IMG/VR virus record: IMGVR_UViG_3300021373_003510
Coordinates: 13,942 to 77,941 of that record
Direction: 5' to 3' (one strand)
Length of the DNA stretch: 64,000 nt
Origin: a virus
The notes under the pieces are model-generated. The model saw only the letters and a list, made by a program, of their open reading frames with translations. It was not told the DNA's origin and made no database searches. The position numbers and the translations under genes are program-made. This document shows positions 1-64,000 of this stretch, one piece after another. Position 1 is the first letter of the stretch. Each line of letters begins with the position of its first letter.

Positions 1-258
1 GTAGAATTCTGCATTTTCAACTTCTCTATGCATTTGTAAATCAACATTAACAGTATTAGCTGTAACATTGCACAATACAAGAGGTGAGATAATTTCAGCA
101 ACACCCGGTTCAATAACATTAGATCCACCAAAGACAAGCTCAGGAACATTATACTGAGGACAATCCACAATAACGCTCATATTAGTCGTAACGACTTTAC
201 TAATCGCAATTGGTTTTGCATCAGGTGCCTGAGATGTATTAATAGTTGTAATTGCCAT
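1..258 (-). CDS. Hypothetical virion-region protein, 5' part only (runs off the window)
   Basis: ATG at 258 with an upstream AGGA; open frame MAITTINTSQAPDAKPIAISKVV... to the window edge; not in the ORF track. Confidence 0.7.
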   Translation of the reverse strand, partial: MAITTINTSQAPDAKPIAISKVVTTNMSVIVDCPQYNVPELVFGGSNVIEPGVAEIISPLVLCNVTANTVNVDLQMHREVENAEFY

Positions 259-275
259 TTCTTATTTTCCTATAT

Positions 276-3200
276 TTAAATTACTGCTCTTGAGTTCGAA
301 GCTCTTCTTGCTAGCTTACGAACCGAAGAGGTAAATGGTCGGCCTTCAATTCGACCTGTTCGACCGTTAATTCTTAATCCTCTTGCGAAGTACTGGTTAT
401 TCAATTCATCAGCACCTGACCATCGGATTCTACCACCGTCCTCATTAAGAACCGAAGCAACCGCTGATATAGCAGCACCTAAGTTTCTAAAGTTCAGAGG
501 CAATGCATTTCTGTTAACACCAGCTGATGCACCGTTAAACTGGTGAGCAATAGATTCAACCAACGATCCGAATATTAATGTTTCAGGTCTCAATACATTG
601 TCTTTCAGACAGTCGTTGAATAATCCTTCAATCATCAATGAGTGAGTTGAATCAGGAGATAGGTTATTAACAATATATGTTCTCATTCTATCCCACGACC
701 CAACAAACGCATCTAACAAGTCTGTATTGTTAGCACCTTCTAATACCCAAGTTGAACCATTCCAATAATATATATTACCTGCATAGAAGTTTGTGGTATA
801 ATCAGTAGCTACAATGTATGCCCAGTTTGGTTTCATTCCAGTGATTGCTGAAAGATCTGAAACTTGAGCAACTGAACCCTTATACTTCAATCCTTGCATT
901 GTTGGGTTGAATACTGGGAACACATGAGTTCCGTCGTAATCAAATAACGATGCTGTAAATGTTCTTATTGCATTCTGATTTCCGTTTGTTGTATAACTCG
1001 GAACTGGTACAGTAACATCTTCGTATTTGAAATCGTTCTGTAAAGCAGTCAGAAGGTTTCTTGCATCTCTTCTTGTTAAGTTAATATCAAGGAAGTCATA
1101 AGTAGCATTTACATATCTTACAGTATCTTTCTGTAATTCTTTTCTTCTTGTTTGTAAAACATTTCGAGCATCAACAAATGGTGCTGCAGCATAACTGTAA
1201 TCAGGTTCTTCCTTAACAGGTAAGTACTTAGTATCATTATTTATTTGAGTAAAGAAGAAGATATCAGCAAGGTCTTTAACCTTTTTACTTTCAACTTCAG
1301 TTCCTATTTCACCAAGTATCTTCATACCTGGGTATTCACCGATTACGATATCTTTACAAATCTTACCTAGTTGACGATATGACTTAGCAGTTGGTGCTCG
1401 TTGATCTTCAGGCAATCTGTAAACTTGATTCCAGAAGTAGAAATCAGCGTTCCATCTTGAAGCAGTATTACCACCGAAGTTCAAGTCGAAGCTGAATGCA
1501 TCAAGTAAGAAACCTGTATCTCTTCTACACTTATCTTTGTTATAATCAAGTACATTAAATTGACTGTTTATAAATTCAGTTACATCGGAAGCAAGTTCTT
1601 CAGTATTATCAACAAGTTTCTGAGCAGCATTGTTAAGTTCAGTTGTTGGGAAACTTGAATTTGAATAAGGTCTTGGTAATTCATCATTATCATTAGCTCT
1701 TATTGAATTCTCAATAACACCAACCAAGTTAACAACCTCAGTACCTTCAACCGAAGTAGCCGCCGTACCTAATGTATTTTGCGGAGTTAAAGTATATGTA
1801 CTTGCATTGGTTACTGGAGTTTCTTGAACTACCTGAGACATTGCAGTACCAAGCAATTGTAATATGTCAGCATATTGTCTCTGCTGATCTACAGGAAGTA
1901 CTGATACTCCTTTCTCAAAGTAAATGCCTGCTGATTGTAATGTTGCGAAGTTTGTTTCATGTTGAATATCGTGTGATATAGCATCAATAGTATATCCTAT
2001 ATCTCTTCTACATCTTGCTCTTGGGAAACTCAATCCGTTATGATTAACTGATATATAACTTATAACACCTTCTGCAGCAGTATGAGATAATTTCTCAACA
2101 AGCTCTTTAGCAGTTATATAGTTATCTCCCATCCAAGTTTGATCCACATCAATTCTTTCAGGAATTGTAGCTCTTACCTCGTAAGAATCATCAACTGCAT
2201 CAGCAATAAGTTCAACAAGCTTTCTTGTAGCAATACAAGTATCTGGATTTGCACCATGTATTGAGAAGTCTTGAGCTTCTGTTGATTGATACGAAGGTAC
2301 GCCGTTCCAATATTCGTATTTCGTTACAATATCACCAGTGTAATATTTTCCGGTTCTTGGGAATAGTTTTGTTTCAATATCCTTAGCACCAACAACATGT
2401 TCTATAACTTTTGCCATGTGGAGGAATGCATCTCTTGAACCCATTCTTTGTTCGATCTGCAATCCAGTATTTACTGTATTTTCAAAATACATTCCTGCAG
2501 TTTGAACTGAAGCTGCATTACCGCCATATTGAATATCGTGAGAAACTGCATCAATAATATATCCAACATCTCTTCTGCATTTATTTTCACTGAATGGAAG
2601 TATGTCATAATTTTCTGCAAGATGAGCAAGCAAGTCTTTAGCAACTGTTTCTTTAACTCCAAGTACTTCATTAAACGCTGCTTGATTAACTGCATCGTAA
2701 ACTGATACTTTAGGCAATTCATAAGCAGGATTTAAAAGTAAGGTTGCACTTGCAAGAGCATCTGCACAAAGATCAAATAGACCTTCCATTTCGGCACCTA
2801 GCGGAGCACCACCTGAACCTGAACTGAAGTCTTGAGTTAACGCATTGCCTGTTGATTTCAAACCACCTATGTCAGTATCTTGGACAATTAAATCAACACA
2901 ATCTCCAAGATGCTTAAACAGCGCAACTGAAGGTTCAATTTGATCTTCAGGTAAACCAACATTAACTCCCTGTTCAAAATAAAGTCGAGTAAAGTTTTGA
3001 GTAGCAAAGTTACCTTGATGTTGTCCATCAAATGAAACTGCATCAATTAAGTATCCTGTGTCTCTTTCGCATTTAGCAACATCGTAAACATGACTTGGTC
3101 TGTTCGCAGCAAGCCATGCTGTTGCTTCAGCTATTAAGAACGCTTTGTTATTTTGTAGTTGAGATCTACCGTTAATTCGAGCAACACCTTGAGCATTACC

Positions 3201-6200
3201 TGTAAATACGATTGTATCAGCAGCAGCTCTACCATTTGTCATAACATCAATGATTTCATCAAATGCTTCTTCAACTTTAACCTTTAGTGCTGAATCGGTA
3301 ACTGCCTTAACTGCTAAACCTTTCGCAAATTTAATGCCTTCAACTGTCTCAGTTAATTGTTCGTTAATTACTCTGTTTGTACTTACGGTGTCAATTCTGT
3401 AAGCAGTACCGTTAAATACTGCATTATAGTTAGAACCTGTAAGTACATCAACTGCAACTGCATCAAGAAGTAAACCTAGGTCTCTCTTACATCTATCTCC
3501 ATCAAATGTATAATAACGATCTTTCAGATAACCTTGTACTTCTTCAATAATAAAGTCTCTGTTTTGTTGTAATTGCTTTCTTGCTAATGTTCTGTTTGGA
3601 TCGAACGAAGCCTTAGTTAATGTTGGGAATTCATCATCTTCGATATTTACATCATCAACCAAGTCGGCAATTGTATTAATTAAATCATGTACTATTGTAC
3701 CTGTTGCTGCATTAGCCGCAGTTCCATCTGTATTTTGATAAGGACCTGTACTAATTGAACCAACATCAGCAGAAACAAATGTATGTGGATATTGACCTGA
3801 GCCACCGCCACCAACATTCATTGTGATAGTTGTACTAGTGATTGCTGTAATCGTAACCGCTTTATTATAATACGGATGATGTTTCTGTGGTGAGGTATGG
3901 TTTTGCTGACCACTACCCATATCACAACTGAATGTAAATCCTTCAGGTTTCAGATAAACTTTATTACCTACATCAAGTGTATGAGTTCCAATTGTTGCTG
4001 TGAATACTCCAGTTGCCGGATCGTAAGTGGCATTACTTGGATTGAATGTCGTAAATGTTGTGGTATGAGCAACTTCTTTAACAACCTTTTCAGCAACATC
4101 TGCTAGGTGAGCAAATGCTTTTCTTGTTGGTTCGCGTTGTTCATAAGGCAATACATTAATTGCTTCTCTCAATCCTGAAACATTGGCAGTATCTTCATAA
4201 TCGGATAATGTTTTAAATTGTCCTTTTACTTCAATAGGCAATACATTAGTTGATCTTAACTGTTCGTAATCCGCTGATGCAGAATCGAATCTTCTAAAGT
4301 AATAATCAAATACTTCTAATGTATTTTCATTTCCACCGTATTCAATATCTCTTGATACTGCGTCAACAATTAAACCAACATCCCTTTCGCAAACTTCCTT
4401 AGCGTAAGGTAATCCGTTGTGTTCTTTTCTTAGGTAATCAATTACTGACAACGATAGATTTTCTGTTATACCATCAATTGCTTCACAAGCAGCTACCATT
4501 GCAGTTTCAACATTAGGTTCGATGTAAGCAGGTAAATGATCTATTGTATCATCAGAGATTGCTTGAGTTACAATATTAACTCTATCTCTTGCTAAGTTAG
4601 CAACCTCGATACCTCTATCGGTTCCTGAAACATCTTGAGATACAGCATTTCCTGCAGAAGGTGTAATAGTAATATCTCTAACAATATTCCAACATACATC
4701 GGCAATATGTTCCCATGTTTTGTATGTAGGTTCTTTTTGGTCAGCAGGTAATACTGAATTTGCATTTTCAAAATACAATCTTGCGAAGTTGACAGTACAT
4801 GTATTACCGCCAAACTTAACATCTTGTATTAATGAATCAACCAAGTAACCTGTATCTCTTTCACAATCGGCAACACTATATGTTAGTGAAGGATAATTAG
4901 CTGCAATGTAAGCAGTAGTTTCAGCAATAATAAATGCTCTGTTGAGAAGTAGTTGATTAGCAGCTTGTTTATGATCTTCAGTTAAAGCAGCTTCAGCTCC
5001 GTATGTCTTAGTTCCAACAGCACTTGAACCATTTTGTAAGATATCTATAATCTTATCAAAGTGTTGGTTTGAGCGAGTTAATGCAGTTCCTGTAACATTA
5101 GGATCGGCAGCAACCTCAGCCTTTAAGTAATTAATTGCACCTACTGTTTGTACTAACTGATCGTTAATAACTTTGTTAGCACCTACAGAACCAGTTCTAT
5201 AACCTAATCCCATGAATTGAGAATTCCAAGTAGAACCTGTAGCAATATCTCTTCTTACTGAATCAAGAATGAATCCTGAATCTCTTGTACATTTTTCGCC
5301 GTTGAATACAAAGTATTCAGAATCTAAATAATCAGAAACTTCTTTTTGTAAGAACTCTCTGTTAATTTGCATTTGTTCTCTTGCATATTGACCTTGAGAG
5401 TTATAAGTAACTTTCGATACCGCATCTTTGATGACCGATACAAATGTATGGGCTCCACCTGAGCTTGCAGCTAACTGAATAGTAACATCATCACCATTTA
5501 CAGCAGTGATAGCTTGCGGCTCTCTATAATTTGAATCGCCTTTTCTTGGGTATGAATGTTCAGTTGCATTACCATCCTGAGCACATGTATAAGTAAATGA
5601 TAATGGAGCAATCTCAATATAATCATCTGTTGTTAAATCATGACCAGGAATTGTCATTACACTGATTCCTGTAGCAGGATCGTATGTAGCAGTTGTTGGT
5701 GTATAATGCTTGACATAAGAAGCAGGATCTGTAAATACCAATGCGTCTGAATCAATACATCCAACCTCAGCTCTAACGAATGTATGAGCCCCGCCAGGAC
5801 CTGTTCCTACATTCATTGTAATTGTATCAGAGGTTACCGAAGTAATCTTTATAGGCTTCTTATAAGTAATACTATGATGTGATTGAGGAATAGCATGTTC
5901 ATATACATTTCCATCTAATGCACAAGTAAATACAACCGAGCCTGGTTTAATTGATACGTAATCGCCTGCTTCTAAATTATGTTGTCCGATTGTGGCAACA
6001 AATACACCGGTTGTTTCGTCGTAAGTAGCAGTTCTTGGTGTATAAGTAGATACATAATTACGTGTCTTAATATTATTTGGTGTTGCTGATATAAATGTAT
6101 GAGCAGATGTATCAGTTGAAGTACCTGCATTAACTGTAATCGTTGTGTTTGTTGTAGCAGCTACTACTAATGGCTTCTTATAACCAGGATGTTCTCTTGT

Positions 6201-9200
6201 TCCTTTAATAGCGCCTGTGATAGCAGATACAAATGTATGAGCTCCACCGCCGTTTGTAGATATACCTACATTACAACCAATTACATTTCCTTCGACTGAA
6301 GTTAATTTAACTGGCTTCTTAAAGAACGGATGATGTTCTTCAGGCACAGGGTGATTTGTTTGGTTATTATCAATTGCACAAGTAAATGTAATACCTCTTG
6401 GGGCAAATTCTATTTCATCCCCTACTCTCAATTTGTGCGTACCAATGTCTGCCGTAAACTCACCTGTAGCAGGATCATAAGAAGCAGTGCTTGGAGTAAA
6501 TCTTGTTACTGTTCTTGTTGGATATGAATGTTGAGTTGCATTACCATCCAAATCACAAGTATATGTTAAGCTCTCAGGAGCAATTAATATTTCTTGCCCA
6601 ACTTGTAAATCGTGAGAACCAATTGTAAGTACAGTTAAACCTGTTAAAGGATCATAAGTAGAATTTGAAGTTGAATAAGTTTTACCTGTGCTGTTTAGCA
6701 TATCAACAATTTTATCAAATGCTTCATCTGATCTGAACCCAGAAGCTTTATCATCAATTGCCTTAACATGTGTAATTGCATTATCGAGAGCAGATACAAA
6801 TGTATGAGCGTTTGATCCACCGTACCCAACAAACATTGTGATAGTTGTTGGAGTTGTAGATTCAATTGGACAAGGATGATTATAGAAAGGATGTCCTGGA
6901 TTTGGAACAGCATCGTTTGTAGGTCCGCTTCCTGTATCACAACTAAATGTAACACCATCCTCAAGGAACCTTACGTAATCACCAGCTTTTAATTCGTGAC
7001 GACCAATTGTAGCAGTAAAGATTCCTGTTTCAGGATCATATGTTGCATCAGTTGGAGTAAACGATTTTCCTTGGTTCTTCGCAGGAGTAATTGCATTTGC
7101 GACAGCGGATACAAATGTATGTGCTTGTTGACCTGTTGCTCCACCGTATCCTACGTTTAATGTAATAGTTGTATTTGATACTCCTATGATTGGACAAGGA
7201 ACTCCATTTGCGTATGGGTGATGAGCTTCAGGAACCGCGTGGTTTGTAGGACCTGACCCAGTATCACAACTGAATGTAATACCTTGCATCGCAAATACGA
7301 CAGTATCTCCGACTGCCAATGTATGAGCTCCAATAGTTGCTTCCATGATTCCTGTAGAAGGATCGTATGTTGCATCAGTAGGTTGGAAACCATTTTCAGT
7401 TTGAAGCGTATTAACTCTTCTCTTAAGTTCGTTTATTGCACCAGTTGTTTGTGTCAACTGATCGTTAATTACATTATCAGCTAACTCTGTACCTGCACGA
7501 TAAGCAAGTCCTGTCTGATATGCATTATAGTTTGAACCTGTTAAAATATCTCTTTCAACTGCAGGTAAGATGTACTCTGTAATATCTCTTCTACATTTTT
7601 TAGAATCATATCTGAAGTATGTTTCATCAAGATATCCATCAACGTAATCTTGTAAGAATCCTCTGTTTGCTTGTAATTGCTTTCTTGCGTTTCTCTTATT
7701 AGCAGGAATGTCTATACTATCAGACCACTTAATAGTATCACCTAATACTGAAACTGCACCTGTTGCAGCTTCTACGAATTGATAATCAAATGCAAATGGC
7801 TGTGTACCAACGTTGACTGTAATTTTACCAGGGACTGCACCCAATACTTCGACTGGAGTTTCATGAGCAGGATAACCTGGTTTTGGATAATAAGATCTTG
7901 TTTTATGACCATCTCTGCTACAAGTCATGGTGAAACCACCTGTCTTAAGCAATACATAATCGCCAACATTTAATCCATGACCTGACTGAATAGCATTTGG
8001 AGTAGCAGAAACAAATGTATGTACTTGTTGACCAGTATCTCCACCGTAACCAACATTCATTCTTATCTTATTTTTACTTACACCAATAATTGGGCATGGC
8101 TTTTCGTAATAAGGATGATGAGCTTCAGGAACAGCGTGATTTGTAGGACCTGAACCAGTATCGCAAGACCAAGTAATACTCTCAGGATTGAACCAAACAA
8201 AATCTCCTACTTCTAATTCATGCTTACCAATGTTTGCTTCCATAATTCCTGTAGCAGGATCATAAGTTCCATCAGTCATTTGATGAGATTTTGAATCTCC
8301 TATTGTAATAACAAAAAGACCAGTTACTGGATCATAGGTTGCATTACTAGGTGTATATTGTTTTCCTTTATTCTCAAGGATTTGTAAAACATTATCGTAA
8401 GCATCATCAAGTCGTTGTGAAGCAAGATAAGAATCACCATCTATCAATTCATTAGTCTGATCCTTTAATCTATTGTAAGCAGCAACTGTTTCGTTATTCT
8501 GATTTTCTATAACTGCCTTTCCTGCTTGCATATAATATGCTCGACCTGCAGTAAGTGAATTATAGTTAGTATCAAATAACATATCATTCTTAACGGCAGG
8601 AATAATATAATCAGAAACATCTCGACGACAAGATTTGCTATCATATGCAAAGAACTCATCGTTGTTTTCGATCCAATCAATTAGCTCTTCGGTAATGAAC
8701 TCTCGATTGTCTTGTAATAGCTTTCTAGCAGCTGTTCGAGGCACTGAAGTATCTTGCCATATAATCGGGTTAATGTTCTCTTCACCGTATTCTAAGACAT
8801 TTAGAAGCTCGGCAAAGGATGTATCAATCCTTGAATTAATTTCATTATTTGCTGAAATAAAGATTTCTTTTGATCTATCTCTTAGGTATTCGTTTGCACC
8901 TTTTGTTTCTTCAAGCTGTTCACCAGGAACAACATAACTGATTGGAGACCTATAAGTAATACCGGCAAGTCTTCCCCAATAGTTCGTATCAAGTGCAACG
9001 TCATAACCTGTACCATCAACTATGATACCTGAATCTCTTAAACATTTTTCTGAATCGTATTCTTGATAACCTAATCCACCATTTGCTGAATTGGCTGTTA
9101 GGTAATAAACCATATCATCAATAATTTCTTCGGCATTATTATCAATAGTATCGGCAAATGCAGTATTACCAATAATTGTTGCCGTTGTTCCTTTTGGAGC

Positions 9201-11537
9201 AAAGAACTCGGTAGTTCCTTTTGCTCGCATTGATATATCACCGAACTGAGTACCTGAGTTGTTCAGCGTCATCTGACCACCGTTCAGAGCATAGAACGCG
9301 CAACGAACGAAGATTGACAATGAACCAATACCGTTAACACCAGCACCGTCTCGAGCAACATATCCTAAACCGTTTTGTGTACGAGGTGTGAAACCAAAAC
9401 ATAATACATATGTATATAATGAATCAGTATCAAGTACTCTTCTATCTGCAAGTACACAACCACCGCCTCGACCAACTTCTCTGTTCGGGAAGTCGTCAAT
9501 ACCGATTGATTGAATAACACCTACACCACCTGATTCTGAAGTTACTGTATCACCTACAGCAAAACCTTCACCGTTTTTGAGGTTACGAACTCTGATAGTA
9601 CGATTAGTTGAAATATCTAAATCATTGCCTGCGGTTTGGTCATCGGTATCATCCCATGATAGGAAACCTATAGCACCAGATGAGAATACAACTTCATCAT
9701 CTTTTTGCCATAATTGTCTTTGTCCACCGTTTCCTGGGTAAGCACCTAAAGCAGCGTTGCCGCTATCAAATGTATGTCCTACTTCTAATACAAATGTTCT
9801 ACCTAAGTCAGCAAGTGTACCTTTTGAGTTATAAGGATTAAGAGGTGGTTCAACATCTTGTCTTAAGAAGTTTGATAACTGAGTACTATCTCTAAGATAT
9901 GGAGATCTTAATAGTTTAGCACCTGGTCGATATGCAATCGCAAATCCACCTTCTGGGAAATCAAAGTTATCAACTTGGAAGTTTTGATAACCAAATCCTT
10001 GAACGTAACAACCTGAACCTACAAGAATACCGTTATTGTTTTCGTATCCTTTCTCAAGTTCAATTACAGTTGCATACTGACCTGCGGTTGAAGTACAGGA
10101 ACAATCATCAGGTAACTGCAGATTACCTTTTGTATAATAAGTTCCTGGTCCAACCGAAATATGAACAGCATTGTTAATTGCGTTACGATTGAGTTCACCA
10201 CCTGCTTTTTCTAAACAAAGTTCAAATCCTCTCTCGAGAGTTCTAACAGGAGCCAACATTGTACCTGGGTTCTTATCATCACCAGATCCTGCGTCAACGT
10301 GTACCTTTAATGCTTGAGCTGTTTTCTTAGATACTTCTTCGAATAATTGACCGAAGTTAATTTGTTCAGTTTCACCAGTTTGTTCGTTACGAATTGCGAA
10401 ATATGATTCGTCATCAATAGGAGCTTCAAACTCCTTAGTGAGATCCATATCAAAGTCAGCAAGTCTTGACCTATCAATTGTACCGCCACTAAATACTGAT
10501 CCTGAAAGTGCACCATTATCGAATGTTGAATTATTTGCTCCGAGACCATCGGCAGACGAACTGCGGATTGTCATATCGGTTGCTACAACATTTTGCATTG
10601 TACCTTGGAAGTCAGTATTAGAAATTACTCCATCAGTGAATACTGAATCATCGATAGTTGAATTAGTTAATGTGACATTATTACCTGTGCCATCATTAAA
10701 CTGAGAATTAGTTATGATAGTATTATTTGAAGTACTATCATTAAGTTGTGAACTTGTTAGGACAACGTTATTACCAGTTGAGTCAAATATTTGTCCATTT
10801 GTAAATGATGAGCTTGTTAGTGTAACATTATTGCCTGTGCCATCATTAAATACCGATTGTGTAATCGTTACATTGTTTGCTGTTGAATCGTTAAGAACAG
10901 AATTAGCAAGTCTTATGTTATCGCCGTCAACATCTGACATTGTGCCAGCAGTGAATGACGAACTTGTCATTGTAATATTATTTGCTACAGAATCAGTAAT
11001 TGTAGAATCATCGATTGTAGAATTAGTTAATACTACATTATTACCTGTACCGTCATTAAACGATGAATTGGTAATCGCAACATTGTTTGCTGTGCTATCG
11101 TTAAGCTCAGAATTTGTTAGAACAACATTATTACCTGTACCGTCATTAAACTCTGATTGAGTTATAACTACATTGTTGGCTGTTCCGTTATTGAAAGATG
11201 AACTTGTGATCGCAACATTATTAGCAGTACCATCATTAAACTCTGAATTTGTAATAACTGTATCGTCGATAGTACCACGAACAAAATCTGTATCTTCGAT
11301 ATCTGAATTATCAATTGTGACATTATCGAGTCTGGAATCTGACATGACAACACCGGAGATTGTTCCCCCAGTGATTTTGATCCTCGAGAAAGTTTCGTAT
11401 TGAATTGCTTCAACAAGTTCCTTTCTTGTAATATTACTGGTGCCATCGTCACCTTGGACAAGGTTGACAATAACGAACAGATCTTCAGACCTGGTATTTG
11501 CACCGGTAATCGGAGGTAATTCTGAAATCTTTGCCAT
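276..11537 (-). CDS. Giant (3753 aa) virion structural / tail-fibre-like protein with beta-solenoid repeats, a pectin-lyase-like region, 9 YDPxTG beta-modules and about 12 CxRD helical repeats
   Basis: Uninterrupted ORF; MAKISELP N-terminus typical of phage fibres; motif VHVDAGSGDDKNPGTMLAPVRTL; late promoter upstream; sits in the tail module. Confidence 0.8.
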   Translation of the reverse strand: MAKISELPPITGANTRSEDLFVIVNLVQGDDGTSNITRKELVEAIQYETFSRIKITGGTISGVVMSDSRLDNVTIDNSDIEDTDFVRGTIDDTVITNSEFNDGTANNVAITSSSFNNGTANNVVITQSEFNDGTGNNVVLTNSELNDSTANNVAITNSSFNDGTGNNVVLTNSTIDDSTITDSVANNITMTSSSFTAGTMSDVDGDNIRLANSVLNDSTANNVTITQSVFNDGTGNNVTLTSSSFTNGQIFDSTGNNVVLTSSQLNDSTSNNTIITNSQFNDGTGNNVTLTNSTIDDSVFTDGVISNTDFQGTMQNVVATDMTIRSSSADGLGANNSTFDNGALSGSVFSGGTIDRSRLADFDMDLTKEFEAPIDDESYFAIRNEQTGETEQINFGQLFEEVSKKTAQALKVHVDAGSGDDKNPGTMLAPVRTLERGFELCLEKAGGELNRNAINNAVHISVGPGTYYTKGNLQLPDDCSCTSTAGQYATVIELEKGYENNNGILVGSGCYVQGFGYQNFQVDNFDFPEGGFAIAYRPGAKLLRSPYLRDSTQLSNFLRQDVEPPLNPYNSKGTLADLGRTFVLEVGHTFDSGNAALGAYPGNGGQRQLWQKDDEVVFSSGAIGFLSWDDTDDQTAGNDLDISTNRTIRVRNLKNGEGFAVGDTVTSESGGVGVIQSIGIDDFPNREVGRGGGCVLADRRVLDTDSLYTYVLCFGFTPRTQNGLGYVARDGAGVNGIGSLSIFVRCAFYALNGGQMTLNNSGTQFGDISMRAKGTTEFFAPKGTTATIIGNTAFADTIDNNAEEIIDDMVYYLTANSANGGLGYQEYDSEKCLRDSGIIVDGTGYDVALDTNYWGRLAGITYRSPISYVVPGEQLEETKGANEYLRDRSKEIFISANNEINSRIDTSFAELLNVLEYGEENINPIIWQDTSVPRTAARKLLQDNREFITEELIDWIENNDEFFAYDSKSCRRDVSDYIIPAVKNDMLFDTNYNSLTAGRAYYMQAGKAVIENQNNETVAAYNRLKDQTNELIDGDSYLASQRLDDAYDNVLQILENKGKQYTPSNATYDPVTGLFVITIGDSKSHQMTDGTYDPATGIMEANIGKHELEVGDFVWFNPESITWSCDTGSGPTNHAVPEAHHPYYEKPCPIIGVSKNKIRMNVGYGGDTGQQVHTFVSATPNAIQSGHGLNVGDYVLLKTGGFTMTCSRDGHKTRSYYPKPGYPAHETPVEVLGAVPGKITVNVGTQPFAFDYQFVEAATGAVSVLGDTIKWSDSIDIPANKRNARKQLQANRGFLQDYVDGYLDETYFRYDSKKCRRDITEYILPAVERDILTGSNYNAYQTGLAYRAGTELADNVINDQLTQTTGAINELKRRVNTLQTENGFQPTDATYDPSTGIMEATIGAHTLAVGDTVVFAMQGITFSCDTGSGPTNHAVPEAHHPYANGVPCPIIGVSNTTITLNVGYGGATGQQAHTFVSAVANAITPAKNQGKSFTPTDATYDPETGIFTATIGRHELKAGDYVRFLEDGVTFSCDTGSGPTNDAVPNPGHPFYNHPCPIESTTPTTITMFVGYGGSNAHTFVSALDNAITHVKAIDDKASGFRSDEAFDKIVDMLNSTGKTYSTSNSTYDPLTGLTVLTIGSHDLQVGQEILIAPESLTYTCDLDGNATQHSYPTRTVTRFTPSTASYDPATGEFTADIGTHKLRVGDEIEFAPRGITFTCAIDNNQTNHPVPEEHHPFFKKPVKLTSVEGNVIGCNVGISTNGGGAHTFVSAITGAIKGTREHPGYKKPLVVAATTNTTITVNAGTSTDTSAHTFISATPNNIKTRNYVSTYTPRTATYDETTGVFVATIGQHNLEAGDYVSIKPGSVVFTCALDGNVYEHAIPQSHHSITYKKPIKITSVTSDTITMNVGTGPGGAHTFVRAEVGCIDSDALVFTDPASYVKHYTPTTATYDPATGISVMTIPGHDLTTDDYIEIAPLSFTYTCAQDGNATEHSYPRKGDSNYREPQAITAVNGDDVTIQLAASSGGAHTFVSVIKDAVSKVTYNSQGQYAREQMQINREFLQKEVSDYLDSEYFVFNGEKCTRDSGFILDSVRRDIATGSTWNSQFMGLGYRTGSVGANKVINDQLVQTVGAINYLKAEVAADPNVTGTALTRSNQHFDKIIDILQNGSSAVGTKTYGAEAALTEDHKQAANQLLLNRAFIIAETTAYIAANYPSLTYSVADCERDTGYLVDSLIQDVKFGGNTCTVNFARLYFENANSVLPADQKEPTYKTWEHIADVCWNIVRDITITPSAGNAVSQDVSGTDRGIEVANLARDRVNIVTQAISDDTIDHLPAYIEPNVETAMVAACEAIDGITENLSLSVIDYLRKEHNGLPYAKEVCERDVGLIVDAVSRDIEYGGNENTLEVFDYYFRRFDSASADYEQLRSTNVLPIEVKGQFKTLSDYEDTANVSGLREAINVLPYEQREPTRKAFAHLADVAEKVVKEVAHTTTFTTFNPSNATYDPATGVFTATIGTHTLDVGNKVYLKPEGFTFSCDMGSGQQNHTSPQKHHPYYNKAVTITAITSTTITMNVGGGGSGQYPHTFVSADVGSISTGPYQNTDGTAANAATGTIVHDLINTIADLVDDVNIEDDEFPTLTKASFDPNRTLARKQLQQNRDFIIEEVQGYLKDRYYTFDGDRCKRDLGLLLDAVAVDVLTGSNYNAVFNGTAYRIDTVSTNRVINEQLTETVEGIKFAKGLAVKAVTDSALKVKVEEAFDEIIDVMTNGRAAADTIVFTGNAQGVARINGRSQLQNNKAFLIAEATAWLAANRPSHVYDVAKCERDTGYLIDAVSFDGQHQGNFATQNFTRLYFEQGVNVGLPEDQIEPSVALFKHLGDCVDLIVQDTDIGGLKSTGNALTQDFSSGSGGAPLGAEMEGLFDLCADALASATLLLNPAYELPKVSVYDAVNQAAFNEVLGVKETVAKDLLAHLAENYDILPFSENKCRRDVGYIIDAVSHDIQYGGNAASVQTAGMYFENTVNTGLQIEQRMGSRDAFLHMAKVIEHVVGAKDIETKLFPRTGKYYTGDIVTKYEYWNGVPSYQSTEAQDFSIHGANPDTCIATRKLVELIADAVDDSYEVRATIPERIDVDQTWMGDNYITAKELVEKLSHTAAEGVISYISVNHNGLSFPRARCRRDIGYTIDAISHDIQHETNFATLQSAGIYFEKGVSVLPVDQQRQYADILQLLGTAMSQVVQETPVTNASTYTLTPQNTLGTAATSVEGTEVVNLVGVIENSIRANDNDELPRPYSNSSFPTTELNNAAQKLVDNTEELASDVTEFINSQFNVLDYNKDKCRRDTGFLLDAFSFDLNFGGNTASRWNADFYFWNQVYRLPEDQRAPTAKSYRQLGKICKDIVIGEYPGMKILGEIGTEVESKKVKDLADIFFFTQINNDTKYLPVKEEPDYSYAAAPFVDARNVLQTRRKELQKDTVRYVNATYDFLDINLTRRDARNLLTALQNDFKYEDVTVPVPSYTTNGNQNAIRTFTASLFDYDGTHVFPVFNPTMQGLKYKGSVAQVSDLSAITGMKPNWAYIVATDYTTNFYAGNIYYWNGSTWVLEGANNTDLLDAFVGSWDRMRTYIVNNLSPDSTHSLMIEGLFNDCLKDNVLRPETLIFGSLVESIAHQFNGASAGVNRNALPLNFRNLGAAISAVASVLNEDGGRIRWSGADELNNQYFARGLRINGRTGRIEGRPFTSSVRKLARRASNSRAVI
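10460..11360 (-). repeat. Coding 15-aa (45-nt) tandem repeats, NNVxLTxSxFNDGTG, predicted beta-solenoid
   Basis: Repeats are visible in the protein and at DNA level (ttacctgtaccgtcattaaac at 11041 and 11131). Confidence 0.85.
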
Positions 11538-11565
11538 TTAACTCTTTCCCTTTGGTATTACTTAT

Positions 11566-11573
11566 TATTTATA
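11566..11573 (-). promoter_or_regulatory. T4-type late promoter TATAAATA
   Basis: Exact gp55 consensus about 30 nt upstream of the giant ORF. Confidence 0.8.
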
Positions 11574-11587
11574 AGACCAATCTCAAA

Positions 11588-12835
11588 TTAACCTTTGTTT
11601 TCAAGAAGGTTTTGTAAAACATTTACCTTATCACTCAATTCTTTAATTGCCTCAATAAGTACTGGCACAATTTGTTGATATCTTACAGCTTTGTAAGTAT
11701 CGTCTTCCATTTCAATATCATAAACTACTTCCGGTAAAATCTTTTCAATTTCCTGAGCAATTACACCAGGAAGTGTATCCTCAGGTCTGTCTTTATAATT
11801 AAACGTGTATGTCTTTATTTGTTCTACTTCTTCCAATCCTTTTTGGAGAGGAACAATATTTTCCTTTAATCTTTCGTCTGATGCTGAACCGTTTGTTGTT
11901 ACATCTCCTGTAAAGTATCCTGCACCTGATTCACTCATATATGCAACAATAGCGTTTGAACTATTTCTTACTACAACATCTCCACCTGTAACTCTTACAT
12001 CGTCGGTAAACTGTCCATAACCTGTTACACTTATTCCACTAGGAAGCCATTGTAATACATTATAGTTATTACCTGACCATTCTGACTTAAGTGTTCCAAT
12101 AGGTACACCACTTAATCGTGAACCTGTTACAAGCGCCGCTTCATTTCCGCTGACTGAGCCTGTAGTAATAAACTCGTTACCTTGATAAGTGTTTAGTTCA
12201 CCTTCTCCATCAAATGATATAACACCACTTGATGAAACATTAATACCGTCTCCACCAGTAAATGCTGCTCTTGCTCTTGTATCAGTATAAAATAAATTTG
12301 TAGATCCTTCAGTAATATCATCTGTGTTTAATCCAGATCCACCTGAACCTAATGATAAACTATTTGCCGATAATGATTCGGTAACAATAACATTAGGTAC
12401 TGTTAAAGTACCTGCTGCGGTTAACTGAAATTTCTTTTGACCTGTTCCTGTGTCAATGATAAATGTATGACCGCCATCAGAATCATGACCTATGTCCCAA
12501 GATATTGCACCATCAGTATATCTTGTTTGTCCGCCTGTTCCTGTATATAAGAATGTTGCCGCGACTGAAGTACCACTTGTTACTTGAATAGGATCCGAAA
12601 AATTAATAACCGCTGACGATCCTGCTCCAATCGTATTAGTCGTAACTTGAGTTGAAGCTATTAAATTGGACGCAGTAAAATTACCAACAAGAGTAGCATT
12701 ACCTGTCGTCGTGTCGCCTCCTGATGAAGCAGTGATAACATCGGTCTTAAACAGATTAACCATTTCATTGGTTTTATCAAACCATGTTTGAAATGTTTGT
12801 GCCGTTGTAATGTTTGCTATATTTGGTTTGGCCAT
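11588..12835 (-). CDS. Tail fibre protein with C-terminal peptidase S74 intramolecular chaperone
   Basis: SDERLKENI autocleavage motif, GVIAQEIEKILPEVV, terminal coiled coil. Confidence 0.85.
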   Translation of the reverse strand: MAKPNIANITTAQTFQTWFDKTNEMVNLFKTDVITASSGGDTTTGNATLVGNFTASNLIASTQVTTNTIGAGSSAVINFSDPIQVTSGTSVAATFLYTGTGGQTRYTDGAISWDIGHDSDGGHTFIIDTGTGQKKFQLTAAGTLTVPNVIVTESLSANSLSLGSGGSGLNTDDITEGSTNLFYTDTRARAAFTGGDGINVSSSGVISFDGEGELNTYQGNEFITTGSVSGNEAALVTGSRLSGVPIGTLKSEWSGNNYNVLQWLPSGISVTGYGQFTDDVRVTGGDVVVRNSSNAIVAYMSESGAGYFTGDVTTNGSASDERLKENIVPLQKGLEEVEQIKTYTFNYKDRPEDTLPGVIAQEIEKILPEVVYDIEMEDDTYKAVRYQQIVPVLIEAIKELSDKVNVLQNLLENKG

Positions 12836-13020
12836 TAGTTATTTTCCAATCTTTCTATTCGTTCATAGATTTCAATTATACTGCGCTTAATCTCTAAAAG
12901 GTCATTTTGTATTCTATCAACTTTGCGATAATAGGTTCTTTCTATTTTATATTTATTGAGAGCAACAGCATCAGTACTTAATACTGCTCCGGTTTTTTGA
13001 TCTCGTTTTATATCATTCAT
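12835..13020 (-). CDS. Small hypothetical coiled-coil virion-region protein
   Basis: 61-aa ORF whose stop overlaps the downstream start. Confidence 0.65.
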   Translation of the reverse strand: MNDIKRDQKTGAVLSTDAVALNKYKIERTYYRKVDRIQNDLLEIKRSIIEIYERIERLENN

Positions 13021-13030
13021 AACAAATACC

Positions 13031-16000
13031 TTAAGTTAGTGCGATGCCACGGTAATCTTTCAGGGTAGGTACGTTATGAATATTAGGAGATAGCATATCT
13101 ATACGAACTGCGAATCTCTTAAATCCTTCGAATACTCCGGAATTGCTTGTATATGTTAATGCACTACTTACAAATCCTCCTGTCTTATTTGCGTTAGCAA
13201 CTCTGAATTTAAATTCTCTGTAATCGTTTATATTTGAAACTGTTGAGAATACACCAACACCTTCAAACAATTCTAATTCTATCCAAGGAATTGAATCAAA
13301 GTCGTCATTATCATAACCGTTTTGTGGTTTGATATAACACTTAATATCCGTTCCTGTTGGACGGTATCCTGTTAATGTTAGATGGAAATCTTCAGCATCT
13401 AAACTTTCAGCAAGCTCAATTGTTTTTGAAATATATCTTGCTGTTGTATTTGCATCATTCGTAATTTTATATTGATAAGCAATTAACTTAGATGCTTCAA
13501 TATCAACGAATGGTGTTGAAGTTACATTACCGCCATTCTCTAATGCAACATTAATTCTAAATGGTTTTGAACCACCAGGATCGTTAGATTTACTATATAC
13601 AACAACACCATCTTCTGAGAAATAATTATTATCGTTAAATCTCATTGGTGTATTATATGTAATGTTAACATTGTCTATAGGAACAAATGTACCGCTTAAT
13701 GAAGTCTTACTTGTATTATCAGCAGCCTTCATAATCATCGGCTGAACATAACTTAAATTGATATTATCCACCGATACTACATTTGCCGTAGATTCTGAGT
13801 CCAATCCTTTAATAAGAGAACTTGATGCGAATGCTTTAGCAGTACTAGCAGACGAATCTTCCAAATGCATTTCAAAAGGATTTCTTAAATTGTAATAACT
13901 TAATGTACCTGCTACGACCGGCAACATTGAAGCTGAAACCGCGGTAGCAAATCCCCAAGGAGCAACTAATGTTAATTGTGTAGGACTGTCAACTGAAAGA
14001 ATTTGAAGAACAGCTACATTAGATCCCGATGTAATTTTAACAAATTCATCAGCAGCATAAATTGTATCAAGGCTTGTGCCAGTTATAATAGCGCTTCCTT
14101 GAGTAGCTCCTACTGTACTTGGTGAACCAGATTTTTCCTGATAAATTGTTTCACCTGGAGTAAATCTTCCTGTAAGATTGTCTACCGTAAAGAATTCATT
14201 ATTGTTATTTGTCATTACGACTGAACCAGTTGAAGAATTAAAATTATGTCTTTTTAATGTAAATTTAATATCTTCGTCTTGATATGATTTCCAAGCTGAG
14301 TTGTTGGTCGAGGTAAATAGAACACCATCTCCCCAATCCTGAGTAATAGAAGAACCTTGAGTTGAACCAGGTGTTAAATCAACGCCGCCAACTTTAGAAG
14401 TATAAATTAAATAATTAGGATCTGATGCATCAGGCTGAACAACTACTGCATATTCTTTTTCAACATCCAATCTAACCGGTGCTTCAAAAGCAAATGTTGT
14501 TGCCGCTGAAGCATCTTCAGATACATTTACTGCCGCAGGTAGTTTATGAACTGCGGAGAATGGTAAAATTTGATTTGTTGGGTAACCATTTACAACTTCT
14601 CTTATTTGAACAGTTACACCGTTTAGTGCCGCATTTGCGTTATCGTTTGTTTCTGTTGTTGAAGGCTTACGCTTGAAGTAAACATCAATCTCTGATAAGT
14701 AAACTGAATTGCTACCTGCACCCATACCTTTCTTAATAAAGAATGTTTGTGCAAGTGGATCTCTACCTCGAATACGACGTGCAACGTTTCTTGTTGTTGT
14801 CGTTGTGTTAACATCAAATGTTGGAGCTCTTGTTGAAGTTGTTAAGCTTGTTTTCTCAACACTGAAGTTATATGCTCGATATGTAACGAATCCTTTTGAG
14901 GTAGAAGCAGAATCAATACTGCTATAATTATTAACATCAACAATTTCTAATACTCTATCACCTACAAAGAATGTTTCTGGTGGTAAACTAAATACTGCTC
15001 TTAATACACCATTTGCATCTGTTGATACTGCCGAGCCTTTATCTCCGTATCGTTGAACGGCGCCTACTGAATCAGCAGTAACCGATCCTGGTGCAACGTG
15101 AGAATTAACATCAACTCCATCAAAGAAGAAATAGTGTTGTTGATTTGGTCTTAATCCTGACATATAAACTTTGATATCTCTACCTGCCATATAAGGTTGG
15201 AATCTAAAGTCAGAAACAAACTCACCAATATTTTCTATCTCAATATTGGAACTATCAATATTAATTTCACTTGTTCTTGTTGTGAATGTTGTGGTTTCAA
15301 TTCCTGCACCACGTCTTCCTCTTCGACCACGATCTCTTTCAAAGATTACTTCTGAAGATACATCCGTCATAGGAATGAATTCTTGAATTGAATCAACGAA
15401 ATCTTCAAACGGAGTTGTTAAGTCAATATCAATTGAAGCAGGATTTACTGTTGTATCGTAAGCAGCATCGTAAGGTGGAGAAATAACTCCATCACCTACA
15501 TACTTATAAAAATTACTTACACAATTTCTATAATTTGAAGCATAAGGCTGAGATATAATATCAACATTATTATTTCTTCCGATTGTTGCTACCTTACCTT
15601 CACTTGAACTTGGGAATACCGAAGCACCTGTAGAAGATTCATATTTCAAATCTAATGGGAAAGTTTTAAGTGACGGTGTTAAAATCTTTTGATTAAATGG
15701 AACCGAAGCATTGAACTTAGGATTGTTTACATCACCTAAGGATAAATTATTAAATGGATCTACTACAAATCCATTCTTAAATCTTGATAAACCATTCTCA
15801 TCACGAATAACCAAATTAGAAGTATCAGACTCTAATTGATTTAATGAAATATAATATGCCATGTTATCAATCTTCTTCTCTAAAGAATGAAGATCTTTCA
15901 TTGTATAATTTCTAACACCTGTGGCTTTTGGCTTAATTGCGTAATCTTGTTTACGAAGAACATCGGCTTGCTTTTTAGATAGAGCAGGGAATCCTGGGAT

Positions 16001-18415
16001 TTGAACATTCGCAATTGCTACTTGGTCTGTACTTATCTTTGGTGGTATTGCATATCTATCTTCTTCACCTTTAATTAAACTAATCTCTCCATAAGAATCG
16101 CAAACAATAGTATCTATTCTTGATAGATAAAATTCTATGTCAGTTGTAATTGCTTGTGAAGCAGCAGGTAATAAAGGTACACCTAAATCAGCAAATGTAA
16201 TTGAATTAGATCCAACAGGCGTTGTAATTGTTTCCGCAGCGCCTGCAGTTGCATCATCATAGATAGCAGATCCTGATGGGTGATCTATATCAACATAAGG
16301 TCTAAAGTCAAAACATTCTCTTAAATTAAATTCTTTACCTGCGGAAGATACATAAGTTGGAATTTCATATCTCTCTAATGTATTTGGGTAACTATTAATT
16401 GTAAAGAAATACTCACCTGTATTTGTTGAAGGTTGGAATACGCTCATCTTAATTGTAAGAACACCGTTTCCTGGTTTTGGTCTGCCTTCAATATATTCCA
16501 TGTAAGAAAGATCATAATAAGTATCTTTTTGATTTGGTTTTAATCTAAAGCTATTTGTATAATCTTCGTTTGACGCATCAACGATTGACTGAATCTTAAA
16601 TACATCGGGCAGTCCTAAACTATATTGGTCAGTTGACGCAACATAGTTAACTTTAACATAAGGTTCTTTAACAACTTTATTATAAGGATCAACTCCACCT
16701 GAGGATCCAATTAATCTTTTGTTATAATAAACCGTTACGTTAGTTGCAGCACTTGATGAAATCGTAATATCAAGCTGTGAATTATTTAAGCTTGTTGATT
16801 TACTTATCACTGGGTACTGTGTACTTGTTGAATCTACTACTAAGATATCATCGTTATTACAATTATAATCTTCGCCTGGATCAGCGGATAAAGTAATAGT
16901 ACCTCCTGAATGAGTAGCGGCCTCTTGAGTTCTTACAGGTATTAATGTATCATTAGTTCCAAATAGGCTGTTTAATCCTGTATCAAAAATTAATGGTCTT
17001 TTGCTCGCTTCTTGAATTCTGGTAGATACTGAAACATATCCATTACCGTCGGTGATTCTATCAAGTAATGTTATATCTGCAGCACCATTCATTCGTACTG
17101 CTGATAAGTAAACTCTTGTTGGAGTTAAATTTGTTGCGATTGCCGTACCTAAGACATTACTGCTTGCATCTTGTAAAGTAACATCAGTGTGATCAAGGTC
17201 CAACCTTCCACTGAAACCTGTAATATCAACGTAATTGCCGTAGTCCATTGATACACTTTGATTTTCAGTTTCTTCAGTTCCAACAATTTGGTCAATGACG
17301 AAAGAACGTTCGCCTGAATTTTCGACTCTGTATCCTTTGACATATGCAACTCCTGTTCCTACTAATACATTAACATCACTACCGCGATCATCAGTACTTA
17401 AAGGAAAGTTTTCTAAAATATAGTTACCAGATTCTTCGTATGTTCTTCTTGCGAGTTCCTCACCTAATACATTGTATTGTGATACATCTCGTACTGTAAT
17501 TGCGTTACCGTTCTGATAACGAATTAATGTAAAGAAGTCTGAGTTAGCGGTTGCTGTTGAAGTATCTTGTACTGTTAATACAGGAGTTAGTTTTAATCTG
17601 TCAGCACCTGGCGCGTTTTCATTTTTAGAACCATTTGCATTATCGTATAAAGATGCGTCTTGTAATGAATTAATTAAACTTTCATTAACTAAATAACCTA
17701 CAGACTTATCGTTAGGAATATCAGAATATTTTTCTACAACTAATCTCTGTGAAGCTGTAAATATAAAATGACCTTTTTGGAATATAATACCAGGTGCAGC
17801 TTCAATACCGAAAGACTTACCAACGTGTGGCGTTGATATACCTGCACTTACTGAGATACCTGATAAGACCTGAGAAGGAGCCAAGGCATCAGTTGTTGTA
17901 CCAACCTTGAATTTGTATAGGTTAATAACTAAAGGTTCACCGGCCTGAAACTGAGATGCAGAGGCACCTGTATTTAAGTAATTAATATAAAAAGTATTGA
18001 GATCTGGTGGTCTTGTTTGGAAACCAACTGATGCTTGAACTATCGTTGCTCTCAAACCTGTGTTTTGTCCAACAAGTTCGTAAACATAATCAAGCTCAAC
18101 TTCTTGACCTGTTGTATCTGTAGTCGTTACTGTTCTACTAATATATTCTGTGGCATTAAATCCACCGAGAACATCGTTAATTTTAACAAACTGCAAATCA
18201 TCGAGTTCAGTAAAGTTACATCCCTTTACAATTGAACCTTCTTTGAATATATTATCACCAAACTGCTCAACCTGATTTTGAAGCATGGTTTGCAGTTGAG
18301 TAAGTTCTCTTGCCTGTATAGCAAACCCAGGCTTAAACATAACTCGATAGAACTGCTTCTCAACATCGTAGTCATCGAAGTATGGTGCTTGGTTTAAATT
18401 TTTATTAATAGGCAT
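13031..18415 (-). CDS. DUF4815 / VrlC-like large baseplate-associated structural protein
   Basis: N-terminus NLNQAPYFDDYD...YRVMFKPGFAIQARELTQLQTMLQNQ; follows gp8. Confidence 0.8.
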   Translation of the reverse strand: MPINKNLNQAPYFDDYDVEKQFYRVMFKPGFAIQARELTQLQTMLQNQVEQFGDNIFKEGSIVKGCNFTELDDLQFVKINDVLGGFNATEYISRTVTTTDTTGQEVELDYVYELVGQNTGLRATIVQASVGFQTRPPDLNTFYINYLNTGASASQFQAGEPLVINLYKFKVGTTTDALAPSQVLSGISVSAGISTPHVGKSFGIEAAPGIIFQKGHFIFTASQRLVVEKYSDIPNDKSVGYLVNESLINSLQDASLYDNANGSKNENAPGADRLKLTPVLTVQDTSTATANSDFFTLIRYQNGNAITVRDVSQYNVLGEELARRTYEESGNYILENFPLSTDDRGSDVNVLVGTGVAYVKGYRVENSGERSFVIDQIVGTEETENQSVSMDYGNYVDITGFSGRLDLDHTDVTLQDASSNVLGTAIATNLTPTRVYLSAVRMNGAADITLLDRITDGNGYVSVSTRIQEASKRPLIFDTGLNSLFGTNDTLIPVRTQEAATHSGGTITLSADPGEDYNCNNDDILVVDSTSTQYPVISKSTSLNNSQLDITISSSAATNVTVYYNKRLIGSSGGVDPYNKVVKEPYVKVNYVASTDQYSLGLPDVFKIQSIVDASNEDYTNSFRLKPNQKDTYYDLSYMEYIEGRPKPGNGVLTIKMSVFQPSTNTGEYFFTINSYPNTLERYEIPTYVSSAGKEFNLRECFDFRPYVDIDHPSGSAIYDDATAGAAETITTPVGSNSITFADLGVPLLPAASQAITTDIEFYLSRIDTIVCDSYGEISLIKGEEDRYAIPPKISTDQVAIANVQIPGFPALSKKQADVLRKQDYAIKPKATGVRNYTMKDLHSLEKKIDNMAYYISLNQLESDTSNLVIRDENGLSRFKNGFVVDPFNNLSLGDVNNPKFNASVPFNQKILTPSLKTFPLDLKYESSTGASVFPSSSEGKVATIGRNNNVDIISQPYASNYRNCVSNFYKYVGDGVISPPYDAAYDTTVNPASIDIDLTTPFEDFVDSIQEFIPMTDVSSEVIFERDRGRRGRRGAGIETTTFTTRTSEINIDSSNIEIENIGEFVSDFRFQPYMAGRDIKVYMSGLRPNQQHYFFFDGVDVNSHVAPGSVTADSVGAVQRYGDKGSAVSTDANGVLRAVFSLPPETFFVGDRVLEIVDVNNYSSIDSASTSKGFVTYRAYNFSVEKTSLTTSTRAPTFDVNTTTTTRNVARRIRGRDPLAQTFFIKKGMGAGSNSVYLSEIDVYFKRKPSTTETNDNANAALNGVTVQIREVVNGYPTNQILPFSAVHKLPAAVNVSEDASAATTFAFEAPVRLDVEKEYAVVVQPDASDPNYLIYTSKVGGVDLTPGSTQGSSITQDWGDGVLFTSTNNSAWKSYQDEDIKFTLKRHNFNSSTGSVVMTNNNNEFFTVDNLTGRFTPGETIYQEKSGSPSTVGATQGSAIITGTSLDTIYAADEFVKITSGSNVAVLQILSVDSPTQLTLVAPWGFATAVSASMLPVVAGTLSYYNLRNPFEMHLEDSSASTAKAFASSSLIKGLDSESTANVVSVDNINLSYVQPMIMKAADNTSKTSLSGTFVPIDNVNITYNTPMRFNDNNYFSEDGVVVYSKSNDPGGSKPFRINVALENGGNVTSTPFVDIEASKLIAYQYKITNDANTTARYISKTIELAESLDAEDFHLTLTGYRPTGTDIKCYIKPQNGYDNDDFDSIPWIELELFEGVGVFSTVSNINDYREFKFRVANANKTGGFVSSALTYTSNSGVFEGFKRFAVRIDMLSPNIHNVPTLKDYRGIALT

Positions 18416-18430
18416 CTTTACTTACGTTCC

Positions 18431-20377
18431 TTAAAATTCCAGTACAAACTTAAATTCTTCTCTTGAAAGATCGGTTCTTGCTAATGGGAAGAAGTCTTCC
18501 ATGAAGTATACTTCGCCTGATCTTTGTATATAATCTGAGTAGACAACATTATTGGCTATAGGATTATTTATTGTGATTGTCTGTCCTCCGTCTGTCCTAA
18601 TTGTCAAATTAGGATTAAAAGATGTATCTTTATTGCCATCTACACGGTTATTCACATAAGGTCCTAGATATTCTGCCAAATATACTGTATTCGCCGCTGC
18701 ATCTATTTCATGCACTTTGGCGACGAATGTAACTTCATTACTTCCATCAACTTGTGTGATTGTACTATTTGCTGTTAATTTTGCGTATTCATCTGTTACG
18801 ATTGCTATTCTATTATCGAATACATCAGGTACAGGAGCAGTATTTGCTTGACCGCTTCTCCATGTTCCATCACCTACATCTATGAATGTAGGCTGTCTTA
18901 CGATACCAATAGCACCATAAGTATTTACATCACCAATTTTTGTATTATCTTCTGCTGTAATATAGGCATACATTGAAAAATGTTTACATTTGAATTCATC
19001 AAATAAATTATAAGCATGGCCTCCAGCAGGTTCAATAATAGGTCTTAATGTTGCTCTTACATCTTGTGTAAGTTGATCTTCAGGTGCAAAGCCATTCGCA
19101 GGATCGACTAAAGTAGCAATTGCATTTCTATATCCTGTGCCTCTATTTAATATCGTTACTGAATTTACCTTTCCACTCGATATTTCAGGAATTGCTACAG
19201 CTCCTGTTCCATCACCAATAATATCTATTCTTGGAAATAAACGAATGTTTGAAGAAGCTTTGACATCGGAAACTTGTAAATCTCTATCTCCATTAAATGT
19301 TCCTGTACTTGTATCATAAGCTCCAAATCCAGTTCCGTCTACTGATACTGTAGCAGCTGCATTAGAATATAATTCAAATGTATCGTCAGTTAAAACTTTT
19401 GCATAATATACTGGAGTGCCATCATTATTTGCATCGTTTAATTCAGTCATTCCTAATACATTTTTAAATCTTACTGGTTGATTCTTTACGGTACTTAATC
19501 CGTGAGCAGTAGAAGTAATCACAATTGGGTTTGCTTGAGTTGCACCTTCTACAATTCCTATAGTTGGATTTGAAACTTCAGGACTTAACACAAGATCAAC
19601 TCGAGTTGTTGTTTCGTTATAATAATAACTTTTAACTCTAAAAAGGTTTGAAACATTATCTACATTATTTGTAATATATGCATAATGACCAACATAATAA
19701 TCATCTTCTTTACCCCAATCAAGCTCTACAGGTTGTATTGTAAGTGTTGAAGTAGATACATCAATACCTGTTGTGAATGCAGTCTTTTCAAAATAACCAT
19801 TATTATCTAATGCATTTTCTACTTGAATATCAGACATACCGCCACCAACAACTTCAGTGGGTGCCGTATTTGCTGTTGGGTCAATTGGAATATAACCTAA
19901 AGCATTGTATGCTTCAAATTGTAATGTAGTTAAACGATACATATATTTCCATACGTATCCGTCAGCTGTTTCATAAATTTGATTTACATTAGCGGAATCA
20001 TATGTAGGTGGTGATTCAGCAGTTGCACCACGATTATTATCTAAACATTTATAAACTCTATAATCACCAGTGTCATTATCATTAGGTCCAACAACTGCAT
20101 AAAATTTCAATCCGTCTAAATCAAGAGTATCATCGTATTGAGCATAAGACTGTCCTCTTTGCCAAGGATAGTACTTAATCATAAAATTAATATCTTCGTT
20201 TTTAATCTTTTTGCCAAATAATGTATTCTCTAAGAATTCATTTTGAGACACGGCAGAATCTACAGGATTAAAATTCCCAATAGTAGAAACGAACATATAA
20301 AAATTTTGGTTTGCCTCTACATCGGCAACAAAAAGTTTATTAAGATCGCTCTTGAAGTTGTTTGTTAGAATTTCCAT
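18431..20377 (-). CDS. gp8: Baseplate wedge subunit gp8-like, with an inserted beta module (GATQANPIVITSTAHGL)
   Basis: YRVYKCLDNN, TADGYVWKYMY and C-terminal REEFKFVLEF motifs. Confidence 0.8.
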   Translation of the reverse strand: MEILTNNFKSDLNKLFVADVEANQNFYMFVSTIGNFNPVDSAVSQNEFLENTLFGKKIKNEDINFMIKYYPWQRGQSYAQYDDTLDLDGLKFYAVVGPNDNDTGDYRVYKCLDNNRGATAESPPTYDSANVNQIYETADGYVWKYMYRLTTLQFEAYNALGYIPIDPTANTAPTEVVGGGMSDIQVENALDNNGYFEKTAFTTGIDVSTSTLTIQPVELDWGKEDDYYVGHYAYITNNVDNVSNLFRVKSYYYNETTTRVDLVLSPEVSNPTIGIVEGATQANPIVITSTAHGLSTVKNQPVRFKNVLGMTELNDANNDGTPVYYAKVLTDDTFELYSNAAATVSVDGTGFGAYDTSTGTFNGDRDLQVSDVKASSNIRLFPRIDIIGDGTGAVAIPEISSGKVNSVTILNRGTGYRNAIATLVDPANGFAPEDQLTQDVRATLRPIIEPAGGHAYNLFDEFKCKHFSMYAYITAEDNTKIGDVNTYGAIGIVRQPTFIDVGDGTWRSGQANTAPVPDVFDNRIAIVTDEYAKLTANSTITQVDGSNEVTFVAKVHEIDAAANTVYLAEYLGPYVNNRVDGNKDTSFNPNLTIRTDGGQTITINNPIANNVVYSDYIQRSGEVYFMEDFFPLARTDLSREEFKFVLEF

Positions 20378-20425
20378 GTTTCCGCTTTCGCTCTTATATA
20401 TTATAGTTTATTTATTACAAATTAC

Positions 20426-22639
20426 TTAAGAAGAGAATGATACCTTTGGTCGCGGCCATGCTCGGCCCGATACAGGTCTTCTTCCTTCAGATGTTTGTTC
20501 TGAACCGCCTGCGATATATTTACCGCTTCCCATACGAATTCCCCAAGGAATATGTACTCTTAACGCAGGTGTTCCGTATAGTTCTGTTAAATCAGCTCCA
20601 CCATTTTGATAATCGTTATCTTTAACTCGATTTACTTCAGATGAATTATATAATTTAGTTGAAGATATATCACCAGCTGAAGGTATATTACTAAAGTCAA
20701 TTAAATTTTCACCAATTAAATTTTCTTTTGAGTGTTTTATCATCAATGCTTTTAATTGAGCAATGCTTGGATATACTCCTCGCTGAGTAAAATACCAATC
20801 TAAAAATACTGTTGCACAACCTGCAGCAACAGGAGCAGCACAACTTGTTCCACTAAAGTATCCCCAATTTCCATCAGAGAGTGTTAGTGTTGGATAACTT
20901 GTCCATGTATAAGCACCGTAAGCCGCAAAATCAATCTGAGGACCACGATTACTGTAATCATCCATGAGTCTATTTGTTTCATCTTGTTGACAAGCAGCAA
21001 TTGTAAATTGATTATCTCCACCATCAATTTCTGATCTTAATACATAATAAGATAATGTTGACCCAGTAACAATATCGGTAAATTGATTACGACCATCGGT
21101 GTCCAAAGTATTTAACACTCCATTTGCACTGCCGTCAATATTAATTTTATTGTTCCATCTTGGGTCATCAGGATTCACTGCAACGTGAGCATTGTTACCT
21201 GCACTCTTAAAATGATAAATTCCATTGTAAGAATTATATTGACCCATTACTGTATCAAATGTAGAATAACGAGTTTGGTCAGGAACTGATATCATCCAAT
21301 AATCATTACCATCTATAGGATCTTCAACGACTCTTGGAATGATTAAGTTATCTGTAAATGGTGTTAAGTCAGAACCCCACCCAGCTGGTGTTGATTCTGT
21401 CACAATAATTTGACCAACCATTGAACCATGATATTGGCAAATGTAATAATATGTACCTGCTGCAGTCGGTGTCCAACTCATTGAACTTGTGCCTGCACCA
21501 GTCACTCCAGTAACTTGACTTCCTGTTCCTGTTACAGAAGCTGTTTTGAAATACATTGGGTGTCCACCCGATGCATTATTTGTCATATTAATTGTATCAC
21601 CAACAACCATATTAATTGTTGGGTCATTACCTGAAACTGAACCGTTCCTATCTGTTCCACTTACTTGATAATTACTTGAGTCGGACGCAGAAGCAGTAAA
21701 GCTCAAATTTTGAGCAGAACCTGTTCCTGTTGGTCTATTAATTGTCGACATATTACCGGCTGAATCATATACTTCAAGGGAATTAATTTCATCAACTCGA
21801 TAAAATCTTTCGTGCTCAACACCAGAATATCCCCATGCCCCAGTTACGACTGTTGCGTTTTTAACTCCTGTTGCCGGATTTACTGGTTTATCAATATGCC
21901 ATTGAAGAACTCCATAATAAGCATTTGTAACACCGTCCGACAAATAGATAACTCTTAATGTTGATTTTTTACCCCATCCACAATATTTACCACCTGCTGC
22001 ACTTAATACTCCAATTGCATGACTTGAGAACCAATTTGTATTATTATTCGTTACTTGATTATTTCTTGCATCATTTAAAGCACTTGAAACTGTTGACCAA
22101 TCCATAGGAACAAATTTAGAGTCCGTAGAATCAAACTCTTGGAAGTCAACATGGTTTTCATGTCCTGCATTTCCTGCAGCTGGAGAACCGGCTTCAATCG
22201 CAACAATATCTACATACTCTCCAAGAAAATTAGACTTAACTGTATCGTCAAATTGATAATCACCAAAGTAACCTAATGGAGGAGATGCTCCTGCCACAGG
22301 ATCAAATTCACTAGAAAGATACATATTCATACCTGTATACTGTGCACCATTAGAACCGCCTGATGGATTATATCTTGTTCTATATGTTACTGTACCACTT
22401 TCGTATCTTGGTGTTGAAGAAGGATATGAATGTTCTATAACGTCTCGTTCAGGAGCAACCTCAATAACAAAAGAAACTCCTCTAAGTATTTCTGCCTCAG
22501 GGTCTGTTAAATTCATACATATCATACCATCCCAGAGATCAAAGTTATTTAATACTTCCATGCCTGCTGCTTCGTTTGAAAGAAAGGCAGCTTCGTCTGT
22601 TCCTGGCTCAAGTAATATGTTATGAATACGTTTACTCAT
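20426..22639 (-). CDS. Subtilisin-like (S8) protease with an I9-like prodomain and an inserted cupredoxin domain
   Basis: SHAIGVLSAAGG (His), SAGNN (oxyanion Asn), FSGTSCAAPVAAG (Ser); cupredoxin GGHPMYF...YYYICQYHGSM. Confidence 0.75.
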   Translation of the reverse strand: MSKRIHNILLEPGTDEAAFLSNEAAGMEVLNNFDLWDGMICMNLTDPEAEILRGVSFVIEVAPERDVIEHSYPSSTPRYESGTVTYRTRYNPSGGSNGAQYTGMNMYLSSEFDPVAGASPPLGYFGDYQFDDTVKSNFLGEYVDIVAIEAGSPAAGNAGHENHVDFQEFDSTDSKFVPMDWSTVSSALNDARNNQVTNNNTNWFSSHAIGVLSAAGGKYCGWGKKSTLRVIYLSDGVTNAYYGVLQWHIDKPVNPATGVKNATVVTGAWGYSGVEHERFYRVDEINSLEVYDSAGNMSTINRPTGTGSAQNLSFTASASDSSNYQVSGTDRNGSVSGNDPTINMVVGDTINMTNNASGGHPMYFKTASVTGTGSQVTGVTGAGTSSMSWTPTAAGTYYYICQYHGSMVGQIIVTESTPAGWGSDLTPFTDNLIIPRVVEDPIDGNDYWMISVPDQTRYSTFDTVMGQYNSYNGIYHFKSAGNNAHVAVNPDDPRWNNKINIDGSANGVLNTLDTDGRNQFTDIVTGSTLSYYVLRSEIDGGDNQFTIAACQQDETNRLMDDYSNRGPQIDFAAYGAYTWTSYPTLTLSDGNWGYFSGTSCAAPVAAGCATVFLDWYFTQRGVYPSIAQLKALMIKHSKENLIGENLIDFSNIPSAGDISSTKLYNSSEVNRVKDNDYQNGGADLTELYGTPALRVHIPWGIRMGSGKYIAGGSEQTSEGRRPVSGRAWPRPKVSFSS

Positions 22640-22642
22640 TTA

Positions 22643-24508
22643 TTAGCTCTCAAGCTTTAATGCGTCAATAGTAACTGTTACTGTACCTGCACTTCCTGAA
22701 TTGTTTTGGATTGCTACAGGAACTTCCGTTTCTGAATTATCAAGCCAACCCATAATAGAAGGAGTAACTTTAAATGTTGTGTTTGCCGAAGTGGCAATAA
22801 ATTCTGCTATAACACCAGACCCATCAGCTGGATCCGTTCCTTGTGTTCTACCTGCATCAGCTGTTCTTGATGCTGTATCGGAATATATTCTTATCCAAGC
22901 TTCTTTGTCAACTTGAACTTTTTGTAACGCAAATGATTTGCCTAGTGTTGCATATTGAACTGAACCTGAAGCACCGTCTGCAATAGAGCCAGTTGTTTCT
23001 GCTTCCTGAACTCTTGAGGCACCACTGCCTCCGCTAGATGATGGGTCAGCAATTACAATATCGCCAATCATTGAACCAGCGTGGACTTGACATATGTATT
23101 TGTAAGTTCCGCTTATACTACCAGGTACTTTCCAATATAATACACCGCTTACTTTGCCTTGTGCGGCACTACCTGTTGTTCTTGTTCCGTCAGGAGCAAT
23201 ATGAACAAGTCCTGTATCATATGCAGATCCACCTGCTGTATTAATTTGAAATGGATGTGATGAAGTAACACTTGTTAAATCAAATGCAATTGTTTCTCCA
23301 GCATTAACATATAGTGTCGGATTGTCCGCTGTACCATAATGATCTGATCGCCATGATGACGAACCGTTTGGTGTTATAACGTGAACTGTTGTTGCTGGGA
23401 AAGCAACATCGTGTACATCAAGATCCGCTGTATTAATTTCAGATAAAGCAGCTAAGGTTGAAGAACCGCCTCCGCCTGTTGCATCGGCAACCCAAGCATA
23501 ATCAGAACCGTCCCAAGATAATATTTGATTATTACTTGCGCTTGAAACATTTAAGTGAGAATCAACATCAGAGTTAGCATAACCTGCGGCTGCACTTAAT
23601 TGACCTGAAGAAGCAGTTAAACCTGAACCTGCGATTGAAGCAACAAAGTCTGCTACTGATTCTTTCTTTGTATTACCTGAATCATCAGCATCAATAAATG
23701 CAATACTATCTGCGGTAACATTAAGAATTCCAGCATCAACACTATTTAAGTTAACGCTGTTTGAACCTCCACCACCACCTGATGCCGCAATTGTTACTGT
23801 ATCGGTTGCAGAGTTAGCAGTTAATGTAATATTAGATCCTGCGACAATATTTAATGTATCACCGCCTGATGCTTGAATGTTAACTCCACCTACTGCGACT
23901 GTTGTAAATGCATCTGATGATTGAGCAACCCACTCGTAATCTGAACCATCCCAAGATAATACTTCGTTACTTTGTGCTGTACTTGTATTTAAGTGGGAAT
24001 CAATATCAGTATTAGCAAATGATGATCCACCACCGCCACCACCACCGCTTGTCATTTCAACCCAACTATAACTTCCGTTTGCGCTCGTACCAAGAACATA
24101 ACCATCAACTTCACTATTTAATATATTGGCCGAATATACAAATGAGTTAAGTGGGTCTGTGTAATTTGTTACTGATCCGCCTGAAGTGTCGGTTAATAAT
24201 TTTCTCCATTCTCCGTGGGCATAATATAATGCTCCTGTGGAATGAGCGTGTCCGATAGATCCATGATATGATGATGGATCCACCGCAAGTAATTCTGCTT
24301 CCGTTGAATATAAGAATGATATCTTATTTGGCTTATTTTGATAATCAATGTTTCCATTCACATCAAATAAGTTAATTGGATTTGTTGAGCTACCTAATGC
24401 TAGGTATAACTCATTAAAGTTATCGTTTGTTTTATCGAATGCATTCCTTAACGGATCACCTGTCCCGTCATTTGCGGATACACCGATATTAATTGTTTGC
24501 TTGGCCAT
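22643..24508 (-). CDS. Tail fibre / gp9-gp10-like baseplate protein with a cupredoxin domain
   Basis: N-terminus MAKQTINIGVSANDGTGDPLRNAFDKTNDNFNELY; LSWDGSDY repeats; SHPFQI...YICQVHAGSM. Confidence 0.75.
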   Translation of the reverse strand: MAKQTINIGVSANDGTGDPLRNAFDKTNDNFNELYLALGSSTNPINLFDVNGNIDYQNKPNKISFLYSTEAELLAVDPSSYHGSIGHAHSTGALYYAHGEWRKLLTDTSGGSVTNYTDPLNSFVYSANILNSEVDGYVLGTSANGSYSWVEMTSGGGGGGGSSFANTDIDSHLNTSTAQSNEVLSWDGSDYEWVAQSSDAFTTVAVGGVNIQASGGDTLNIVAGSNITLTANSATDTVTIAASGGGGGSNSVNLNSVDAGILNVTADSIAFIDADDSGNTKKESVADFVASIAGSGLTASSGQLSAAAGYANSDVDSHLNVSSASNNQILSWDGSDYAWVADATGGGGSSTLAALSEINTADLDVHDVAFPATTVHVITPNGSSSWRSDHYGTADNPTLYVNAGETIAFDLTSVTSSHPFQINTAGGSAYDTGLVHIAPDGTRTTGSAAQGKVSGVLYWKVPGSISGTYKYICQVHAGSMIGDIVIADPSSSGGSGASRVQEAETTGSIADGASGSVQYATLGKSFALQKVQVDKEAWIRIYSDTASRTADAGRTQGTDPADGSGVIAEFIATSANTTFKVTPSIMGWLDNSETEVPVAIQNNSGSAGTVTVTIDALKLES

Positions 24509-24541
24509 AGCGTTTTCCTAAAAATTTTTATATATTTATTA

Positions 24542-27500
24542 TTAATAAGTTATATTGTAATTATCTTCCAGGTATTTATTAATGAGGTTTCTCATATCTG
24601 CTGAAACTGTATGTCCTACATCGTCGTTCATAAATATGACATCTCCGTAATCAACGATGAAAGAATCTGTTCCATATGAGGTACCTGTTGATTGGCTACC
24701 TGAATATCCTTGTGCTTGAGCAAATGCAAATGCACTATTTGGAGCGCTCAAGTGAGTCATACCTGTAAAGTTAGCACCACCGTTATATGGAATAACTGTA
24801 TCGTTTCTTCCATTGAATTGTACTATTTTTCTTTGAGGTATTGGGTTTTTAACTGTATCATATCCATCGTTAGCATATGCATCACCTGTAAGTTCTTCAT
24901 CTGCTGGATAATAGAAATAACCACCTCTGTATTGATCGTCATTAGTTTGTGATCCTCCACATAAAATAACATCAACTTCTGGTGCAGTTATTTCTACAGC
25001 AGCTCTTAATGCAAGTGCTCCACCATTTGAGAATCCTAAAATTCTAAACTTGGTCTTATCAACATTATTATAAAGTTTCAGCTTAGTAATTAAATCATTT
25101 AACATTTCAATGTCAGGACCGTTGCTTGCCTCATTTGAAATATTCCATGTATCATTATAACCGTCTACTGCGACTAATACATGTCCTGGTAATACGGAAG
25201 CATATTGAGAAATCATACCTGCACCGTTACCACCTGCTCCATGTAATAAAATAGCAACTGGGTAAGGAGCTGAACCTGCTGAAGGCATTTGTACTGTTAC
25301 TTCATAATCAAAGAAACCTTGGCTCCAATTTTTTGTTATGTTTAAATTTGAATTTGCACTTAAGGTAAGTCCGCCTGTTCCGCCAGGTTCGTGGTCGGCT
25401 GAAACGAATGTACTATCCGCGGTAAAGTTTGTAATTGAAGCTCGTAATGTTGCTATATCAGCAATGTCTAATGGTGAGCCTGTTCCTTGGTCATTAAATA
25501 ATCTTAAGAATCTTGGTCTGATTGTCGAATCAATTTTTGCTTTGAATATAAAGTCACCAAATAGTTTTGATCCTGCTAGGTGAACACTTTCTTTTAACAA
25601 ATCTTCATATTCTTGTAATGGTAAAGTGGATTTAATTTGATATGAATACTCCTGGAAGTAATCACTATCTTGAATCCTTGCTCCAGAATCATAATAATAT
25701 AAAGAAGGATTTGTACTGTCAATTGGTTTATAACCACTTAGGTGAGAATTCTCTCCTGCCCAATATCCAGCGGTTATGCCTTGCCTATCAGCTTCAATTC
25801 TTCCTTGCACAACAATAGCATTATTTGCATCTCTTAATTCGCCTTGACCTGTCGCAAAGGTATTAATTTCAGATAAAGGTTTACCTGCTTTCAAATAATC
25901 TACATATCCAAACCCTGATTGTAAAATCGCAACTTCTTCAACAACACCAACTGCAAATGAAGTATCGGTATTAATAATTGCATTTTCTCCAAGAGGATCT
26001 GAATTACTATAATCTCGTTCAACAGCAATCACATCAAATATTTGAGTGGGAGTGCCTTCCTTATAAACATCGTTTCCAGTAAATCCATAATAATCAAATG
26101 GAGTAACGGTGATTGACCCCGCTTCGGTATTTACTGATTTTACAACACCTTTAATATTAGTTGACTGTTCTTGTACTCTATCACCAATTGAAAATACACC
26201 TGCATCGCCTGAATCAGTAAATGATATAATTTGATTCTTACGATCATATATGTTAAATGTATCATCTTTAGCAATTGCGAACACATCGTTAACATATCCG
26301 TCGCCTGGGTTAAGATTTTGAAATCCTACAATAGAACCAATTGTTAAATCTTGAATATCAAATGCATCTTCTAATGCTGTTGATAAAGTAACAGGTGAAG
26401 CAGTTCCTGACATTGGAGTAACTGCACCATAATCAGCTGCATTAATATTCACACTTACATAAGGTGAAACAACATCAGTAATGACAGATGCAACAGATGT
26501 ATCTGCAAGTGAAGAAACTTTAACATGATCGGGGTTGTTTGTGTCGGGATATAACTGACCAGGAGACGTTTCATTTTTTGTGGTTATTTCATTCCCAGCA
26601 GTGTTTACTGTAACTACAACTTCGTTTGAACCACGAGTCGTTGTTATAACACTATTTAAATCAAATGCCTTTCCTGCATCCATTCTGAAACCAACTGCAC
26701 CAATATTTTGTCCTATTACGGTACCTGTGTTTGTTTGTTGGTCTTGAACGGTTTCTCCTACAATGTATCTATAAGGGTTGTTATCAGTAATAAGAGATTG
26801 GTTTGAAACTAATAGGCGAGTATCTTCAAGTGTATAACCATATCCTCCATCTGCAACTTCGTAATTAATTCTTCCTGTTAAATCATTGGTAACTTTTGTT
26901 ACGATTGCTTGTCCTGCATATCCATCTTTTTGTTTGACATCATAAACAGCACCTACTTCAACTCCTGTTTGGAATACGGTATTTGCACCAGTTGTGTCAG
27001 GTACAAATCCTGATAGAGATCCATTAATTTGTCCAAAAGTTACTTGCTCGCCTGATATTTTTGTTCGTATGTATTCAAACTTTTGAAAGTTACCTTTAAT
27101 ATCATCAAGATAAACGACAGGAGTTTTAATACCATTTAAGATAAAGAAGTTAACCGAGCGGACGGCAGCAATTGCACCTGATGTAGTACCTTTAATATTA
27201 CGAGATAATAAATCAAAGTAAGTATATTGTTTTCCAGCTTCCGAAAAGAATTTACCGTTATTAGAAAACATTTGTAGGTAAACGCCTTGTCTCCATTCTG
27301 AATCAGAAACTTTGGCCATCTTTTCAGAAGGATATAATATTTCAATATCGAACTCTTGATAGAATATCGCAAAGAATAATTCTATACCACGAGCAGTACC
27401 TTTTGAGCGATATAAGTCAAGAATATTTTTAACAATAAACTTTATAATATCAGATTTAAGTGGAAGATCAGCAAGAAACTTTTTCTTAAAGAATATAATC

Positions 27501-27700
27501 ATATTCTCTAATGTAGTATCAATATCCTTATTTTCAAAGTATCTTCTTTGTTGATAGATATGTTGATCTGTTTGAGTCTCAGAGAATTTGTAATAGTCTT
27601 CTACTAATTGAACAAGCTCAGGACCATCCTCACGATATATCGCAGGAAATTGTTGCTTTATAAAAAGCGAAATATTTTTTTCAATATCACCCTGAGGCAT
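24542..27700 (-). CDS. Baseplate wedge gp7-like protein with a C-terminal alpha/beta-hydrolase (esterase) fusion
   Basis: LYRSKGTARGIELFF and IQDSDYFQEYSYQIKS motifs; C-terminal LLHGAGG, GFSNGG, GRNDTVIPYNGG, VGH. Confidence 0.75.
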   Translation of the reverse strand: MPQGDIEKNISLFIKQQFPAIYREDGPELVQLVEDYYKFSETQTDQHIYQQRRYFENKDIDTTLENMIIFFKKKFLADLPLKSDIIKFIVKNILDLYRSKGTARGIELFFAIFYQEFDIEILYPSEKMAKVSDSEWRQGVYLQMFSNNGKFFSEAGKQYTYFDLLSRNIKGTTSGAIAAVRSVNFFILNGIKTPVVYLDDIKGNFQKFEYIRTKISGEQVTFGQINGSLSGFVPDTTGANTVFQTGVEVGAVYDVKQKDGYAGQAIVTKVTNDLTGRINYEVADGGYGYTLEDTRLLVSNQSLITDNNPYRYIVGETVQDQQTNTGTVIGQNIGAVGFRMDAGKAFDLNSVITTTRGSNEVVVTVNTAGNEITTKNETSPGQLYPDTNNPDHVKVSSLADTSVASVITDVVSPYVSVNINAADYGAVTPMSGTASPVTLSTALEDAFDIQDLTIGSIVGFQNLNPGDGYVNDVFAIAKDDTFNIYDRKNQIISFTDSGDAGVFSIGDRVQEQSTNIKGVVKSVNTEAGSITVTPFDYYGFTGNDVYKEGTPTQIFDVIAVERDYSNSDPLGENAIINTDTSFAVGVVEEVAILQSGFGYVDYLKAGKPLSEINTFATGQGELRDANNAIVVQGRIEADRQGITAGYWAGENSHLSGYKPIDSTNPSLYYYDSGARIQDSDYFQEYSYQIKSTLPLQEYEDLLKESVHLAGSKLFGDFIFKAKIDSTIRPRFLRLFNDQGTGSPLDIADIATLRASITNFTADSTFVSADHEPGGTGGLTLSANSNLNITKNWSQGFFDYEVTVQMPSAGSAPYPVAILLHGAGGNGAGMISQYASVLPGHVLVAVDGYNDTWNISNEASNGPDIEMLNDLITKLKLYNNVDKTKFRILGFSNGGALALRAAVEITAPEVDVILCGGSQTNDDQYRGGYFYYPADEELTGDAYANDGYDTVKNPIPQRKIVQFNGRNDTVIPYNGGANFTGMTHLSAPNSAFAFAQAQGYSGSQSTGTSYGTDSFIVDYGDVIFMNDDVGHTVSADMRNLINKYLEDNYNITY

Positions 27701-27715
27701 TACTCTTCTCTCTTA

Positions 27716-29620
27716 TTAATACGATGATGATGAGGCAGTAGTTGTAGTGTTAGGTGGATTCGTTGCCGACTGTGTTGCTATCGGTCTTGAGAATTCCTGA
27801 AGTTCCATCGTTGTTTTAACATCGGTGTCTCTTAATATAAACACTCTTCCTTTTGGTGCCTTAACATCATTATCTTTTGTCTTTGCCGTAAACTTAATGG
27901 CAGATCCTGTATAACTTTCTACTATAAAGTTTGTTAATCTAACTTCACCTGTTTCGTAATCCACAGTTCCCGCAGTTGGGTTAATAATTTGTGGGTTTGT
28001 TATTTCATCAGTAATCAACATCATATTACCTTGGCCATCATCTTGTAAGAATACACAAGTACCATTAACATCAAATGGAGTTGACTTAATCGCAGGTTTA
28101 TAATCTACGAAGCCGTTTGCTGCTTTATAAGGATAAGGTTTAATTAATTCAGACTCAAATCTAAACTTAGGATTTGTATTGAAGTTAACTGGAGGTGAAT
28201 ACTCAATAATAGGTAACACTGTAATTTCATTACTTTCAATACCTGGGTCTAGGTTATCAATAATACCTGAAAGTTTTGATACTCTTAATGTCTTATTAAA
28301 ATCTTCGAGGTTATCATCAGAATATTTAGCAATTGCATTTCTTACTAATACTTCAAGTTCAGCACTTGTCTTTTCAGTATTCTTTCTACTATATTTTACT
28401 GCTACATTCATATCACCGTAAACGAATTGTGTTTGAACAAAGATAGGCTCAATACCCAATGGTGATCTTTCACTTAAATAAGAAAGATATGAATTTGATA
28501 ATGTTGATGAAACAATTTCAGTGTCGTCATTTAAGAATACTGAAATAGCAACTCTTCCGTATTGAGGTGGATCTAATTGCTCTCCACCGTATGCAGAGAC
28601 TGCTTTAATTTCTGGGAATGCTTGTTGTAATAGTACTTCGTAATCAGATGTTGTGACTGCACGTTCTTGAATTTGTAAAGCCTTAGGAGCAAAGTATCGA
28701 ATAGATTCCATTGATTCACGTTCTGCTCCACCAGTCGCAGGTTGTGTTACTGTAACCGTAATAGTACCGCCTTCAATAAATGATGCACTAAATGTACCAC
28801 TTTGTCCAGCACCATTTGGCTCTTCACCTGAACAGATTCTATATCTTACTCTTACATCCTCAAATTCTTCAGGCTGTAAACCAAACTGATTCTTACCAAA
28901 ATAAATTGCATACTTGTCATCAAGATAAGGTTCTAAATAAAATACTTTATCTGTAGGTCTTACACCAAAAATAGTATTGGCTCTTGTAAATACGTTTTGG
29001 TCATCAGTTTGTTCAGCATCAACAAACACAACAATAGAATCAGTATCTACTTCGTTGTTTGTTAAATTAACTCTTAATACTCCATCAGCATCTACAATAA
29101 ATCCTTCTCTTTGGAAACTTTGTAAAATTTCTCCTTCAAAGATTTCAACTCCTTCAACAACAAAATCATTTCCTGGTGTTGTATCATCTAGAGCTTTAGG
29201 AACACGTCTTGCTACATATGCTTGGTCTGTAATGAAGTTATAACTTTCACCTTTATGTGTAATTGAGAAATCAGCATACTTTGGAATTGTAATTGTTGAC
29301 TCGGTTTGCTCTCTTCTAATACTAACTGTAACAACAGCCTTTGCTGATTTACGTGATCTTGGAATATAATTTAATTCTTTGGCGTGAGAAACAATTGAGT
29401 TCTTGAGGACGGCAGAGTCAAGAAACATTTCGTTCATTGCCATATTAGTATAGAAATTATTTTGATAACTGTTAAACGCAAGTACGTCTAATAAGACGGA
29501 CATATTAGAACCTTCAAAGTTATAATCTTTGAATTGCGTTTGTGTTTGTAAATATGTCTTGAGTTGAGTCTTTATTGAATCAAAGTCAAGTTCTGTAATT
29601 GGAGTTTTTGGATTTGCCAT
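27716..29620 (-). CDS. gp6: Baseplate wedge subunit gp6
   Basis: ELDFDSIKTQLKTYL...FKDYNFEGSNMSVLLDVLA; QERAVTTSDY. Confidence 0.93.
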   Translation of the reverse strand: MANPKTPITELDFDSIKTQLKTYLQTQTQFKDYNFEGSNMSVLLDVLAFNSYQNNFYTNMAMNEMFLDSAVLKNSIVSHAKELNYIPRSRKSAKAVVTVSIRREQTESTITIPKYADFSITHKGESYNFITDQAYVARRVPKALDDTTPGNDFVVEGVEIFEGEILQSFQREGFIVDADGVLRVNLTNNEVDTDSIVVFVDAEQTDDQNVFTRANTIFGVRPTDKVFYLEPYLDDKYAIYFGKNQFGLQPEEFEDVRVRYRICSGEEPNGAGQSGTFSASFIEGGTITVTVTQPATGGAERESMESIRYFAPKALQIQERAVTTSDYEVLLQQAFPEIKAVSAYGGEQLDPPQYGRVAISVFLNDDTEIVSSTLSNSYLSYLSERSPLGIEPIFVQTQFVYGDMNVAVKYSRKNTEKTSAELEVLVRNAIAKYSDDNLEDFNKTLRVSKLSGIIDNLDPGIESNEITVLPIIEYSPPVNFNTNPKFRFESELIKPYPYKAANGFVDYKPAIKSTPFDVNGTCVFLQDDGQGNMMLITDEITNPQIINPTAGTVDYETGEVRLTNFIVESYTGSAIKFTAKTKDNDVKAPKGRVFILRDTDVKTTMELQEFSRPIATQSATNPPNTTTTASSSSY

Positions 29621-29622
29621 CT

Positions 29623-30042
29623 CTATCTATTCCTTTGTAAAATAACGTCTAATTGAATTGGTTGTTGAACATTGCGAACAAAGAATGTTATACCAACATA
29701 AACAGTCGACTCATCTGAACTGTTACTAACTGATACATTAAGTAATTGAGCTCGAGGTTCGTATGTTTCAATTGTGGACGTTACTCTGTCTTCTATAAGT
29801 TTTAGAGTACCAGGTGTCATATTCTCAAACAACATTGCTCGAATATTGCCACCAATAAATGGTTGCATTAATCTTTCACCACGGTCCGTTAAAATTAAAT
29901 TCTTAATTGATTCCTTAACCGAATCTTCGTCTTTAAGCAATGCAAGGTCTTTTGACACTGGACTCGTTTTCAAGTCCTTATGAAAATCAGAGTTTAAGCT
30001 AATCTTCTTCTTTGTCGGTGATATGTATTCTGCGATTGCCAT
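29623..30042 (-). CDS. gp25: Baseplate wedge subunit gp25
   Basis: SVKESIKNLILTDRGERLMQPFIG; IETYEPRA. Confidence 0.92.
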   Translation of the reverse strand: MAIAEYISPTKKKISLNSDFHKDLKTSPVSKDLALLKDEDSVKESIKNLILTDRGERLMQPFIGGNIRAMLFENMTPGTLKLIEDRVTSTIETYEPRAQLLNVSVSNSSDESTVYVGITFFVRNVQQPIQLDVILQRNR

Positions 30043-31595
30043 TAAATTATTGCTCTTATATCTAAATGAATAAATTTATCATATTCTTTAACAAACTTAA
30101 ATCCTGTTTTTAATGCCCTTTGCATAAAATCTTCAGGATCTGATAAATCTGATTTTCTTATATCAACGACCAAACCACTCAAATGACTGTTCTGTTCGTC
30201 GCCCTTAATCTTCTTGTTGTAGGCTTTGCTTATCCAGCCGTTGGTAATTATCAACTTGGTACCAACTTGTTCCTGTAGCCGCATTAAATATACTTTAACA
30301 TCAAGATCTACCCTTGTATATCCATATATTCCGACGCCGTCCTCTTCATTAAATACTTCTGCACTATTGTCAACTCCAAATACTCCAGAGCTTCCATTAA
30401 ATACATTTCCACATCTTGGTAAGCTTTTATAATCTTCAGCGGTAATCGGCTTTATATTATTAACAGGTCCGCCTGTGTTAGTAATCTGATTACCACCTTC
30501 TTCAGTCCATCTACCTTGTAATCTATTTATTACCTCTTGCCTAGTTGATGGAGAATACCTTATAGCTCCTGCTCTCACAGCGGAAGAAGTATTGATTCTT
30601 GAAATGTTCTTTAGACGACTTACAATAGTTGAGTACCTATTATTATAATCGTCAAGTGGCTTTTTAATATCATTCATTAACGCTTCAATGTTAGCAGCGA
30701 AAGAACAAATTCTTGCGATTAAAAACTGAATCTCTTCAAGTCCTGGGCTTTCAAATAGACTTACAGCATACTTAATTAAATTAACTACCTTATCTTTTAA
30801 GTTCTTTTTATTTGCATCAGTAAAGAAGGCGCACATCTGTTCTCTTGTTGTCATAATGCCTTTAGTGACTGACTTATCTAAAAATGTTTCAAACCCGGCA
30901 GTAATTTTTGATGGGTCAAAATTGTCTATCTTATCTTGTACCTCAGCAAAGATTTTATCAATGACATCAGTAATCTTTTCTATGACTTCATCAATTAACT
31001 TTTTAATTAATGCTGCGGCTCCTAAATCTTGTATGCCTTGATAAGTTCTTATTTTATTAATAAAGGAAGATACGTCAGCAATGATATTTCCTACAGTTCC
31101 AATCAAATCAAAGAATGCATCAATTGAAGCAAAGACATTGGCAAAGCCATTACAAAATCCACCAAGTATACTTGTACTAAAATCGTTTTTGTAATATGAA
31201 TCTAAATTACGAGCAAGTCTTTGATAATTGTTTTCAAGTAAAAATCCTTGAGGTGTATAATTATATGCTTGTAAGAAGTCTGCCATTTCAAGATTTGAAA
31301 TAGATCCTCTTTCCCATCTTGCAGCTAGGTCTGGATAATTTGTTGTGTCTCCAATTAACTGTCTTAATAGACCGTTTAAGTAATCAGTTGACTTATATAC
31401 ATCATCACCATATTTGTTTACAGCAACTATAAGTGGATTTGTTTCAGCATCCTTTACGATTGTTTCTGCAAGTTCTTTAGCTGCAGCATCGACTTGTGCA
31501 AGAGTATATCGTCCACTGCCATCTACTAAAGCAGCTGATGATAACGCTAATTGATTTTGCGTTACCTGATCATTTGTATCAATACAATCACTCAT
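30042..31595 (-). CDS. Helical baseplate-associated protein with a C-terminal peptidase M15-like (Zn, cell-wall hydrolase) domain
   Basis: SHLSGLVVD...FIHLDIR (H-x6-D...H) at the C-terminus; lies between gp5 and gp25. Confidence 0.65.
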   Translation of the reverse strand: MSDCIDTNDQVTQNQLALSSAALVDGSGRYTLAQVDAAAKELAETIVKDAETNPLIVAVNKYGDDVYKSTDYLNGLLRQLIGDTTNYPDLAARWERGSISNLEMADFLQAYNYTPQGFLLENNYQRLARNLDSYYKNDFSTSILGGFCNGFANVFASIDAFFDLIGTVGNIIADVSSFINKIRTYQGIQDLGAAALIKKLIDEVIEKITDVIDKIFAEVQDKIDNFDPSKITAGFETFLDKSVTKGIMTTREQMCAFFTDANKKNLKDKVVNLIKYAVSLFESPGLEEIQFLIARICSFAANIEALMNDIKKPLDDYNNRYSTIVSRLKNISRINTSSAVRAGAIRYSPSTRQEVINRLQGRWTEEGGNQITNTGGPVNNIKPITAEDYKSLPRCGNVFNGSSGVFGVDNSAEVFNEEDGVGIYGYTRVDLDVKVYLMRLQEQVGTKLIITNGWISKAYNKKIKGDEQNSHLSGLVVDIRKSDLSDPEDFMQRALKTGFKFVKEYDKFIHLDIRAII

Positions 31596-33190
31596 TAGAT
31601 ATCCTTTGCGTTATCGTCTGTTGGTGATAAGTAACCTAATGCATGTCCTAATGCAAAATAACCTCTTTCTACAATTGAGGTATTCTTTCCTGGTGGCTCT
31701 GGCATTTTTGCTACACCTGATCCATCGTTAGGTAATGCGTATCCCAATATAGGAACACTTGTCGCAGGCAAGGTGATGGCAGGCAGTGTTGGTATTGTAA
31801 ATACCGGTGCTGCCACCGTAGCAGCAGTACTACCAACAGGACCTGTGTATGCCGCCGCATTTAAGGCAGCCGCTGAAGCAGTTGCGAACAATGCTGTTGT
31901 TGCGTTTAATCCTGTTGCGTTTAATCCTGCGAAGTTTCCAGTAGTTCCTGTTACAACTCCACCATTTAATGTACCTGCATTCCAAATACCACTAAAGCTA
32001 CCTGTTGCTGATAATATATGCATAGCAGGTGCCGTGATACTAAATCCTACTCCTGCTGGGTTTGCCGAACCATTAAGTGGATTCGGAGGTACTGCTCCGC
32101 TTGATGTAAATATATGATTACTTGCTTGACAATGGAAATCCCATAGAGTAGTAATCTTCATACTCTTTGTTGCATATAATTGAAAATCTAATAAAGAAGT
32201 AATATTTACATTTTGAGCTTTTGCTTGTAGTTGAGCTCCGCCTTCAATTCTTACTTCCTTCTCTGCGTGTAAAGAAGCAGTACCAACATTTGCATCAACA
32301 ACTACATCAGCTCCACGAATTTGTACTTGTTCTCCACCATTAATATTCATTTGACCGCCAACACCATATTCAGCATTGCCATGAATTATTTGTTTATAGT
32401 CTCCTTCAATTTCTTCTGTCTTATTACCTTTGACATATACATGAGAGTTACCGTTAATTGTAATAACATTATGACCTGACGATTCGTGTTTTGTTCCGAT
32501 GTTGATTTCATAACGGTCTCCTTGTGCTCTTTCAGCAACAGTTCCTTTAGAGTCAATTTCAATATATGATCCTGCTCTATGATGAATAGTAATTCTTTCA
32601 GCACCAGGAGTATCGTCTAATTCAATACTATGATTTGATGTTTTAATAACTCTATTGTGTGGATACTTTGCTGCATAAGAAGGTCCTGGCTCTGACCAAG
32701 TATCTTCTTCTCCGCCAATTTTTTGATCGTGAACTTTATTTGCCGCCATAGACAACAAGTAAGTTTCTAATAGATCCTCTGCTCGAGCCAATCTATCAGG
32801 TCCTCCACCTGCATTGAAATCTGTAGGACTATAACCTGCTGCTAATAAGTCTGCATCTGAAACAGGAATAGCACCATATCCGTCTGCTTCAGGATTAGCC
32901 TCTTTATTATACATACCTGGGATTAATCCAAGCACTAATGGATGTTGTGCTAATCTTCCATCTAAAAATAATCCATAAACAAATGCACCTATTCTTGGAG
33001 GCGGATTATTTGAATCATAATTACCTGCCGCACAAATAGCCCAAGGCAATTCTTTGTTTTCGATTTCCTTATTTGTTCCGTGTACACCAAATGCTCTTAC
33101 TTGTACTTTTCCTTCGTTTGTTGGATCGACATTATTTTCTACAACGCCTAAAAAGAAAAACGGATTACTTATTCCACTTCCATCAATCAT
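31595..33190 (-). CDS. gp5: Baseplate central spike gp5-like (OB fold plus beta-helix, no lysozyme domain)
   Basis: FFLGVVENNVDP..GKVQVRAFGVH..LPWA; YPHNRVIKTSNHSIELDDTPGAERITIHHRAGSYIEI. Confidence 0.88.
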   Translation of the reverse strand: MIDGSGISNPFFFLGVVENNVDPTNEGKVQVRAFGVHGTNKEIENKELPWAICAAGNYDSNNPPPRIGAFVYGLFLDGRLAQHPLVLGLIPGMYNKEANPEADGYGAIPVSDADLLAAGYSPTDFNAGGGPDRLARAEDLLETYLLSMAANKVHDQKIGGEEDTWSEPGPSYAAKYPHNRVIKTSNHSIELDDTPGAERITIHHRAGSYIEIDSKGTVAERAQGDRYEINIGTKHESSGHNVITINGNSHVYVKGNKTEEIEGDYKQIIHGNAEYGVGGQMNINGGEQVQIRGADVVVDANVGTASLHAEKEVRIEGGAQLQAKAQNVNITSLLDFQLYATKSMKITTLWDFHCQASNHIFTSSGAVPPNPLNGSANPAGVGFSITAPAMHILSATGSFSGIWNAGTLNGGVVTGTTGNFAGLNATGLNATTALFATASAAALNAAAYTGPVGSTAATVAAPVFTIPTLPAITLPATSVPILGYALPNDGSGVAKMPEPPGKNTSIVERGYFALGHALGYLSPTDDNAKDI

Positions 33191-34569
33191 AAATCACCTT
33201 TATCCCAATCATATTTTGTTATCTCTGCGGAAGTATTTAATTGATTTTCTTGTATTGAATGACTTACCGATGATACTAAATATAGACCACTTAATCTCTC
33301 ATCATTTTCTTCTGATAATTCAACATTAGGTTCTTGAACAATAACATTTACTACTTGACCTGGCTGAAGATCTAATCTTCCTTGTATTGTAATTTGAACT
33401 TTAGAATTATTTAAATGGTGATTATACGCTTTTCTATTTTGTATAATTTCAACCATATTTTGTGGTTCTCTTATTTTTTGTTCAGGTTTAGTTTCAGTAC
33501 CTTCTGCTTGCCAATCTCTAAACACTACACTTTGATTAGCATTTTCCTTTGTAAATGTGTTCTTAATAAATGTATCCGAATGGACCGCACCTGCATTTGA
33601 AGTTTGAGGCGCTCCACCCATTTGCTTAAATTTCTTTTTTTGTTCTTGATAATTAAAATTGTGATATTGCATATGATGAGTAATAAGGTCAATCTCCAAT
33701 ACCGTATTCGTATAAGCGCCGCTGTCAAGGTCAGCCTCCGTATTAACGTGATTAGTATTTTCAAAGCTTTCTAAAGTTTGTGAAATTAATTCAGCCTTTC
33801 TTGGATCCTTTTCAGTAAATGGCATATAATATAAATCTTTAATTTTTTTCTTATTTTCCTTTGCTCTTTTTAATAACCATTCATCTGTACACCAATAATA
33901 TCCATCATAAGTTTCAAAGAAACGAAACATATTTGACGGTGATGCTGAAGTTGCTAAAGACTTGCTTGCTAAAAAATTCATTGCTCCGGCTGGAGTAAAG
34001 TCAGGTATAATACAATGCAGCTTGTTTTTTGAATTCTCTAAATAAAATTTTCTATCTGAACCTTGTATTCTTAATCTTTCGGATTCAACTGGCAAGAGCT
34101 CTCTAACATCACCATAAGCATTAAGAGTTTTACCTTTATTAAAGTACTTTTTAAATACAGATTTCGCCGCAGTAGATCCTGTCATATTTTGATAAGGAGC
34201 AATTACATTTTGTATGCCTGCTTCATAAGATGTCAAAGTAACAAAATGCAAATTATAAAAATATCCATCACCAGCAGTATTTGACTTTACATTATCAATT
34301 TTTATAATCTGACCGACGATTCTCACTTCAGTTTGAAAGTCATGGCCTTTTAATGTTAGATTTAATTTTTCTTCACCGCGCAATGGATGATTATGTAATG
34401 TACCTACTGAATCGTAAACTTCTATTGTGCCCACCAATGCGGACGCAGATAATGCCGAATAAGTACCTACACCATATATTAATGGAGTAATGTCCACAAC
34501 CCTTTCATCAACCGAAGTTAAGGTTGCTTCTTCAATGGTACAAAATGATGGATTGAAAGTTTCACTCAT
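33187..34569 (-). CDS. Baseplate hub protein (gp27-like)
   Basis: Position upstream of gp5; FRFFETYDGYYW; LSGLYLVSSVSHSI. Confidence 0.7.
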   Translation of the reverse strand: MSETFNPSFCTIEEATLTSVDERVVDITPLIYGVGTYSALSASALVGTIEVYDSVGTLHNHPLRGEEKLNLTLKGHDFQTEVRIVGQIIKIDNVKSNTAGDGYFYNLHFVTLTSYEAGIQNVIAPYQNMTGSTAAKSVFKKYFNKGKTLNAYGDVRELLPVESERLRIQGSDRKFYLENSKNKLHCIIPDFTPAGAMNFLASKSLATSASPSNMFRFFETYDGYYWCTDEWLLKRAKENKKKIKDLYYMPFTEKDPRKAELISQTLESFENTNHVNTEADLDSGAYTNTVLEIDLITHHMQYHNFNYQEQKKKFKQMGGAPQTSNAGAVHSDTFIKNTFTKENANQSVVFRDWQAEGTETKPEQKIREPQNMVEIIQNRKAYNHHLNNSKVQITIQGRLDLQPGQVVNVIVQEPNVELSEENDERLSGLYLVSSVSHSIQENQLNTSAEITKYDWDKGDL

Positions 34570-34826
34570 TATTCACTTCTTACGCTTGTTTTGAATTCTC
34601 GTGTAAGCTGAGGTAAGAACTCATTATCGAATAAAAAGATTTCCTTTTTGTTATCGTTAAGCATTGTTTCATATTCATAGATACGATAAGGTACCCAATC
34701 TTCAGGAATAATCCTTTTAATAATAATCTTTTGACCACGCTCAGTTCGCATAATAACACGGTCCTCACGTCGAAGATAAATCGTTCGGAATGATTCCGGT
34801 GCTAAAATAATATTGTCAACTGCCAT
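34569..34826 (-). CDS. gp53 C-terminal part (split gene)
   Basis: YEYETMLNDNKKEIFLFDNEFLPQLTREF resembles the gp53 C-terminus; own AGGA RBS. Confidence 0.65.
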   Translation of the reverse strand: MAVDNIILAPESFRTIYLRREDRVIMRTERGQKIIIKRIIPEDWVPYRIYEYETMLNDNKKEIFLFDNEFLPQLTREFKTSVRSE

Positions 34827-34835
34827 GTTTTATTC

Positions 34836-35216
34836 CTAAACTGTTTTAATATAATACAAAATATTTTCGTCGATGTTTTCGTTCTTTGTCCAATCAATTA
34901 CATCTTCACCAATCTCTCCAGACTGGGCCGTATATTTTGCTACCAAGTAATCGTTAAACGTTTGTGTATCCATCGGCCACTCGTAATACGGATCTATAAT
35001 ATTGTTTGCCATATACACAAGCCAAACATAATCTACTGAACCATAATAATTTAATGCTATGTCCTCTGCTCTCTCACCTTCTTTAACGGTGTAAGGATAA
35101 TATACATAAGGATTATTTGCTACTGCTCTAACAAAAGATGCACGCCTGGAAATGTCTCGAACTTTTCTTCCTTGATATTCTATAATTGGAAAATTTTCAA
35201 AATACTTAGTTGCCAT
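34836..35216 (-). CDS. gp53: Baseplate wedge gp53 N-terminal (LysM-like) part; probable start at MATKYF
   Basis: YFENFPII...YTVKEGERAEDIALNYYGSVDYVWLVYMANNIIDPYYEWP. Confidence 0.85.
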   Translation of the reverse strand: MATKYFENFPIIEYQGRKVRDISRRASFVRAVANNPYVYYPYTVKEGERAEDIALNYYGSVDYVWLVYMANNIIDPYYEWPMDTQTFNDYLVAKYTAQSGEIGEDVIDWTKNENIDENILYYIKTV

Positions 35217-36228
35217 TGTTTTGTTGCTCCTGCGAATTATTATCCTCGAAATCTTCAGCGGTTTGAATTTCAAGTTCCTTAAAGCTCATTGATATTTTAA
35301 CGCCTTGTGGTACACCACCTTGAGCAATGACAATTGCACCACTTGGTCCATAATCTACAGATATGCTATCAACCATACATGGTTTAAATTTAATGAATGA
35401 AGATTCATCAATACCTAATAAATTAATAAAGCAAACTGAAGGATATTCTAAAAAGGCACGAGCAAGTGAAGATTGTAAGTTACCGCCACCAACTCCTTCA
35501 ATATCACCAGTTAAAGACTGAGTCCTTGGAAGTATTTCTCTTTTAATTGTTCTTATGATATTTTTAATATCGGTTGCTTCTCCTTCGCTTTCTGGATATA
35601 AAGTCCAATCCATTTGAAACGATCTAAGATTAACACCTTCAAATGATAATGTTGATTGTGGGTTAACTGCTTGTCCTGTTGCTGCATTAATAGATTTACC
35701 TAAACCCATATTGTTTAATGTATTACGCATAAAGAAGGTTAATACTTTACTACCTTGTGCTGCTAATTGACCTAACTGACTATCTTTTGCAGCTTTTGAA
35801 GGATCTGATATAACTCCAATTAAATCAGCTGCGCCTTGTACTGCTCCTTCTCCCATTCCAAATAATGCATTAGCTGCGTCCTGAAATCCACCACCTTCGC
35901 CTGAAAATGCTGGTGCTAATGCGTCGGACACAAATGATTCTACGAATGTTCTTTCAAATCCATTTATCATTAATCCTGTTGAATCTTGTAATGCAGTTGG
36001 CATTGGTAATTCAATAATAGATGCACTTGCTTCTTGTGCAGCTTTAGTTCTTGTTGTTCTGTCAATAAATCCAGACCCAAATGCTGGATCTCTATCAACA
36101 AGAAGGCTTTTGTAATCGTATTTTTTGAAGATCATTTGTATTCCATGCGGATATGGTGCCGCAGGAAAGTGTAATCTTTTATCAGAGATTTCCGAAGGCC
36201 TTCGTAATACTATGTTAGGGTTGCTCAT
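35206..36228 (-). CDS. gp48: Baseplate tail-tube cap gp48
   Basis: IELPMP; AVNPQSTLSFEGVNLRSFQMDWTLYPESEGEA; MSFKELEI. Confidence 0.82.
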   Translation of the reverse strand: MSNPNIVLRRPSEISDKRLHFPAAPYPHGIQMIFKKYDYKSLLVDRDPAFGSGFIDRTTRTKAAQEASASIIELPMPTALQDSTGLMINGFERTFVESFVSDALAPAFSGEGGGFQDAANALFGMGEGAVQGAADLIGVISDPSKAAKDSQLGQLAAQGSKVLTFFMRNTLNNMGLGKSINAATGQAVNPQSTLSFEGVNLRSFQMDWTLYPESEGEATDIKNIIRTIKREILPRTQSLTGDIEGVGGGNLQSSLARAFLEYPSVCFINLLGIDESSFIKFKPCMVDSISVDYGPSGAIVIAQGGVPQGVKISMSFKELEIQTAEDFEDNNSQEQQNNGN

Positions 36229-36259
36229 TCCAATTTACCTTGTCGTTCCGTCATATTCG

Positions 36260-36267
36260 TATAAATA
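36260..36267 (+). promoter_or_regulatory. Late promoter TATAAATA for the gp4-gp2-gp54-gp26 operon
   Basis: Exact consensus in the divergent intergenic region. Confidence 0.8.
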
Positions 36268-36291
36268 TGGTAATACGGTTACTTTTGTAGT

Positions 36292-36299
36292 TATTTATA
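36292..36299 (-). promoter_or_regulatory. Late promoter TATAAATA for the gp48-baseplate operon
   Basis: Exact consensus on the minus strand. Confidence 0.8.
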
Positions 36300-36319
36300 C
36301 ATAAAGCGAGAAATATATT

Positions 36320-36781
36320 ATGGCATATAAAGGTCGATTTAGACCAAAGAACCCCAATAAGTATAAAGGGGATCCTACTAAGATTATTTATAGGTCTTTA
36401 TGGGAGTTTAAAGTATTTAAGTATGTAGATACACACCCTGATGTTATTTGGTGGCAATCTGAAGAAGTGGTTGTACCTTATAGGTCGCCTATAGATGGAA
36501 AAATACATAGGTATTTTCCTGATGTTGTAGTACATAAAAAAGATAACTTAGGTAATCTTAATACAATTATGATTGAGATTAAACCAAGCGCTCAATGTAG
36601 ACCGCCTGATCCTAAGAATAAAAATAAAACAAAAACTGGTAGAGTATCAAGAAGATATTTAAATGAAGTTAAAACATGGGGAGTCAACGAAGCAAAGTGG
36701 AAAGCAGCAAGATCTTTTTGTGCTGACCGTGGTTGGTTGTTTACTATCATGACAGAAAAGCATATACCAGGAGCAAGGTAA
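36320..36781 (+). CDS. gp4: Head completion nuclease gp4
   Basis: MAYKGRFRPKNPNKYKGDPTKIIYRSLWE; HRYFPD; IEIKP; VNEAKWKAA. Confidence 0.93.
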   Translation: MAYKGRFRPKNPNKYKGDPTKIIYRSLWEFKVFKYVDTHPDVIWWQSEEVVVPYRSPIDGKIHRYFPDVVVHKKDNLGNLNTIMIEIKPSAQCRPPDPKNKNKTKTGRVSRRYLNEVKTWGVNEAKWKAARSFCADRGWLFTIMTEKHIPGAR

Positions 36782-37387
36782 ATGGCGACAATTTTTACAG
36801 ATATATTAGCAAAAGGAATTCGTCAAGGTCAAGTGCCTGCTCGAACAACAGCTGCTAGAGAATGGTATCGTAACCAAGCAAGAACAGGTCGCACCAGTGC
36901 TGAAGAAGTAATTTCAGGAACAAAGAAAAGTAATACAAGAGCAACAGTTTCTAATGAAAGTCATATCGGCCAAATGTTATTATTTGAGTATGATGCAAAA
37001 CATAAAGACACATTACCGTATTATGATCGCTTCCCTCTGATATTCCCAATAAATATAGTTAAAGGTGGATTCATGGGAATCAACATGCATTACTTACCAC
37101 CACAATTGAGAGCACAATTAATGGACCAATTATATACAGTTGCTAACAATGATAAGTATGATGCAAAGACAAGATTAATGTTATCTTACGATGTATTAAA
37201 TGGTGCATCGAAGTTTAGATTATTTAAGCCAACAATTAAAAGATATTTACAAAGACAAGTAAGATCTAGGTTTATAAAGATAGCATCGAGCGAATGGGAT
37301 ATTGCATTATTCTTACCGCTTCAGAAATTTGTTGGTGCAAGTAGTAATAAAGTATATGCTGATTCAAGAAAGATCATAAGAGGATAA
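36782..37387 (+). CDS. gp2: DNA end protector gp2
   Basis: YDAKHKDTLPYYDRFPLIF; GINMHYLPP. Confidence 0.92.
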   Translation: MATIFTDILAKGIRQGQVPARTTAAREWYRNQARTGRTSAEEVISGTKKSNTRATVSNESHIGQMLLFEYDAKHKDTLPYYDRFPLIFPINIVKGGFMGINMHYLPPQLRAQLMDQLYTVANNDKYDAKTRLMLSYDVLNGASKFRLFKPTIKRYLQRQVRSRFIKIASSEWDIALFLPLQKFVGASSNKVYADSRKIIRG

Positions 37388-37388
37388 C

Positions 37389-38168
37389 ATGGCATTTAAT
37401 ATTAGCAATTTTAAAAGTAGCTTTGAAAGATACGGCGGACCTGCTAAAGCAAACTTGTTTGAAATACAACTAAGTAAGCTGCCAAGGTTTATGCCTGAAA
37501 ATAAACAAATGGATTACTTGAGAGAAATTAAATTCTTTTGTAGTGAAGTTACCTTTCCTGCTATCAATATTAATACATCAGAAATTGCACATGCAGGTCA
37601 AATGTTAAAAAGATATCCAACTGCAGTACAAAATCCTGGTCCTTTATCTGCTAAGTTCTTAGTTGATAGTGATCATCAAATATTAACATTCTTTCATAAC
37701 TGGTCGCAACAAATAGTTCAGTATAGTAAAAGAGGTGGAGCTTTTGCTGAAACCGATGGAAAGCTTCCACACGAGGTTGGATTCAAAAATGACTTTGCTT
37801 GTGATTTATTAATTAAACATTTTACAACAGATAGTTTTCCAAATACTTATTATGAAGCAAAATTATATAAAGTTTTTCCTGTTGCGGTTGGTGCATTGGC
37901 ATTAAACTGGGAAGGAGCAAGTTCGTTTCTTTCACTTGATGTTCAATTCAGTGCTGAAGATATGGAATTCAGTTCTGATAAAACTGGTAAGACAGGAGAT
38001 CGCTCAAAAAGAGGAGGCGGTCTTTTAGATATCCTTGGAGATATCGCTGGGTTTGCTGATACTGTAAGAGGTACAGTTAAATCAGGTAGACCTACGAGTA
38101 TACAAGATGCGGTAAACAGATTAAATAGATTAGGTAACGCAATTGATAACTTGGGTGACAACATTTAA
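37389..38168 (+). CDS. Tail-tube initiator gp54 / gp19-like protein
   Basis: GGPAKANLFEI; LYKVFPVAVGALALNW; gene context. Confidence 0.75.
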   Translation: MAFNISNFKSSFERYGGPAKANLFEIQLSKLPRFMPENKQMDYLREIKFFCSEVTFPAININTSEIAHAGQMLKRYPTAVQNPGPLSAKFLVDSDHQILTFFHNWSQQIVQYSKRGGAFAETDGKLPHEVGFKNDFACDLLIKHFTTDSFPNTYYEAKLYKVFPVAVGALALNWEGASSFLSLDVQFSAEDMEFSSDKTGKTGDRSKRGGGLLDILGDIAGFADTVRGTVKSGRPTSIQDAVNRLNRLGNAIDNLGDNI

Positions 38169-38184
38169 ATTATAGGAGTATATA

Positions 38185-38886
38185 ATGGCACTACCAAAAA
38201 TTAATTTACCAATTTCGGAATTAGTTCTTCCGTCAAGTGGTAAGAAAATAAAATACAGACCTTTTTCTGTAGCAGAAGAAAAAGTATTACTTGTCGCAGG
38301 TGAGACTGGCGACCCAGTACAAGAAATGGTTGCTATGAAGCAAATTTGTAATAACTGTTTAATTGATACTGATGTTGAAACTCTTGCTATGTTTGACTTT
38401 GAATACTTGTTCTTAAAGTTAAGATCAAGGTCGGTAGATAATGTATCTAAGTTTGTGGTTAACGATCCTGATACAAAACTTCCTGTTCAGTTGGAAGTTG
38501 ATATTGACGACATTAATTATATCTTTGACGAAGGTCATACAAAAGAAATAGATATAAATGATGAATATCGTTTATTTTTAAAGTATCCTGGGATTGATGA
38601 TTTTATCGCAATCATTGATAAAGATCCTGAGGATCCATTAACAAATTATTATATTATGACAAAGTGTTTAGATAAGCTTGCATCGGAAGATGAAGTACAC
38701 GAGTTTAGTGAATATAGTGATGAAGAGATTGATGAATTCTTGGATGGAATATCAAGTGAGATATTGAAAAAGATTGGAAATTTCTTTGACACAATGCCGA
38801 AACTAAAACATTCAATTGAATATGAAAATAGTGAAGGAAAGAAAGTAACATTTAATATTGAGGGTACGAGAAGTTTTTTTACCTAA
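38185..38886 (+). CDS. gp26: Baseplate hub protein gp26 (possible tail assembly chaperone)
   Basis: MALPKINLP..LVLPSSGKKIKYRPFSVAEEKVLL; FDFEYLFLKLRSRSV; FFDTMPKL; ends EGTRSFF. Confidence 0.88.
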   Translation: MALPKINLPISELVLPSSGKKIKYRPFSVAEEKVLLVAGETGDPVQEMVAMKQICNNCLIDTDVETLAMFDFEYLFLKLRSRSVDNVSKFVVNDPDTKLPVQLEVDIDDINYIFDEGHTKEIDINDEYRLFLKYPGIDDFIAIIDKDPEDPLTNYYIMTKCLDKLASEDEVHEFSEYSDEEIDEFLDGISSEILKKIGNFFDTMPKLKHSIEYENSEGKKVTFNIEGTRSFFT

Positions 38887-38921
38887 GCCTTAGTCATATT
38901 AGCCTAGGGCATTATTATCAA

Positions 38922-39053
38922 ATGATATTTTCTATGGCACAACACCACAAATGGTCTGTGTCCGAAATTGAGGCTATGATACCTTATGAGCGGGATTTAT
39001 ATTTTAATATGTTAATAGAATTTATAGAACAGCAAAAGGAAGCACAACAGTAA
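38922..39053 (+). CDS. gp51: gp51-like baseplate hub assembly protein (43 aa from first ATG; frame open from 38862, possibly reached by -1 frameshift)
   Basis: MIFSMAQHHKWSVSEIEAMIPYERDLYFNML resembles gp51 (QHHKYSLxELENMxPWERxIY); not in the ORF track. Confidence 0.8.
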   Translation: MIFSMAQHHKWSVSEIEAMIPYERDLYFNMLIEFIEQQKEAQQ

Positions 39054-39067
39054 AAGGTTAGTAACAA

Positions 39068-40897
39068 ATGGCAGAGAATAAAGATCAAATAGTAGAACGC
39101 CTAACGGAGGAAGGACTCTTATTAAGAAATAAGGGTACTAATTCTCTTAAGTCAGTTAAAGATAGAATAGGCGATTTAGATACAAAGTTTAGCGGAGTAC
39201 TAAATTCTATTTCAATGCGCACTGGTGAAACTGCTCGTGCTTTAGGTTCAATTGAAAGTTATTTAATAACAGGAAATACTATTGCTAACGAAGGTCTTAA
39301 TGAGCTTGCTGATAGAATAGACACAACTAACGAACAAGCAAAAGAACAAGCCGAAGATCAAAGACAACAAGATCAGGAAAACAGAAGACAAGAAAACGAA
39401 AATAGAAGAGAAGGGATTCTTCAAAATCCATTTAGTGCCATCATGGGAGACCTTGATAATTTAAGAAAGGATATAAGACAAAAGCCTGGAGAAACTTTAT
39501 TTAAAGGATTGAAATATGCGTTCCTTGCTCCTATCTTAGCAGGTGCGGTAAAAGGAGTATTAGATTTAACATTTGGAGAAGGTTGGATTGATTCTCCGAT
39601 TATGCAATTAGTTAGAGAGAATCCTGCTAAAGCTTTAATTGGAGCATTCGTTGCATTTAAGGCAGTTGATTGGATTGCGATTGGCGCATCTATTACATCA
39701 GCTATGTTATCTCTTAAAGCAATGGCCATGTCGAACGGCGGAAGAGGTGGACCTGTTGTTGCTCCTGGTGCTCCGGGAGCTCCTGGCGGTCAGGGTTCAA
39801 AGGGTAGTAGGTTAAAGAATTTCTTAAAAGGCAATAAAGGTAAAGTAGGTTTAATTTTAGGAGGCACAGGTTTATTATTATACGGCAACGAATTCTTTGA
39901 CGGTGATGATGTCAAAGATGTTGAATCTGAAGTAAAAAGAATTAATCAAGAAGCAACTGCAGATGAACAGCGTGTTATTGATGAAAAATTAACAAGTTTT
40001 GAAAAAGAAAGAACAGGACTAGGCGATGCTTTAATTGACGCAACGACAGGTGCAGGTATTGGTTTCCTTACAGGTGGTCCTGTTGGCGCATTGGTTGGTG
40101 CTGCAGGTGGTCTTGCCTTTACTTTGATTGGAAGAACATGGGAAGCCATTGATGATTCTATGAATGATATTGATGCTATACCTAATGATATTGAGCAAGC
40201 ATTACGACAAGAAACAGCAGCTCTCAATAGAAGAAGAAATAAATTATCAGCAGAACAACAAGTAGAGCTATATAAAACTACTAACGCGGCAATTGAAAAA
40301 ACAATCAAAGATCTTACTGATGAAACTGGTACAATGGATGCTGACATTGCTGCATTAGAAGGTGTTGATTTTGAAGCCGGCGTTACAAGAAGAACAGGCG
40401 GAAGATCTGGTAGGGAAATTACAGAGTTTGAAGTTAACGGCGAAATGTTAGAAAGAAGTGAAATAGAGAAAAAGCTACAAGACCTTAAAAATGAAAGAAT
40501 ATTAAGAGAAGAACAACTCGTTGCTTCAAGAAGAATTTTAGAATTAAGACAACAAGAATCCGAAGCAGTACAAGAAAATATTAATGCACAAGGAGAAGCA
40601 ACTGATACTGTTGCCGCAGTTGCCGATGAAGTACTTAAAAAGACAGGTACTAATCCTGAAATTGATCCTGACACAACAACAAGAGAAAGAGATGTTAGAA
40701 CAACACAAACTGGTGGGTTTGCTTTTAATACAGTAAATAATTACTATAATAAAGGTGGTGATAACATTATGACAAACAGTTCTGATAACAGATCAAATGT
40801 TAGTAAGAATGTTGGTGTTGTTGTAAATGGTGGCGGTGGTGGAGGAAGTCGTTTCTCAGGTGGATTAATTGGTCCTAACGGACAAGCTATGGGATAA
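39068..40897 (+). CDS. Tail tape-measure-like protein (gp29-like)
   Basis: 609 aa of coiled coil with Gly/Ala hydrophobic segments; directly after gp26/gp51. Confidence 0.6.
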   Translation: MAENKDQIVERLTEEGLLLRNKGTNSLKSVKDRIGDLDTKFSGVLNSISMRTGETARALGSIESYLITGNTIANEGLNELADRIDTTNEQAKEQAEDQRQQDQENRRQENENRREGILQNPFSAIMGDLDNLRKDIRQKPGETLFKGLKYAFLAPILAGAVKGVLDLTFGEGWIDSPIMQLVRENPAKALIGAFVAFKAVDWIAIGASITSAMLSLKAMAMSNGGRGGPVVAPGAPGAPGGQGSKGSRLKNFLKGNKGKVGLILGGTGLLLYGNEFFDGDDVKDVESEVKRINQEATADEQRVIDEKLTSFEKERTGLGDALIDATTGAGIGFLTGGPVGALVGAAGGLAFTLIGRTWEAIDDSMNDIDAIPNDIEQALRQETAALNRRRNKLSAEQQVELYKTTNAAIEKTIKDLTDETGTMDADIAALEGVDFEAGVTRRTGGRSGREITEFEVNGEMLERSEIEKKLQDLKNERILREEQLVASRRILELRQQESEAVQENINAQGEATDTVAAVADEVLKKTGTNPEIDPDTTTRERDVRTTQTGGFAFNTVNNYYNKGGDNIMTNSSDNRSNVSKNVGVVVNGGGGGGSRFSGGLIGPNGQAMG

Positions 40898-40924
40898 AAA
40901 ATAAGGGACCCGAAAGCCCCTTAT
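40896..40924. terminator. Intrinsic terminator between convergent genes, probably bidirectional
   Basis: Minus strand reads AUAAGGGGCU-UUCG-GGUCCCUUAU followed by a U run. Confidence 0.8.
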
Positions 40925-40933
40925 CTTTGTTCA

Positions 40934-41098
40934 TTAAGCGACCCATTTCACACCGCGGTAAATTCCTTGCCGCTGTGCTTTAGATGGCTTACTTAGATTT
41001 TCGCTTTTCCAAGATACACCACGATAGACACCAGATTCAGTTTTTCTGGTTTCTTTCTTAGGCTTGTCTTGAACTTTGATACCTCTATAATAAGTCAT
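40934..41098 (-). CDS. 54-aa basic peptide with three YRG motifs (DUF4278 / GifB N-terminus-like)
   Basis: GGAGG 6 nt before ATG 41098; MTYYRG..VYRGV..IYRGV. Confidence 0.75.
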   Translation of the reverse strand: MTYYRGIKVQDKPKKETRKTESGVYRGVSWKSENLSKPSKAQRQGIYRGVKWVA

Positions 41099-41160
41099 AT
41101 CATGCCTCCAGTTTTCGTTTCGATTTCGTACATACAACTTTCGTTGCACACCCTTCTCAA

Positions 41161-41274
41161 CGCGTTCCTTCGGTATAACTGTCGGTCTCGTTCGGCAGAA
41201 CGCCTACTTGCTTCCCCACAGAACGTGGGAGGTTTTCAGGTTATCCTACTTCCGCTATATTTCTATAGTGAACG
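41161..41274 (-). ncRNA. Glutamine riboswitch (glnA-RNA class) with an expanded P3 arm
   Basis: CGUUCA-[CUAUA GAAA UAUAG]-CGGAAGUAGG...CCGAAGGAACGC; upstream of a YRG peptide. Confidence 0.8.
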
Positions 41275-41292
41275 TATTACTATATATATCGG

Positions 41293-41820
41293 TTAACCTT
41301 TTGGTCTAGGACCAAATTTCAAATAAGCAAGAACTTTTTCAGGAGCAGTTTCACCATACGGATCCGACTGACAATTATCAATCATTCCTGGCTCAGTGAA
41401 TAATTTTTCAACTGTACCATTATCTACAACCATAGCATATCTCCAAGATCTTCTTCCAAAACCAAGATTGTCCTTTGCGACTAACATATCCATGCCAGCC
41501 GTGAACTCACAAGATCCATCAGGAATGAATTTTACATTCTTAACTCTTAGATCTTCAGCCCATGCATTCATAACAAAAGCATCATTACAGGAGACACAAT
41601 ATACTTCATCAATGCCTGCTGCAATAATCTCGTCATATAATACATCAAAGCCTGGAACTTGATTATTAGAACAAGTAGGTGTAAATGCGCCTGGCAGCGA
41701 AAATACTACTACTTTTTTATTGTCAAAATAGTCTGCAGTTGTTGGATGTGTCCATTCGACTTCTCCAGTATCTACATTTCTGCTTCTTACTTTGAAAGTT
41801 ACGTTAGGTACTTGTTTCAT
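41293..41820 (-). CDS. Peroxiredoxin (Prx5 type)
   Basis: FSLPGAFTPTCS; NDAFVMNAW; GFGRRSWRYAM. Confidence 0.93.
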   Translation of the reverse strand: MKQVPNVTFKVRSRNVDTGEVEWTHPTTADYFDNKKVVVFSLPGAFTPTCSNNQVPGFDVLYDEIIAAGIDEVYCVSCNDAFVMNAWAEDLRVKNVKFIPDGSCEFTAGMDMLVAKDNLGFGRRSWRYAMVVDNGTVEKLFTEPGMIDNCQSDPYGETAPEKVLAYLKFGPRPKG

Positions 41821-41841
41821 TATATAATTTCCTATTTAATT

Positions 41842-41862
41842 GGGAGGCCATTGCGACCTCCC
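41842..41862 (-). terminator. GC-rich hairpin downstream of Hsp20 (weak terminator or processing/stability element)
   Basis: GGGAGGUCG-CAA-UGGCCUCCC stem with no clear U tract. Confidence 0.45.
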
Positions 41863-41875
41863 GGATTAATAAAGA

Positions 41876-42325
41876 TTAACCTTTTAAGAATTCTTTCTTA
41901 GTATCAATCTTAATTTTTCTAGCCTTTTTGCTCTCAGGAATTATTCTTTCCAAAGCAACAGTTAAAAGGCCGTTTTTGAAGTTGGCTCCAATTACCTCAA
42001 TATCGTCTGCAAGAGTAAAACTTCTTGTAAACTTTTTGAAGGAAATTCCACGATGAACATAGTCACCGCCACCATTGAAGTAATCTCCTGCTTCATCCCA
42101 TGTGGAACGAACAGTTAATACATCTTCTTTTACTTCGATTTCTACATCATTAATATCAAGACCAGCTAAAGCAAGATCAATAAAGAACTTATCTTCGTCT
42201 CTTCTGATATTGTAAGGCGGAAAGCCTTGTGCTTGATGTTGATGAGGGAACTCCACCAATCTGTCAAAGACTCTATCGAATCCTACCGCAAATGGGTGTA
42301 GTTGATTTATATTTAATCCAGTCAT
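41876..42325 (-). CDS. hsp20: Small heat-shock protein Hsp20 (IbpA-like)
   Basis: GFDRVFDRL; FPPYNI; YVHRGIS; NGLLTVALERIIPE. Confidence 0.93.
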   Translation of the reverse strand: MTGLNINQLHPFAVGFDRVFDRLVEFPHQHQAQGFPPYNIRRDEDKFFIDLALAGLDINDVEIEVKEDVLTVRSTWDEAGDYFNGGGDYVHRGISFKKFTRSFTLADDIEVIGANFKNGLLTVALERIIPESKKARKIKIDTKKEFLKG

Positions 42326-42410
42326 ATTATTCTCCTATTAAGCAAGATTAATTATTATTTGATGGTTTATACCCATCACCTTTGTAAAGCCCTATCGGCG
42401 CCTTACAAAA
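42323..42410 (-). promoter_or_regulatory. ROSE-like RNA thermometer in the Hsp20 5' UTR
   Basis: Three hairpins; the last pairs UCUUGCU with the SD sequence AGGAGA. Confidence 0.65.
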
Positions 42411-42411
42411 C

Positions 42412-42419
42412 TATTTATA
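42412..42419 (-). promoter_or_regulatory. Late promoter TATAAATA upstream of hsp20
   Basis: Exact consensus overlapping the dUTPase stop codon. Confidence 0.7.
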
Positions 42420-42936
42420 CACCAGTTGAGCCTATACCACCATCTCGGTCAGTTTTTTTCTCAGGTCGTGTATTTGTTTCTTTAAGTGTTGTTTGTTTAG
42501 TTTTTACTAATCTGCATTGTGCCAATCTGTCACCATCATGTACACTAACTAACGTATCTGAAATATTGTGTACAATAATATGCGTTTCGTCGACATAATC
42601 AGAATCAATTATACCAATACTATTAACTAATGTCAATCCTCTTTTCGTTGCTACACTTGAACGAATCATCATTTCCATTACATGGTTTTCTGGTATATCA
42701 AATATAAGTCCTGTTGGAATAAGAACTCTTGTTTCAGGTGGAATCTGAATTGTTGATGAAACTTTGTTACCACCTATGTTTTTTAATTTTGTTAAGATTG
42801 GTATTTCTTTATTCCAAGCGTCATATCCTTTTACACGCTCGCCATTAGTCAAGCAAGCTTTTACATCAAAGCAAGCTGAACCTTCGGTTGCGTATTCTGG
42901 AAGTGTTGCGTTGTCTCGTACTTTAAATACATTCAT
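42415..42936 (-). CDS. dut: Trimeric dUTPase
   Basis: Five motifs: GSACFD, RSS, GIIDSDY, GDRLAQ, RDGGIGSTG. Confidence 0.93.
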   Translation of the reverse strand: MNVFKVRDNATLPEYATEGSACFDVKACLTNGERVKGYDAWNKEIPILTKLKNIGGNKVSSTIQIPPETRVLIPTGLIFDIPENHVMEMMIRSSVATKRGLTLVNSIGIIDSDYVDETHIIVHNISDTLVSVHDGDRLAQCRLVKTKQTTLKETNTRPEKKTDRDGGIGSTGV

Positions 42937-42959
42937 AATATATAATTCCTATTTGTTAT

Positions 42960-42988
42960 ATTATACAACAGTTCGTTAGAAATGTCAA
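42960..42988 (-). promoter_or_regulatory. Sigma70-type promoter (dut)
   Basis: TTGACA-N17-TATAAT, exact. Confidence 0.85.
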
Positions 42989-42992
42989 TAGT

Positions 42993-43397
42993 TTATTTTT
43001 TTCCGATATTATATTTAACAGTCAATTCCCAATCGTTCTTTTCTTTAAATGAAATGATTTTAATTTGATTTAGAGAAGCAACTGGATCTTTAGTCTTTGA
43101 AGGATCCACTATTTTAACAAGTTCCCATTCTTCTAATAAATTCACTATCGTATTACGACGAGAGATATCTTCTTCTGTTAACGTGTTATGCTTTCCGTCC
43201 AAAATAAACAATTCTTTAAAGTGCAAAATAGCGTACCTACCTTTCTTGTGCAGGATATGACATGATTGATATAATTTCTTTTCTTTTCTGGAGGAAATTC
43301 CAATACGAGTTAAAGTCTCTTTGATTTTTAAAAAGCTGTCTTGTGTAGGCAACTCAACTTCGACTCCAACTCCTTTGAAGATATCTATGTTGTCCAT
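42993..43397 (-). CDS. regA: Translational repressor RegA
   Basis: FLKIKETLTRIGISSRKEKKLYQSCHILHKKGRYAILHFKELF. Confidence 0.96.
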   Translation of the reverse strand: MDNIDIFKGVGVEVELPTQDSFLKIKETLTRIGISSRKEKKLYQSCHILHKKGRYAILHFKELFILDGKHNTLTEEDISRRNTIVNLLEEWELVKIVDPSKTKDPVASLNQIKIISFKEKNDWELTVKYNIGKK

Positions 43398-43456
43398 GAT
43401 TTATATTCACCTTGTAAATTATTATTAGTGGCAATGGTTTACAACCATATTACATT

Positions 43457-43464
43457 TATTTATA
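43457..43464 (-). promoter_or_regulatory. Late promoter TATAAATA upstream of regA
   Basis: Exact consensus in the gp62-regA spacer (AT-rich context). Confidence 0.55.
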
Positions 43465-43475
43465 ATATACATATT

Positions 43476-43871
43476 TCAGCCACCTTCTGTAAGGCGTTCA
43501 TGGACAGTCTCAAGCTGTTGTTTGTTCAACACTTTAAGATATTGTTTCGCAACAGTTCTATTACACTGATACACTTCTTGGATTGCATCAAGATCTTTAT
43601 CTTTATCAGCCTTAGGCCATTTTGAAAATCTTTTGCGCTTTCTTAGAACAGAACGATAATAATCAAACTGAGCTCCATCAAATAAATGATGTCTCATGTT
43701 CATTTCGTTTGCGTGTAATATGGTATCTTCAAAATTAACAAAGCCACGGTTCACGATAAAGGCGTTGTACATCTTTTCAGTATGTTCAGGTATATCTGAG
43801 TTACGAATGATATCTTCCTTTGTAAAGGATGCTGCATTCATAAAATCAAATGGTGTTAGGTCTTTCATCAA
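43476..43871 (-). CDS. gp62: Clamp loader small subunit gp62
   Basis: YNAFIVNRG..TILHANEMN..RKRKRFSKW. Confidence 0.9.
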   Translation of the reverse strand: MMKDLTPFDFMNAASFTKEDIIRNSDIPEHTEKMYNAFIVNRGFVNFEDTILHANEMNMRHHLFDGAQFDYYRSVLRKRKRFSKWPKADKDKDLDAIQEVYQCNRTVAKQYLKVLNKQQLETVHERLTEGG

Positions 43872-44028
43872 GTACCTCCTGAAGTTCTTTTGCTAATTTG
43901 TCAAAATCTTTACCACAAGAATCACAAAGAGTTACTTTGTGTTTACCATCAGCGGTATTCATTTCAACCGTATATGCTTTGTGCTTTGGAGTTGTAGTAT
44001 TACAATAAAAACATCTTGTCTTCAGCAT
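43846..44028 (-). CDS. Small zinc-ribbon protein
   Basis: CFYC and CDSC pairs; overlaps both gp44 and gp62. Confidence 0.6.
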   Translation of the reverse strand: MLKTRCFYCNTTTPKHKAYTVEMNTADGKHKVTLCDSCGKDFDKLAKELQEVLDERPNTI

Positions 44029-44981
44029 TATACATACTCACACTCAATCATTACCTCGGTTAAGAAGGCAACCATATTAATTTCTTGGTCAGCAACTAAA
44101 CCTGACTTATACATATAATCAGCAAGAGTTACAATAAACCCAGCTTGACTTTGAAGTGTAACCTTTTCAGATGCTGCATCGTATAGCCTACGAAACATTT
44201 CATTCATATCTTGGTCAGAGTTCTTGGCAACCCATTTACGCATATCGGTAAACTGTTTGCCTTTGAGCATTTTGAATAACTCATCAATAGATTCTTCTTT
44301 CAAATTAACAAAGATACCTTCATCAATTTTACCTGAAGCTGCATATGATTGTAATTCAGTTAGTACTCTACGAAAATCAGGAAAGTGCTTTTCAATAACT
44401 TTAGCAACTACTTGCTTGTTATATTCAACGCCTTCTTGTTCGAGAATTCCCATTACACGTTTGAAGAACTCCATTGCCATTTGTGGACGATCATCAGTAT
44501 CAATAGTAAAGTCAACTTCAGAAAGTCGAGATCTCAATGGACTGATAATACGATTCTTGAAATTACAAGTAAAGATAAATCCACAGTTAGAGGAATATTC
44601 TTCAATAAAATTACGAAGAGCAGGTTGAACATTAGCTGCGTTCAAATAATCTGCTTCGTCAAAAATTACATACTTACGACCTGTACCTGTTAGAGAAACA
44701 GCGGATGCGAAAGTAGAGATGTCGTATCGGAGAGTATCAATATTAACATTAAGAGAACCGTTCTTTACGATATAATCGCAACCAAGTTCTTCAAGCATTG
44801 CCTTTGCGATAGTAGTCTTACCTACACCGGGACCGCCTGTTAATAATAGATTTGGAACACTTCCGTCGGATACGAACTTACGGAATGTTTCTTTTGTCTT
44901 TTCTGGTAAAATAGTATCAGTAACTACTTGAGGACGATACTTTTCAACCCATAAGACTTCGTTTGATTTTGCATCAATCAT
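44028..44981 (-). CDS. gp44: Clamp loader AAA+ subunit gp44
   Basis: LWVEKYRP; GGPGVGKTT; DEAD; PLRSR; FPDFRR. Confidence 0.96.
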   Translation of the reverse strand: MIDAKSNEVLWVEKYRPQVVTDTILPEKTKETFRKFVSDGSVPNLLLTGGPGVGKTTIAKAMLEELGCDYIVKNGSLNVNIDTLRYDISTFASAVSLTGTGRKYVIFDEADYLNAANVQPALRNFIEEYSSNCGFIFTCNFKNRIISPLRSRLSEVDFTIDTDDRPQMAMEFFKRVMGILEQEGVEYNKQVVAKVIEKHFPDFRRVLTELQSYAASGKIDEGIFVNLKEESIDELFKMLKGKQFTDMRKWVAKNSDQDMNEMFRRLYDAASEKVTLQSQAGFIVTLADYMYKSGLVADQEINMVAFLTEVMIECEYV

Positions 44982-45011
44982 AGCTCACCTTAAACATAAT
45001 ATAAAATAATA

Positions 45012-45060
45012 AAAAATTCGAGACCGAACGTAGGGGGCCTTTCGGCCGCCCCACTTCTCG
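45012..45060 (-). terminator. GAAA-capped hairpin with U tract upstream of gp44
   Basis: Minus strand CGAGA..GUGGGGCGGCC-GAAA-GGCCCCCUAC..UCUCG AAUUUUUU. Confidence 0.55.
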
Positions 45061-45081
45061 AGAATAGGTTAAAGCTGTAGA

Positions 45082-45387
45082 TTACTCGACAACTTTATCA
45101 GCTAAAGTAGCACCATCAGCTTCTGATGTATCGACATCAACTGCCTGTTCCGCAACGGTTGAACCGTCAGGTTGAGGAGCCTTTTGTCTTAGGAATGCTT
45201 CGAGTTTATTTCTCAGCATACCTACACCAGCAAGCTCTTGCCCTTGAAACCCACCACGTTGTGATACTACATCAATAATCTGTAGGATCGTGGAGATGTC
45301 GCCAAGAGTAATATCTACTTCTTGCTGTTGCTGTTGACCACCCATTTGCATAGGTTGGCCTTGCATTGCTTCATTCATATTAATCAC
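45082..45387 (-). CDS. Hypothetical protein
   Basis: 101-aa ORF overlapping the gp45 stop; IIDVVSQRGGFQGQEL core. Confidence 0.7.
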   Translation of the reverse strand: MINMNEAMQGQPMQMGGQQQQQEVDITLGDISTILQIIDVVSQRGGFQGQELAGVGMLRNKLEAFLRQKAPQPDGSTVAEQAVDVDTSEADGATLADKVVE

Positions 45388-46046
45388 CTTTTATTATAAG
45401 TCGACTTTGAATCAATTGCCACATAATATGTGACGCCTTCTCCCTTAAATTCTGAGATACCTTTTGAACAAAGAGTAACCTCATAATCTAAAGGCATTAG
45501 TTTCAAGTTATCAGTTTTAATAATAATCTTGAACTCATCGTCAGTCTCCCCGATTTCAACGCCAAAGTCATCTGCGCCTTCGTTCGTACTGTCGATTGCT
45601 TTCAGATAACATTTGCCACTTTCGCCAACAAATGCGATCTCTGAAAATTGTAATACCCCTGCTGCCTTCAATACAGAAGACAAATCGCCGTTACTCACAT
45701 TGACAACTACATCAGCCGAAGGGATAGTGATATCCTTTTCAGGTGGAGTGTGGATCATTGAGAGATCAGCATAAACGTATTTGGTTCTACGCTTACCTTC
45801 CGAGATAATAAAGTATTTATCAAAAAACTCTACATCTGGATCATTATAAAGAGATAAAATTGATAAAAATCTCGATAGGTCATAAACACATGCATCTGAT
45901 GGAATTACATCAGGGATGTCCGCTATCGCGATCAATGTTTTCTCTGGAGTTATGGTCTTAAGAACTGAACCTTCTTTCAACAAGATTGACTTATTGATAG
46001 TGGTAAAGCTTTTAAGTACCGTCATAGTTTCGTTAGAAAATTTCAT
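45384..46046 (-). CDS. gp45: Sliding clamp gp45
   Basis: MKFSNETMTVLKSFTTINKSIL; YDLSRFLSILSL; position before gp44/62. Confidence 0.92.
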   Translation of the reverse strand: MKFSNETMTVLKSFTTINKSILLKEGSVLKTITPEKTLIAIADIPDVIPSDACVYDLSRFLSILSLYNDPDVEFFDKYFIISEGKRRTKYVYADLSMIHTPPEKDITIPSADVVVNVSNGDLSSVLKAAGVLQFSEIAFVGESGKCYLKAIDSTNEGADDFGVEIGETDDEFKIIIKTDNLKLMPLDYEVTLCSKGISEFKGEGVTYYVAIDSKSTYNKR

Positions 46047-46079
46047 TATATAGATTCTCCGTTAGTTATATTGTGGTAT

Positions 46080-46108
46080 ATTATATACCAATTACTTGGA
46101 CTTGTCAA
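46080..46108 (-). promoter_or_regulatory. Sigma70-type promoter (gp45)
   Basis: TTGACA-N17-TATAAT, exact. Confidence 0.85.
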
Positions 46109-46961
46109 TAGGATTGTAAGCTTTCTTTTTAGATTTATCATCTGCAGTTGCAGTTACTCCCAGTGACCCTAGGCTTCCCATGTCACCCTTAAAGATATAA
46201 GAACCAACATGGTTAATTTTCATCCAAGGACACATCGTTACTGATAATCCAGCTGCACGAGCCATTTTACAGAAAAAGTAATCTTCGGACAGATACCTTT
46301 TTGATTCTGGGTCAATCACACAATCAAAGAAGGCATGTATTTCTCGAGAACCATCAAATTGGTCGTTACGAATATGGTCAGGCAAATATGATAACTCAGG
46401 ATATGCTTCTCTGTACTTTTCTAAAGCATCTCTTGTAATTAACATAAATCCAGTTCCACCTTCGGAAACCTCAACAGGTTCTGAGAGCTTAAATTGTTTT
46501 ATTCCTTTTACAGGATTAAAGACAAAATCTGATATGTATTTTTCTAGGTCAAAAGGATTCTCTACACCAATACCTTGCTGTGCAGCAACAGAAACCTTTT
46601 CCCATGCAATTGTTTTCTTTGGATATGGACCACATACAATATCATACTTATCTGGGTCTGATATTTGTAATGCAACTAATGCTAATGCATCTCTTGGATC
46701 AAATCCAATATCCGAATCAATGAATAATAAATGAGAACAATCGGAACGAAGAAATTCGTCTACAATATAATTTCTTGCTCTTTGAACAAGACTCTCATTA
46801 AATAAAAAATAATATTTCATTGGAATCTTATGTGCTGCGCATAACATACTTAAATCATTTGTTGACTTTGTATATATGCCTGCGCATTGACCACCATACA
46901 TTGGTGTGCCAACGAATATTTTTTGCTTTGCTAAATCTTCTGTTTTTACTTCAAGCTTCAT
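46092..46961 (-). CDS. GT-A fold glycosyltransferase-like protein
   Basis: IFVGTPMYGG; ESLVQRARN; LLFIDSDIGF (DxD); GTGFMLI; LSEDYFFC; HVG. Confidence 0.78.
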   Translation of the reverse strand: MKLEVKTEDLAKQKIFVGTPMYGGQCAGIYTKSTNDLSMLCAAHKIPMKYYFLFNESLVQRARNYIVDEFLRSDCSHLLFIDSDIGFDPRDALALVALQISDPDKYDIVCGPYPKKTIAWEKVSVAAQQGIGVENPFDLEKYISDFVFNPVKGIKQFKLSEPVEVSEGGTGFMLITRDALEKYREAYPELSYLPDHIRNDQFDGSREIHAFFDCVIDPESKRYLSEDYFFCKMARAAGLSVTMCPWMKINHVGSYIFKGDMGSLGSLGVTATADDKSKKKAYNPIDKSK

Positions 46962-47596
46962 ACTTTAATTTGCTCCATATCGTTTTCGGCTCTAACAATA
47001 CTCTGCAGTCTTAATACATCTGCAAGTATATCCCAAGAGCTATCGTGTGCTTTGAATACTGAATCCCACTTCTCATCGTTTTCGCAAGGAGCAAATCCAT
47101 TTTTCTTTAATTCAAAATTAAACTTTGCATCAATGTAAGTTCTTGTATCTCTTACTGACCAGTACTTAAGATGCTGTTCCATGTGTGGTAATTTGTTTTG
47201 TGATTGAAATAGTCGAGACAAAATCATAGGGTCAAAAGTATTTGACCTAGACCACCAGTATTTGATAGTAGGTGCCTCAATTAAAAAATCAGTGAATTGT
47301 TTTACAAAATCAGAAACTGATAAATCAGAACTCTTAGGAGCAATGTTTCTTCTTACTTCTTTAGATTGCTCATTCCAAAATGCCAGTGTATTAGGATCTA
47401 TTTCCCAACCGTATTTTTGTACTTGTTCTTTTACATCAAACTTGAACTTCCTACACTTGCTTATATCTGCCAAAGTGTATGGATCGTTAGACGTCATCTT
47501 ATCCCAATTGAATACCATTGCTGATATATCAATGACAGCACATTTATTAACGTCCTGTCCCATTGTTTCAAAATCGATGATTAAGTCATGTCGCAT
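46958..47596 (-). CDS. DexA-like 3'-5' exonuclease (DEDDh)
   Basis: IIDFETMG; WSRSNTFD; RDTRT; HDSSWD. Confidence 0.8.
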   Translation of the reverse strand: MRHDLIIDFETMGQDVNKCAVIDISAMVFNWDKMTSNDPYTLADISKCRKFKFDVKEQVQKYGWEIDPNTLAFWNEQSKEVRRNIAPKSSDLSVSDFVKQFTDFLIEAPTIKYWWSRSNTFDPMILSRLFQSQNKLPHMEQHLKYWSVRDTRTYIDAKFNFELKKNGFAPCENDEKWDSVFKAHDSSWDILADVLRLQSIVRAENDMEQIKV

Positions 47597-47619
47597 AATT
47601 TTTTCCTATTCAATGTACC

Positions 47620-47648
47620 ATTATACAACAATACACCATGAATGTCAA
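47620..47648 (-). promoter_or_regulatory. Sigma70-type promoter (dexA-like gene)
   Basis: TTGACA-N17-TATAAT, exact. Confidence 0.85.
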
Positions 47649-47652
47649 TGGT

Positions 47653-48876
47653 TTATCCAAAGAATTCTTCGAGATTTGGAGTTGTGTCTTTTCCATTTGG
47701 ATCATACTCCATAAGTTGTTTTAAGTTATTTTGTCTTAAATAAGTTGTATCAGAAAGCTCAAGATCTCCATTCAAAAACTTACCAATTTCTAAATGCATA
47801 TCTCTTGATGTAGGTACAGGACAATTCTGAGCAATATGATTCATCTTCTTTAATCCATCAAGTAACTCAAAGTCTTCCGGGAATCCCATCATATGTAATG
47901 CTTCACGAATTGTTAAAGACCTTTCTTCAGTAGGATGAATTGTATCAACCATATTACGACCAATCACTGCATTCATATATTCACCAAAGACGTGTACTGA
48001 ACCATCCCATACACCTTTACCGTCTGCATACTTTTTAATTGCATGGTCAGAATACTTAATACCTTTTTCATGTCCTGTCTTATGGAACCATTCGTTAGCT
48101 TCTTTCATCCAACCTTTTTTATTTACATAATTCAGAGTTGTCTTAACGCCTTCTTCAATCATCAGTTCACGAATATCGCGATTTGTTTTTGTTTTAATAA
48201 ATGTATAGTAAGGTTCTTCAGGTACGTTCTTATTAATAATCAAATCTTGATGTAACGCATCTTCAGGAATCTCTTGAAGATATTCAGCAAAGTCCTTTCT
48301 TGGTCGATTATAATAATTCATAACTGGTGCAGATTCTGATTTCCAACCAATCGCAAATGATCTGTCTCTACCTTGAGGAACACCATGAAATCTTGTTGAT
48401 GTTTTAAATAATGTTAATGAGTATCCGCGTTCTTTACAAATTTCATATAACTTGTTTGCGACAGGACGACCTTTATTTGTATATAGTGCAGGAGCATTTT
48501 CAACAATGACTACCTTTGCTCCAAGAACATCAATACCATTCTCAAAGACCATATACATAAAGTCGTTCTTTGCACAACCTGGTCCTTTTGATTCTGTTGT
48601 CGTTCCTGTATTTAATTGCGATAAAGCAGCACAAGGTGGAGTACCTGTAACTACATCAACCTTTTTAATTTTAGGATTCTCTGAATCTAACAAGACATAA
48701 GGAATATCACGTCCCAATGTATTTTGCTGATAATTTACATAATGCCCATCGTTAGCTTCAAAACCACCAAAAGAATATATTGCTTCGGGTGGTTTACCAA
48801 ATGCTTTTTCTGCGCCTAATGCTTGTCCACCAATTAATGGAATTAGTGGTGCCCACGTTATTTCTTTTTTACTCAT
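47653..48876 (-). CDS. DNA cytosine-C5 methyltransferase-fold protein with atypical SAM-binding motifs
   Basis: Motif IV GTPPC, VI VENA, VIII QGRDR, IX RSLTIREALHMMGFPEDF; motif I reads LIPLIGG. Confidence 0.8.
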   Translation of the reverse strand: MSKKEITWAPLIPLIGGQALGAEKAFGKPPEAIYSFGGFEANDGHYVNYQQNTLGRDIPYVLLDSENPKIKKVDVVTGTPPCAALSQLNTGTTTESKGPGCAKNDFMYMVFENGIDVLGAKVVIVENAPALYTNKGRPVANKLYEICKERGYSLTLFKTSTRFHGVPQGRDRSFAIGWKSESAPVMNYYNRPRKDFAEYLQEIPEDALHQDLIINKNVPEEPYYTFIKTKTNRDIRELMIEEGVKTTLNYVNKKGWMKEANEWFHKTGHEKGIKYSDHAIKKYADGKGVWDGSVHVFGEYMNAVIGRNMVDTIHPTEERSLTIREALHMMGFPEDFELLDGLKKMNHIAQNCPVPTSRDMHLEIGKFLNGDLELSDTTYLRQNNLKQLMEYDPNGKDTTPNLEEFFG

Positions 48877-50132
48877 CCGAAAAAGTCCTCAAGTGTTGCA
48901 GCCGTTTTCTTTTCGTATTGTGATATATCAGTAGCGATATAATCTTTATCAATGGCTGTCATAATTTTGTTATTCAAAAAAGTACCATCATAATATTCAG
49001 GCTTACATATTAATTTACGCAAACCTCTTATTACTGATTCGTACTCATTTTCGTTATTTAATAACCTAGTCATTCTTTCTTTAAATTCAGTAGGAGTTTT
49101 AGGTCTTAAAAAATCTGGTATAGGTAGATGTTTTTGTTCATCATAAGTAGGATGTAAGAATGGTATTACACCAGCATGTACCATTTCAATATACTTTGAA
49201 GTTACCCAACCCTTTGCGATTGGAATAATAAAAGTAAACTTAACATTGTTCATTTTTGCCATTACATCATCAAGATGAATTGAACCTTTAAATCTTGCAT
49301 CGGTTGTTGTATCAGGATGATCCCACTTACCATAAATTTCAACATCTTCATGATCGTCCAATACCCATTCTTTTAATAAGTTATATCTTGAAGGCTTTGC
49401 TTCATTTAATATAACCATGAATGGTACTTTACGATTCAAATTAAACTGTTCTGAATGTTCGTAATTAACACAGAAGCAAGTTTCCATACCTGCATATGTT
49501 GAAGGTACTTTTCTTTCGTATCTGTTTTGATCTTCATAATTGCGAATACTGCTTACTTCGTATTCATAATCGTATTGACCCAAAGACACTGTTGGTAAAT
49601 GGAATATGTCTCTTGATTGATTCATTACATATCGTGGATCATTTACAATTTCAACATAAGGTGGTTGAACTTCATTTAACCAAATAGCAATAGGTGATGT
49701 ATAGTTCTTAGTCATATCAATTACAGATGCAGGTTTACCATCAGTGATACCTTCTTTCAAATGTTTCACTTGAGTAATTTTACCTGGGATAGTAACTGTT
49801 CCAACTTGACCTACCATCATAACTGTATTGTCTAATTGAAATCCTTTCTGATTAAAGTAATCTATAATATGTCGATAGAATCTATCATCGTCTTCATTCT
49901 TTACGCCTTTCCAAATATCAACTACATTATCATACGGAAACAACTCTAATACTTCAGACTCATTTAGAGTACTGAAATCCGAACGACCAATAATATAAAA
50001 GGTCTTATCTGGGTTATTGTTTGCTAATGATATTAGAACTGTAGATGGCTCGTTGTCTCCACCAATAGGAGAGAATCGAGTGCGTTTGAATTTGACCGAC
50101 TTACCGATCTTTGCGAATCCAATGTTTTTCAT
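48873..50132 (-). CDS. GT-B fold DNA glycosyltransferase-like protein (T4 beta-glucosyltransferase-like C-terminal domain)
   Basis: VEIYGKW; TSKYIEMVHAGVIPFLHPTYDEQ; neighbours gp42; clamp-like tail TLEDFFG. Confidence 0.6.
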   Translation of the reverse strand: MKNIGFAKIGKSVKFKRTRFSPIGGDNEPSTVLISLANNNPDKTFYIIGRSDFSTLNESEVLELFPYDNVVDIWKGVKNEDDDRFYRHIIDYFNQKGFQLDNTVMMVGQVGTVTIPGKITQVKHLKEGITDGKPASVIDMTKNYTSPIAIWLNEVQPPYVEIVNDPRYVMNQSRDIFHLPTVSLGQYDYEYEVSSIRNYEDQNRYERKVPSTYAGMETCFCVNYEHSEQFNLNRKVPFMVILNEAKPSRYNLLKEWVLDDHEDVEIYGKWDHPDTTTDARFKGSIHLDDVMAKMNNVKFTFIIPIAKGWVTSKYIEMVHAGVIPFLHPTYDEQKHLPIPDFLRPKTPTEFKERMTRLLNNENEYESVIRGLRKLICKPEYYDGTFLNNKIMTAIDKDYIATDISQYEKKTAATLEDFFG

Positions 50133-50156
50133 AATATAATATATCCGACTATAATT

Positions 50157-50591
50157 TTATTTATTAGATTCCACCACACGTTGTCTAAGCTCGGTTGAGC
50201 TAAACGAGTGCCTTCTTCTATTATAATGAACAGGACATAAACCTTTACCCGTATGTTCTTGATCTTTATATTCTTCACCGACAATTCTTATGTCAGGATT
50301 AATTGTTAAAATCATATCAACGATTTCTTGTTCCGTTGTAAAAGGTATAACCTCGTCAACGTACTTACAAGATGATACCTGTATGTATCTTTCAAAAGGT
50401 GTCTGAACAGGCTTGTTCTTTGCTTCAGGGCGGTCTACTGTTGGGTCAATCAATAATCCAACAATTAAATAATCACACATGGTCTTTGCTTCTTGTAACA
50501 TTACAATATGACCTGCGTGGAATAAATCAAAAGTAGAACATGTAAATCCTACTTTGAAATCTTGAGGTAGTTTCTTTCTATCTAAAAACAT
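50157..50591 (-). CDS. TagD-like cytidylyltransferase
   Basis: STFDLFHAGH; DYLIVGL; YVDEVIP; HSFSSTELR. Confidence 0.88.
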   Translation of the reverse strand: MFLDRKKLPQDFKVGFTCSTFDLFHAGHIVMLQEAKTMCDYLIVGLLIDPTVDRPEAKNKPVQTPFERYIQVSSCKYVDEVIPFTTEQEIVDMILTINPDIRIVGEEYKDQEHTGKGLCPVHYNRRRHSFSSTELRQRVVESNK

Positions 50592-50601
50592 ATTTTCTCC
50601 A

Positions 50602-51633
50602 TTACATAATCTCTGCCATTACATCGTTAACACATTGTATAATAAAATCTTTATCAGGGTGGTACTTATATACACGAATGATTTCTGATGCTACAGTAGT
50701 CCAAACTGATTTCTCATCAAGATTATTATATAAACATAATACCTTTAGAGATTCGTTTTGTAAATCTACAGGATAACGATTAATAATTAAACTTGCCACA
50801 AATTTAGATATATCTAATTGTGTATTTCCAAATGCTGACGGGATAGGATCAATTAAGACTAAATTACAGTCATTAAACAGCATGTTCTTAACACCAAAAT
50901 CTCCATGCGAAAAAGATGGAAACTGATGTGGCAAAGCAACAAGACGATCTACGATATCTTCAAAGGCAGCAATACCTGTTGGCTTAACATGGTTTACAAT
51001 TCTTCCAATATAATCTTCCCATACTAAATCCACGGGAGGATTAGCAATATGCTTCATAGATTCTAATGCATCTTGAATTAATCCAAAAGCCATGTAACGA
51101 TTTTCAATCAAATAGTCTTCTTGATGTTCAATGTACTCCATCGTAATTGTATTTCCAACAACACGATCTATCCTTGGAGTATTAAGTAAACCTTTTGTGT
51201 ATTCAAACCAAGCAGCTGCTTCATGCGCATTATCTGCAGTCTTATGAACAAGTCTACCATCGGTGTAAATATCAGAACCACTTAGTCCGCCTTCTAACTC
51301 TCTTATATCGGCCTCTAAAAATAACTCAGGTGTAATACCTTTGTCATCAATGTAATAGGCTCCAAGAGGTTTATCAAAACTCAGAAGTCCATATTTGACC
51401 TGATGCTTATCTAACCAATGTTCGATCTGAGCTCGGTATTTTTTATCAGCTTCTTCTCGAGTCTTACAAGAAATTGAACCACGAGCAGTGTAAATATCAA
51501 CAAGCCAACCAGAATCAAACAGCTTATTACATTTTTCAATTAAAGGAAGATTAGGTTTTGCTCTTTCCCAATCTCTGTTTGATGTAAATGCTAAAGTGTC
51601 ATCAAAGTCTAAAATGATTCTTTTATTGTACAT
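50602..51633 (-). CDS. Fusion of a HAD phosphatase (EcbF/BcbF-like) and an aminoglycoside/choline-kinase-like domain
   Basis: DFDDTL, YTARG, KP..YYIDDK; then GGLSGS, HGDFGVKN, LIDP. Confidence 0.78.
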   Translation of the reverse strand: MYNKRIILDFDDTLAFTSNRDWERAKPNLPLIEKCNKLFDSGWLVDIYTARGSISCKTREEADKKYRAQIEHWLDKHQVKYGLLSFDKPLGAYYIDDKGITPELFLEADIRELEGGLSGSDIYTDGRLVHKTADNAHEAAAWFEYTKGLLNTPRIDRVVGNTITMEYIEHQEDYLIENRYMAFGLIQDALESMKHIANPPVDLVWEDYIGRIVNHVKPTGIAAFEDIVDRLVALPHQFPSFSHGDFGVKNMLFNDCNLVLIDPIPSAFGNTQLDISKFVASLIINRYPVDLQNESLKVLCLYNNLDEKSVWTTVASEIIRVYKYHPDKDFIIQCVNDVMAEIM

Positions 51634-51639
51634 TGTTTC

Positions 51640-51846
51640 TTAAAATTTGTTTTTGAAGATAACTGAACGAGTTAAACCACCGAACAGATAAGTAAAGTAT
51701 AAGAAGAATGGTACTGCAAGAGCAATTCTAATTGAATCCTTTGTGGCTCCTACCACTTCTCCGAGAGTAATAAGAACAAAAATTACAGCAGTAATTGCTA
51801 ACACTGTTCCTGCACCAAACATAAAGTCTTTTAACATTTCTTTCAT
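51640..51846 (-). CDS. Small membrane protein with two predicted TM helices
   Basis: Two hydrophobic segments; AGGA RBS; first gene after a promoter. Confidence 0.65.
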   Translation of the reverse strand: MKEMLKDFMFGAGTVLAITAVIFVLITLGEVVGATKDSIRIALAVPFFLYFTYLFGGLTRSVIFKNKF

Positions 51847-51876
51847 AATATAGTTTCCTTTAATAAATTAGATACC

Positions 51877-51905
51877 ATTATACCATAGTTACGATCATTT
51901 GTCAA
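51877..51905 (-). promoter_or_regulatory. Sigma70-type promoter (kinase/cytidylyltransferase/GT/MTase operon)
   Basis: TTGACA-N17-TATAAT, exact. Confidence 0.85.
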
Positions 51906-52653
51906 TAGAAAAAATTGACTCAACATCGTAGTGAGGTACTTCTATTTCCTCAACCCAGTTAACTTGTTTATTATAAGGTCTCCATTTATCTCTAACAAAG
52001 TAATCCTCATAACATATAATTTCACCTGGGTATATACTATATAGCCATTTCATCCGTTCGTAATTATCACGAATTTGATTAATGCAGTTTGGAACAGTGA
52101 CTACTCCCATTCCACCTGTTAACATTGGATCATTAGGATCAACTTCAACAATATGTTTTTCGTCTTTACCTAAAAATCCTAAATGAGTTTCTCTTACAAA
52201 CTCATCAGTCATTTTTTTAGCCTGAACTTTGAATCCTGTTTTAGAAAAGTCTCCCCATCTTCTTACAGCAACCCAACTCTTACATGTGGCTTCAAAATCT
52301 CTACGATACAAATAATAAATCTTATCTACTGATTTTAGTATTTCTTTAATCATATAGTCTTCGCGTACTTGCCAAGGCATAATCTTAAAGCAAATTTCAA
52401 CATCAGGTTTACGAAGTTCAGTCATTAAGTTGGCATCACTTTGAATTAGATCGAGTATTTCATACTGCATAATCCCATATTCATTTTGAAGTTTATACCT
52501 AGCAGGAATTGCTCCTACTTTATTTGCTTTCTCATGACTAAACGCTTCACCACCATAAGGTAGTCCGTATTCTTCAGCCTTTTGTAATGTAAAAGTAGTA
52601 CTGCCTGTTCTATAATTACATATGACTGCTACTTTTTTAATGTTTTGTTCCAC
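51895..52653 (-). CDS. PAPS-dependent sulfotransferase-like protein
   Basis: 5'-PSB loop NYRTGSTTF; FKIMP; 3'-PB-like YLYRRDFEATCKSW; CYED. Confidence 0.65.
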   Translation of the reverse strand: MEQNIKKVAVICNYRTGSTTFTLQKAEEYGLPYGGEAFSHEKANKVGAIPARYKLQNEYGIMQYEILDLIQSDANLMTELRKPDVEICFKIMPWQVREDYMIKEILKSVDKIYYLYRRDFEATCKSWVAVRRWGDFSKTGFKVQAKKMTDEFVRETHLGFLGKDEKHIVEVDPNDPMLTGGMGVVTVPNCINQIRDNYERMKWLYSIYPGEIICYEDYFVRDKWRPYNKQVNWVEEIEVPHYDVESIFSIDK

Positions 52654-53089
52654 TCATAAACTCCGTTTCAACACCTGCTTCAGTAAACATACGTTGTGAC
52701 TTGTCAAATGATTCTAACCATTTTTGCGGAATATCATCAGCCGACATAACAATTCTATTTATGCCCACCTGAATAATTCCTTTTGCACAGTCATGACAAA
52801 CTGGTAAACCCCAAACATATAATGTAGAATCCTTTAGAGATATTCCATTAAATGTAGCATTATATATGCAATTCATTTCAGCATGAACAACAAGATCATA
52901 TTTAATAGTTCTATCTATGTATCTTTCAGGACTATCTTCGATTCCTTTTGGAAATCCATTATATCCAGTTGCTAGGATGCGACGGTCTGAGTTAACAGCC
53001 ACCGCACCGATTTGTTTTGAAGGGTCTTTACTCCAAGTTGAGATTTCTTGTGCGACTCTTAAGAATCGTTTATCCCACTTTTCTTGCAT
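52637..53089 (-). CDS. cd: dCMP deaminase
   Basis: WSKDPS; TGYNGFP; HAEMN; PVCHDCAKGIIQ. Confidence 0.93.
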   Translation of the reverse strand: MQEKWDKRFLRVAQEISTWSKDPSKQIGAVAVNSDRRILATGYNGFPKGIEDSPERYIDRTIKYDLVVHAEMNCIYNATFNGISLKDSTLYVWGLPVCHDCAKGIIQVGINRIVMSADDIPQKWLESFDKSQRMFTEAGVETEFMSGTKH

Positions 53090-53744
53090 CTATCAATTCC
53101 TCAACGAAGTTAAAATGTCTTTCATATACATGGAAATTAGAAGCAGTCCAAATTAAATTACCAACTCGTATACCAAGATCATGCGCAAGGTTGGTTTGAA
53201 CATATCTTGCCCAAGCATAATCATTGTTATAACCAAACACTGCATCGTTTGAACGCATTAGGTAATGAGAATCAAGTTCACCATCTCGAACATAAAAAGT
53301 ATTCGCATAGGTACACATAAAGTCATTCATACCGTCTCTTGTGAAATCAACATGCATGCTTGGTCGATTATAAATCATAGTTGCTCTGCGAGAGTTTGGA
53401 TTGTTTTTCAATTCGCGAAGAACATGTTGGTATTGATTACCGTTCTCTTCAGAGTATATACACCAACCATAATTAGAATTGATCTCACCTTCGGTTGAAG
53501 CAATGTCTTTCCAAATTTTTGGAGTTTCACCAGGAATATCATTTACATTCAACGATTGAGACTTATACCATTGTAACTCACGGCCGATATACTCATATGC
53601 AGGTTTGCGAACAATATAATCTTCGTCAGCAAGAAATGTTGCGCCGATGATTTCAATTGTCTTTGCACCTGTTCTATCAATAATGAAATCTTCATCAAGA
53701 TATTTGTCAGTGATAAGTTGTCTTACTAGGTTGATCGTTAGCAT
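53070..53744 (-). CDS. gp42: dCMP hydroxymethyltransferase (thymidylate synthase fold)
   Basis: Close to T4 gp42 as recalled: DRTGAKTIEIIGATF, DIPGETPKIW, GEINSNYGW, DFMCT, MRSNDAVFGYNND (Asp at the dCMP-specificity position). Confidence 0.9.
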   Translation of the reverse strand: MLTINLVRQLITDKYLDEDFIIDRTGAKTIEIIGATFLADEDYIVRKPAYEYIGRELQWYKSQSLNVNDIPGETPKIWKDIASTEGEINSNYGWCIYSEENGNQYQHVLRELKNNPNSRRATMIYNRPSMHVDFTRDGMNDFMCTYANTFYVRDGELDSHYLMRSNDAVFGYNNDYAWARYVQTNLAHDLGIRVGNLIWTASNFHVYERHFNFVEELIDARKVG

Positions 53745-53998
53745 TATATTGTTTCCATTAACGCTTCAATATCCGATACTTCTGCAACTAGGTCAGAAAC
53801 ATTTTGATTATGGAAAGCTCTTGCAGTTTTCCTTAAGATTGATTTTGGGATTTGAACTTCTTCGGCCAAAGCATTGATTGCTTCTTTTTGAAAATCTCTT
53901 TCAGATTCCATTCTTGTAAACGAATTACTCATTTCTTCCATGCAGCCACGAATTCTTTTCTTATCTTCGTCGCTTGTTGGTAATATCACATTAGTCAT
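53744..53998 (-). CDS. dsDNA-binding protein, T4 DsbA-like
   Basis: 84-aa helical protein; ERDFQKEAINALAEEVQIPKSILRKTARAFH pattern. Confidence 0.6.
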   Translation of the reverse strand: MTNVILPTSDEDKKRIRGCMEEMSNSFTRMESERDFQKEAINALAEEVQIPKSILRKTARAFHNQNVSDLVAEVSDIEALMETI

Positions 53999-54341
53999 TT
54001 TTTATTCTCCTATTGAATATATCGGCTCTAGGATTTTGGCCTGGTATCATCTGACGACAATACGCAACAAAAAAACTAGAATAGTTTATAAGATCTTTTG
54101 CTGAATCTTCAAGAGATTCAAAGTTTGGTTCGTAATCATCACCTTGCATTGCTTCCATTACAGATTTCATACGCAACATTTTTGCATGCATAATATCATG
54201 AATCGTTGTGACACCATTCGGATAATAGTCTGCTTGTTGCACAGTGCTGTTTGGATTTTGATAATCACGAGATTTTTGAGTTTGTAAGTCAATGCATTCT
54301 TGTAATACATTAACGCTTTCTCGATTTACTTTTTTAGTCAT
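53991..54341 (-). CDS. Nucleotide-modification-associated helical protein (DUF1599/Nmad-like)
   Basis: LQECIDLQTQKSRDY...FESLEDSAKDLINYSSF; adjacent to gp42. Confidence 0.65.
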   Translation of the reverse strand: MTKKVNRESVNVLQECIDLQTQKSRDYQNPNSTVQQADYYPNGVTTIHDIMHAKMLRMKSVMEAMQGDDYEPNFESLEDSAKDLINYSSFFVAYCRQMIPGQNPRADIFNRRIKND

Positions 54342-54370
54342 ATAGGCGTATCCTCATAATATAAAAATCT

Positions 54371-54399
54371 ATTATAACAAAATTGACACTGCATGTCAA
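54371..54399 (-). promoter_or_regulatory. Sigma70-type promoter of the gp42 operon, containing a TTGACA-N5-TGTCAA palindrome
   Basis: TTGACA-N17-TATAAT, exact; inverted repeat at 54383-54399. Confidence 0.85.
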
Positions 54400-54875
54400 T
54401 AGCTAATTTCATACTTTAGAAATAACTCTGTAGCCTCAGTGCATTTGTTGTCGGTTGAATTGTAACTTGCTGACCAACGAATGTTATCAGGACAGTTACC
54501 TTTTGAATTTGGAGTATCTAAAAACTCGAACATGACATCATGGGGTATCATAGATATACGATACTTATTGTTTTCCAAAGAAGAAGCATCTACTAACGCA
54601 AACCAATCACAACCATTTCGCTTACACATTAAACTCCAAGCACCTAGTTTGCCTTCGGTTGGTTTGTTTGCTGTTTTTACTTCAATTCGACCAGGATATC
54701 TTGTTTTACCAAGAACGTCGAATTTACCGTTTACTGATTCGCCTTCGGTGAGACTGACGATTTGCGATTCACCTATAGAACCTACAAGCGATTTATACAA
54801 ATCGTCAGTACCACATAACTTGCCATCTTTATGAAGACTAATTGCTTCGTTGAGCAATATCGTCAAATTATCCAT
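54396..54875 (-). CDS. PD-(D/E)XK restriction-endonuclease-like protein
   Basis: GSIGE...KFDVLG...RIEVKT catalytic pattern. Confidence 0.55.
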   Translation of the reverse strand: MDNLTILLNEAISLHKDGKLCGTDDLYKSLVGSIGESQIVSLTEGESVNGKFDVLGKTRYPGRIEVKTANKPTEGKLGAWSLMCKRNGCDWFALVDASSLENNKYRISMIPHDVMFEFLDTPNSKGNCPDNIRWSASYNSTDNKCTEATELFLKYEISY

Positions 54876-54908
54876 AATGTAAAGTCCATTAATTTAATTT
54901 ATAGATAT

Positions 54909-54937
54909 ATTATACTCTATATCATAAAGAATGTCAA
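54909..54937 (-). promoter_or_regulatory. Sigma70-type promoter (nuclease-like gene)
   Basis: TTGACA-N17-TATAAT, exact. Confidence 0.85.
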
Positions 54938-55005
54938 TAGTTATTTTAAGATTACTCTCCAAACATTTTGTATTCTGCCGGATTTCATTATTTTATGTAG
55001 GTATT

Positions 55006-55350
55006 TCATCCTAATGCCACCAAGGATTCTATTTTACAAGATCCCATACTTTTATTTCGGGTTCCTGCATCTAAAAAAGAAATTCTTGTTCCTTCTTTAA
55101 TTCTAGTGCCGTGGGCATAGAGTCCTAGATTATCGTATTCGGAGTTTATAGTTCTATCTATATACTTCTTTACTGGACAATGTTGTATGAATTCACCTTC
55201 ATATACATTTGTTTTTGTATGGAAAAATATTTTTCCTGTCTCAGTAATGTTTATATCTTGTATAGATTTTTGCGAGATGTGGTCTGCTGCCATCGCGGCA
55301 GTAGAGAACAACAGGCTAAACATTACTGATAAAGTTGCTACCTTTATCAT
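55006..55350 (-). CDS. Exported/periplasmic hypothetical protein
   Basis: Signal peptide ending AMA; two Cys; AGGAG RBS. Confidence 0.7.
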   Translation of the reverse strand: MIKVATLSVMFSLLFSTAAMAADHISQKSIQDINITETGKIFFHTKTNVYEGEFIQHCPVKKYIDRTINSEYDNLGLYAHGTRIKEGTRISFLDAGTRNKSMGSCKIESLVALG

Positions 55351-55372
55351 TGGCGTTCTCCTTGTTTGTTTA

Positions 55373-55412
55373 TGTTACACTAATGAAACTGTAATGTTAC
55401 ATTCGTGTTACA
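55373..55412. repeat. 11-bp-phased TGTTACA direct repeats (OmpR/PhoB-like operator candidate)
   Basis: TGTTACA at 55373, 55395 and 55406; degenerate TGAAACT at 55384. Confidence 0.6.
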
Positions 55413-55414
55413 AT

Positions 55415-55422
55415 TATTTATA
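55415..55422 (-). promoter_or_regulatory. Late promoter TATAAATA
   Basis: Exact consensus upstream of the exported protein. Confidence 0.65.
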
Positions 55423-55448
55423 CAAAGAAAACTGTAAAGAGTTGAAAT

Positions 55449-55676
55449 TTATACAACTTTTGGTGGAACTACTGTAGCAAATTGTTTTACTGACTGCAAT
55501 TTATCTTCAGCTTCCGCTAATTTAGCCACTTCTCCATCTATTGTTTCAATAGTACCAGGATGTTCTGCTACTCCAACTCCATTCTCTAAAAATAAAGCAA
55601 TGTTTGCTCTTGCTTCAGAAATTTGAGCTTCGTACTTTGAAATTAAGGCATTAACTAATACTTCTTTAAGTGCCAT
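55449..55676 (-). CDS. Small conserved-type helical hypothetical phage protein
   Basis: 75 aa; ANIALFLENGVGVAEHP; AGGAG RBS. Confidence 0.7.
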   Translation of the reverse strand: MALKEVLVNALISKYEAQISEARANIALFLENGVGVAEHPGTIETIDGEVAKLAEAEDKLQSVKQFATVVPPKVV

Positions 55677-55680
55677 AATA

Positions 55681-56094
55681 TTATTCTCCTTTTAATTTTG
55701 GTAGGATACCATGATTACCTTCATGAGATGGAGCCGTCCATCCTTCAGGTTTCATAAGATCAGGTAATCCTAACGGGTTCGGCCTTCCTTCCTTTACACC
55801 AGGTTCTTTGGCCATATTTGCTTCGAGAACAGAGTCCCAAGCTTTATAAGGGTCGACTCCAAAGGCATCGAGAGTACCGATTGCCACTACACAAAGGTCA
55901 ACTAAACCATCAACGATTTCTTCGGAGTCGATAACTTTTTGAGCATTTCTTGTTTCAGTTAATTCCTCTTCCAAGAAATCTATTCTAAAGCGCAAGAATG
56001 CCTTTAATTGATTTAAGTCTGCGTTTTTAATCCAATCATGCGTTTGGTATTTGGATTGCATTTCATTAATGTCTTTTACCCAATCTTTACTCAT
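55681..56094 (-). CDS. MazG/HisE-superfamily NTP pyrophosphohydrolase; probable start at MSKDW
   Basis: FLEEELTE...EIVDGLVDLCVVAIG; ANMAK; KPEGW. Confidence 0.82.
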   Translation of the reverse strand: MSKDWVKDINEMQSKYQTHDWIKNADLNQLKAFLRFRIDFLEEELTETRNAQKVIDSEEIVDGLVDLCVVAIGTLDAFGVDPYKAWDSVLEANMAKEPGVKEGRPNPLGLPDLMKPEGWTAPSHEGNHGILPKLKGE

Positions 56095-56395
56095 CAGGAT
56101 ATCCTTGTGTAATATAAACGCCAATCATACCAATTTCGCCTTCAGTTAACATGCCTGCTGTTGGCCACATCATTGCAGATTGTGGTCCTACAACTTCTTT
56201 ATTTTTATATGCCAACAATTTAGAAATAATTTCATCAGCAGTTTGTCCTTGAAGTTTAGGTCCTAAACCACCTTGACCTTGAGGTCCGTGGCATGCGGCA
56301 CAAGTATTCATTGTTTGACGAATACTCGCAAACCTATCTTCTGCTACTGCATTTGTTGATAATACCAATGTCAATGCGATAATAAACTTGTTCAT
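56087..56395 (-). CDS. Class I c-type cytochrome (c553-like) with a signal peptide
   Basis: CAACHG haem motif; GPKLQGQ; distal Met in SAMMW. Confidence 0.9.
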   Translation of the reverse strand: MNKFIIALTLVLSTNAVAEDRFASIRQTMNTCAACHGPQGQGGLGPKLQGQTADEIISKLLAYKNKEVVGPQSAMMWPTAGMLTEGEIGMIGVYITQGYPDE

Positions 56396-56607
56396 ATTAA
56401 TTCCCTTAGTTCCATAAAGCCACCAATTGATTCTTCATCAATTGTAATTTGAGGAAAAGTTCTTGCTGTTGGAAACTTTTCAAAAAACTCTTCCTGTGTA
56501 TAATCTACGTTGAGCTGTAGATATTTAAAATCTTTCTTTTTCTGTTCACAAAGTTGTTTTGCCATATTACAATATGCGCAATTGTCTTTTCCGTATATCT
56601 CTATCAT
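56392..56607 (-). CDS. Glutaredoxin
   Basis: CAYC; TFPQI; IGGF. Confidence 0.92.
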   Translation of the reverse strand: MIEIYGKDNCAYCNMAKQLCEQKKKDFKYLQLNVDYTQEEFFEKFPTARTFPQITIDEESIGGFMELRELI

Positions 56608-56894
56608 TGTACTATATGTAAACCGCCGCTATCTGGCATTGCGATTCCCGTCGTTGCTTCAATTACTTGCTTTTTCAATTCATCAGCTGGTTCAACGACA
56701 AACATAACATGTTGTTCACCGATAGTAACTGGATCTCTTTTTGCGTAAGGTACGAAAGGAACCATTCCAATTTTACCTTCACCTGCTGGTACTAACAAGA
56801 TTCCATCGGTTAACGTATAGAAACCTTTGTCATATACCACTTTTGCTACAACCTCTTCACCGGTTGATAGTCTTACAATTTGTACATCACTCAT
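56604..56894 (-). CDS. Small beta-barrel (Sm-like) hypothetical protein
   Basis: VQIVRLSTGEEVVAKV pattern. Confidence 0.6.
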   Translation of the reverse strand: MSDVQIVRLSTGEEVVAKVVYDKGFYTLTDGILLVPAGEGKIGMVPFVPYAKRDPVTIGEQHVMFVVEPADELKKQVIEATTGIAMPDSGGLHIVQ

Positions 56895-56918
56895 TGCTTT
56901 TCTCCTTTAGTGTGGTCC

Positions 56919-56947
56919 ATTATACCACAGTTTAATATAAATGTCAA
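56919..56947 (-). promoter_or_regulatory. Sigma70-type promoter
   Basis: TTGACA-N17-TATAAT, exact. Confidence 0.85.
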
Positions 56948-56951
56948 TAGT

Positions 56952-59504
56952 TTAACTGAAGAAATCTTCAATTGTATTTACCTTTTCTGCTGACCATCCA
57001 ACCGCATCTAGGATCGACTGAATCGGATTCAAGAATACTTTATCAAACTGTAGCTCATAGTCAATATATTCATGAAGACCAAGTTGTTTAGGTAATAGGC
57101 CAGGAACCGATATAACATTTTCTCTTATCGGATTTGGCACTTTAAGATAGAGAAATTTGACTTTGTCTCCACCTTGTATTGTCTCAAACTTTTTATCAAG
57201 TCCTTTCTCTTTAAGGAAATGATTATACATAATTGCACCACGAACATGCATAGGACAACCTTTTCTATATAAGGAAGTCTTGTCTTGATACTTTTTAATA
57301 TTATCAGTGCCTGAAGTTTTTGCGATAGCAACAGGATCAAGCTTGCGAAACTCTTCGCGGAAGTCTTGAATAAAGTCTTGAGTTGTCTTTTCATCGGTAT
57401 TCATAATAACCTCAAAACATTCCTTAAGCTTTTCTCGACAGACCTCAGGAGTCGAAGATCTTACTGATTCCAAACCTGTAACTGATATCTTAGGAGTATC
57501 ATAATGAACTCCTTCAGAATTCAATGTATTTAGGATATACCTTTTCTTAGCAACAAAGATACCGCGGTGAGCAATCTTTTCACGTTTCATCACCATTGCA
57601 TTACGATAAGTACCTAAATCAGCGGCAAGCTTTTCGTAACCGTCTTCAATGATTTGCTCAATTTTTGTTGAGCATACTCTATCAAGGAACTCTTCACCTT
57701 TACTTTTATCAATATCAGTTGTACCAAATACTTCAGTAATCAGAGGACCGAAGTCAACATAGATAGAGTCAGTATCAATATAAATGATATAGTCAGTATC
57801 ATCAGTTCCAAGAATCTTGTTCAAATAATCGTTTACAGATTTTTGAGCATAACGAATAGATAACTGACCACTTGTTGTAATTGCTTCGGCCATTTCGTTA
57901 ATATAGTATAAGAAGTAGATGTTTGCCGTTGCTCCATACAAACTGTTCATAGCAATCTTAATTGACATTTGCGAGTTGTGAAGCTGATTGATTTCACGTT
58001 TCAGTCTTTTTAGTTCAGTACTATCTGTTTCAATTTCAAACTGCTGTTCAGCTGCAATCATTTGCTTTTTGATAACAGAACGGTTATTATAGTATTCATC
58101 AATGATTTCAGGAATGATTCCAAGTTTCTTGTTTGAGAAACAAACACCGTTAGCGGCAACCGATACATCTTTACGATCATTCTGATATTCACCTTTTAGA
58201 ACCATATCCTGAGTTACGTATTCACGATCGTCAGGCATATATGTTTCAGGTGACATATTATATTGTAGCATCAAATGTGGATATAGAGAGTTAAGGTCAA
58301 AAGATACAACCCAAGGATGCATTCCAACTTTAGGATCTTTTACATAACCACCTACGAGATCTCCTGCTCGCATTCCTGGGCCACCTTTAAGTGGAGGAAC
58401 GATCTTGTCTTTAATCAACCTACGATAAATGGTTGATTCCCAAATGCCAACAGTTCCAAAGGCGTCTCCGTAATTAACTCCACCATCATAAGCAACGGTC
58501 ATAACCAAAGCAAGCAATCCTGTTTCTTCTTCAAGTCGAGCAATCAACTGAGTATCTTTCAAATTATAGTCAAGATACAGTTGTGGATTTTCATCATATA
58601 AACCTGTAAGAGAACCATATTCTGAATAGTCAATCTTTTTCTCACCAAGAACAACATAAGCAATATGATCCAACCTATATGATTCTTGAGGACCGTACTT
58701 ATAACCAAATTTCTTGAAAGCATCCATATAGTCAATAACAGCAATACCCATAAGTGAATATGTTGAGTTGACTTTACCAAATACTTCTCGACTTTGCTTT
58801 TTAATTGATTTGTGTGGAGATAGACGTTTAGCAGTTTCTTCTCCAAGCAAACGAATAATCCTCGTGACAATATACATTATGTCAAAGTACTCAACGTTCC
58901 AACCTGTTACAATATCAGGATAGTCGGTTGTCCATAATTTAACAAAGTACTGAAGTAGCTGGACTTCAGAATCAAACTTGACATATTGAATCTTGTCTTG
59001 AGGAATGTCCGTTACCGTTTGTGTCTTGTCGTAATCTTTTTGGCCAAGCAGATAGTAAATATCAGATCTTGAACTATGATAAGCAATTGATGTAATAGGG
59101 TTGTCTGCTTCGTCAATATTAGCAAAGCCATCTCTGATGTCAACCTCAATATCAAACGAAACAATATTCACATGACTTACATCGTATGAAATCTTTTCAG
59201 GATATTCTTCTTGTATGAATTGCGTAATATAATTTGTTGAGCCAAAGATCTTCATACCGTGAACACCTTTGTATTCCTCAATAAAGTTTTTGGCTTCGCG
59301 CATATCGCCGAACTTGTGTGGAGATAATGGTAGGTTACCATCTGTTAAAGACTTATAACCTTCTTCTCCTGCTTTCGGCGTATGAACATATAGAGTTGGT
59401 TGAAACGGTACACGATACGAGAAACGCTTTCCGTTTTCGTAACCACGATGTAGGATATTATTTCCGTACCGCTCAACAGATGTATAGAATTTTGTCAATG
59501 CCAT
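56952..59504 (-). CDS. gp43: Family B DNA polymerase gp43
   Basis: ExoI FDIEV; TGWNVEYFD; SFDLNSLYP; KIAMNSLYG; YIDTDS; KKRY. Confidence 0.97.
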   Translation of the reverse strand: MALTKFYTSVERYGNNILHRGYENGKRFSYRVPFQPTLYVHTPKAGEEGYKSLTDGNLPLSPHKFGDMREAKNFIEEYKGVHGMKIFGSTNYITQFIQEEYPEKISYDVSHVNIVSFDIEVDIRDGFANIDEADNPITSIAYHSSRSDIYYLLGQKDYDKTQTVTDIPQDKIQYVKFDSEVQLLQYFVKLWTTDYPDIVTGWNVEYFDIMYIVTRIIRLLGEETAKRLSPHKSIKKQSREVFGKVNSTYSLMGIAVIDYMDAFKKFGYKYGPQESYRLDHIAYVVLGEKKIDYSEYGSLTGLYDENPQLYLDYNLKDTQLIARLEEETGLLALVMTVAYDGGVNYGDAFGTVGIWESTIYRRLIKDKIVPPLKGGPGMRAGDLVGGYVKDPKVGMHPWVVSFDLNSLYPHLMLQYNMSPETYMPDDREYVTQDMVLKGEYQNDRKDVSVAANGVCFSNKKLGIIPEIIDEYYNNRSVIKKQMIAAEQQFEIETDSTELKRLKREINQLHNSQMSIKIAMNSLYGATANIYFLYYINEMAEAITTSGQLSIRYAQKSVNDYLNKILGTDDTDYIIYIDTDSIYVDFGPLITEVFGTTDIDKSKGEEFLDRVCSTKIEQIIEDGYEKLAADLGTYRNAMVMKREKIAHRGIFVAKKRYILNTLNSEGVHYDTPKISVTGLESVRSSTPEVCREKLKECFEVIMNTDEKTTQDFIQDFREEFRKLDPVAIAKTSGTDNIKKYQDKTSLYRKGCPMHVRGAIMYNHFLKEKGLDKKFETIQGGDKVKFLYLKVPNPIRENVISVPGLLPKQLGLHEYIDYELQFDKVFLNPIQSILDAVGWSAEKVNTIEDFFS

Positions 59505-59529
59505 ATTGCCTTTTTATATTTGAACAACC

Positions 59530-59558
59530 ATTATACACTATTTGACAGCAAATGTCAA
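59530..59558 (-). promoter_or_regulatory. Sigma70-type promoter of gp43, containing a TTGACA-N5-TGTCAA palindrome
   Basis: TTGACA-N17-TATAAT, exact; inverted repeat at 59542-59558. Confidence 0.85.
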
Positions 59559-59563
59559 TAGGT

Positions 59564-61276
59564 TTATGCTGCAAGTTCAGAGAAGTTCTTAATCTTTTCA
59601 AACTTGAGGTTGTTCTCAAACTTTTCTGCGAACTGATCTCCACGATGAGATATCACAAAGATATTGTCATCGGAGTTCAATCCATGTAGAGTCTCAATCA
59701 AACTTTCGATACCTACGCCATCCAAAGCGCCGTCAAGAGTTTCATCAAGTATCAATAGATTAGTCGATACTGAAGATCTTAGTTTAGCAACGGATCTCCA
59801 AGCCAACATAATTGATAATGTGATACGTAGTTTTTCACCTTCGGAAAAACTAGCATAAGTAAATTTGTCTCTGAACCTTGAACGAATTACTTCATCAAAG
59901 TTTTCGTCGAGCTGAAAGTCAACGAACAGATCAAACGCAGCAAGATACTTGTTGATGAGTTTATTAATAACAGGTATGTACTGACTAATAATCTTTGCCT
60001 TAATACCACCGTCTCTTAAAATTGTTTGAACGATATTAAGTACTTCATGTTCGTCAAGTAGCTTTGTTCTAATTTCTGTTTGCTTATCAAGTTTCTTTTG
60101 AAGATTTTTTAGTTTGGTAGTATCAACTTCATCAACTTCTCTCTGAGCATTGTCCAAGTCTTTCTTATATGAAACTAACGCATTCTTAGACATTTTAATT
60201 TCAGCTCGTATTTCAGATATCTTAAAGTTAACTTCTTGAATCTGATCTTCAATTTTTGAGATAGAACTCAAACGATCTTGATGTTTCTTAATGATCTTAT
60301 CAATATCAACTAAACCTTTTTCTATATGAGCCTTTTGTTGATTCTTGTCCATGATCTGTTCTTGTTTGAAATCATGAGCAATACCTTGCTTACAGGTTGG
60401 GCAATCATCATTGTGTTCATAGAAAGATAATTCTTTATCAAATTGAACGCGGCTTCTTTCAAGTTCAGCTCTCTTTTCAGTAGCATCTCCAAACTTTTTC
60501 TTTTCATCAGCCTTATCGGATATATCATCGTATAGTACTTTAAGTATTTCATCTTGAGTATCAATCGTTGAATTCTTTTGTTCAACTTGGTCAATATGTT
60601 CAGACATCTTTTCTTTAATCTTATCAACCTCAACTGTTTTTAATTTACGAATCTCTTCGTTATTTTCTTCAGCCGCCCTTATGTTGTTTTCAATAATCTC
60701 AATGTCATATTTGTTATCGGTGATTGTCTTTTTAATATCAGACATACGATCTTTTGCCAAGGTACCCATAACTGAGAATACTTGAATATCTAATAGGTCT
60801 TCAATAATTTCGCGACGTTGATAGGCTCGCAATTCCATGAAAGGAATATAAGTAGCAGATCCAAGAACAACTATTTGATTAAATGCTTTGAAGTTGATAC
60901 CTAAAATTGATTCTTCAAGGAATGCCTGATAGTCTCGAACCGATGCATCTTGATTAACCATTCCACCGTTCTTCCAAATTTCAAATAGATTTGGTTTGAT
61001 ACCACGAACGATTTTATACTTATCACCACCTGCGCTGAAATATAATTCAACAACAAGTTCTTTATTATTAATAGAATTTACAAGTTGTGCTTTATTAATA
61101 TTACGAAATGGTCGACCATATAGACCAAATACAATTGCATCAAGTAATGTACTTTTGCCTGAACCGTTTGAACCTGCTATAAGTGTACTAGGTACTTGAT
61201 TTAACTCAATGGTTGTATATACATTTCCTGTAGATAAGATGTTTTTATATTTTACCTTCTCAAAATTAATTCTCAT
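59564..61276 (-). CDS. gp46: Recombination ATPase gp46 (Rad50/SbcC-like)
   Basis: GSNGSGKST; CPTC zinc hook; FSEGEK; LILDE. Confidence 0.96.
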   Translation of the reverse strand: MRINFEKVKYKNILSTGNVYTTIELNQVPSTLIAGSNGSGKSTLLDAIVFGLYGRPFRNINKAQLVNSINNKELVVELYFSAGGDKYKIVRGIKPNLFEIWKNGGMVNQDASVRDYQAFLEESILGINFKAFNQIVVLGSATYIPFMELRAYQRREIIEDLLDIQVFSVMGTLAKDRMSDIKKTITDNKYDIEIIENNIRAAEENNEEIRKLKTVEVDKIKEKMSEHIDQVEQKNSTIDTQDEILKVLYDDISDKADEKKKFGDATEKRAELERSRVQFDKELSFYEHNDDCPTCKQGIAHDFKQEQIMDKNQQKAHIEKGLVDIDKIIKKHQDRLSSISKIEDQIQEVNFKISEIRAEIKMSKNALVSYKKDLDNAQREVDEVDTTKLKNLQKKLDKQTEIRTKLLDEHEVLNIVQTILRDGGIKAKIISQYIPVINKLINKYLAAFDLFVDFQLDENFDEVIRSRFRDKFTYASFSEGEKLRITLSIMLAWRSVAKLRSSVSTNLLILDETLDGALDGVGIESLIETLHGLNSDDNIFVISHRGDQFAEKFENNLKFEKIKNFSELAA

Positions 61277-62337
61277 TATAAACTAAGTGCCTCGTGGTAT
61301 AATTCGTCGACTAACGATTTGACTTTTGTCTTATCAACATTTGTCTCTAACGAATCTATATATTGACTTAAGATCTCCGTTGTATCTTTTGTTTCGTCGA
61401 GTATTTCTTCAACGCCTTCTGCGTCCAAATTCATATGATCGTCAACCGCTCGAACATCAACAGCTCCGCATTCTGACATACGACCCATAAACATATCATA
61501 GAGATACGCATTTGTTCTGTTCTGAACAATAACCTTTACATAAGTATCTTTATATTGACTAACATCATAATTAGCAACAGTATCAACTGTCCAATCTGCA
61601 TCGTCATAAAATACTTTATAGAATACACGATTAGGATTTTCAATCTTAATCATTTCTCGAGTTTCAGTATCAAACACATGGAAACCTCGACTACCTTTGT
61701 AATCAGACCATGTCATTTCGTATGGAGATCCAAGGTATTCAACATTACCATATCTTGAAGGATGGTGAAAATGACCAGAGTATGCGGATTCAAAATTCTT
61801 AAATACGTTCATATCTAGTCCATGAGTACATAATGCACCTTTCATCATCTCAAAACCTTTTACTTCAAGGTGTCCCATCAATATATTGGCATCAGAGTTT
61901 CTAACAATCTCAAGATTCTTTTCGCTGTTCTCTTTATTAATCCAAGGAAGCATAAGGAATTTTGTAGATCCTAATGTAAGTTCTTGAGCAATGTCTTGAT
62001 ATAATGTGAACTGAGGATATTCCTTTGTAAGTAGATTCATACTATTGATTTCATTAGTACTTGCATAATATGTATCGTGATTACCAATCAATGCATGGAA
62101 ATCAATATTACGCTTTGCTAATTCATCAAATAGAAACTCTTTACCTTTTTGTAAGGATGCATAGTTAATATACTTTCGGCGATCAAAAGTATCTCCAAGA
62201 TCAAACACAGTAGTAATACCATGTTCATCAATATATGGAAAGAAGACCTCTTGAAAGAATTTTCTTTGGACTTCGTGGAATACTTTAGAATCACCTCTTA
62301 CACCGATGTGTATATCGGTTACGATAGCTATCTTCAT
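61276..62337 (-). CDS. gp47: Recombination nuclease gp47 (Mre11/SbcD-like)
   Basis: TDIHIG; GDTFD; GNHD; GHFH. Confidence 0.96.
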   Translation of the reverse strand: MKIAIVTDIHIGVRGDSKVFHEVQRKFFQEVFFPYIDEHGITTVFDLGDTFDRRKYINYASLQKGKEFLFDELAKRNIDFHALIGNHDTYYASTNEINSMNLLTKEYPQFTLYQDIAQELTLGSTKFLMLPWINKENSEKNLEIVRNSDANILMGHLEVKGFEMMKGALCTHGLDMNVFKNFESAYSGHFHHPSRYGNVEYLGSPYEMTWSDYKGSRGFHVFDTETREMIKIENPNRVFYKVFYDDADWTVDTVANYDVSQYKDTYVKVIVQNRTNAYLYDMFMGRMSECGAVDVRAVDDHMNLDAEGVEEILDETKDTTEILSQYIDSLETNVDKTKVKSLVDELYHEALSL

Positions 62338-62339
62338 AT

Positions 62340-62912
62340 TTAGTTAGCAGCTGCTTCTTTTTCAGCTGTCTCTTTAGGTAGTTGTTGTTGTAAATGTTTA
62401 AGGTAAGCCATAGCAGCCTGGCGCTGTTTGGTAATTTTACCTTTCTTCTTTAATGCTCGATCCCATTTAAGTCGAGACACTTTATCTTTATACACCACTC
62501 CGTATAGGTGGTCAAATTCATGCAAGAAACATCTTGCGGTATAACCTTCAAAAGTACCTGTCTTTTCATTCAGTTCTTCGTCGTACCACTTTGCTTCCAC
62601 TTGACTTGGTCTTGCCATTCTAATAAACATATCAGGATAGCTTAAGCAACCTTCAATATCAAGTTCAGTTTCTTCCGATACACTAATCACTTCAGGATTG
62701 ATAAACATCATCGAGTTTTCTTTATTCTCTCCAATAATAAAAACCTTATGATCCAATCCTACTTGACACGCTGAGAGACCGAGACCTCTTTGCGACTCCA
62801 TTAGAGTAACCATTTGTTCTTTTAATTCTACTGGATCAAATCCTGGATCCTTAAGATTGACGTCTGCCAACTCTCTATGCATAATTGGATCGGAGTGATG
62901 TACTAATTTCAT
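62340..62912 (-). CDS. def: Peptide deformylase
   Basis: GLGLSACQVG; EGCLS; HEFDH. Confidence 0.94.
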   Translation of the reverse strand: MKLVHHSDPIMHRELADVNLKDPGFDPVELKEQMVTLMESQRGLGLSACQVGLDHKVFIIGENKENSMMFINPEVISVSEETELDIEGCLSYPDMFIRMARPSQVEAKWYDEELNEKTGTFEGYTARCFLHEFDHLYGVVYKDKVSRLKWDRALKKKGKITKQRQAAMAYLKHLQQQLPKETAEKEAAAN

Positions 62913-63337
62913 AACTTGCCTTCTTCTCTCATTTTAGCACGAATCTTTGTGGCTGATATTTCATGAACATCTTTACCAAGATCATGCTCTGTAAATGTAT
63001 AACCGACACCGCGACCATAACTAATGTCAACAATGTTCGGTACTGCCATAATCATATACTCTCTGCCTTCTTCATACCCTGCATCACCGAGTCCTTTCTT
63101 GATTCCGTCAATAACAGCAATCTCTCCAAAAGGATTATCGGTTTGAGCAACAGTACGACCAGCACCTGCATCTCCTTCGATACCGTATACTTCACGTACC
63201 ATTATAACAACTTGTCCTGTCAATGTCAAGGCCTTTTCAAATAATTTTGTGTGGCCTTCATGCCAAGGTTGCCATCTTCCCAACATTTGAACTGTTGGTT
63301 TCTTAAAATCGAATTGATTCTCCATGTCAAAATTCAT
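62909..63337 (-). CDS. HxGH nucleotidyltransferase (cytidyltransferase-like)
   Basis: LGRWQPWHEGH; ISATKIR. Confidence 0.82.
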   Translation of the reverse strand: MNFDMENQFDFKKPTVQMLGRWQPWHEGHTKLFEKALTLTGQVVIMVREVYGIEGDAGAGRTVAQTDNPFGEIAVIDGIKKGLGDAGYEEGREYMIMAVPNIVDISYGRGVGYTFTEHDLGKDVHEISATKIRAKMREEGKL

Positions 63338-63549
63338 TATTCTTTAACTCCAAACTTGATGTAATTGTACCAAAGTCTTTCATGTCCATAATACAATACA
63401 AATTTAATAACTAGGTCCGCCAAAAAGACGGCTCCCACAGCCTTCTGAGGTAGGCCAAAATATAACGCGATAAGAGCTGTAGTACAGGATGCAATAATTC
63501 TCCATGTAATAGCTTTACCTAAATGTCTTAACTTTGTGACTTCTGCCAT
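63337..63549 (-). CDS. DUF2061-like small membrane protein
   Basis: RHLGKAITWRIIA...LYYGHERLW. Confidence 0.78.
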   Translation of the reverse strand: MAEVTKLRHLGKAITWRIIASCTTALIALYFGLPQKAVGAVFLADLVIKFVLYYGHERLWYNYIKFGVKE

Positions 63550-63962
63550 TTTGCGAACTCCTTTTCAATGATAGGAGCAAGGACCAAGTCTGTTCTATCT
63601 TTCCATTCTGTTATAATATAATCTACTTCAGTAGGCATTTCGAAGATCTTATTCGTATCTTCAAATCTACCTGCTTTAATTGTGTCCATCCAAATTGTAA
63701 AATCGGCATCAAAGCCATCTCTTGCTTTTTGGAAAGGACAAACGAAATCTGTTATAGCAATTTTACCTGCCATAGATACTCCGTCTGAAAGATGTCTCAT
63801 ACGATTTGCTTGTCTCATTCTACCTTCGTCGGAGAAATCCCAATCGTCGTATGTTTCTCTTACTGTGTCTGCGTTAATCCAAACACCTTCTAACTGCTCT
63901 GCGAGCGGTTGTGCTAACGTACTTTTGCCACTACCTGGCAATCCAAATACTAATACTTTCAT
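63528..63962 (-). CDS. cysC: Adenylylsulfate (APS) kinase-like protein
   Basis: GLPGSGKST; NADTVR..DWDFSDEGRMRQA; DFVCP; FEMP. Confidence 0.78.
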   Translation of the reverse strand: MKVLVFGLPGSGKSTLAQPLAEQLEGVWINADTVRETYDDWDFSDEGRMRQANRMRHLSDGVSMAGKIAITDFVCPFQKARDGFDADFTIWMDTIKAGRFEDTNKIFEMPTEVDYIITEWKDRTDLVLAPIIEKEFAKWQKSQS

Positions 63963-63969
63963 AAACTCC

Positions 63970-64000
63970 TTACTTTTTTAGTTTATTTTCGAAGTCATCA
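63970..64000 (-). CDS. 3' end of an upstream gene (..DDFENKLKK*); gp55 is possible by synteny but not shown
   Basis: Open frame entering from the window edge; stop overlaps the cysC RBS. Confidence 0.35.
   Translation of the reverse strand, partial: DDFENKLKK

Follow-up and report, generated by a model that had tools for sequence, protein, structure and literature searches.

The gene at 47653..48876 of the window (the whole 64,000-nucleotide stretch of viral DNA analyzed here) encodes a 407-aa protein that keeps the fold and catalytic residues of cytosine C5-methyltransferases (C5-MTases) and belongs to a 'PLIGG/QNVP' subfamily in which the canonical contacts to SAM have given way to other residues that are nearly invariant. 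We judge the chances to be evenly balanced that a large family of marine phages, and copepods secondarily, have turned this fold into a SAM-independent enzyme for an undescribed reaction on DNA, either nucleophile exchange at 5-CH2-O or post-replicative hydroxymethylation. For the enzyme itself we put forward, as a tentative model whose likelihood falls a little short of even, an active C5-MTase-fold protein recruited to a gp42-dependent 5-hydroxymethylcytosine (hmC) pathway, which would be tethered to the sliding clamp and act on hmC in nascent DNA through a covalent Cys-C6 adduct, with no methyl transfer from SAM. Intact catalytic machinery, a rebuilt methyl-donor pocket and ties to genes that make hmC and add sugars together make new chemistry on modified cytosine probable. 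The virus family is large and apparently undescribed; the literature searched did not describe any C5-MT-like subfamily linked to gp42, and its members are at present annotated as true methylases. All features described below lie on the minus strand.

Fold, motifs and family-wide conservation

The open reading frame, the Pfam profile and the AF2 model agree in assigning the 407-aa protein to the C5-MTases. It passes the gathering threshold of PF00145 (80.9 vs 22 bits; E 1.5e-22, residues 15-344) and lies below the cut-off of NCBIfam TIGR00675 dcm (59.1 bits vs 100.65). The AF2 model (pLDDT 93.1; Foldseek probability 1.0) contains the two-domain C5-MTase fold with its N-terminal Rossmann half retained; it aligns with M.HaeIII (1dct; Z 25.3, 2.8 Å, 274 residues) and with M.HhaI (Z 24.2), where residues 4-371 of the model match 10-325 of the chain. 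A search of the ESM Atlas returned only virus clusters labeled 'DNA methylase'.

Conservation was counted over 136 sequences in a family set of ~135 representatives of 292 clusters at 50% identity, reaching down to 30% identity. An earlier, sequence-only reading of this DNA had described motifs IV, VI, VIII and IX as intact, and the counts bear this out. Motif IV, T79-P-P-C82-A-A-L-S86 (TPPCAALS; 48619..48642), holds the catalytic Cys, with C82 and L85 present in 136/136 sequences and S86 in 134/136. Motif VI, E126-N-A-P129 (48490..48501), is similarly fixed (E126 136/136, N127 and A128 134/136 each, P129 131/136), as is motif VIII, H164-G-V-P-Q-G-R-D-R172 (48361..48387; R170 and R172 136/136, H164 133/136, Q168 132/136), while motif IX reads HP..ER.LTIREA..MMGFP.DF.

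The cofactor-binding motifs depart from the canonical pattern at both ends of the protein. In motif I, L11-I-P-L-I-G-G17 (48826..48846) replaces FxGxGG; the register, proposed earlier as IPLIGG, follows from BLASTP, which pairs DLFSGVGG of a canonical phage C5-MTase with PLIPLIGG, and is the same in the structural alignment to M.HhaI. The Phe position is I, V, Q or M and Leu takes the place of the first Gly in 130/136 sequences, with P13 in 124/136, L14 in 130/136, G16 in 132/136 and G17 in 131/136. In motif X, Q350-N-C-P353 (AQNCP; 47818..47829) replaces GN(A/S)V, again as first read, and HMMER pairs the Q350-N region with 'GNAVPV' of M.HaeIII (Q350 133/136, N351 130/136, P353 132/136). Profile comparison with a canonical phage MTase aligns motifs IV-X at 99% probability and leaves the first 70 residues unaligned.

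The register of motif II is ambiguous because the profile-profile alignment left out motifs I-III. BLASTP pairs E40, three residues past 'IYSFGG', with the canonical Glu, and other alignments place Ser35 or a variable column at that position, three alignments thus giving three registers; strand 33-35 of the model ends in Ser35, a site occupied by S or T in 124/136. Since E40 is found in just 13/136 family members and the other registers give Ser35 or a variable column, the 136-sequence family has no conserved motif II acid under any of the three alignments. The initial remark that this acid appears absent stands for the family and needs qualifying for the window's protein, which has E40. A conserved D/E43 follows two to three residues later.

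P-L-I-G-G, N-D and Q-N-V-P are common to the ~135 representatives, and on this comparison of sequences the altered motifs are a family signature rather than decay. Because the replacements P13, L14, N42, D43 and Q350 are nearly invariant, a remodeled pocket fits better than lost motifs; the suggestion that the catalytic motifs were kept and the SAM-binding motifs lost is upheld for the invariant catalytic residues and the family-wide replacement of canonical SAM contacts, and its word 'lost' is not. Judged from sequence, the family may have ceased to bind SAM. Taken with the linkage to gp42 and glycosyltransferases, the PLIGG/ND/QNVP signature gives a simple rule that would separate the family from true methylases.

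Operon, clamp-binding-like tails and hmC synthesis

The MT-like gene is the last of an early operon headed by a promoter-like TTGACA-17-TATAAT element (51877..51905; 12/12 match); the next perfect promoter-like site, at 47620-47648, lies just downstream of its stop codon. Within the operon are a HAD-phosphatase + kinase-like fusion with a putative role in donor synthesis (50602..51633; TIGR01689 E 3.7e-11, a weak Bud32-like kinase match, phrog_1238), an HxGH nucleotidyltransferase of the RfaE domain II/TagD-like type (50157..50591; PF01467 E 4e-15, with TIGR02199 and TIGR01518 matches under their cut-offs) and a GT-B-like transferase (48873..50132). The GT-B gene ends in a TGA that shares bases with the MT-like start codon (ATGA; GGATGAGT), an overlap already pointed out from the sequence. 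The GT-B gene is directly upstream in 75/76 close relatives, and in the distant locus L200 a homologue of it (25% identity, E 1e-41) is placed likewise; a T4-type AGT is directly upstream in 40/72 clade-B loci.

The MT-like and GT-B proteins share a C-terminal tail, which in the former is NLEEFFG (47656..47676), a clamp-binding-like peptide. Only three ORFs in the window have endings of the form xL(E)(D/E)FFx: the gp43 DNA polymerase (TIEDFFS; 56952..59504; PF00136 and PF03104), the GT-B protein (TLEDFFG) and the MT-like protein. The NLEEFFG-type tail is retained in most close relatives, and its presumed docking partner is the gp45 sliding clamp encoded at 45384..46046 (PF09116 E 1.7e-14).

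The phage is a marine, T4-like one. That the window comes from an hmC phage, as had been surmised, is supported by the ORF at 53070..53744, an orthologue of gp42 that matches T4 dCMP hydroxymethylase (PDB 1b49, E 4e-73) with the diagnostic residues kept. It reads RSND...NDY and DFMCT, so that D169 is retained and N177D and L143D are present, the signature of a 5hmdCMP synthase by published criteria (PMC13326640). Assignment as a 5-hydroxy-dCMP synthase of the RB69 type was rejected on the retention of D169. The phage also encodes a dCMP deaminase (52637..53089; PF00383 E 1.7e-19; phrog_174), a MazG-like nucleotide pyrophosphohydrolase that is a candidate dCTPase (55681..56124; PF01503 E 8.4e-9; phrog_671 E 2e-21) and a dUTPase-fold enzyme. 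Little unmodified C is expected in its DNA because gp42, the MazG-like pyrophosphohydrolase and the dUTPase-fold enzyme are all present.

The contexts of distant relatives, obtained from four scans for related loci and ORF clustering, extend this linkage. A ThyA homologue with N177D, D169 and L143D lies within 10 kb in 6/6, 11/11, 13/34 and 12/36 full-flank loci of four divergent clades, and 10/10 of the records at least 45% complete that have no such homologue nearby carry one elsewhere, against a base rate of 790/50,697 (1.6%) among cultured phages. The initial proposal was to fall if homologues were common in phages that lack gp42, and this check did not refute it: the four divergent clades are linked with dCMP-specific, hydroxymethylase-type ThyA homologues and with hmC glycosyltransferases rather than with TET. 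No match to Tet_JBP (PF12851) was seen in 26 family-bearing records, 10 of them at least 90% complete, in a search whose control genomes also gave no match and which therefore had no positive control. Besides gp42, no partner gene is universal in family loci, so that a common metabolite would fit as cosubstrate, SAM being one. The 790 gp42-bearing cultured phages do without this enzyme, an observation that counts against our main reading; one cultured phage, Pseudoalteromonas phage vB_Psh_XG4, carries the same cassette. Two more observations weigh against that reading. In S-TIM5-type cyanophages the enzyme is paired with a more TS-like N177D ThyA, which might make 5mC, not hmC, and the GT-B/MT-like pair occurs with no ThyA homologue in a 27.7-kb record rated 87% complete.

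Comparison with known enzymes and proposed reaction

With M.HaeIII and M.HhaI (PF00145) the family shares the two-domain fold, Pro-Cys, Glu-Asn, Gln-x-Arg-x-Arg and motif IX. It differs in having (I/V/Q/M)-P-L-I-G-G where the canonical enzymes have F-x-G-x-G-G, in having neither a conserved motif II Glu nor the aromatic that follows it, and in reading PC(A/S)(G/A)LS, ENAP and QNVP in place of PCQxFS, ENV and GN(A/S)V. Unlike bacterial and phage C5-MTases at large, it is linked to gp42 and glycosyltransferases and not to restriction enzymes or TET.

Precedent for a retuned C5-MTase comes from CmoX of Synechococcus phage S-B43 (PDB 8yf3), a Cx-SAM-dependent DNA cytosine C5-carboxymethyltransferase in which an altered cofactor pocket leads to a non-methyl product, a handle for hypermodification; it retains the adenosine contacts F25, E47, F48 and D69, and the change of the motif X Asn to Arg350 retunes its cofactor (PMC12783734). 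The family resembles CmoX as a phage C5-MTase fold with a similar xPPC motif IV and a structural match of Z 22.7, although sequence similarity is weak (E 0.011); it keeps the motif X Asn (N351) and alters the residues that CmoX retains. A CmoX-type cofactor switch was rejected on these grounds, N351 being retained and the F/E/F contacts absent, and no CmoA-like gene stood out among the annotated neighbors. TET-associated phage C5-MTs methylate GpC with SAM, and the 5mC they produce is the substrate of a neighboring TET (Burke et al. 2021, PMC8256090). They are likewise phage-borne, lie in cytosine hypermodification clusters with glycosyltransferases and come in many cases from marine metaviromes; the hydroxymethyl group here, however, would come from a gp42-type enzyme, before replication.

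The parallel for the proposed way of working, one of mechanistic inference only, lies in thymidine hypermodification, where Clade 2 aGPT-Pplases (amino-acid:DNA transferases) work with 5-HMUDK, the kinase that activates the hydroxymethyl group: a Cys attacks C6 and, together with a Glu, drives out the activated 5-CH2-O, and the exocyclic methylene is then captured by a nucleophile (PMC8989533). The folds are unrelated, helix-hairpin-helix glycosylase-like there and Rossmann MTase here, and the base is hmU there, whereas hmC is proposed here. A further likeness is that proteins with the 5-hmdU DNA kinase helical domain (HMUDK_hel, PF18723) adjoin the family gene in 10 clade-A loci and that P0359 is a fusion of such a protein with a family enzyme. 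These PF18723 proteins, adjacent or fused in clade A only, are without a Walker A motif; the window's operon contains no HMUDK_hel protein, and no P-loop kinase turned up next to the window's gene. The fusion and the repeated adjacency suggest that a 5-hydroxymethyl-pyrimidine in DNA is what the chemistry acts on.

We propose that the protein is made early, from one operon with the donor-synthesis module (HAD/kinase and nucleotidyltransferase) and the GT-B gene, to which its translation would be coupled. Its NLEEFFG tail would dock on the gp45 clamp, as the polymerase and GT-B tails may do, and from nascent DNA, whose C is all hmC, the enzyme would flip out a cytosine-type base. Cys82, aided by Glu126 and Arg170/Arg172, would then add to C6. 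Such an adduct could not take a methyl group because C5 already bears CH2OH or CH2-O-X; it would instead labilize the C5 substituent via an exocyclic methylene, as happens in thymidylate synthase and in the hmU-phage amino-acid:DNA transferases, and a partner seated in the rebuilt polar pocket (S35, N42, D43, Q350, N351) would exchange or derivatize that substituent. One option is nucleophile exchange at hmC or glycosyl-hmC, which would make the enzyme a cytosine counterpart of those transferases.

Alternative explanations and copepod homologues

The protein could instead be a genuine C5-methyltransferase that still uses SAM despite drift in its cofactor motifs and that methylates host DNA, or the C that escapes hmC replacement, leaving no unmodified C. 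The passed PF00145 threshold and the intact catalytic and DNA-binding motifs would be expected of such an enzyme; the GG of motif I, the conserved Asp/Glu at 43 and the motif X Asn remain, the lack of a universal cofactor-synthesis partner suits a ubiquitous donor, and conservation is lowest in the target-recognition region, as in ordinary MTases. The CXXC and zinc-finger domains of copepod relatives and the possible 5mC DNA of S-TIM5-type phages lean the same way. Nevertheless, across the family other conserved residues stand where canonical enzymes have the motif I aromatic and first Gly, the motif II Glu and the motif X Gly; the SAM-binding region at the N terminus did not align with the canonical enzyme, and the score is under the dcm cut-off. 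Little unmodified C should be present in such a phage, yet the gene is strongly conserved and linked specifically to gp42 and glycosyltransferases rather than spread across phages generally. We regard ordinary methylation as unlikely, though a serious contender.

Rather unlikely in our view is a cytosine C5-hydroxymethylase working on DNA with a non-SAM one-carbon donor such as 5,10-methylene-tetrahydrofolate, which would convert nascent C to hmC for decoration by the neighboring glycosyltransferase. A gp42 that is nearly always present would then be redundant, no folate-binding signature was detected in the 407-aa protein, and the HMUDK_hel adjacency and fusion would go unexplained. Yet the family retains every residue needed to turn the C5 of an unsubstituted cytosine into a nucleophile, polar side chains (Ser, Asn, Asp, Gln, Asn) occupy the newly invariant pocket positions, and C5-MTases reportedly add formaldehyde to C in vitro (Liutkeviciute et al. 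2009). The linkage to gp42 and to several unrelated glycosyltransferase families, a diversity that suggests a function independent of the sugar, is compatible with this donor chemistry, and a clamp-type tail would fit proofreading behind the fork. The GT-B/MT-like pair persists in the ThyA-less record, as a self-sufficient module would, but that lone record may be an incomplete one. Improbable, finally, is a SAM-free side reaction or covalent reader, that is, dehydroxymethylation at chosen sites, deamination of C or hmC, or reversible trapping of hmC for hand-over to the glycosyltransferase. SAM-free C5-MTases do catalyze dehydroxymethylation and deamination in vitro, and deamination by M.SssI is reportedly the topic of a published study; no cosubstrate would be needed if L14 and Q350 merely fill the old SAM site, in keeping with the absence of any universal partner gene, and the pairing with glycosyltransferases is tight. 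However, a phage gains no obvious benefit from dehydroxymethylating or deaminating its own DNA, T4 glucosyltransferases flip the base on their own, and the strongly conserved polar pocket residues suggest a ligand.

If the family is non-methylating, the few kinds of enzyme that work on bases within DNA would gain a new activity. If the fold has indeed turned SAM independent for either of the two undescribed reactions, abundant ocean viruses (widespread marine T4-like and jumbo phages) would carry a cytosine hypermodification, or a route to hmC, that is not yet recognized, with a bearing on phage evasion of restriction and other DNA-targeting defenses and on the behavior of such DNA in sequencing and metagenomics. 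Site-specific 5hmC-derivatizing enzymes are also wanted as tools for epigenome mapping.

Homologues exist in copepods, presumably without gp42, and they count against the main reading. The idea that the eukaryote-like long forms are dinoflagellate retrotransposon DNMTs (de Mendoza et al. 2018) could not be established; those members that have names are copepod transcripts. The homologues place the domain in an animal, and the CXXC and zinc-finger domains that accompany it in these relatives are typical of readers of unmethylated CpG.

Fold and family signature of the MT-like protein

The minus-strand ORF 47653-48876 encodes a C5-methyltransferase-like (MT-like) protein of 407 residues, which matches the C-5 cytosine DNA methylase family of Pfam over residues 15-344 (PF00145, E 1.5e-22) and scores 59 bits against the NCBIfam dcm model, whose cut-off is 100.65 bits; proteins of its family are publicly annotated as "site-specific DNA-cytosine methylase". 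An AlphaFold2 model built with 44 relatives as input has a mean pLDDT of 93.1 and a pTM of 0.91 and is soft only in the active-site loop (81-100) and the C-terminal 20 residues. Its top structural match is M.HaeIII (Z 25.3, 2.8 Å, 274 residues), and the other best matches are DNMT1, ZMET2 and M.HhaI, the last (Z 24.2) pairing model residues 4-371 with chain residues 10-325. In this predicted structure the entire C5-MTase fold is retained, the N-terminal Rossmann half included.

A sequence-only reading of this DNA had described a protein that keeps its catalytic motifs and has altered motifs I and X, and both alignments and family conservation bear this out. Motif IV reads TPPC82AALS, motif VI E126-N-A-P and motif VIII H-G-V-P-Q168-G-R170-D-R172; the motif IX block is present, and motif X is AQ350N351CP as against the canonical GNAVP. 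BLASTP to the canonical C5-MTase of Streptococcus phage phiD12 sets DLFSGVGG opposite PLIPLIGG, the same motif I register as that given by the structural offset to HhaI; since the two agree, Ile12 occupies the position of the adenine-stacking Phe and Leu14 that of the first loop Gly. For motif II, BLASTP places Glu40 opposite the canonical Glu, a register that differs from those of HMMER alignments to M.HaeIII and 3g7u; strand beta-2 (33-35) terminates at Ser35 in the AlphaFold2 model, and Glu40 is present in just 13/136 family sequences.

In a full-library search, 1483 representatives had E values of 1e-3 or below and 292 had values of 1e-30 or below, each representing one 50%-identity cluster. 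Conservation was counted on 135 full-length representatives with identity down to ~30%, the denominator being 136. Residues C82, L85, E126, R170 and R172 are each found in 136/136 and H164 in 133/136. Around motif I the counts are 124/136 for P13, 130/136 for L14, 132/136 for G16 and 131/136 for G17, followed by S/T35 (124/136), F39 (111/136), N42 (125/136) and D/E43 (126/136); motif X is likewise conserved at Q350 (133/136), N351 (130/136) and P353 (132/136). By these counts the altered motifs are a family signature and not decay, and because the replacements are near-invariant family-wide, the canonical SAM contacts appear to have been swapped for another conserved set while the covalent-catalysis set is unchanged. 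Conservation of the N-terminal segment is close to that of the catalytic core, which fits such an exchange; at the profile level this segment is unalignable with a canonical MTase, and motifs IV-X align with 99% probability. The most variable part of the family is the target-recognition region, as in ordinary MTases.

The protein thus shares the fold and catalytic motifs of C5-MTases but lacks the three defining cofactor features tested, and for that reason we do not class it among the SAM-dependent methylases. In CmoX, small motif X changes retune the cofactor of the C5-MTase fold in phages (PMC12783734), a precedent for a rebuilt pocket; the CmoX type itself was rejected for the MT-like protein, in which the motif X Asn is kept and the adenosine contacts are lost.

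The domain, with PLIGG, CPCAGLS, GENAPGL and QNVP motifs, also occurs in copepod transcripts (P0307 and P0342, EukProt Neocalanus flemingeri) and in many marine eukaryote-like sequences of 600-1460 aa (representatives P0166, P0178, P0205 and P0218). These copies share ~55-57% identity with P0305, a form of 422 aa from a cluster with members on contigs up to ~108 kb, and are fused to long disordered tails and C2H2-like fingers, in P0205 also to a CXXC zinc finger (PF02008). From these sequences, it looks as if a phage MT-like domain was transferred into an animal lineage.

Synthesis of hmC and linkage to gp42-type genes

The phage is a T4-like myovirus, with gp43 polymerase, gp46/47-like proteins, gp44/62 clamp loader, gp45 clamp and RegA. 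ORF 53070-53744 matches T4 dCMP hydroxymethylase (gp42) at E 4e-73 and contains the motifs RSND...NDY and DFMCT; in E. coli ThyA numbering, it retains D169 and carries N177D and L143D. Published criteria set the 5hm-dCMP-synthase signature against the D169N of 5-hydroxy-dCMP synthases (PMC13326640), and the latter activity is ruled out here since D169 is kept. The earlier designation as an hmC phage is well supported by this gp42 orthologue and its 5hm-dCMP-synthase signature. Also encoded are a dCMP deaminase, a MazG-like pyrophosphohydrolase and a dUTPase-fold protein; a 252-aa protein (51895-52653) that overlaps the deaminase has no match in Pfam, PHROGs or NCBIfam.

We examined linkage in 311 viral-contig loci from four clades (close relatives, A, B and C), with ORFs clustered by single linkage; read-through ORFs merged the MT-like gene and that of the GT-B-like transferase into one cluster, so MT-like genes were picked out separately with the family HMM. 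The most frequent neighbour was a ThyA homologue, all members of whose cluster, across the four clades, have Asp at N177 and keep D169, with Asp at L143 almost always. Where both flanks extend for 8 kb or more, the locus itself contains this ThyA homologue in 6/6 close relatives, 11/11 of clade B, 13/34 of clade A and 12/36 of clade C. For the A and C loci with none nearby, PF00303 matched in 18/36 whole records, 16 of these 18 being of the Asp type, and in all ten records at least 45% complete (completeness values for metagenomic records are estimates); in the ten most complete, the Asp-type ThyA sometimes stands alongside a normal thymidylate synthase. The remaining A and C records, in which PF00303 was not found, are fragments at most 38% complete with one exception, a contig of 27.7 kb with an estimated completeness of 87%; its MT-like gene is nevertheless immediately preceded by a GT-B homologue (E 1e-41).

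Of 50,697 cultured-phage records, 790 contain a gp42-like gene. Cultured carriers of the MT-like protein are limited to Pseudoalteromonas phage vB_Psh_XG4, at 48.6% identity, and the S-TIM5 cyanophage group (~31%). XG4 has the same cassette of gp42, HAD-like gene, NTP-transferase/kinase fusion, GT-B, second GT and MT-like gene, and in S-TIM54 the MT-like gene stands beside a TS-like ThyA that has N177D too. The sequence-only reading had counted homologues common in gp42-less phages as evidence against itself; the ThyA linkage and the cultured carriers indicate the opposite, an association with Asp-type ThyA in all four clades. TET co-occurrence, the mark of TET-coupled phage C5-MTs, was not detected, Tet_JBP having no match in 26 records (10 at least 90% complete) in a search run without a positive control.

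The S-TIM54 ThyA (L001:6105-6947), which matches thymidylate synthases at E 3.6e-31, is separated by 2 kb from the S-TIM5-type MT-like gene. Its residue at the N177 position is Asp (GVPLDMF) and that at the L143 position Cys (HCPPCH), and it probably acts specifically on dCMP, with 5mC or 5hmC as product. On a 97-kb viral contig (locus L319) that also carries an MT-like gene, a ThyA-family match (G019:C1:10715-11413) contains five in-frame TGA codons, which could reflect stop-codon recoding.

Operon, clamp-type tails and neighbouring transferases

Perfect (12/12) TTGACA-17-TATAAT sites lie in intergenic DNA on the minus (coding) strand at 54371-54399, 51877-51905, 47620-47648 and 46080-46108, a span of 9.5 kb; promoter-like sites overall are no more numerous than in shuffles. 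Site 51877-51905 is followed by genes for a 68-aa peptide, a HAD/kinase fusion, an HxGH nucleotidyltransferase, the GT-B protein (48873-50132) and the MT-like protein, and the next site, 47620-47648, falls just beyond the MT-like stop codon. The MT-like start overlaps the GT-B stop (GGATGAGT). Among all ORFs of the window, a tail of the form [LIVMT][DEQT][DE]F[FLMIYV]x0-2 is found only in gp43 (TIEDFFS), GT-B (TLEDFFG) and the MT-like protein (NLEEFFG), most close relatives of which keep it. In T4, the gp45 clamp is bound by the C-terminal tails of gp43, gp33 and gp55; by analogy, GT-B and the MT-like protein may be carried along nascent DNA by the clamp.

Immediately upstream of the MT-like gene, in the same orientation, lies a gene for GT-B (75/76 close relatives), for a T4-type alpha-glucosyltransferase, AGT (40/72 clade-B loci; PF11440 E 1.6e-56; phrog_2888), or, in clade A, for one of three proteins: epimerase, AGT or GT-B. 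The jumbo-phage clusters of clade A also hold an inositol-1-phosphate-synthase-like gene along with genes for an FkbM methyltransferase, a GT4 enzyme and an epimerase. It is gp42 and the MT-like gene that are constant and the sugar chemistry that is variable. A 289-aa GT-A-like protein (46092-46961; phrog_1574 E 5e-56, weak Glyco_transf_21 match) is a frequent neighbour in three clades (65/81, 36/72 and 20/80 loci), so a second transferase may act on the same DNA.

Just upstream in 10 clade-A loci is a protein with the 5-hmdU DNA kinase helical domain (PF18723; 32-56 bits, cut-off 25), and P0359 (889 aa) fuses this domain to an MT-like domain. These clade-A proteins have a common G-C-E motif, and no clear Walker A motif was seen in them; to our knowledge, the domain family otherwise occurs only in enzymes acting on 5-hydroxymethyl-pyrimidines in DNA. 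On jumbo-phage contigs of 290-390 kb (L126:3606-15926; also L128, L130 and L133), the conserved clade-A order is gp42-like, dUTPase-fold, phrog_17781 unknown, inositol-1-phosphate-synthase-like, FkbM methyltransferase, unknown gene, HMUDK_hel, MT-like, epimerase, thymidine kinase, DHH phosphoesterase and dCMP deaminase, a cluster whose probable product is an unusual glycan or cyclitol attached to hmC.

Proposed chemistry and other genes of the window

The sequence-only reading proposed an hmC-activating transferase or editor in place of a methylase. We tentatively favor, at slightly less than an even chance, an enzyme that acts on hmC via C6-adduct chemistry with no SAM methyl transfer; what it acts on, its chemistry and its independence of SAM are our inferences. 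All nascent C would be hmC, and the substrate would be hmC, or O-substituted hmC, in new DNA, an economical reading given that Cys, Glu and Arg-x-Arg are kept and that the protein is apparently co-expressed with, and tethered like, an hmC-decorating transferase. With a thiol adduct at C6, a 5-substituted cytosine could not accept a methyl group; the adduct could labilise the C5-CH2-O bond via an exocyclic methylene, and the incoming group may be held in the rebuilt polar pocket. The same chemistry is a SAM-free side reaction of C5-MTases. Amino-acid:DNA transferases that use Cys and Glu have been shown to carry it out on phosphorylated hmU (PMC8989533).

A divergent but genuine SAM methylase would account for the variability of the recognition domain, for the relatives in copepods that bear CXXC and for the fact that no dedicated partner gene is seen; we consider it unlikely though by no means negligible, as it leaves both the remodelled pocket and the specific tie to gp42 unaccounted for. 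A DNA-level cytosine hydroxymethylase with a non-SAM one-carbon donor, which we regard as rather improbable, would make gp42 redundant, even though it would explain both the record that lacks ThyA and why the type of sugar does not matter. It is very doubtful that the protein is a side-reaction enzyme or covalent reader, from which the phage would draw no clear benefit. Literature searches found no description of a gp42-linked C5-MT-like subfamily, and there is about an even chance that the family has a genuinely new DNA-modifying activity.

Elsewhere, the window encodes an APS-kinase-like protein (63528-63962; PF01583 E 9e-10), a small HxGH nucleotidyltransferase (62909-63337; PF01467 E 5e-4), a phage-borne peptide deformylase (62340-62912; PF01327 E 1.2e-36) and an Hsp20 (41876-42325; PF00011 E 1.2e-15). 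On the minus strand, one ORF of 3753 aa spans 276-11537, and the ORFs that come after it have 1794 and 1052 aa.
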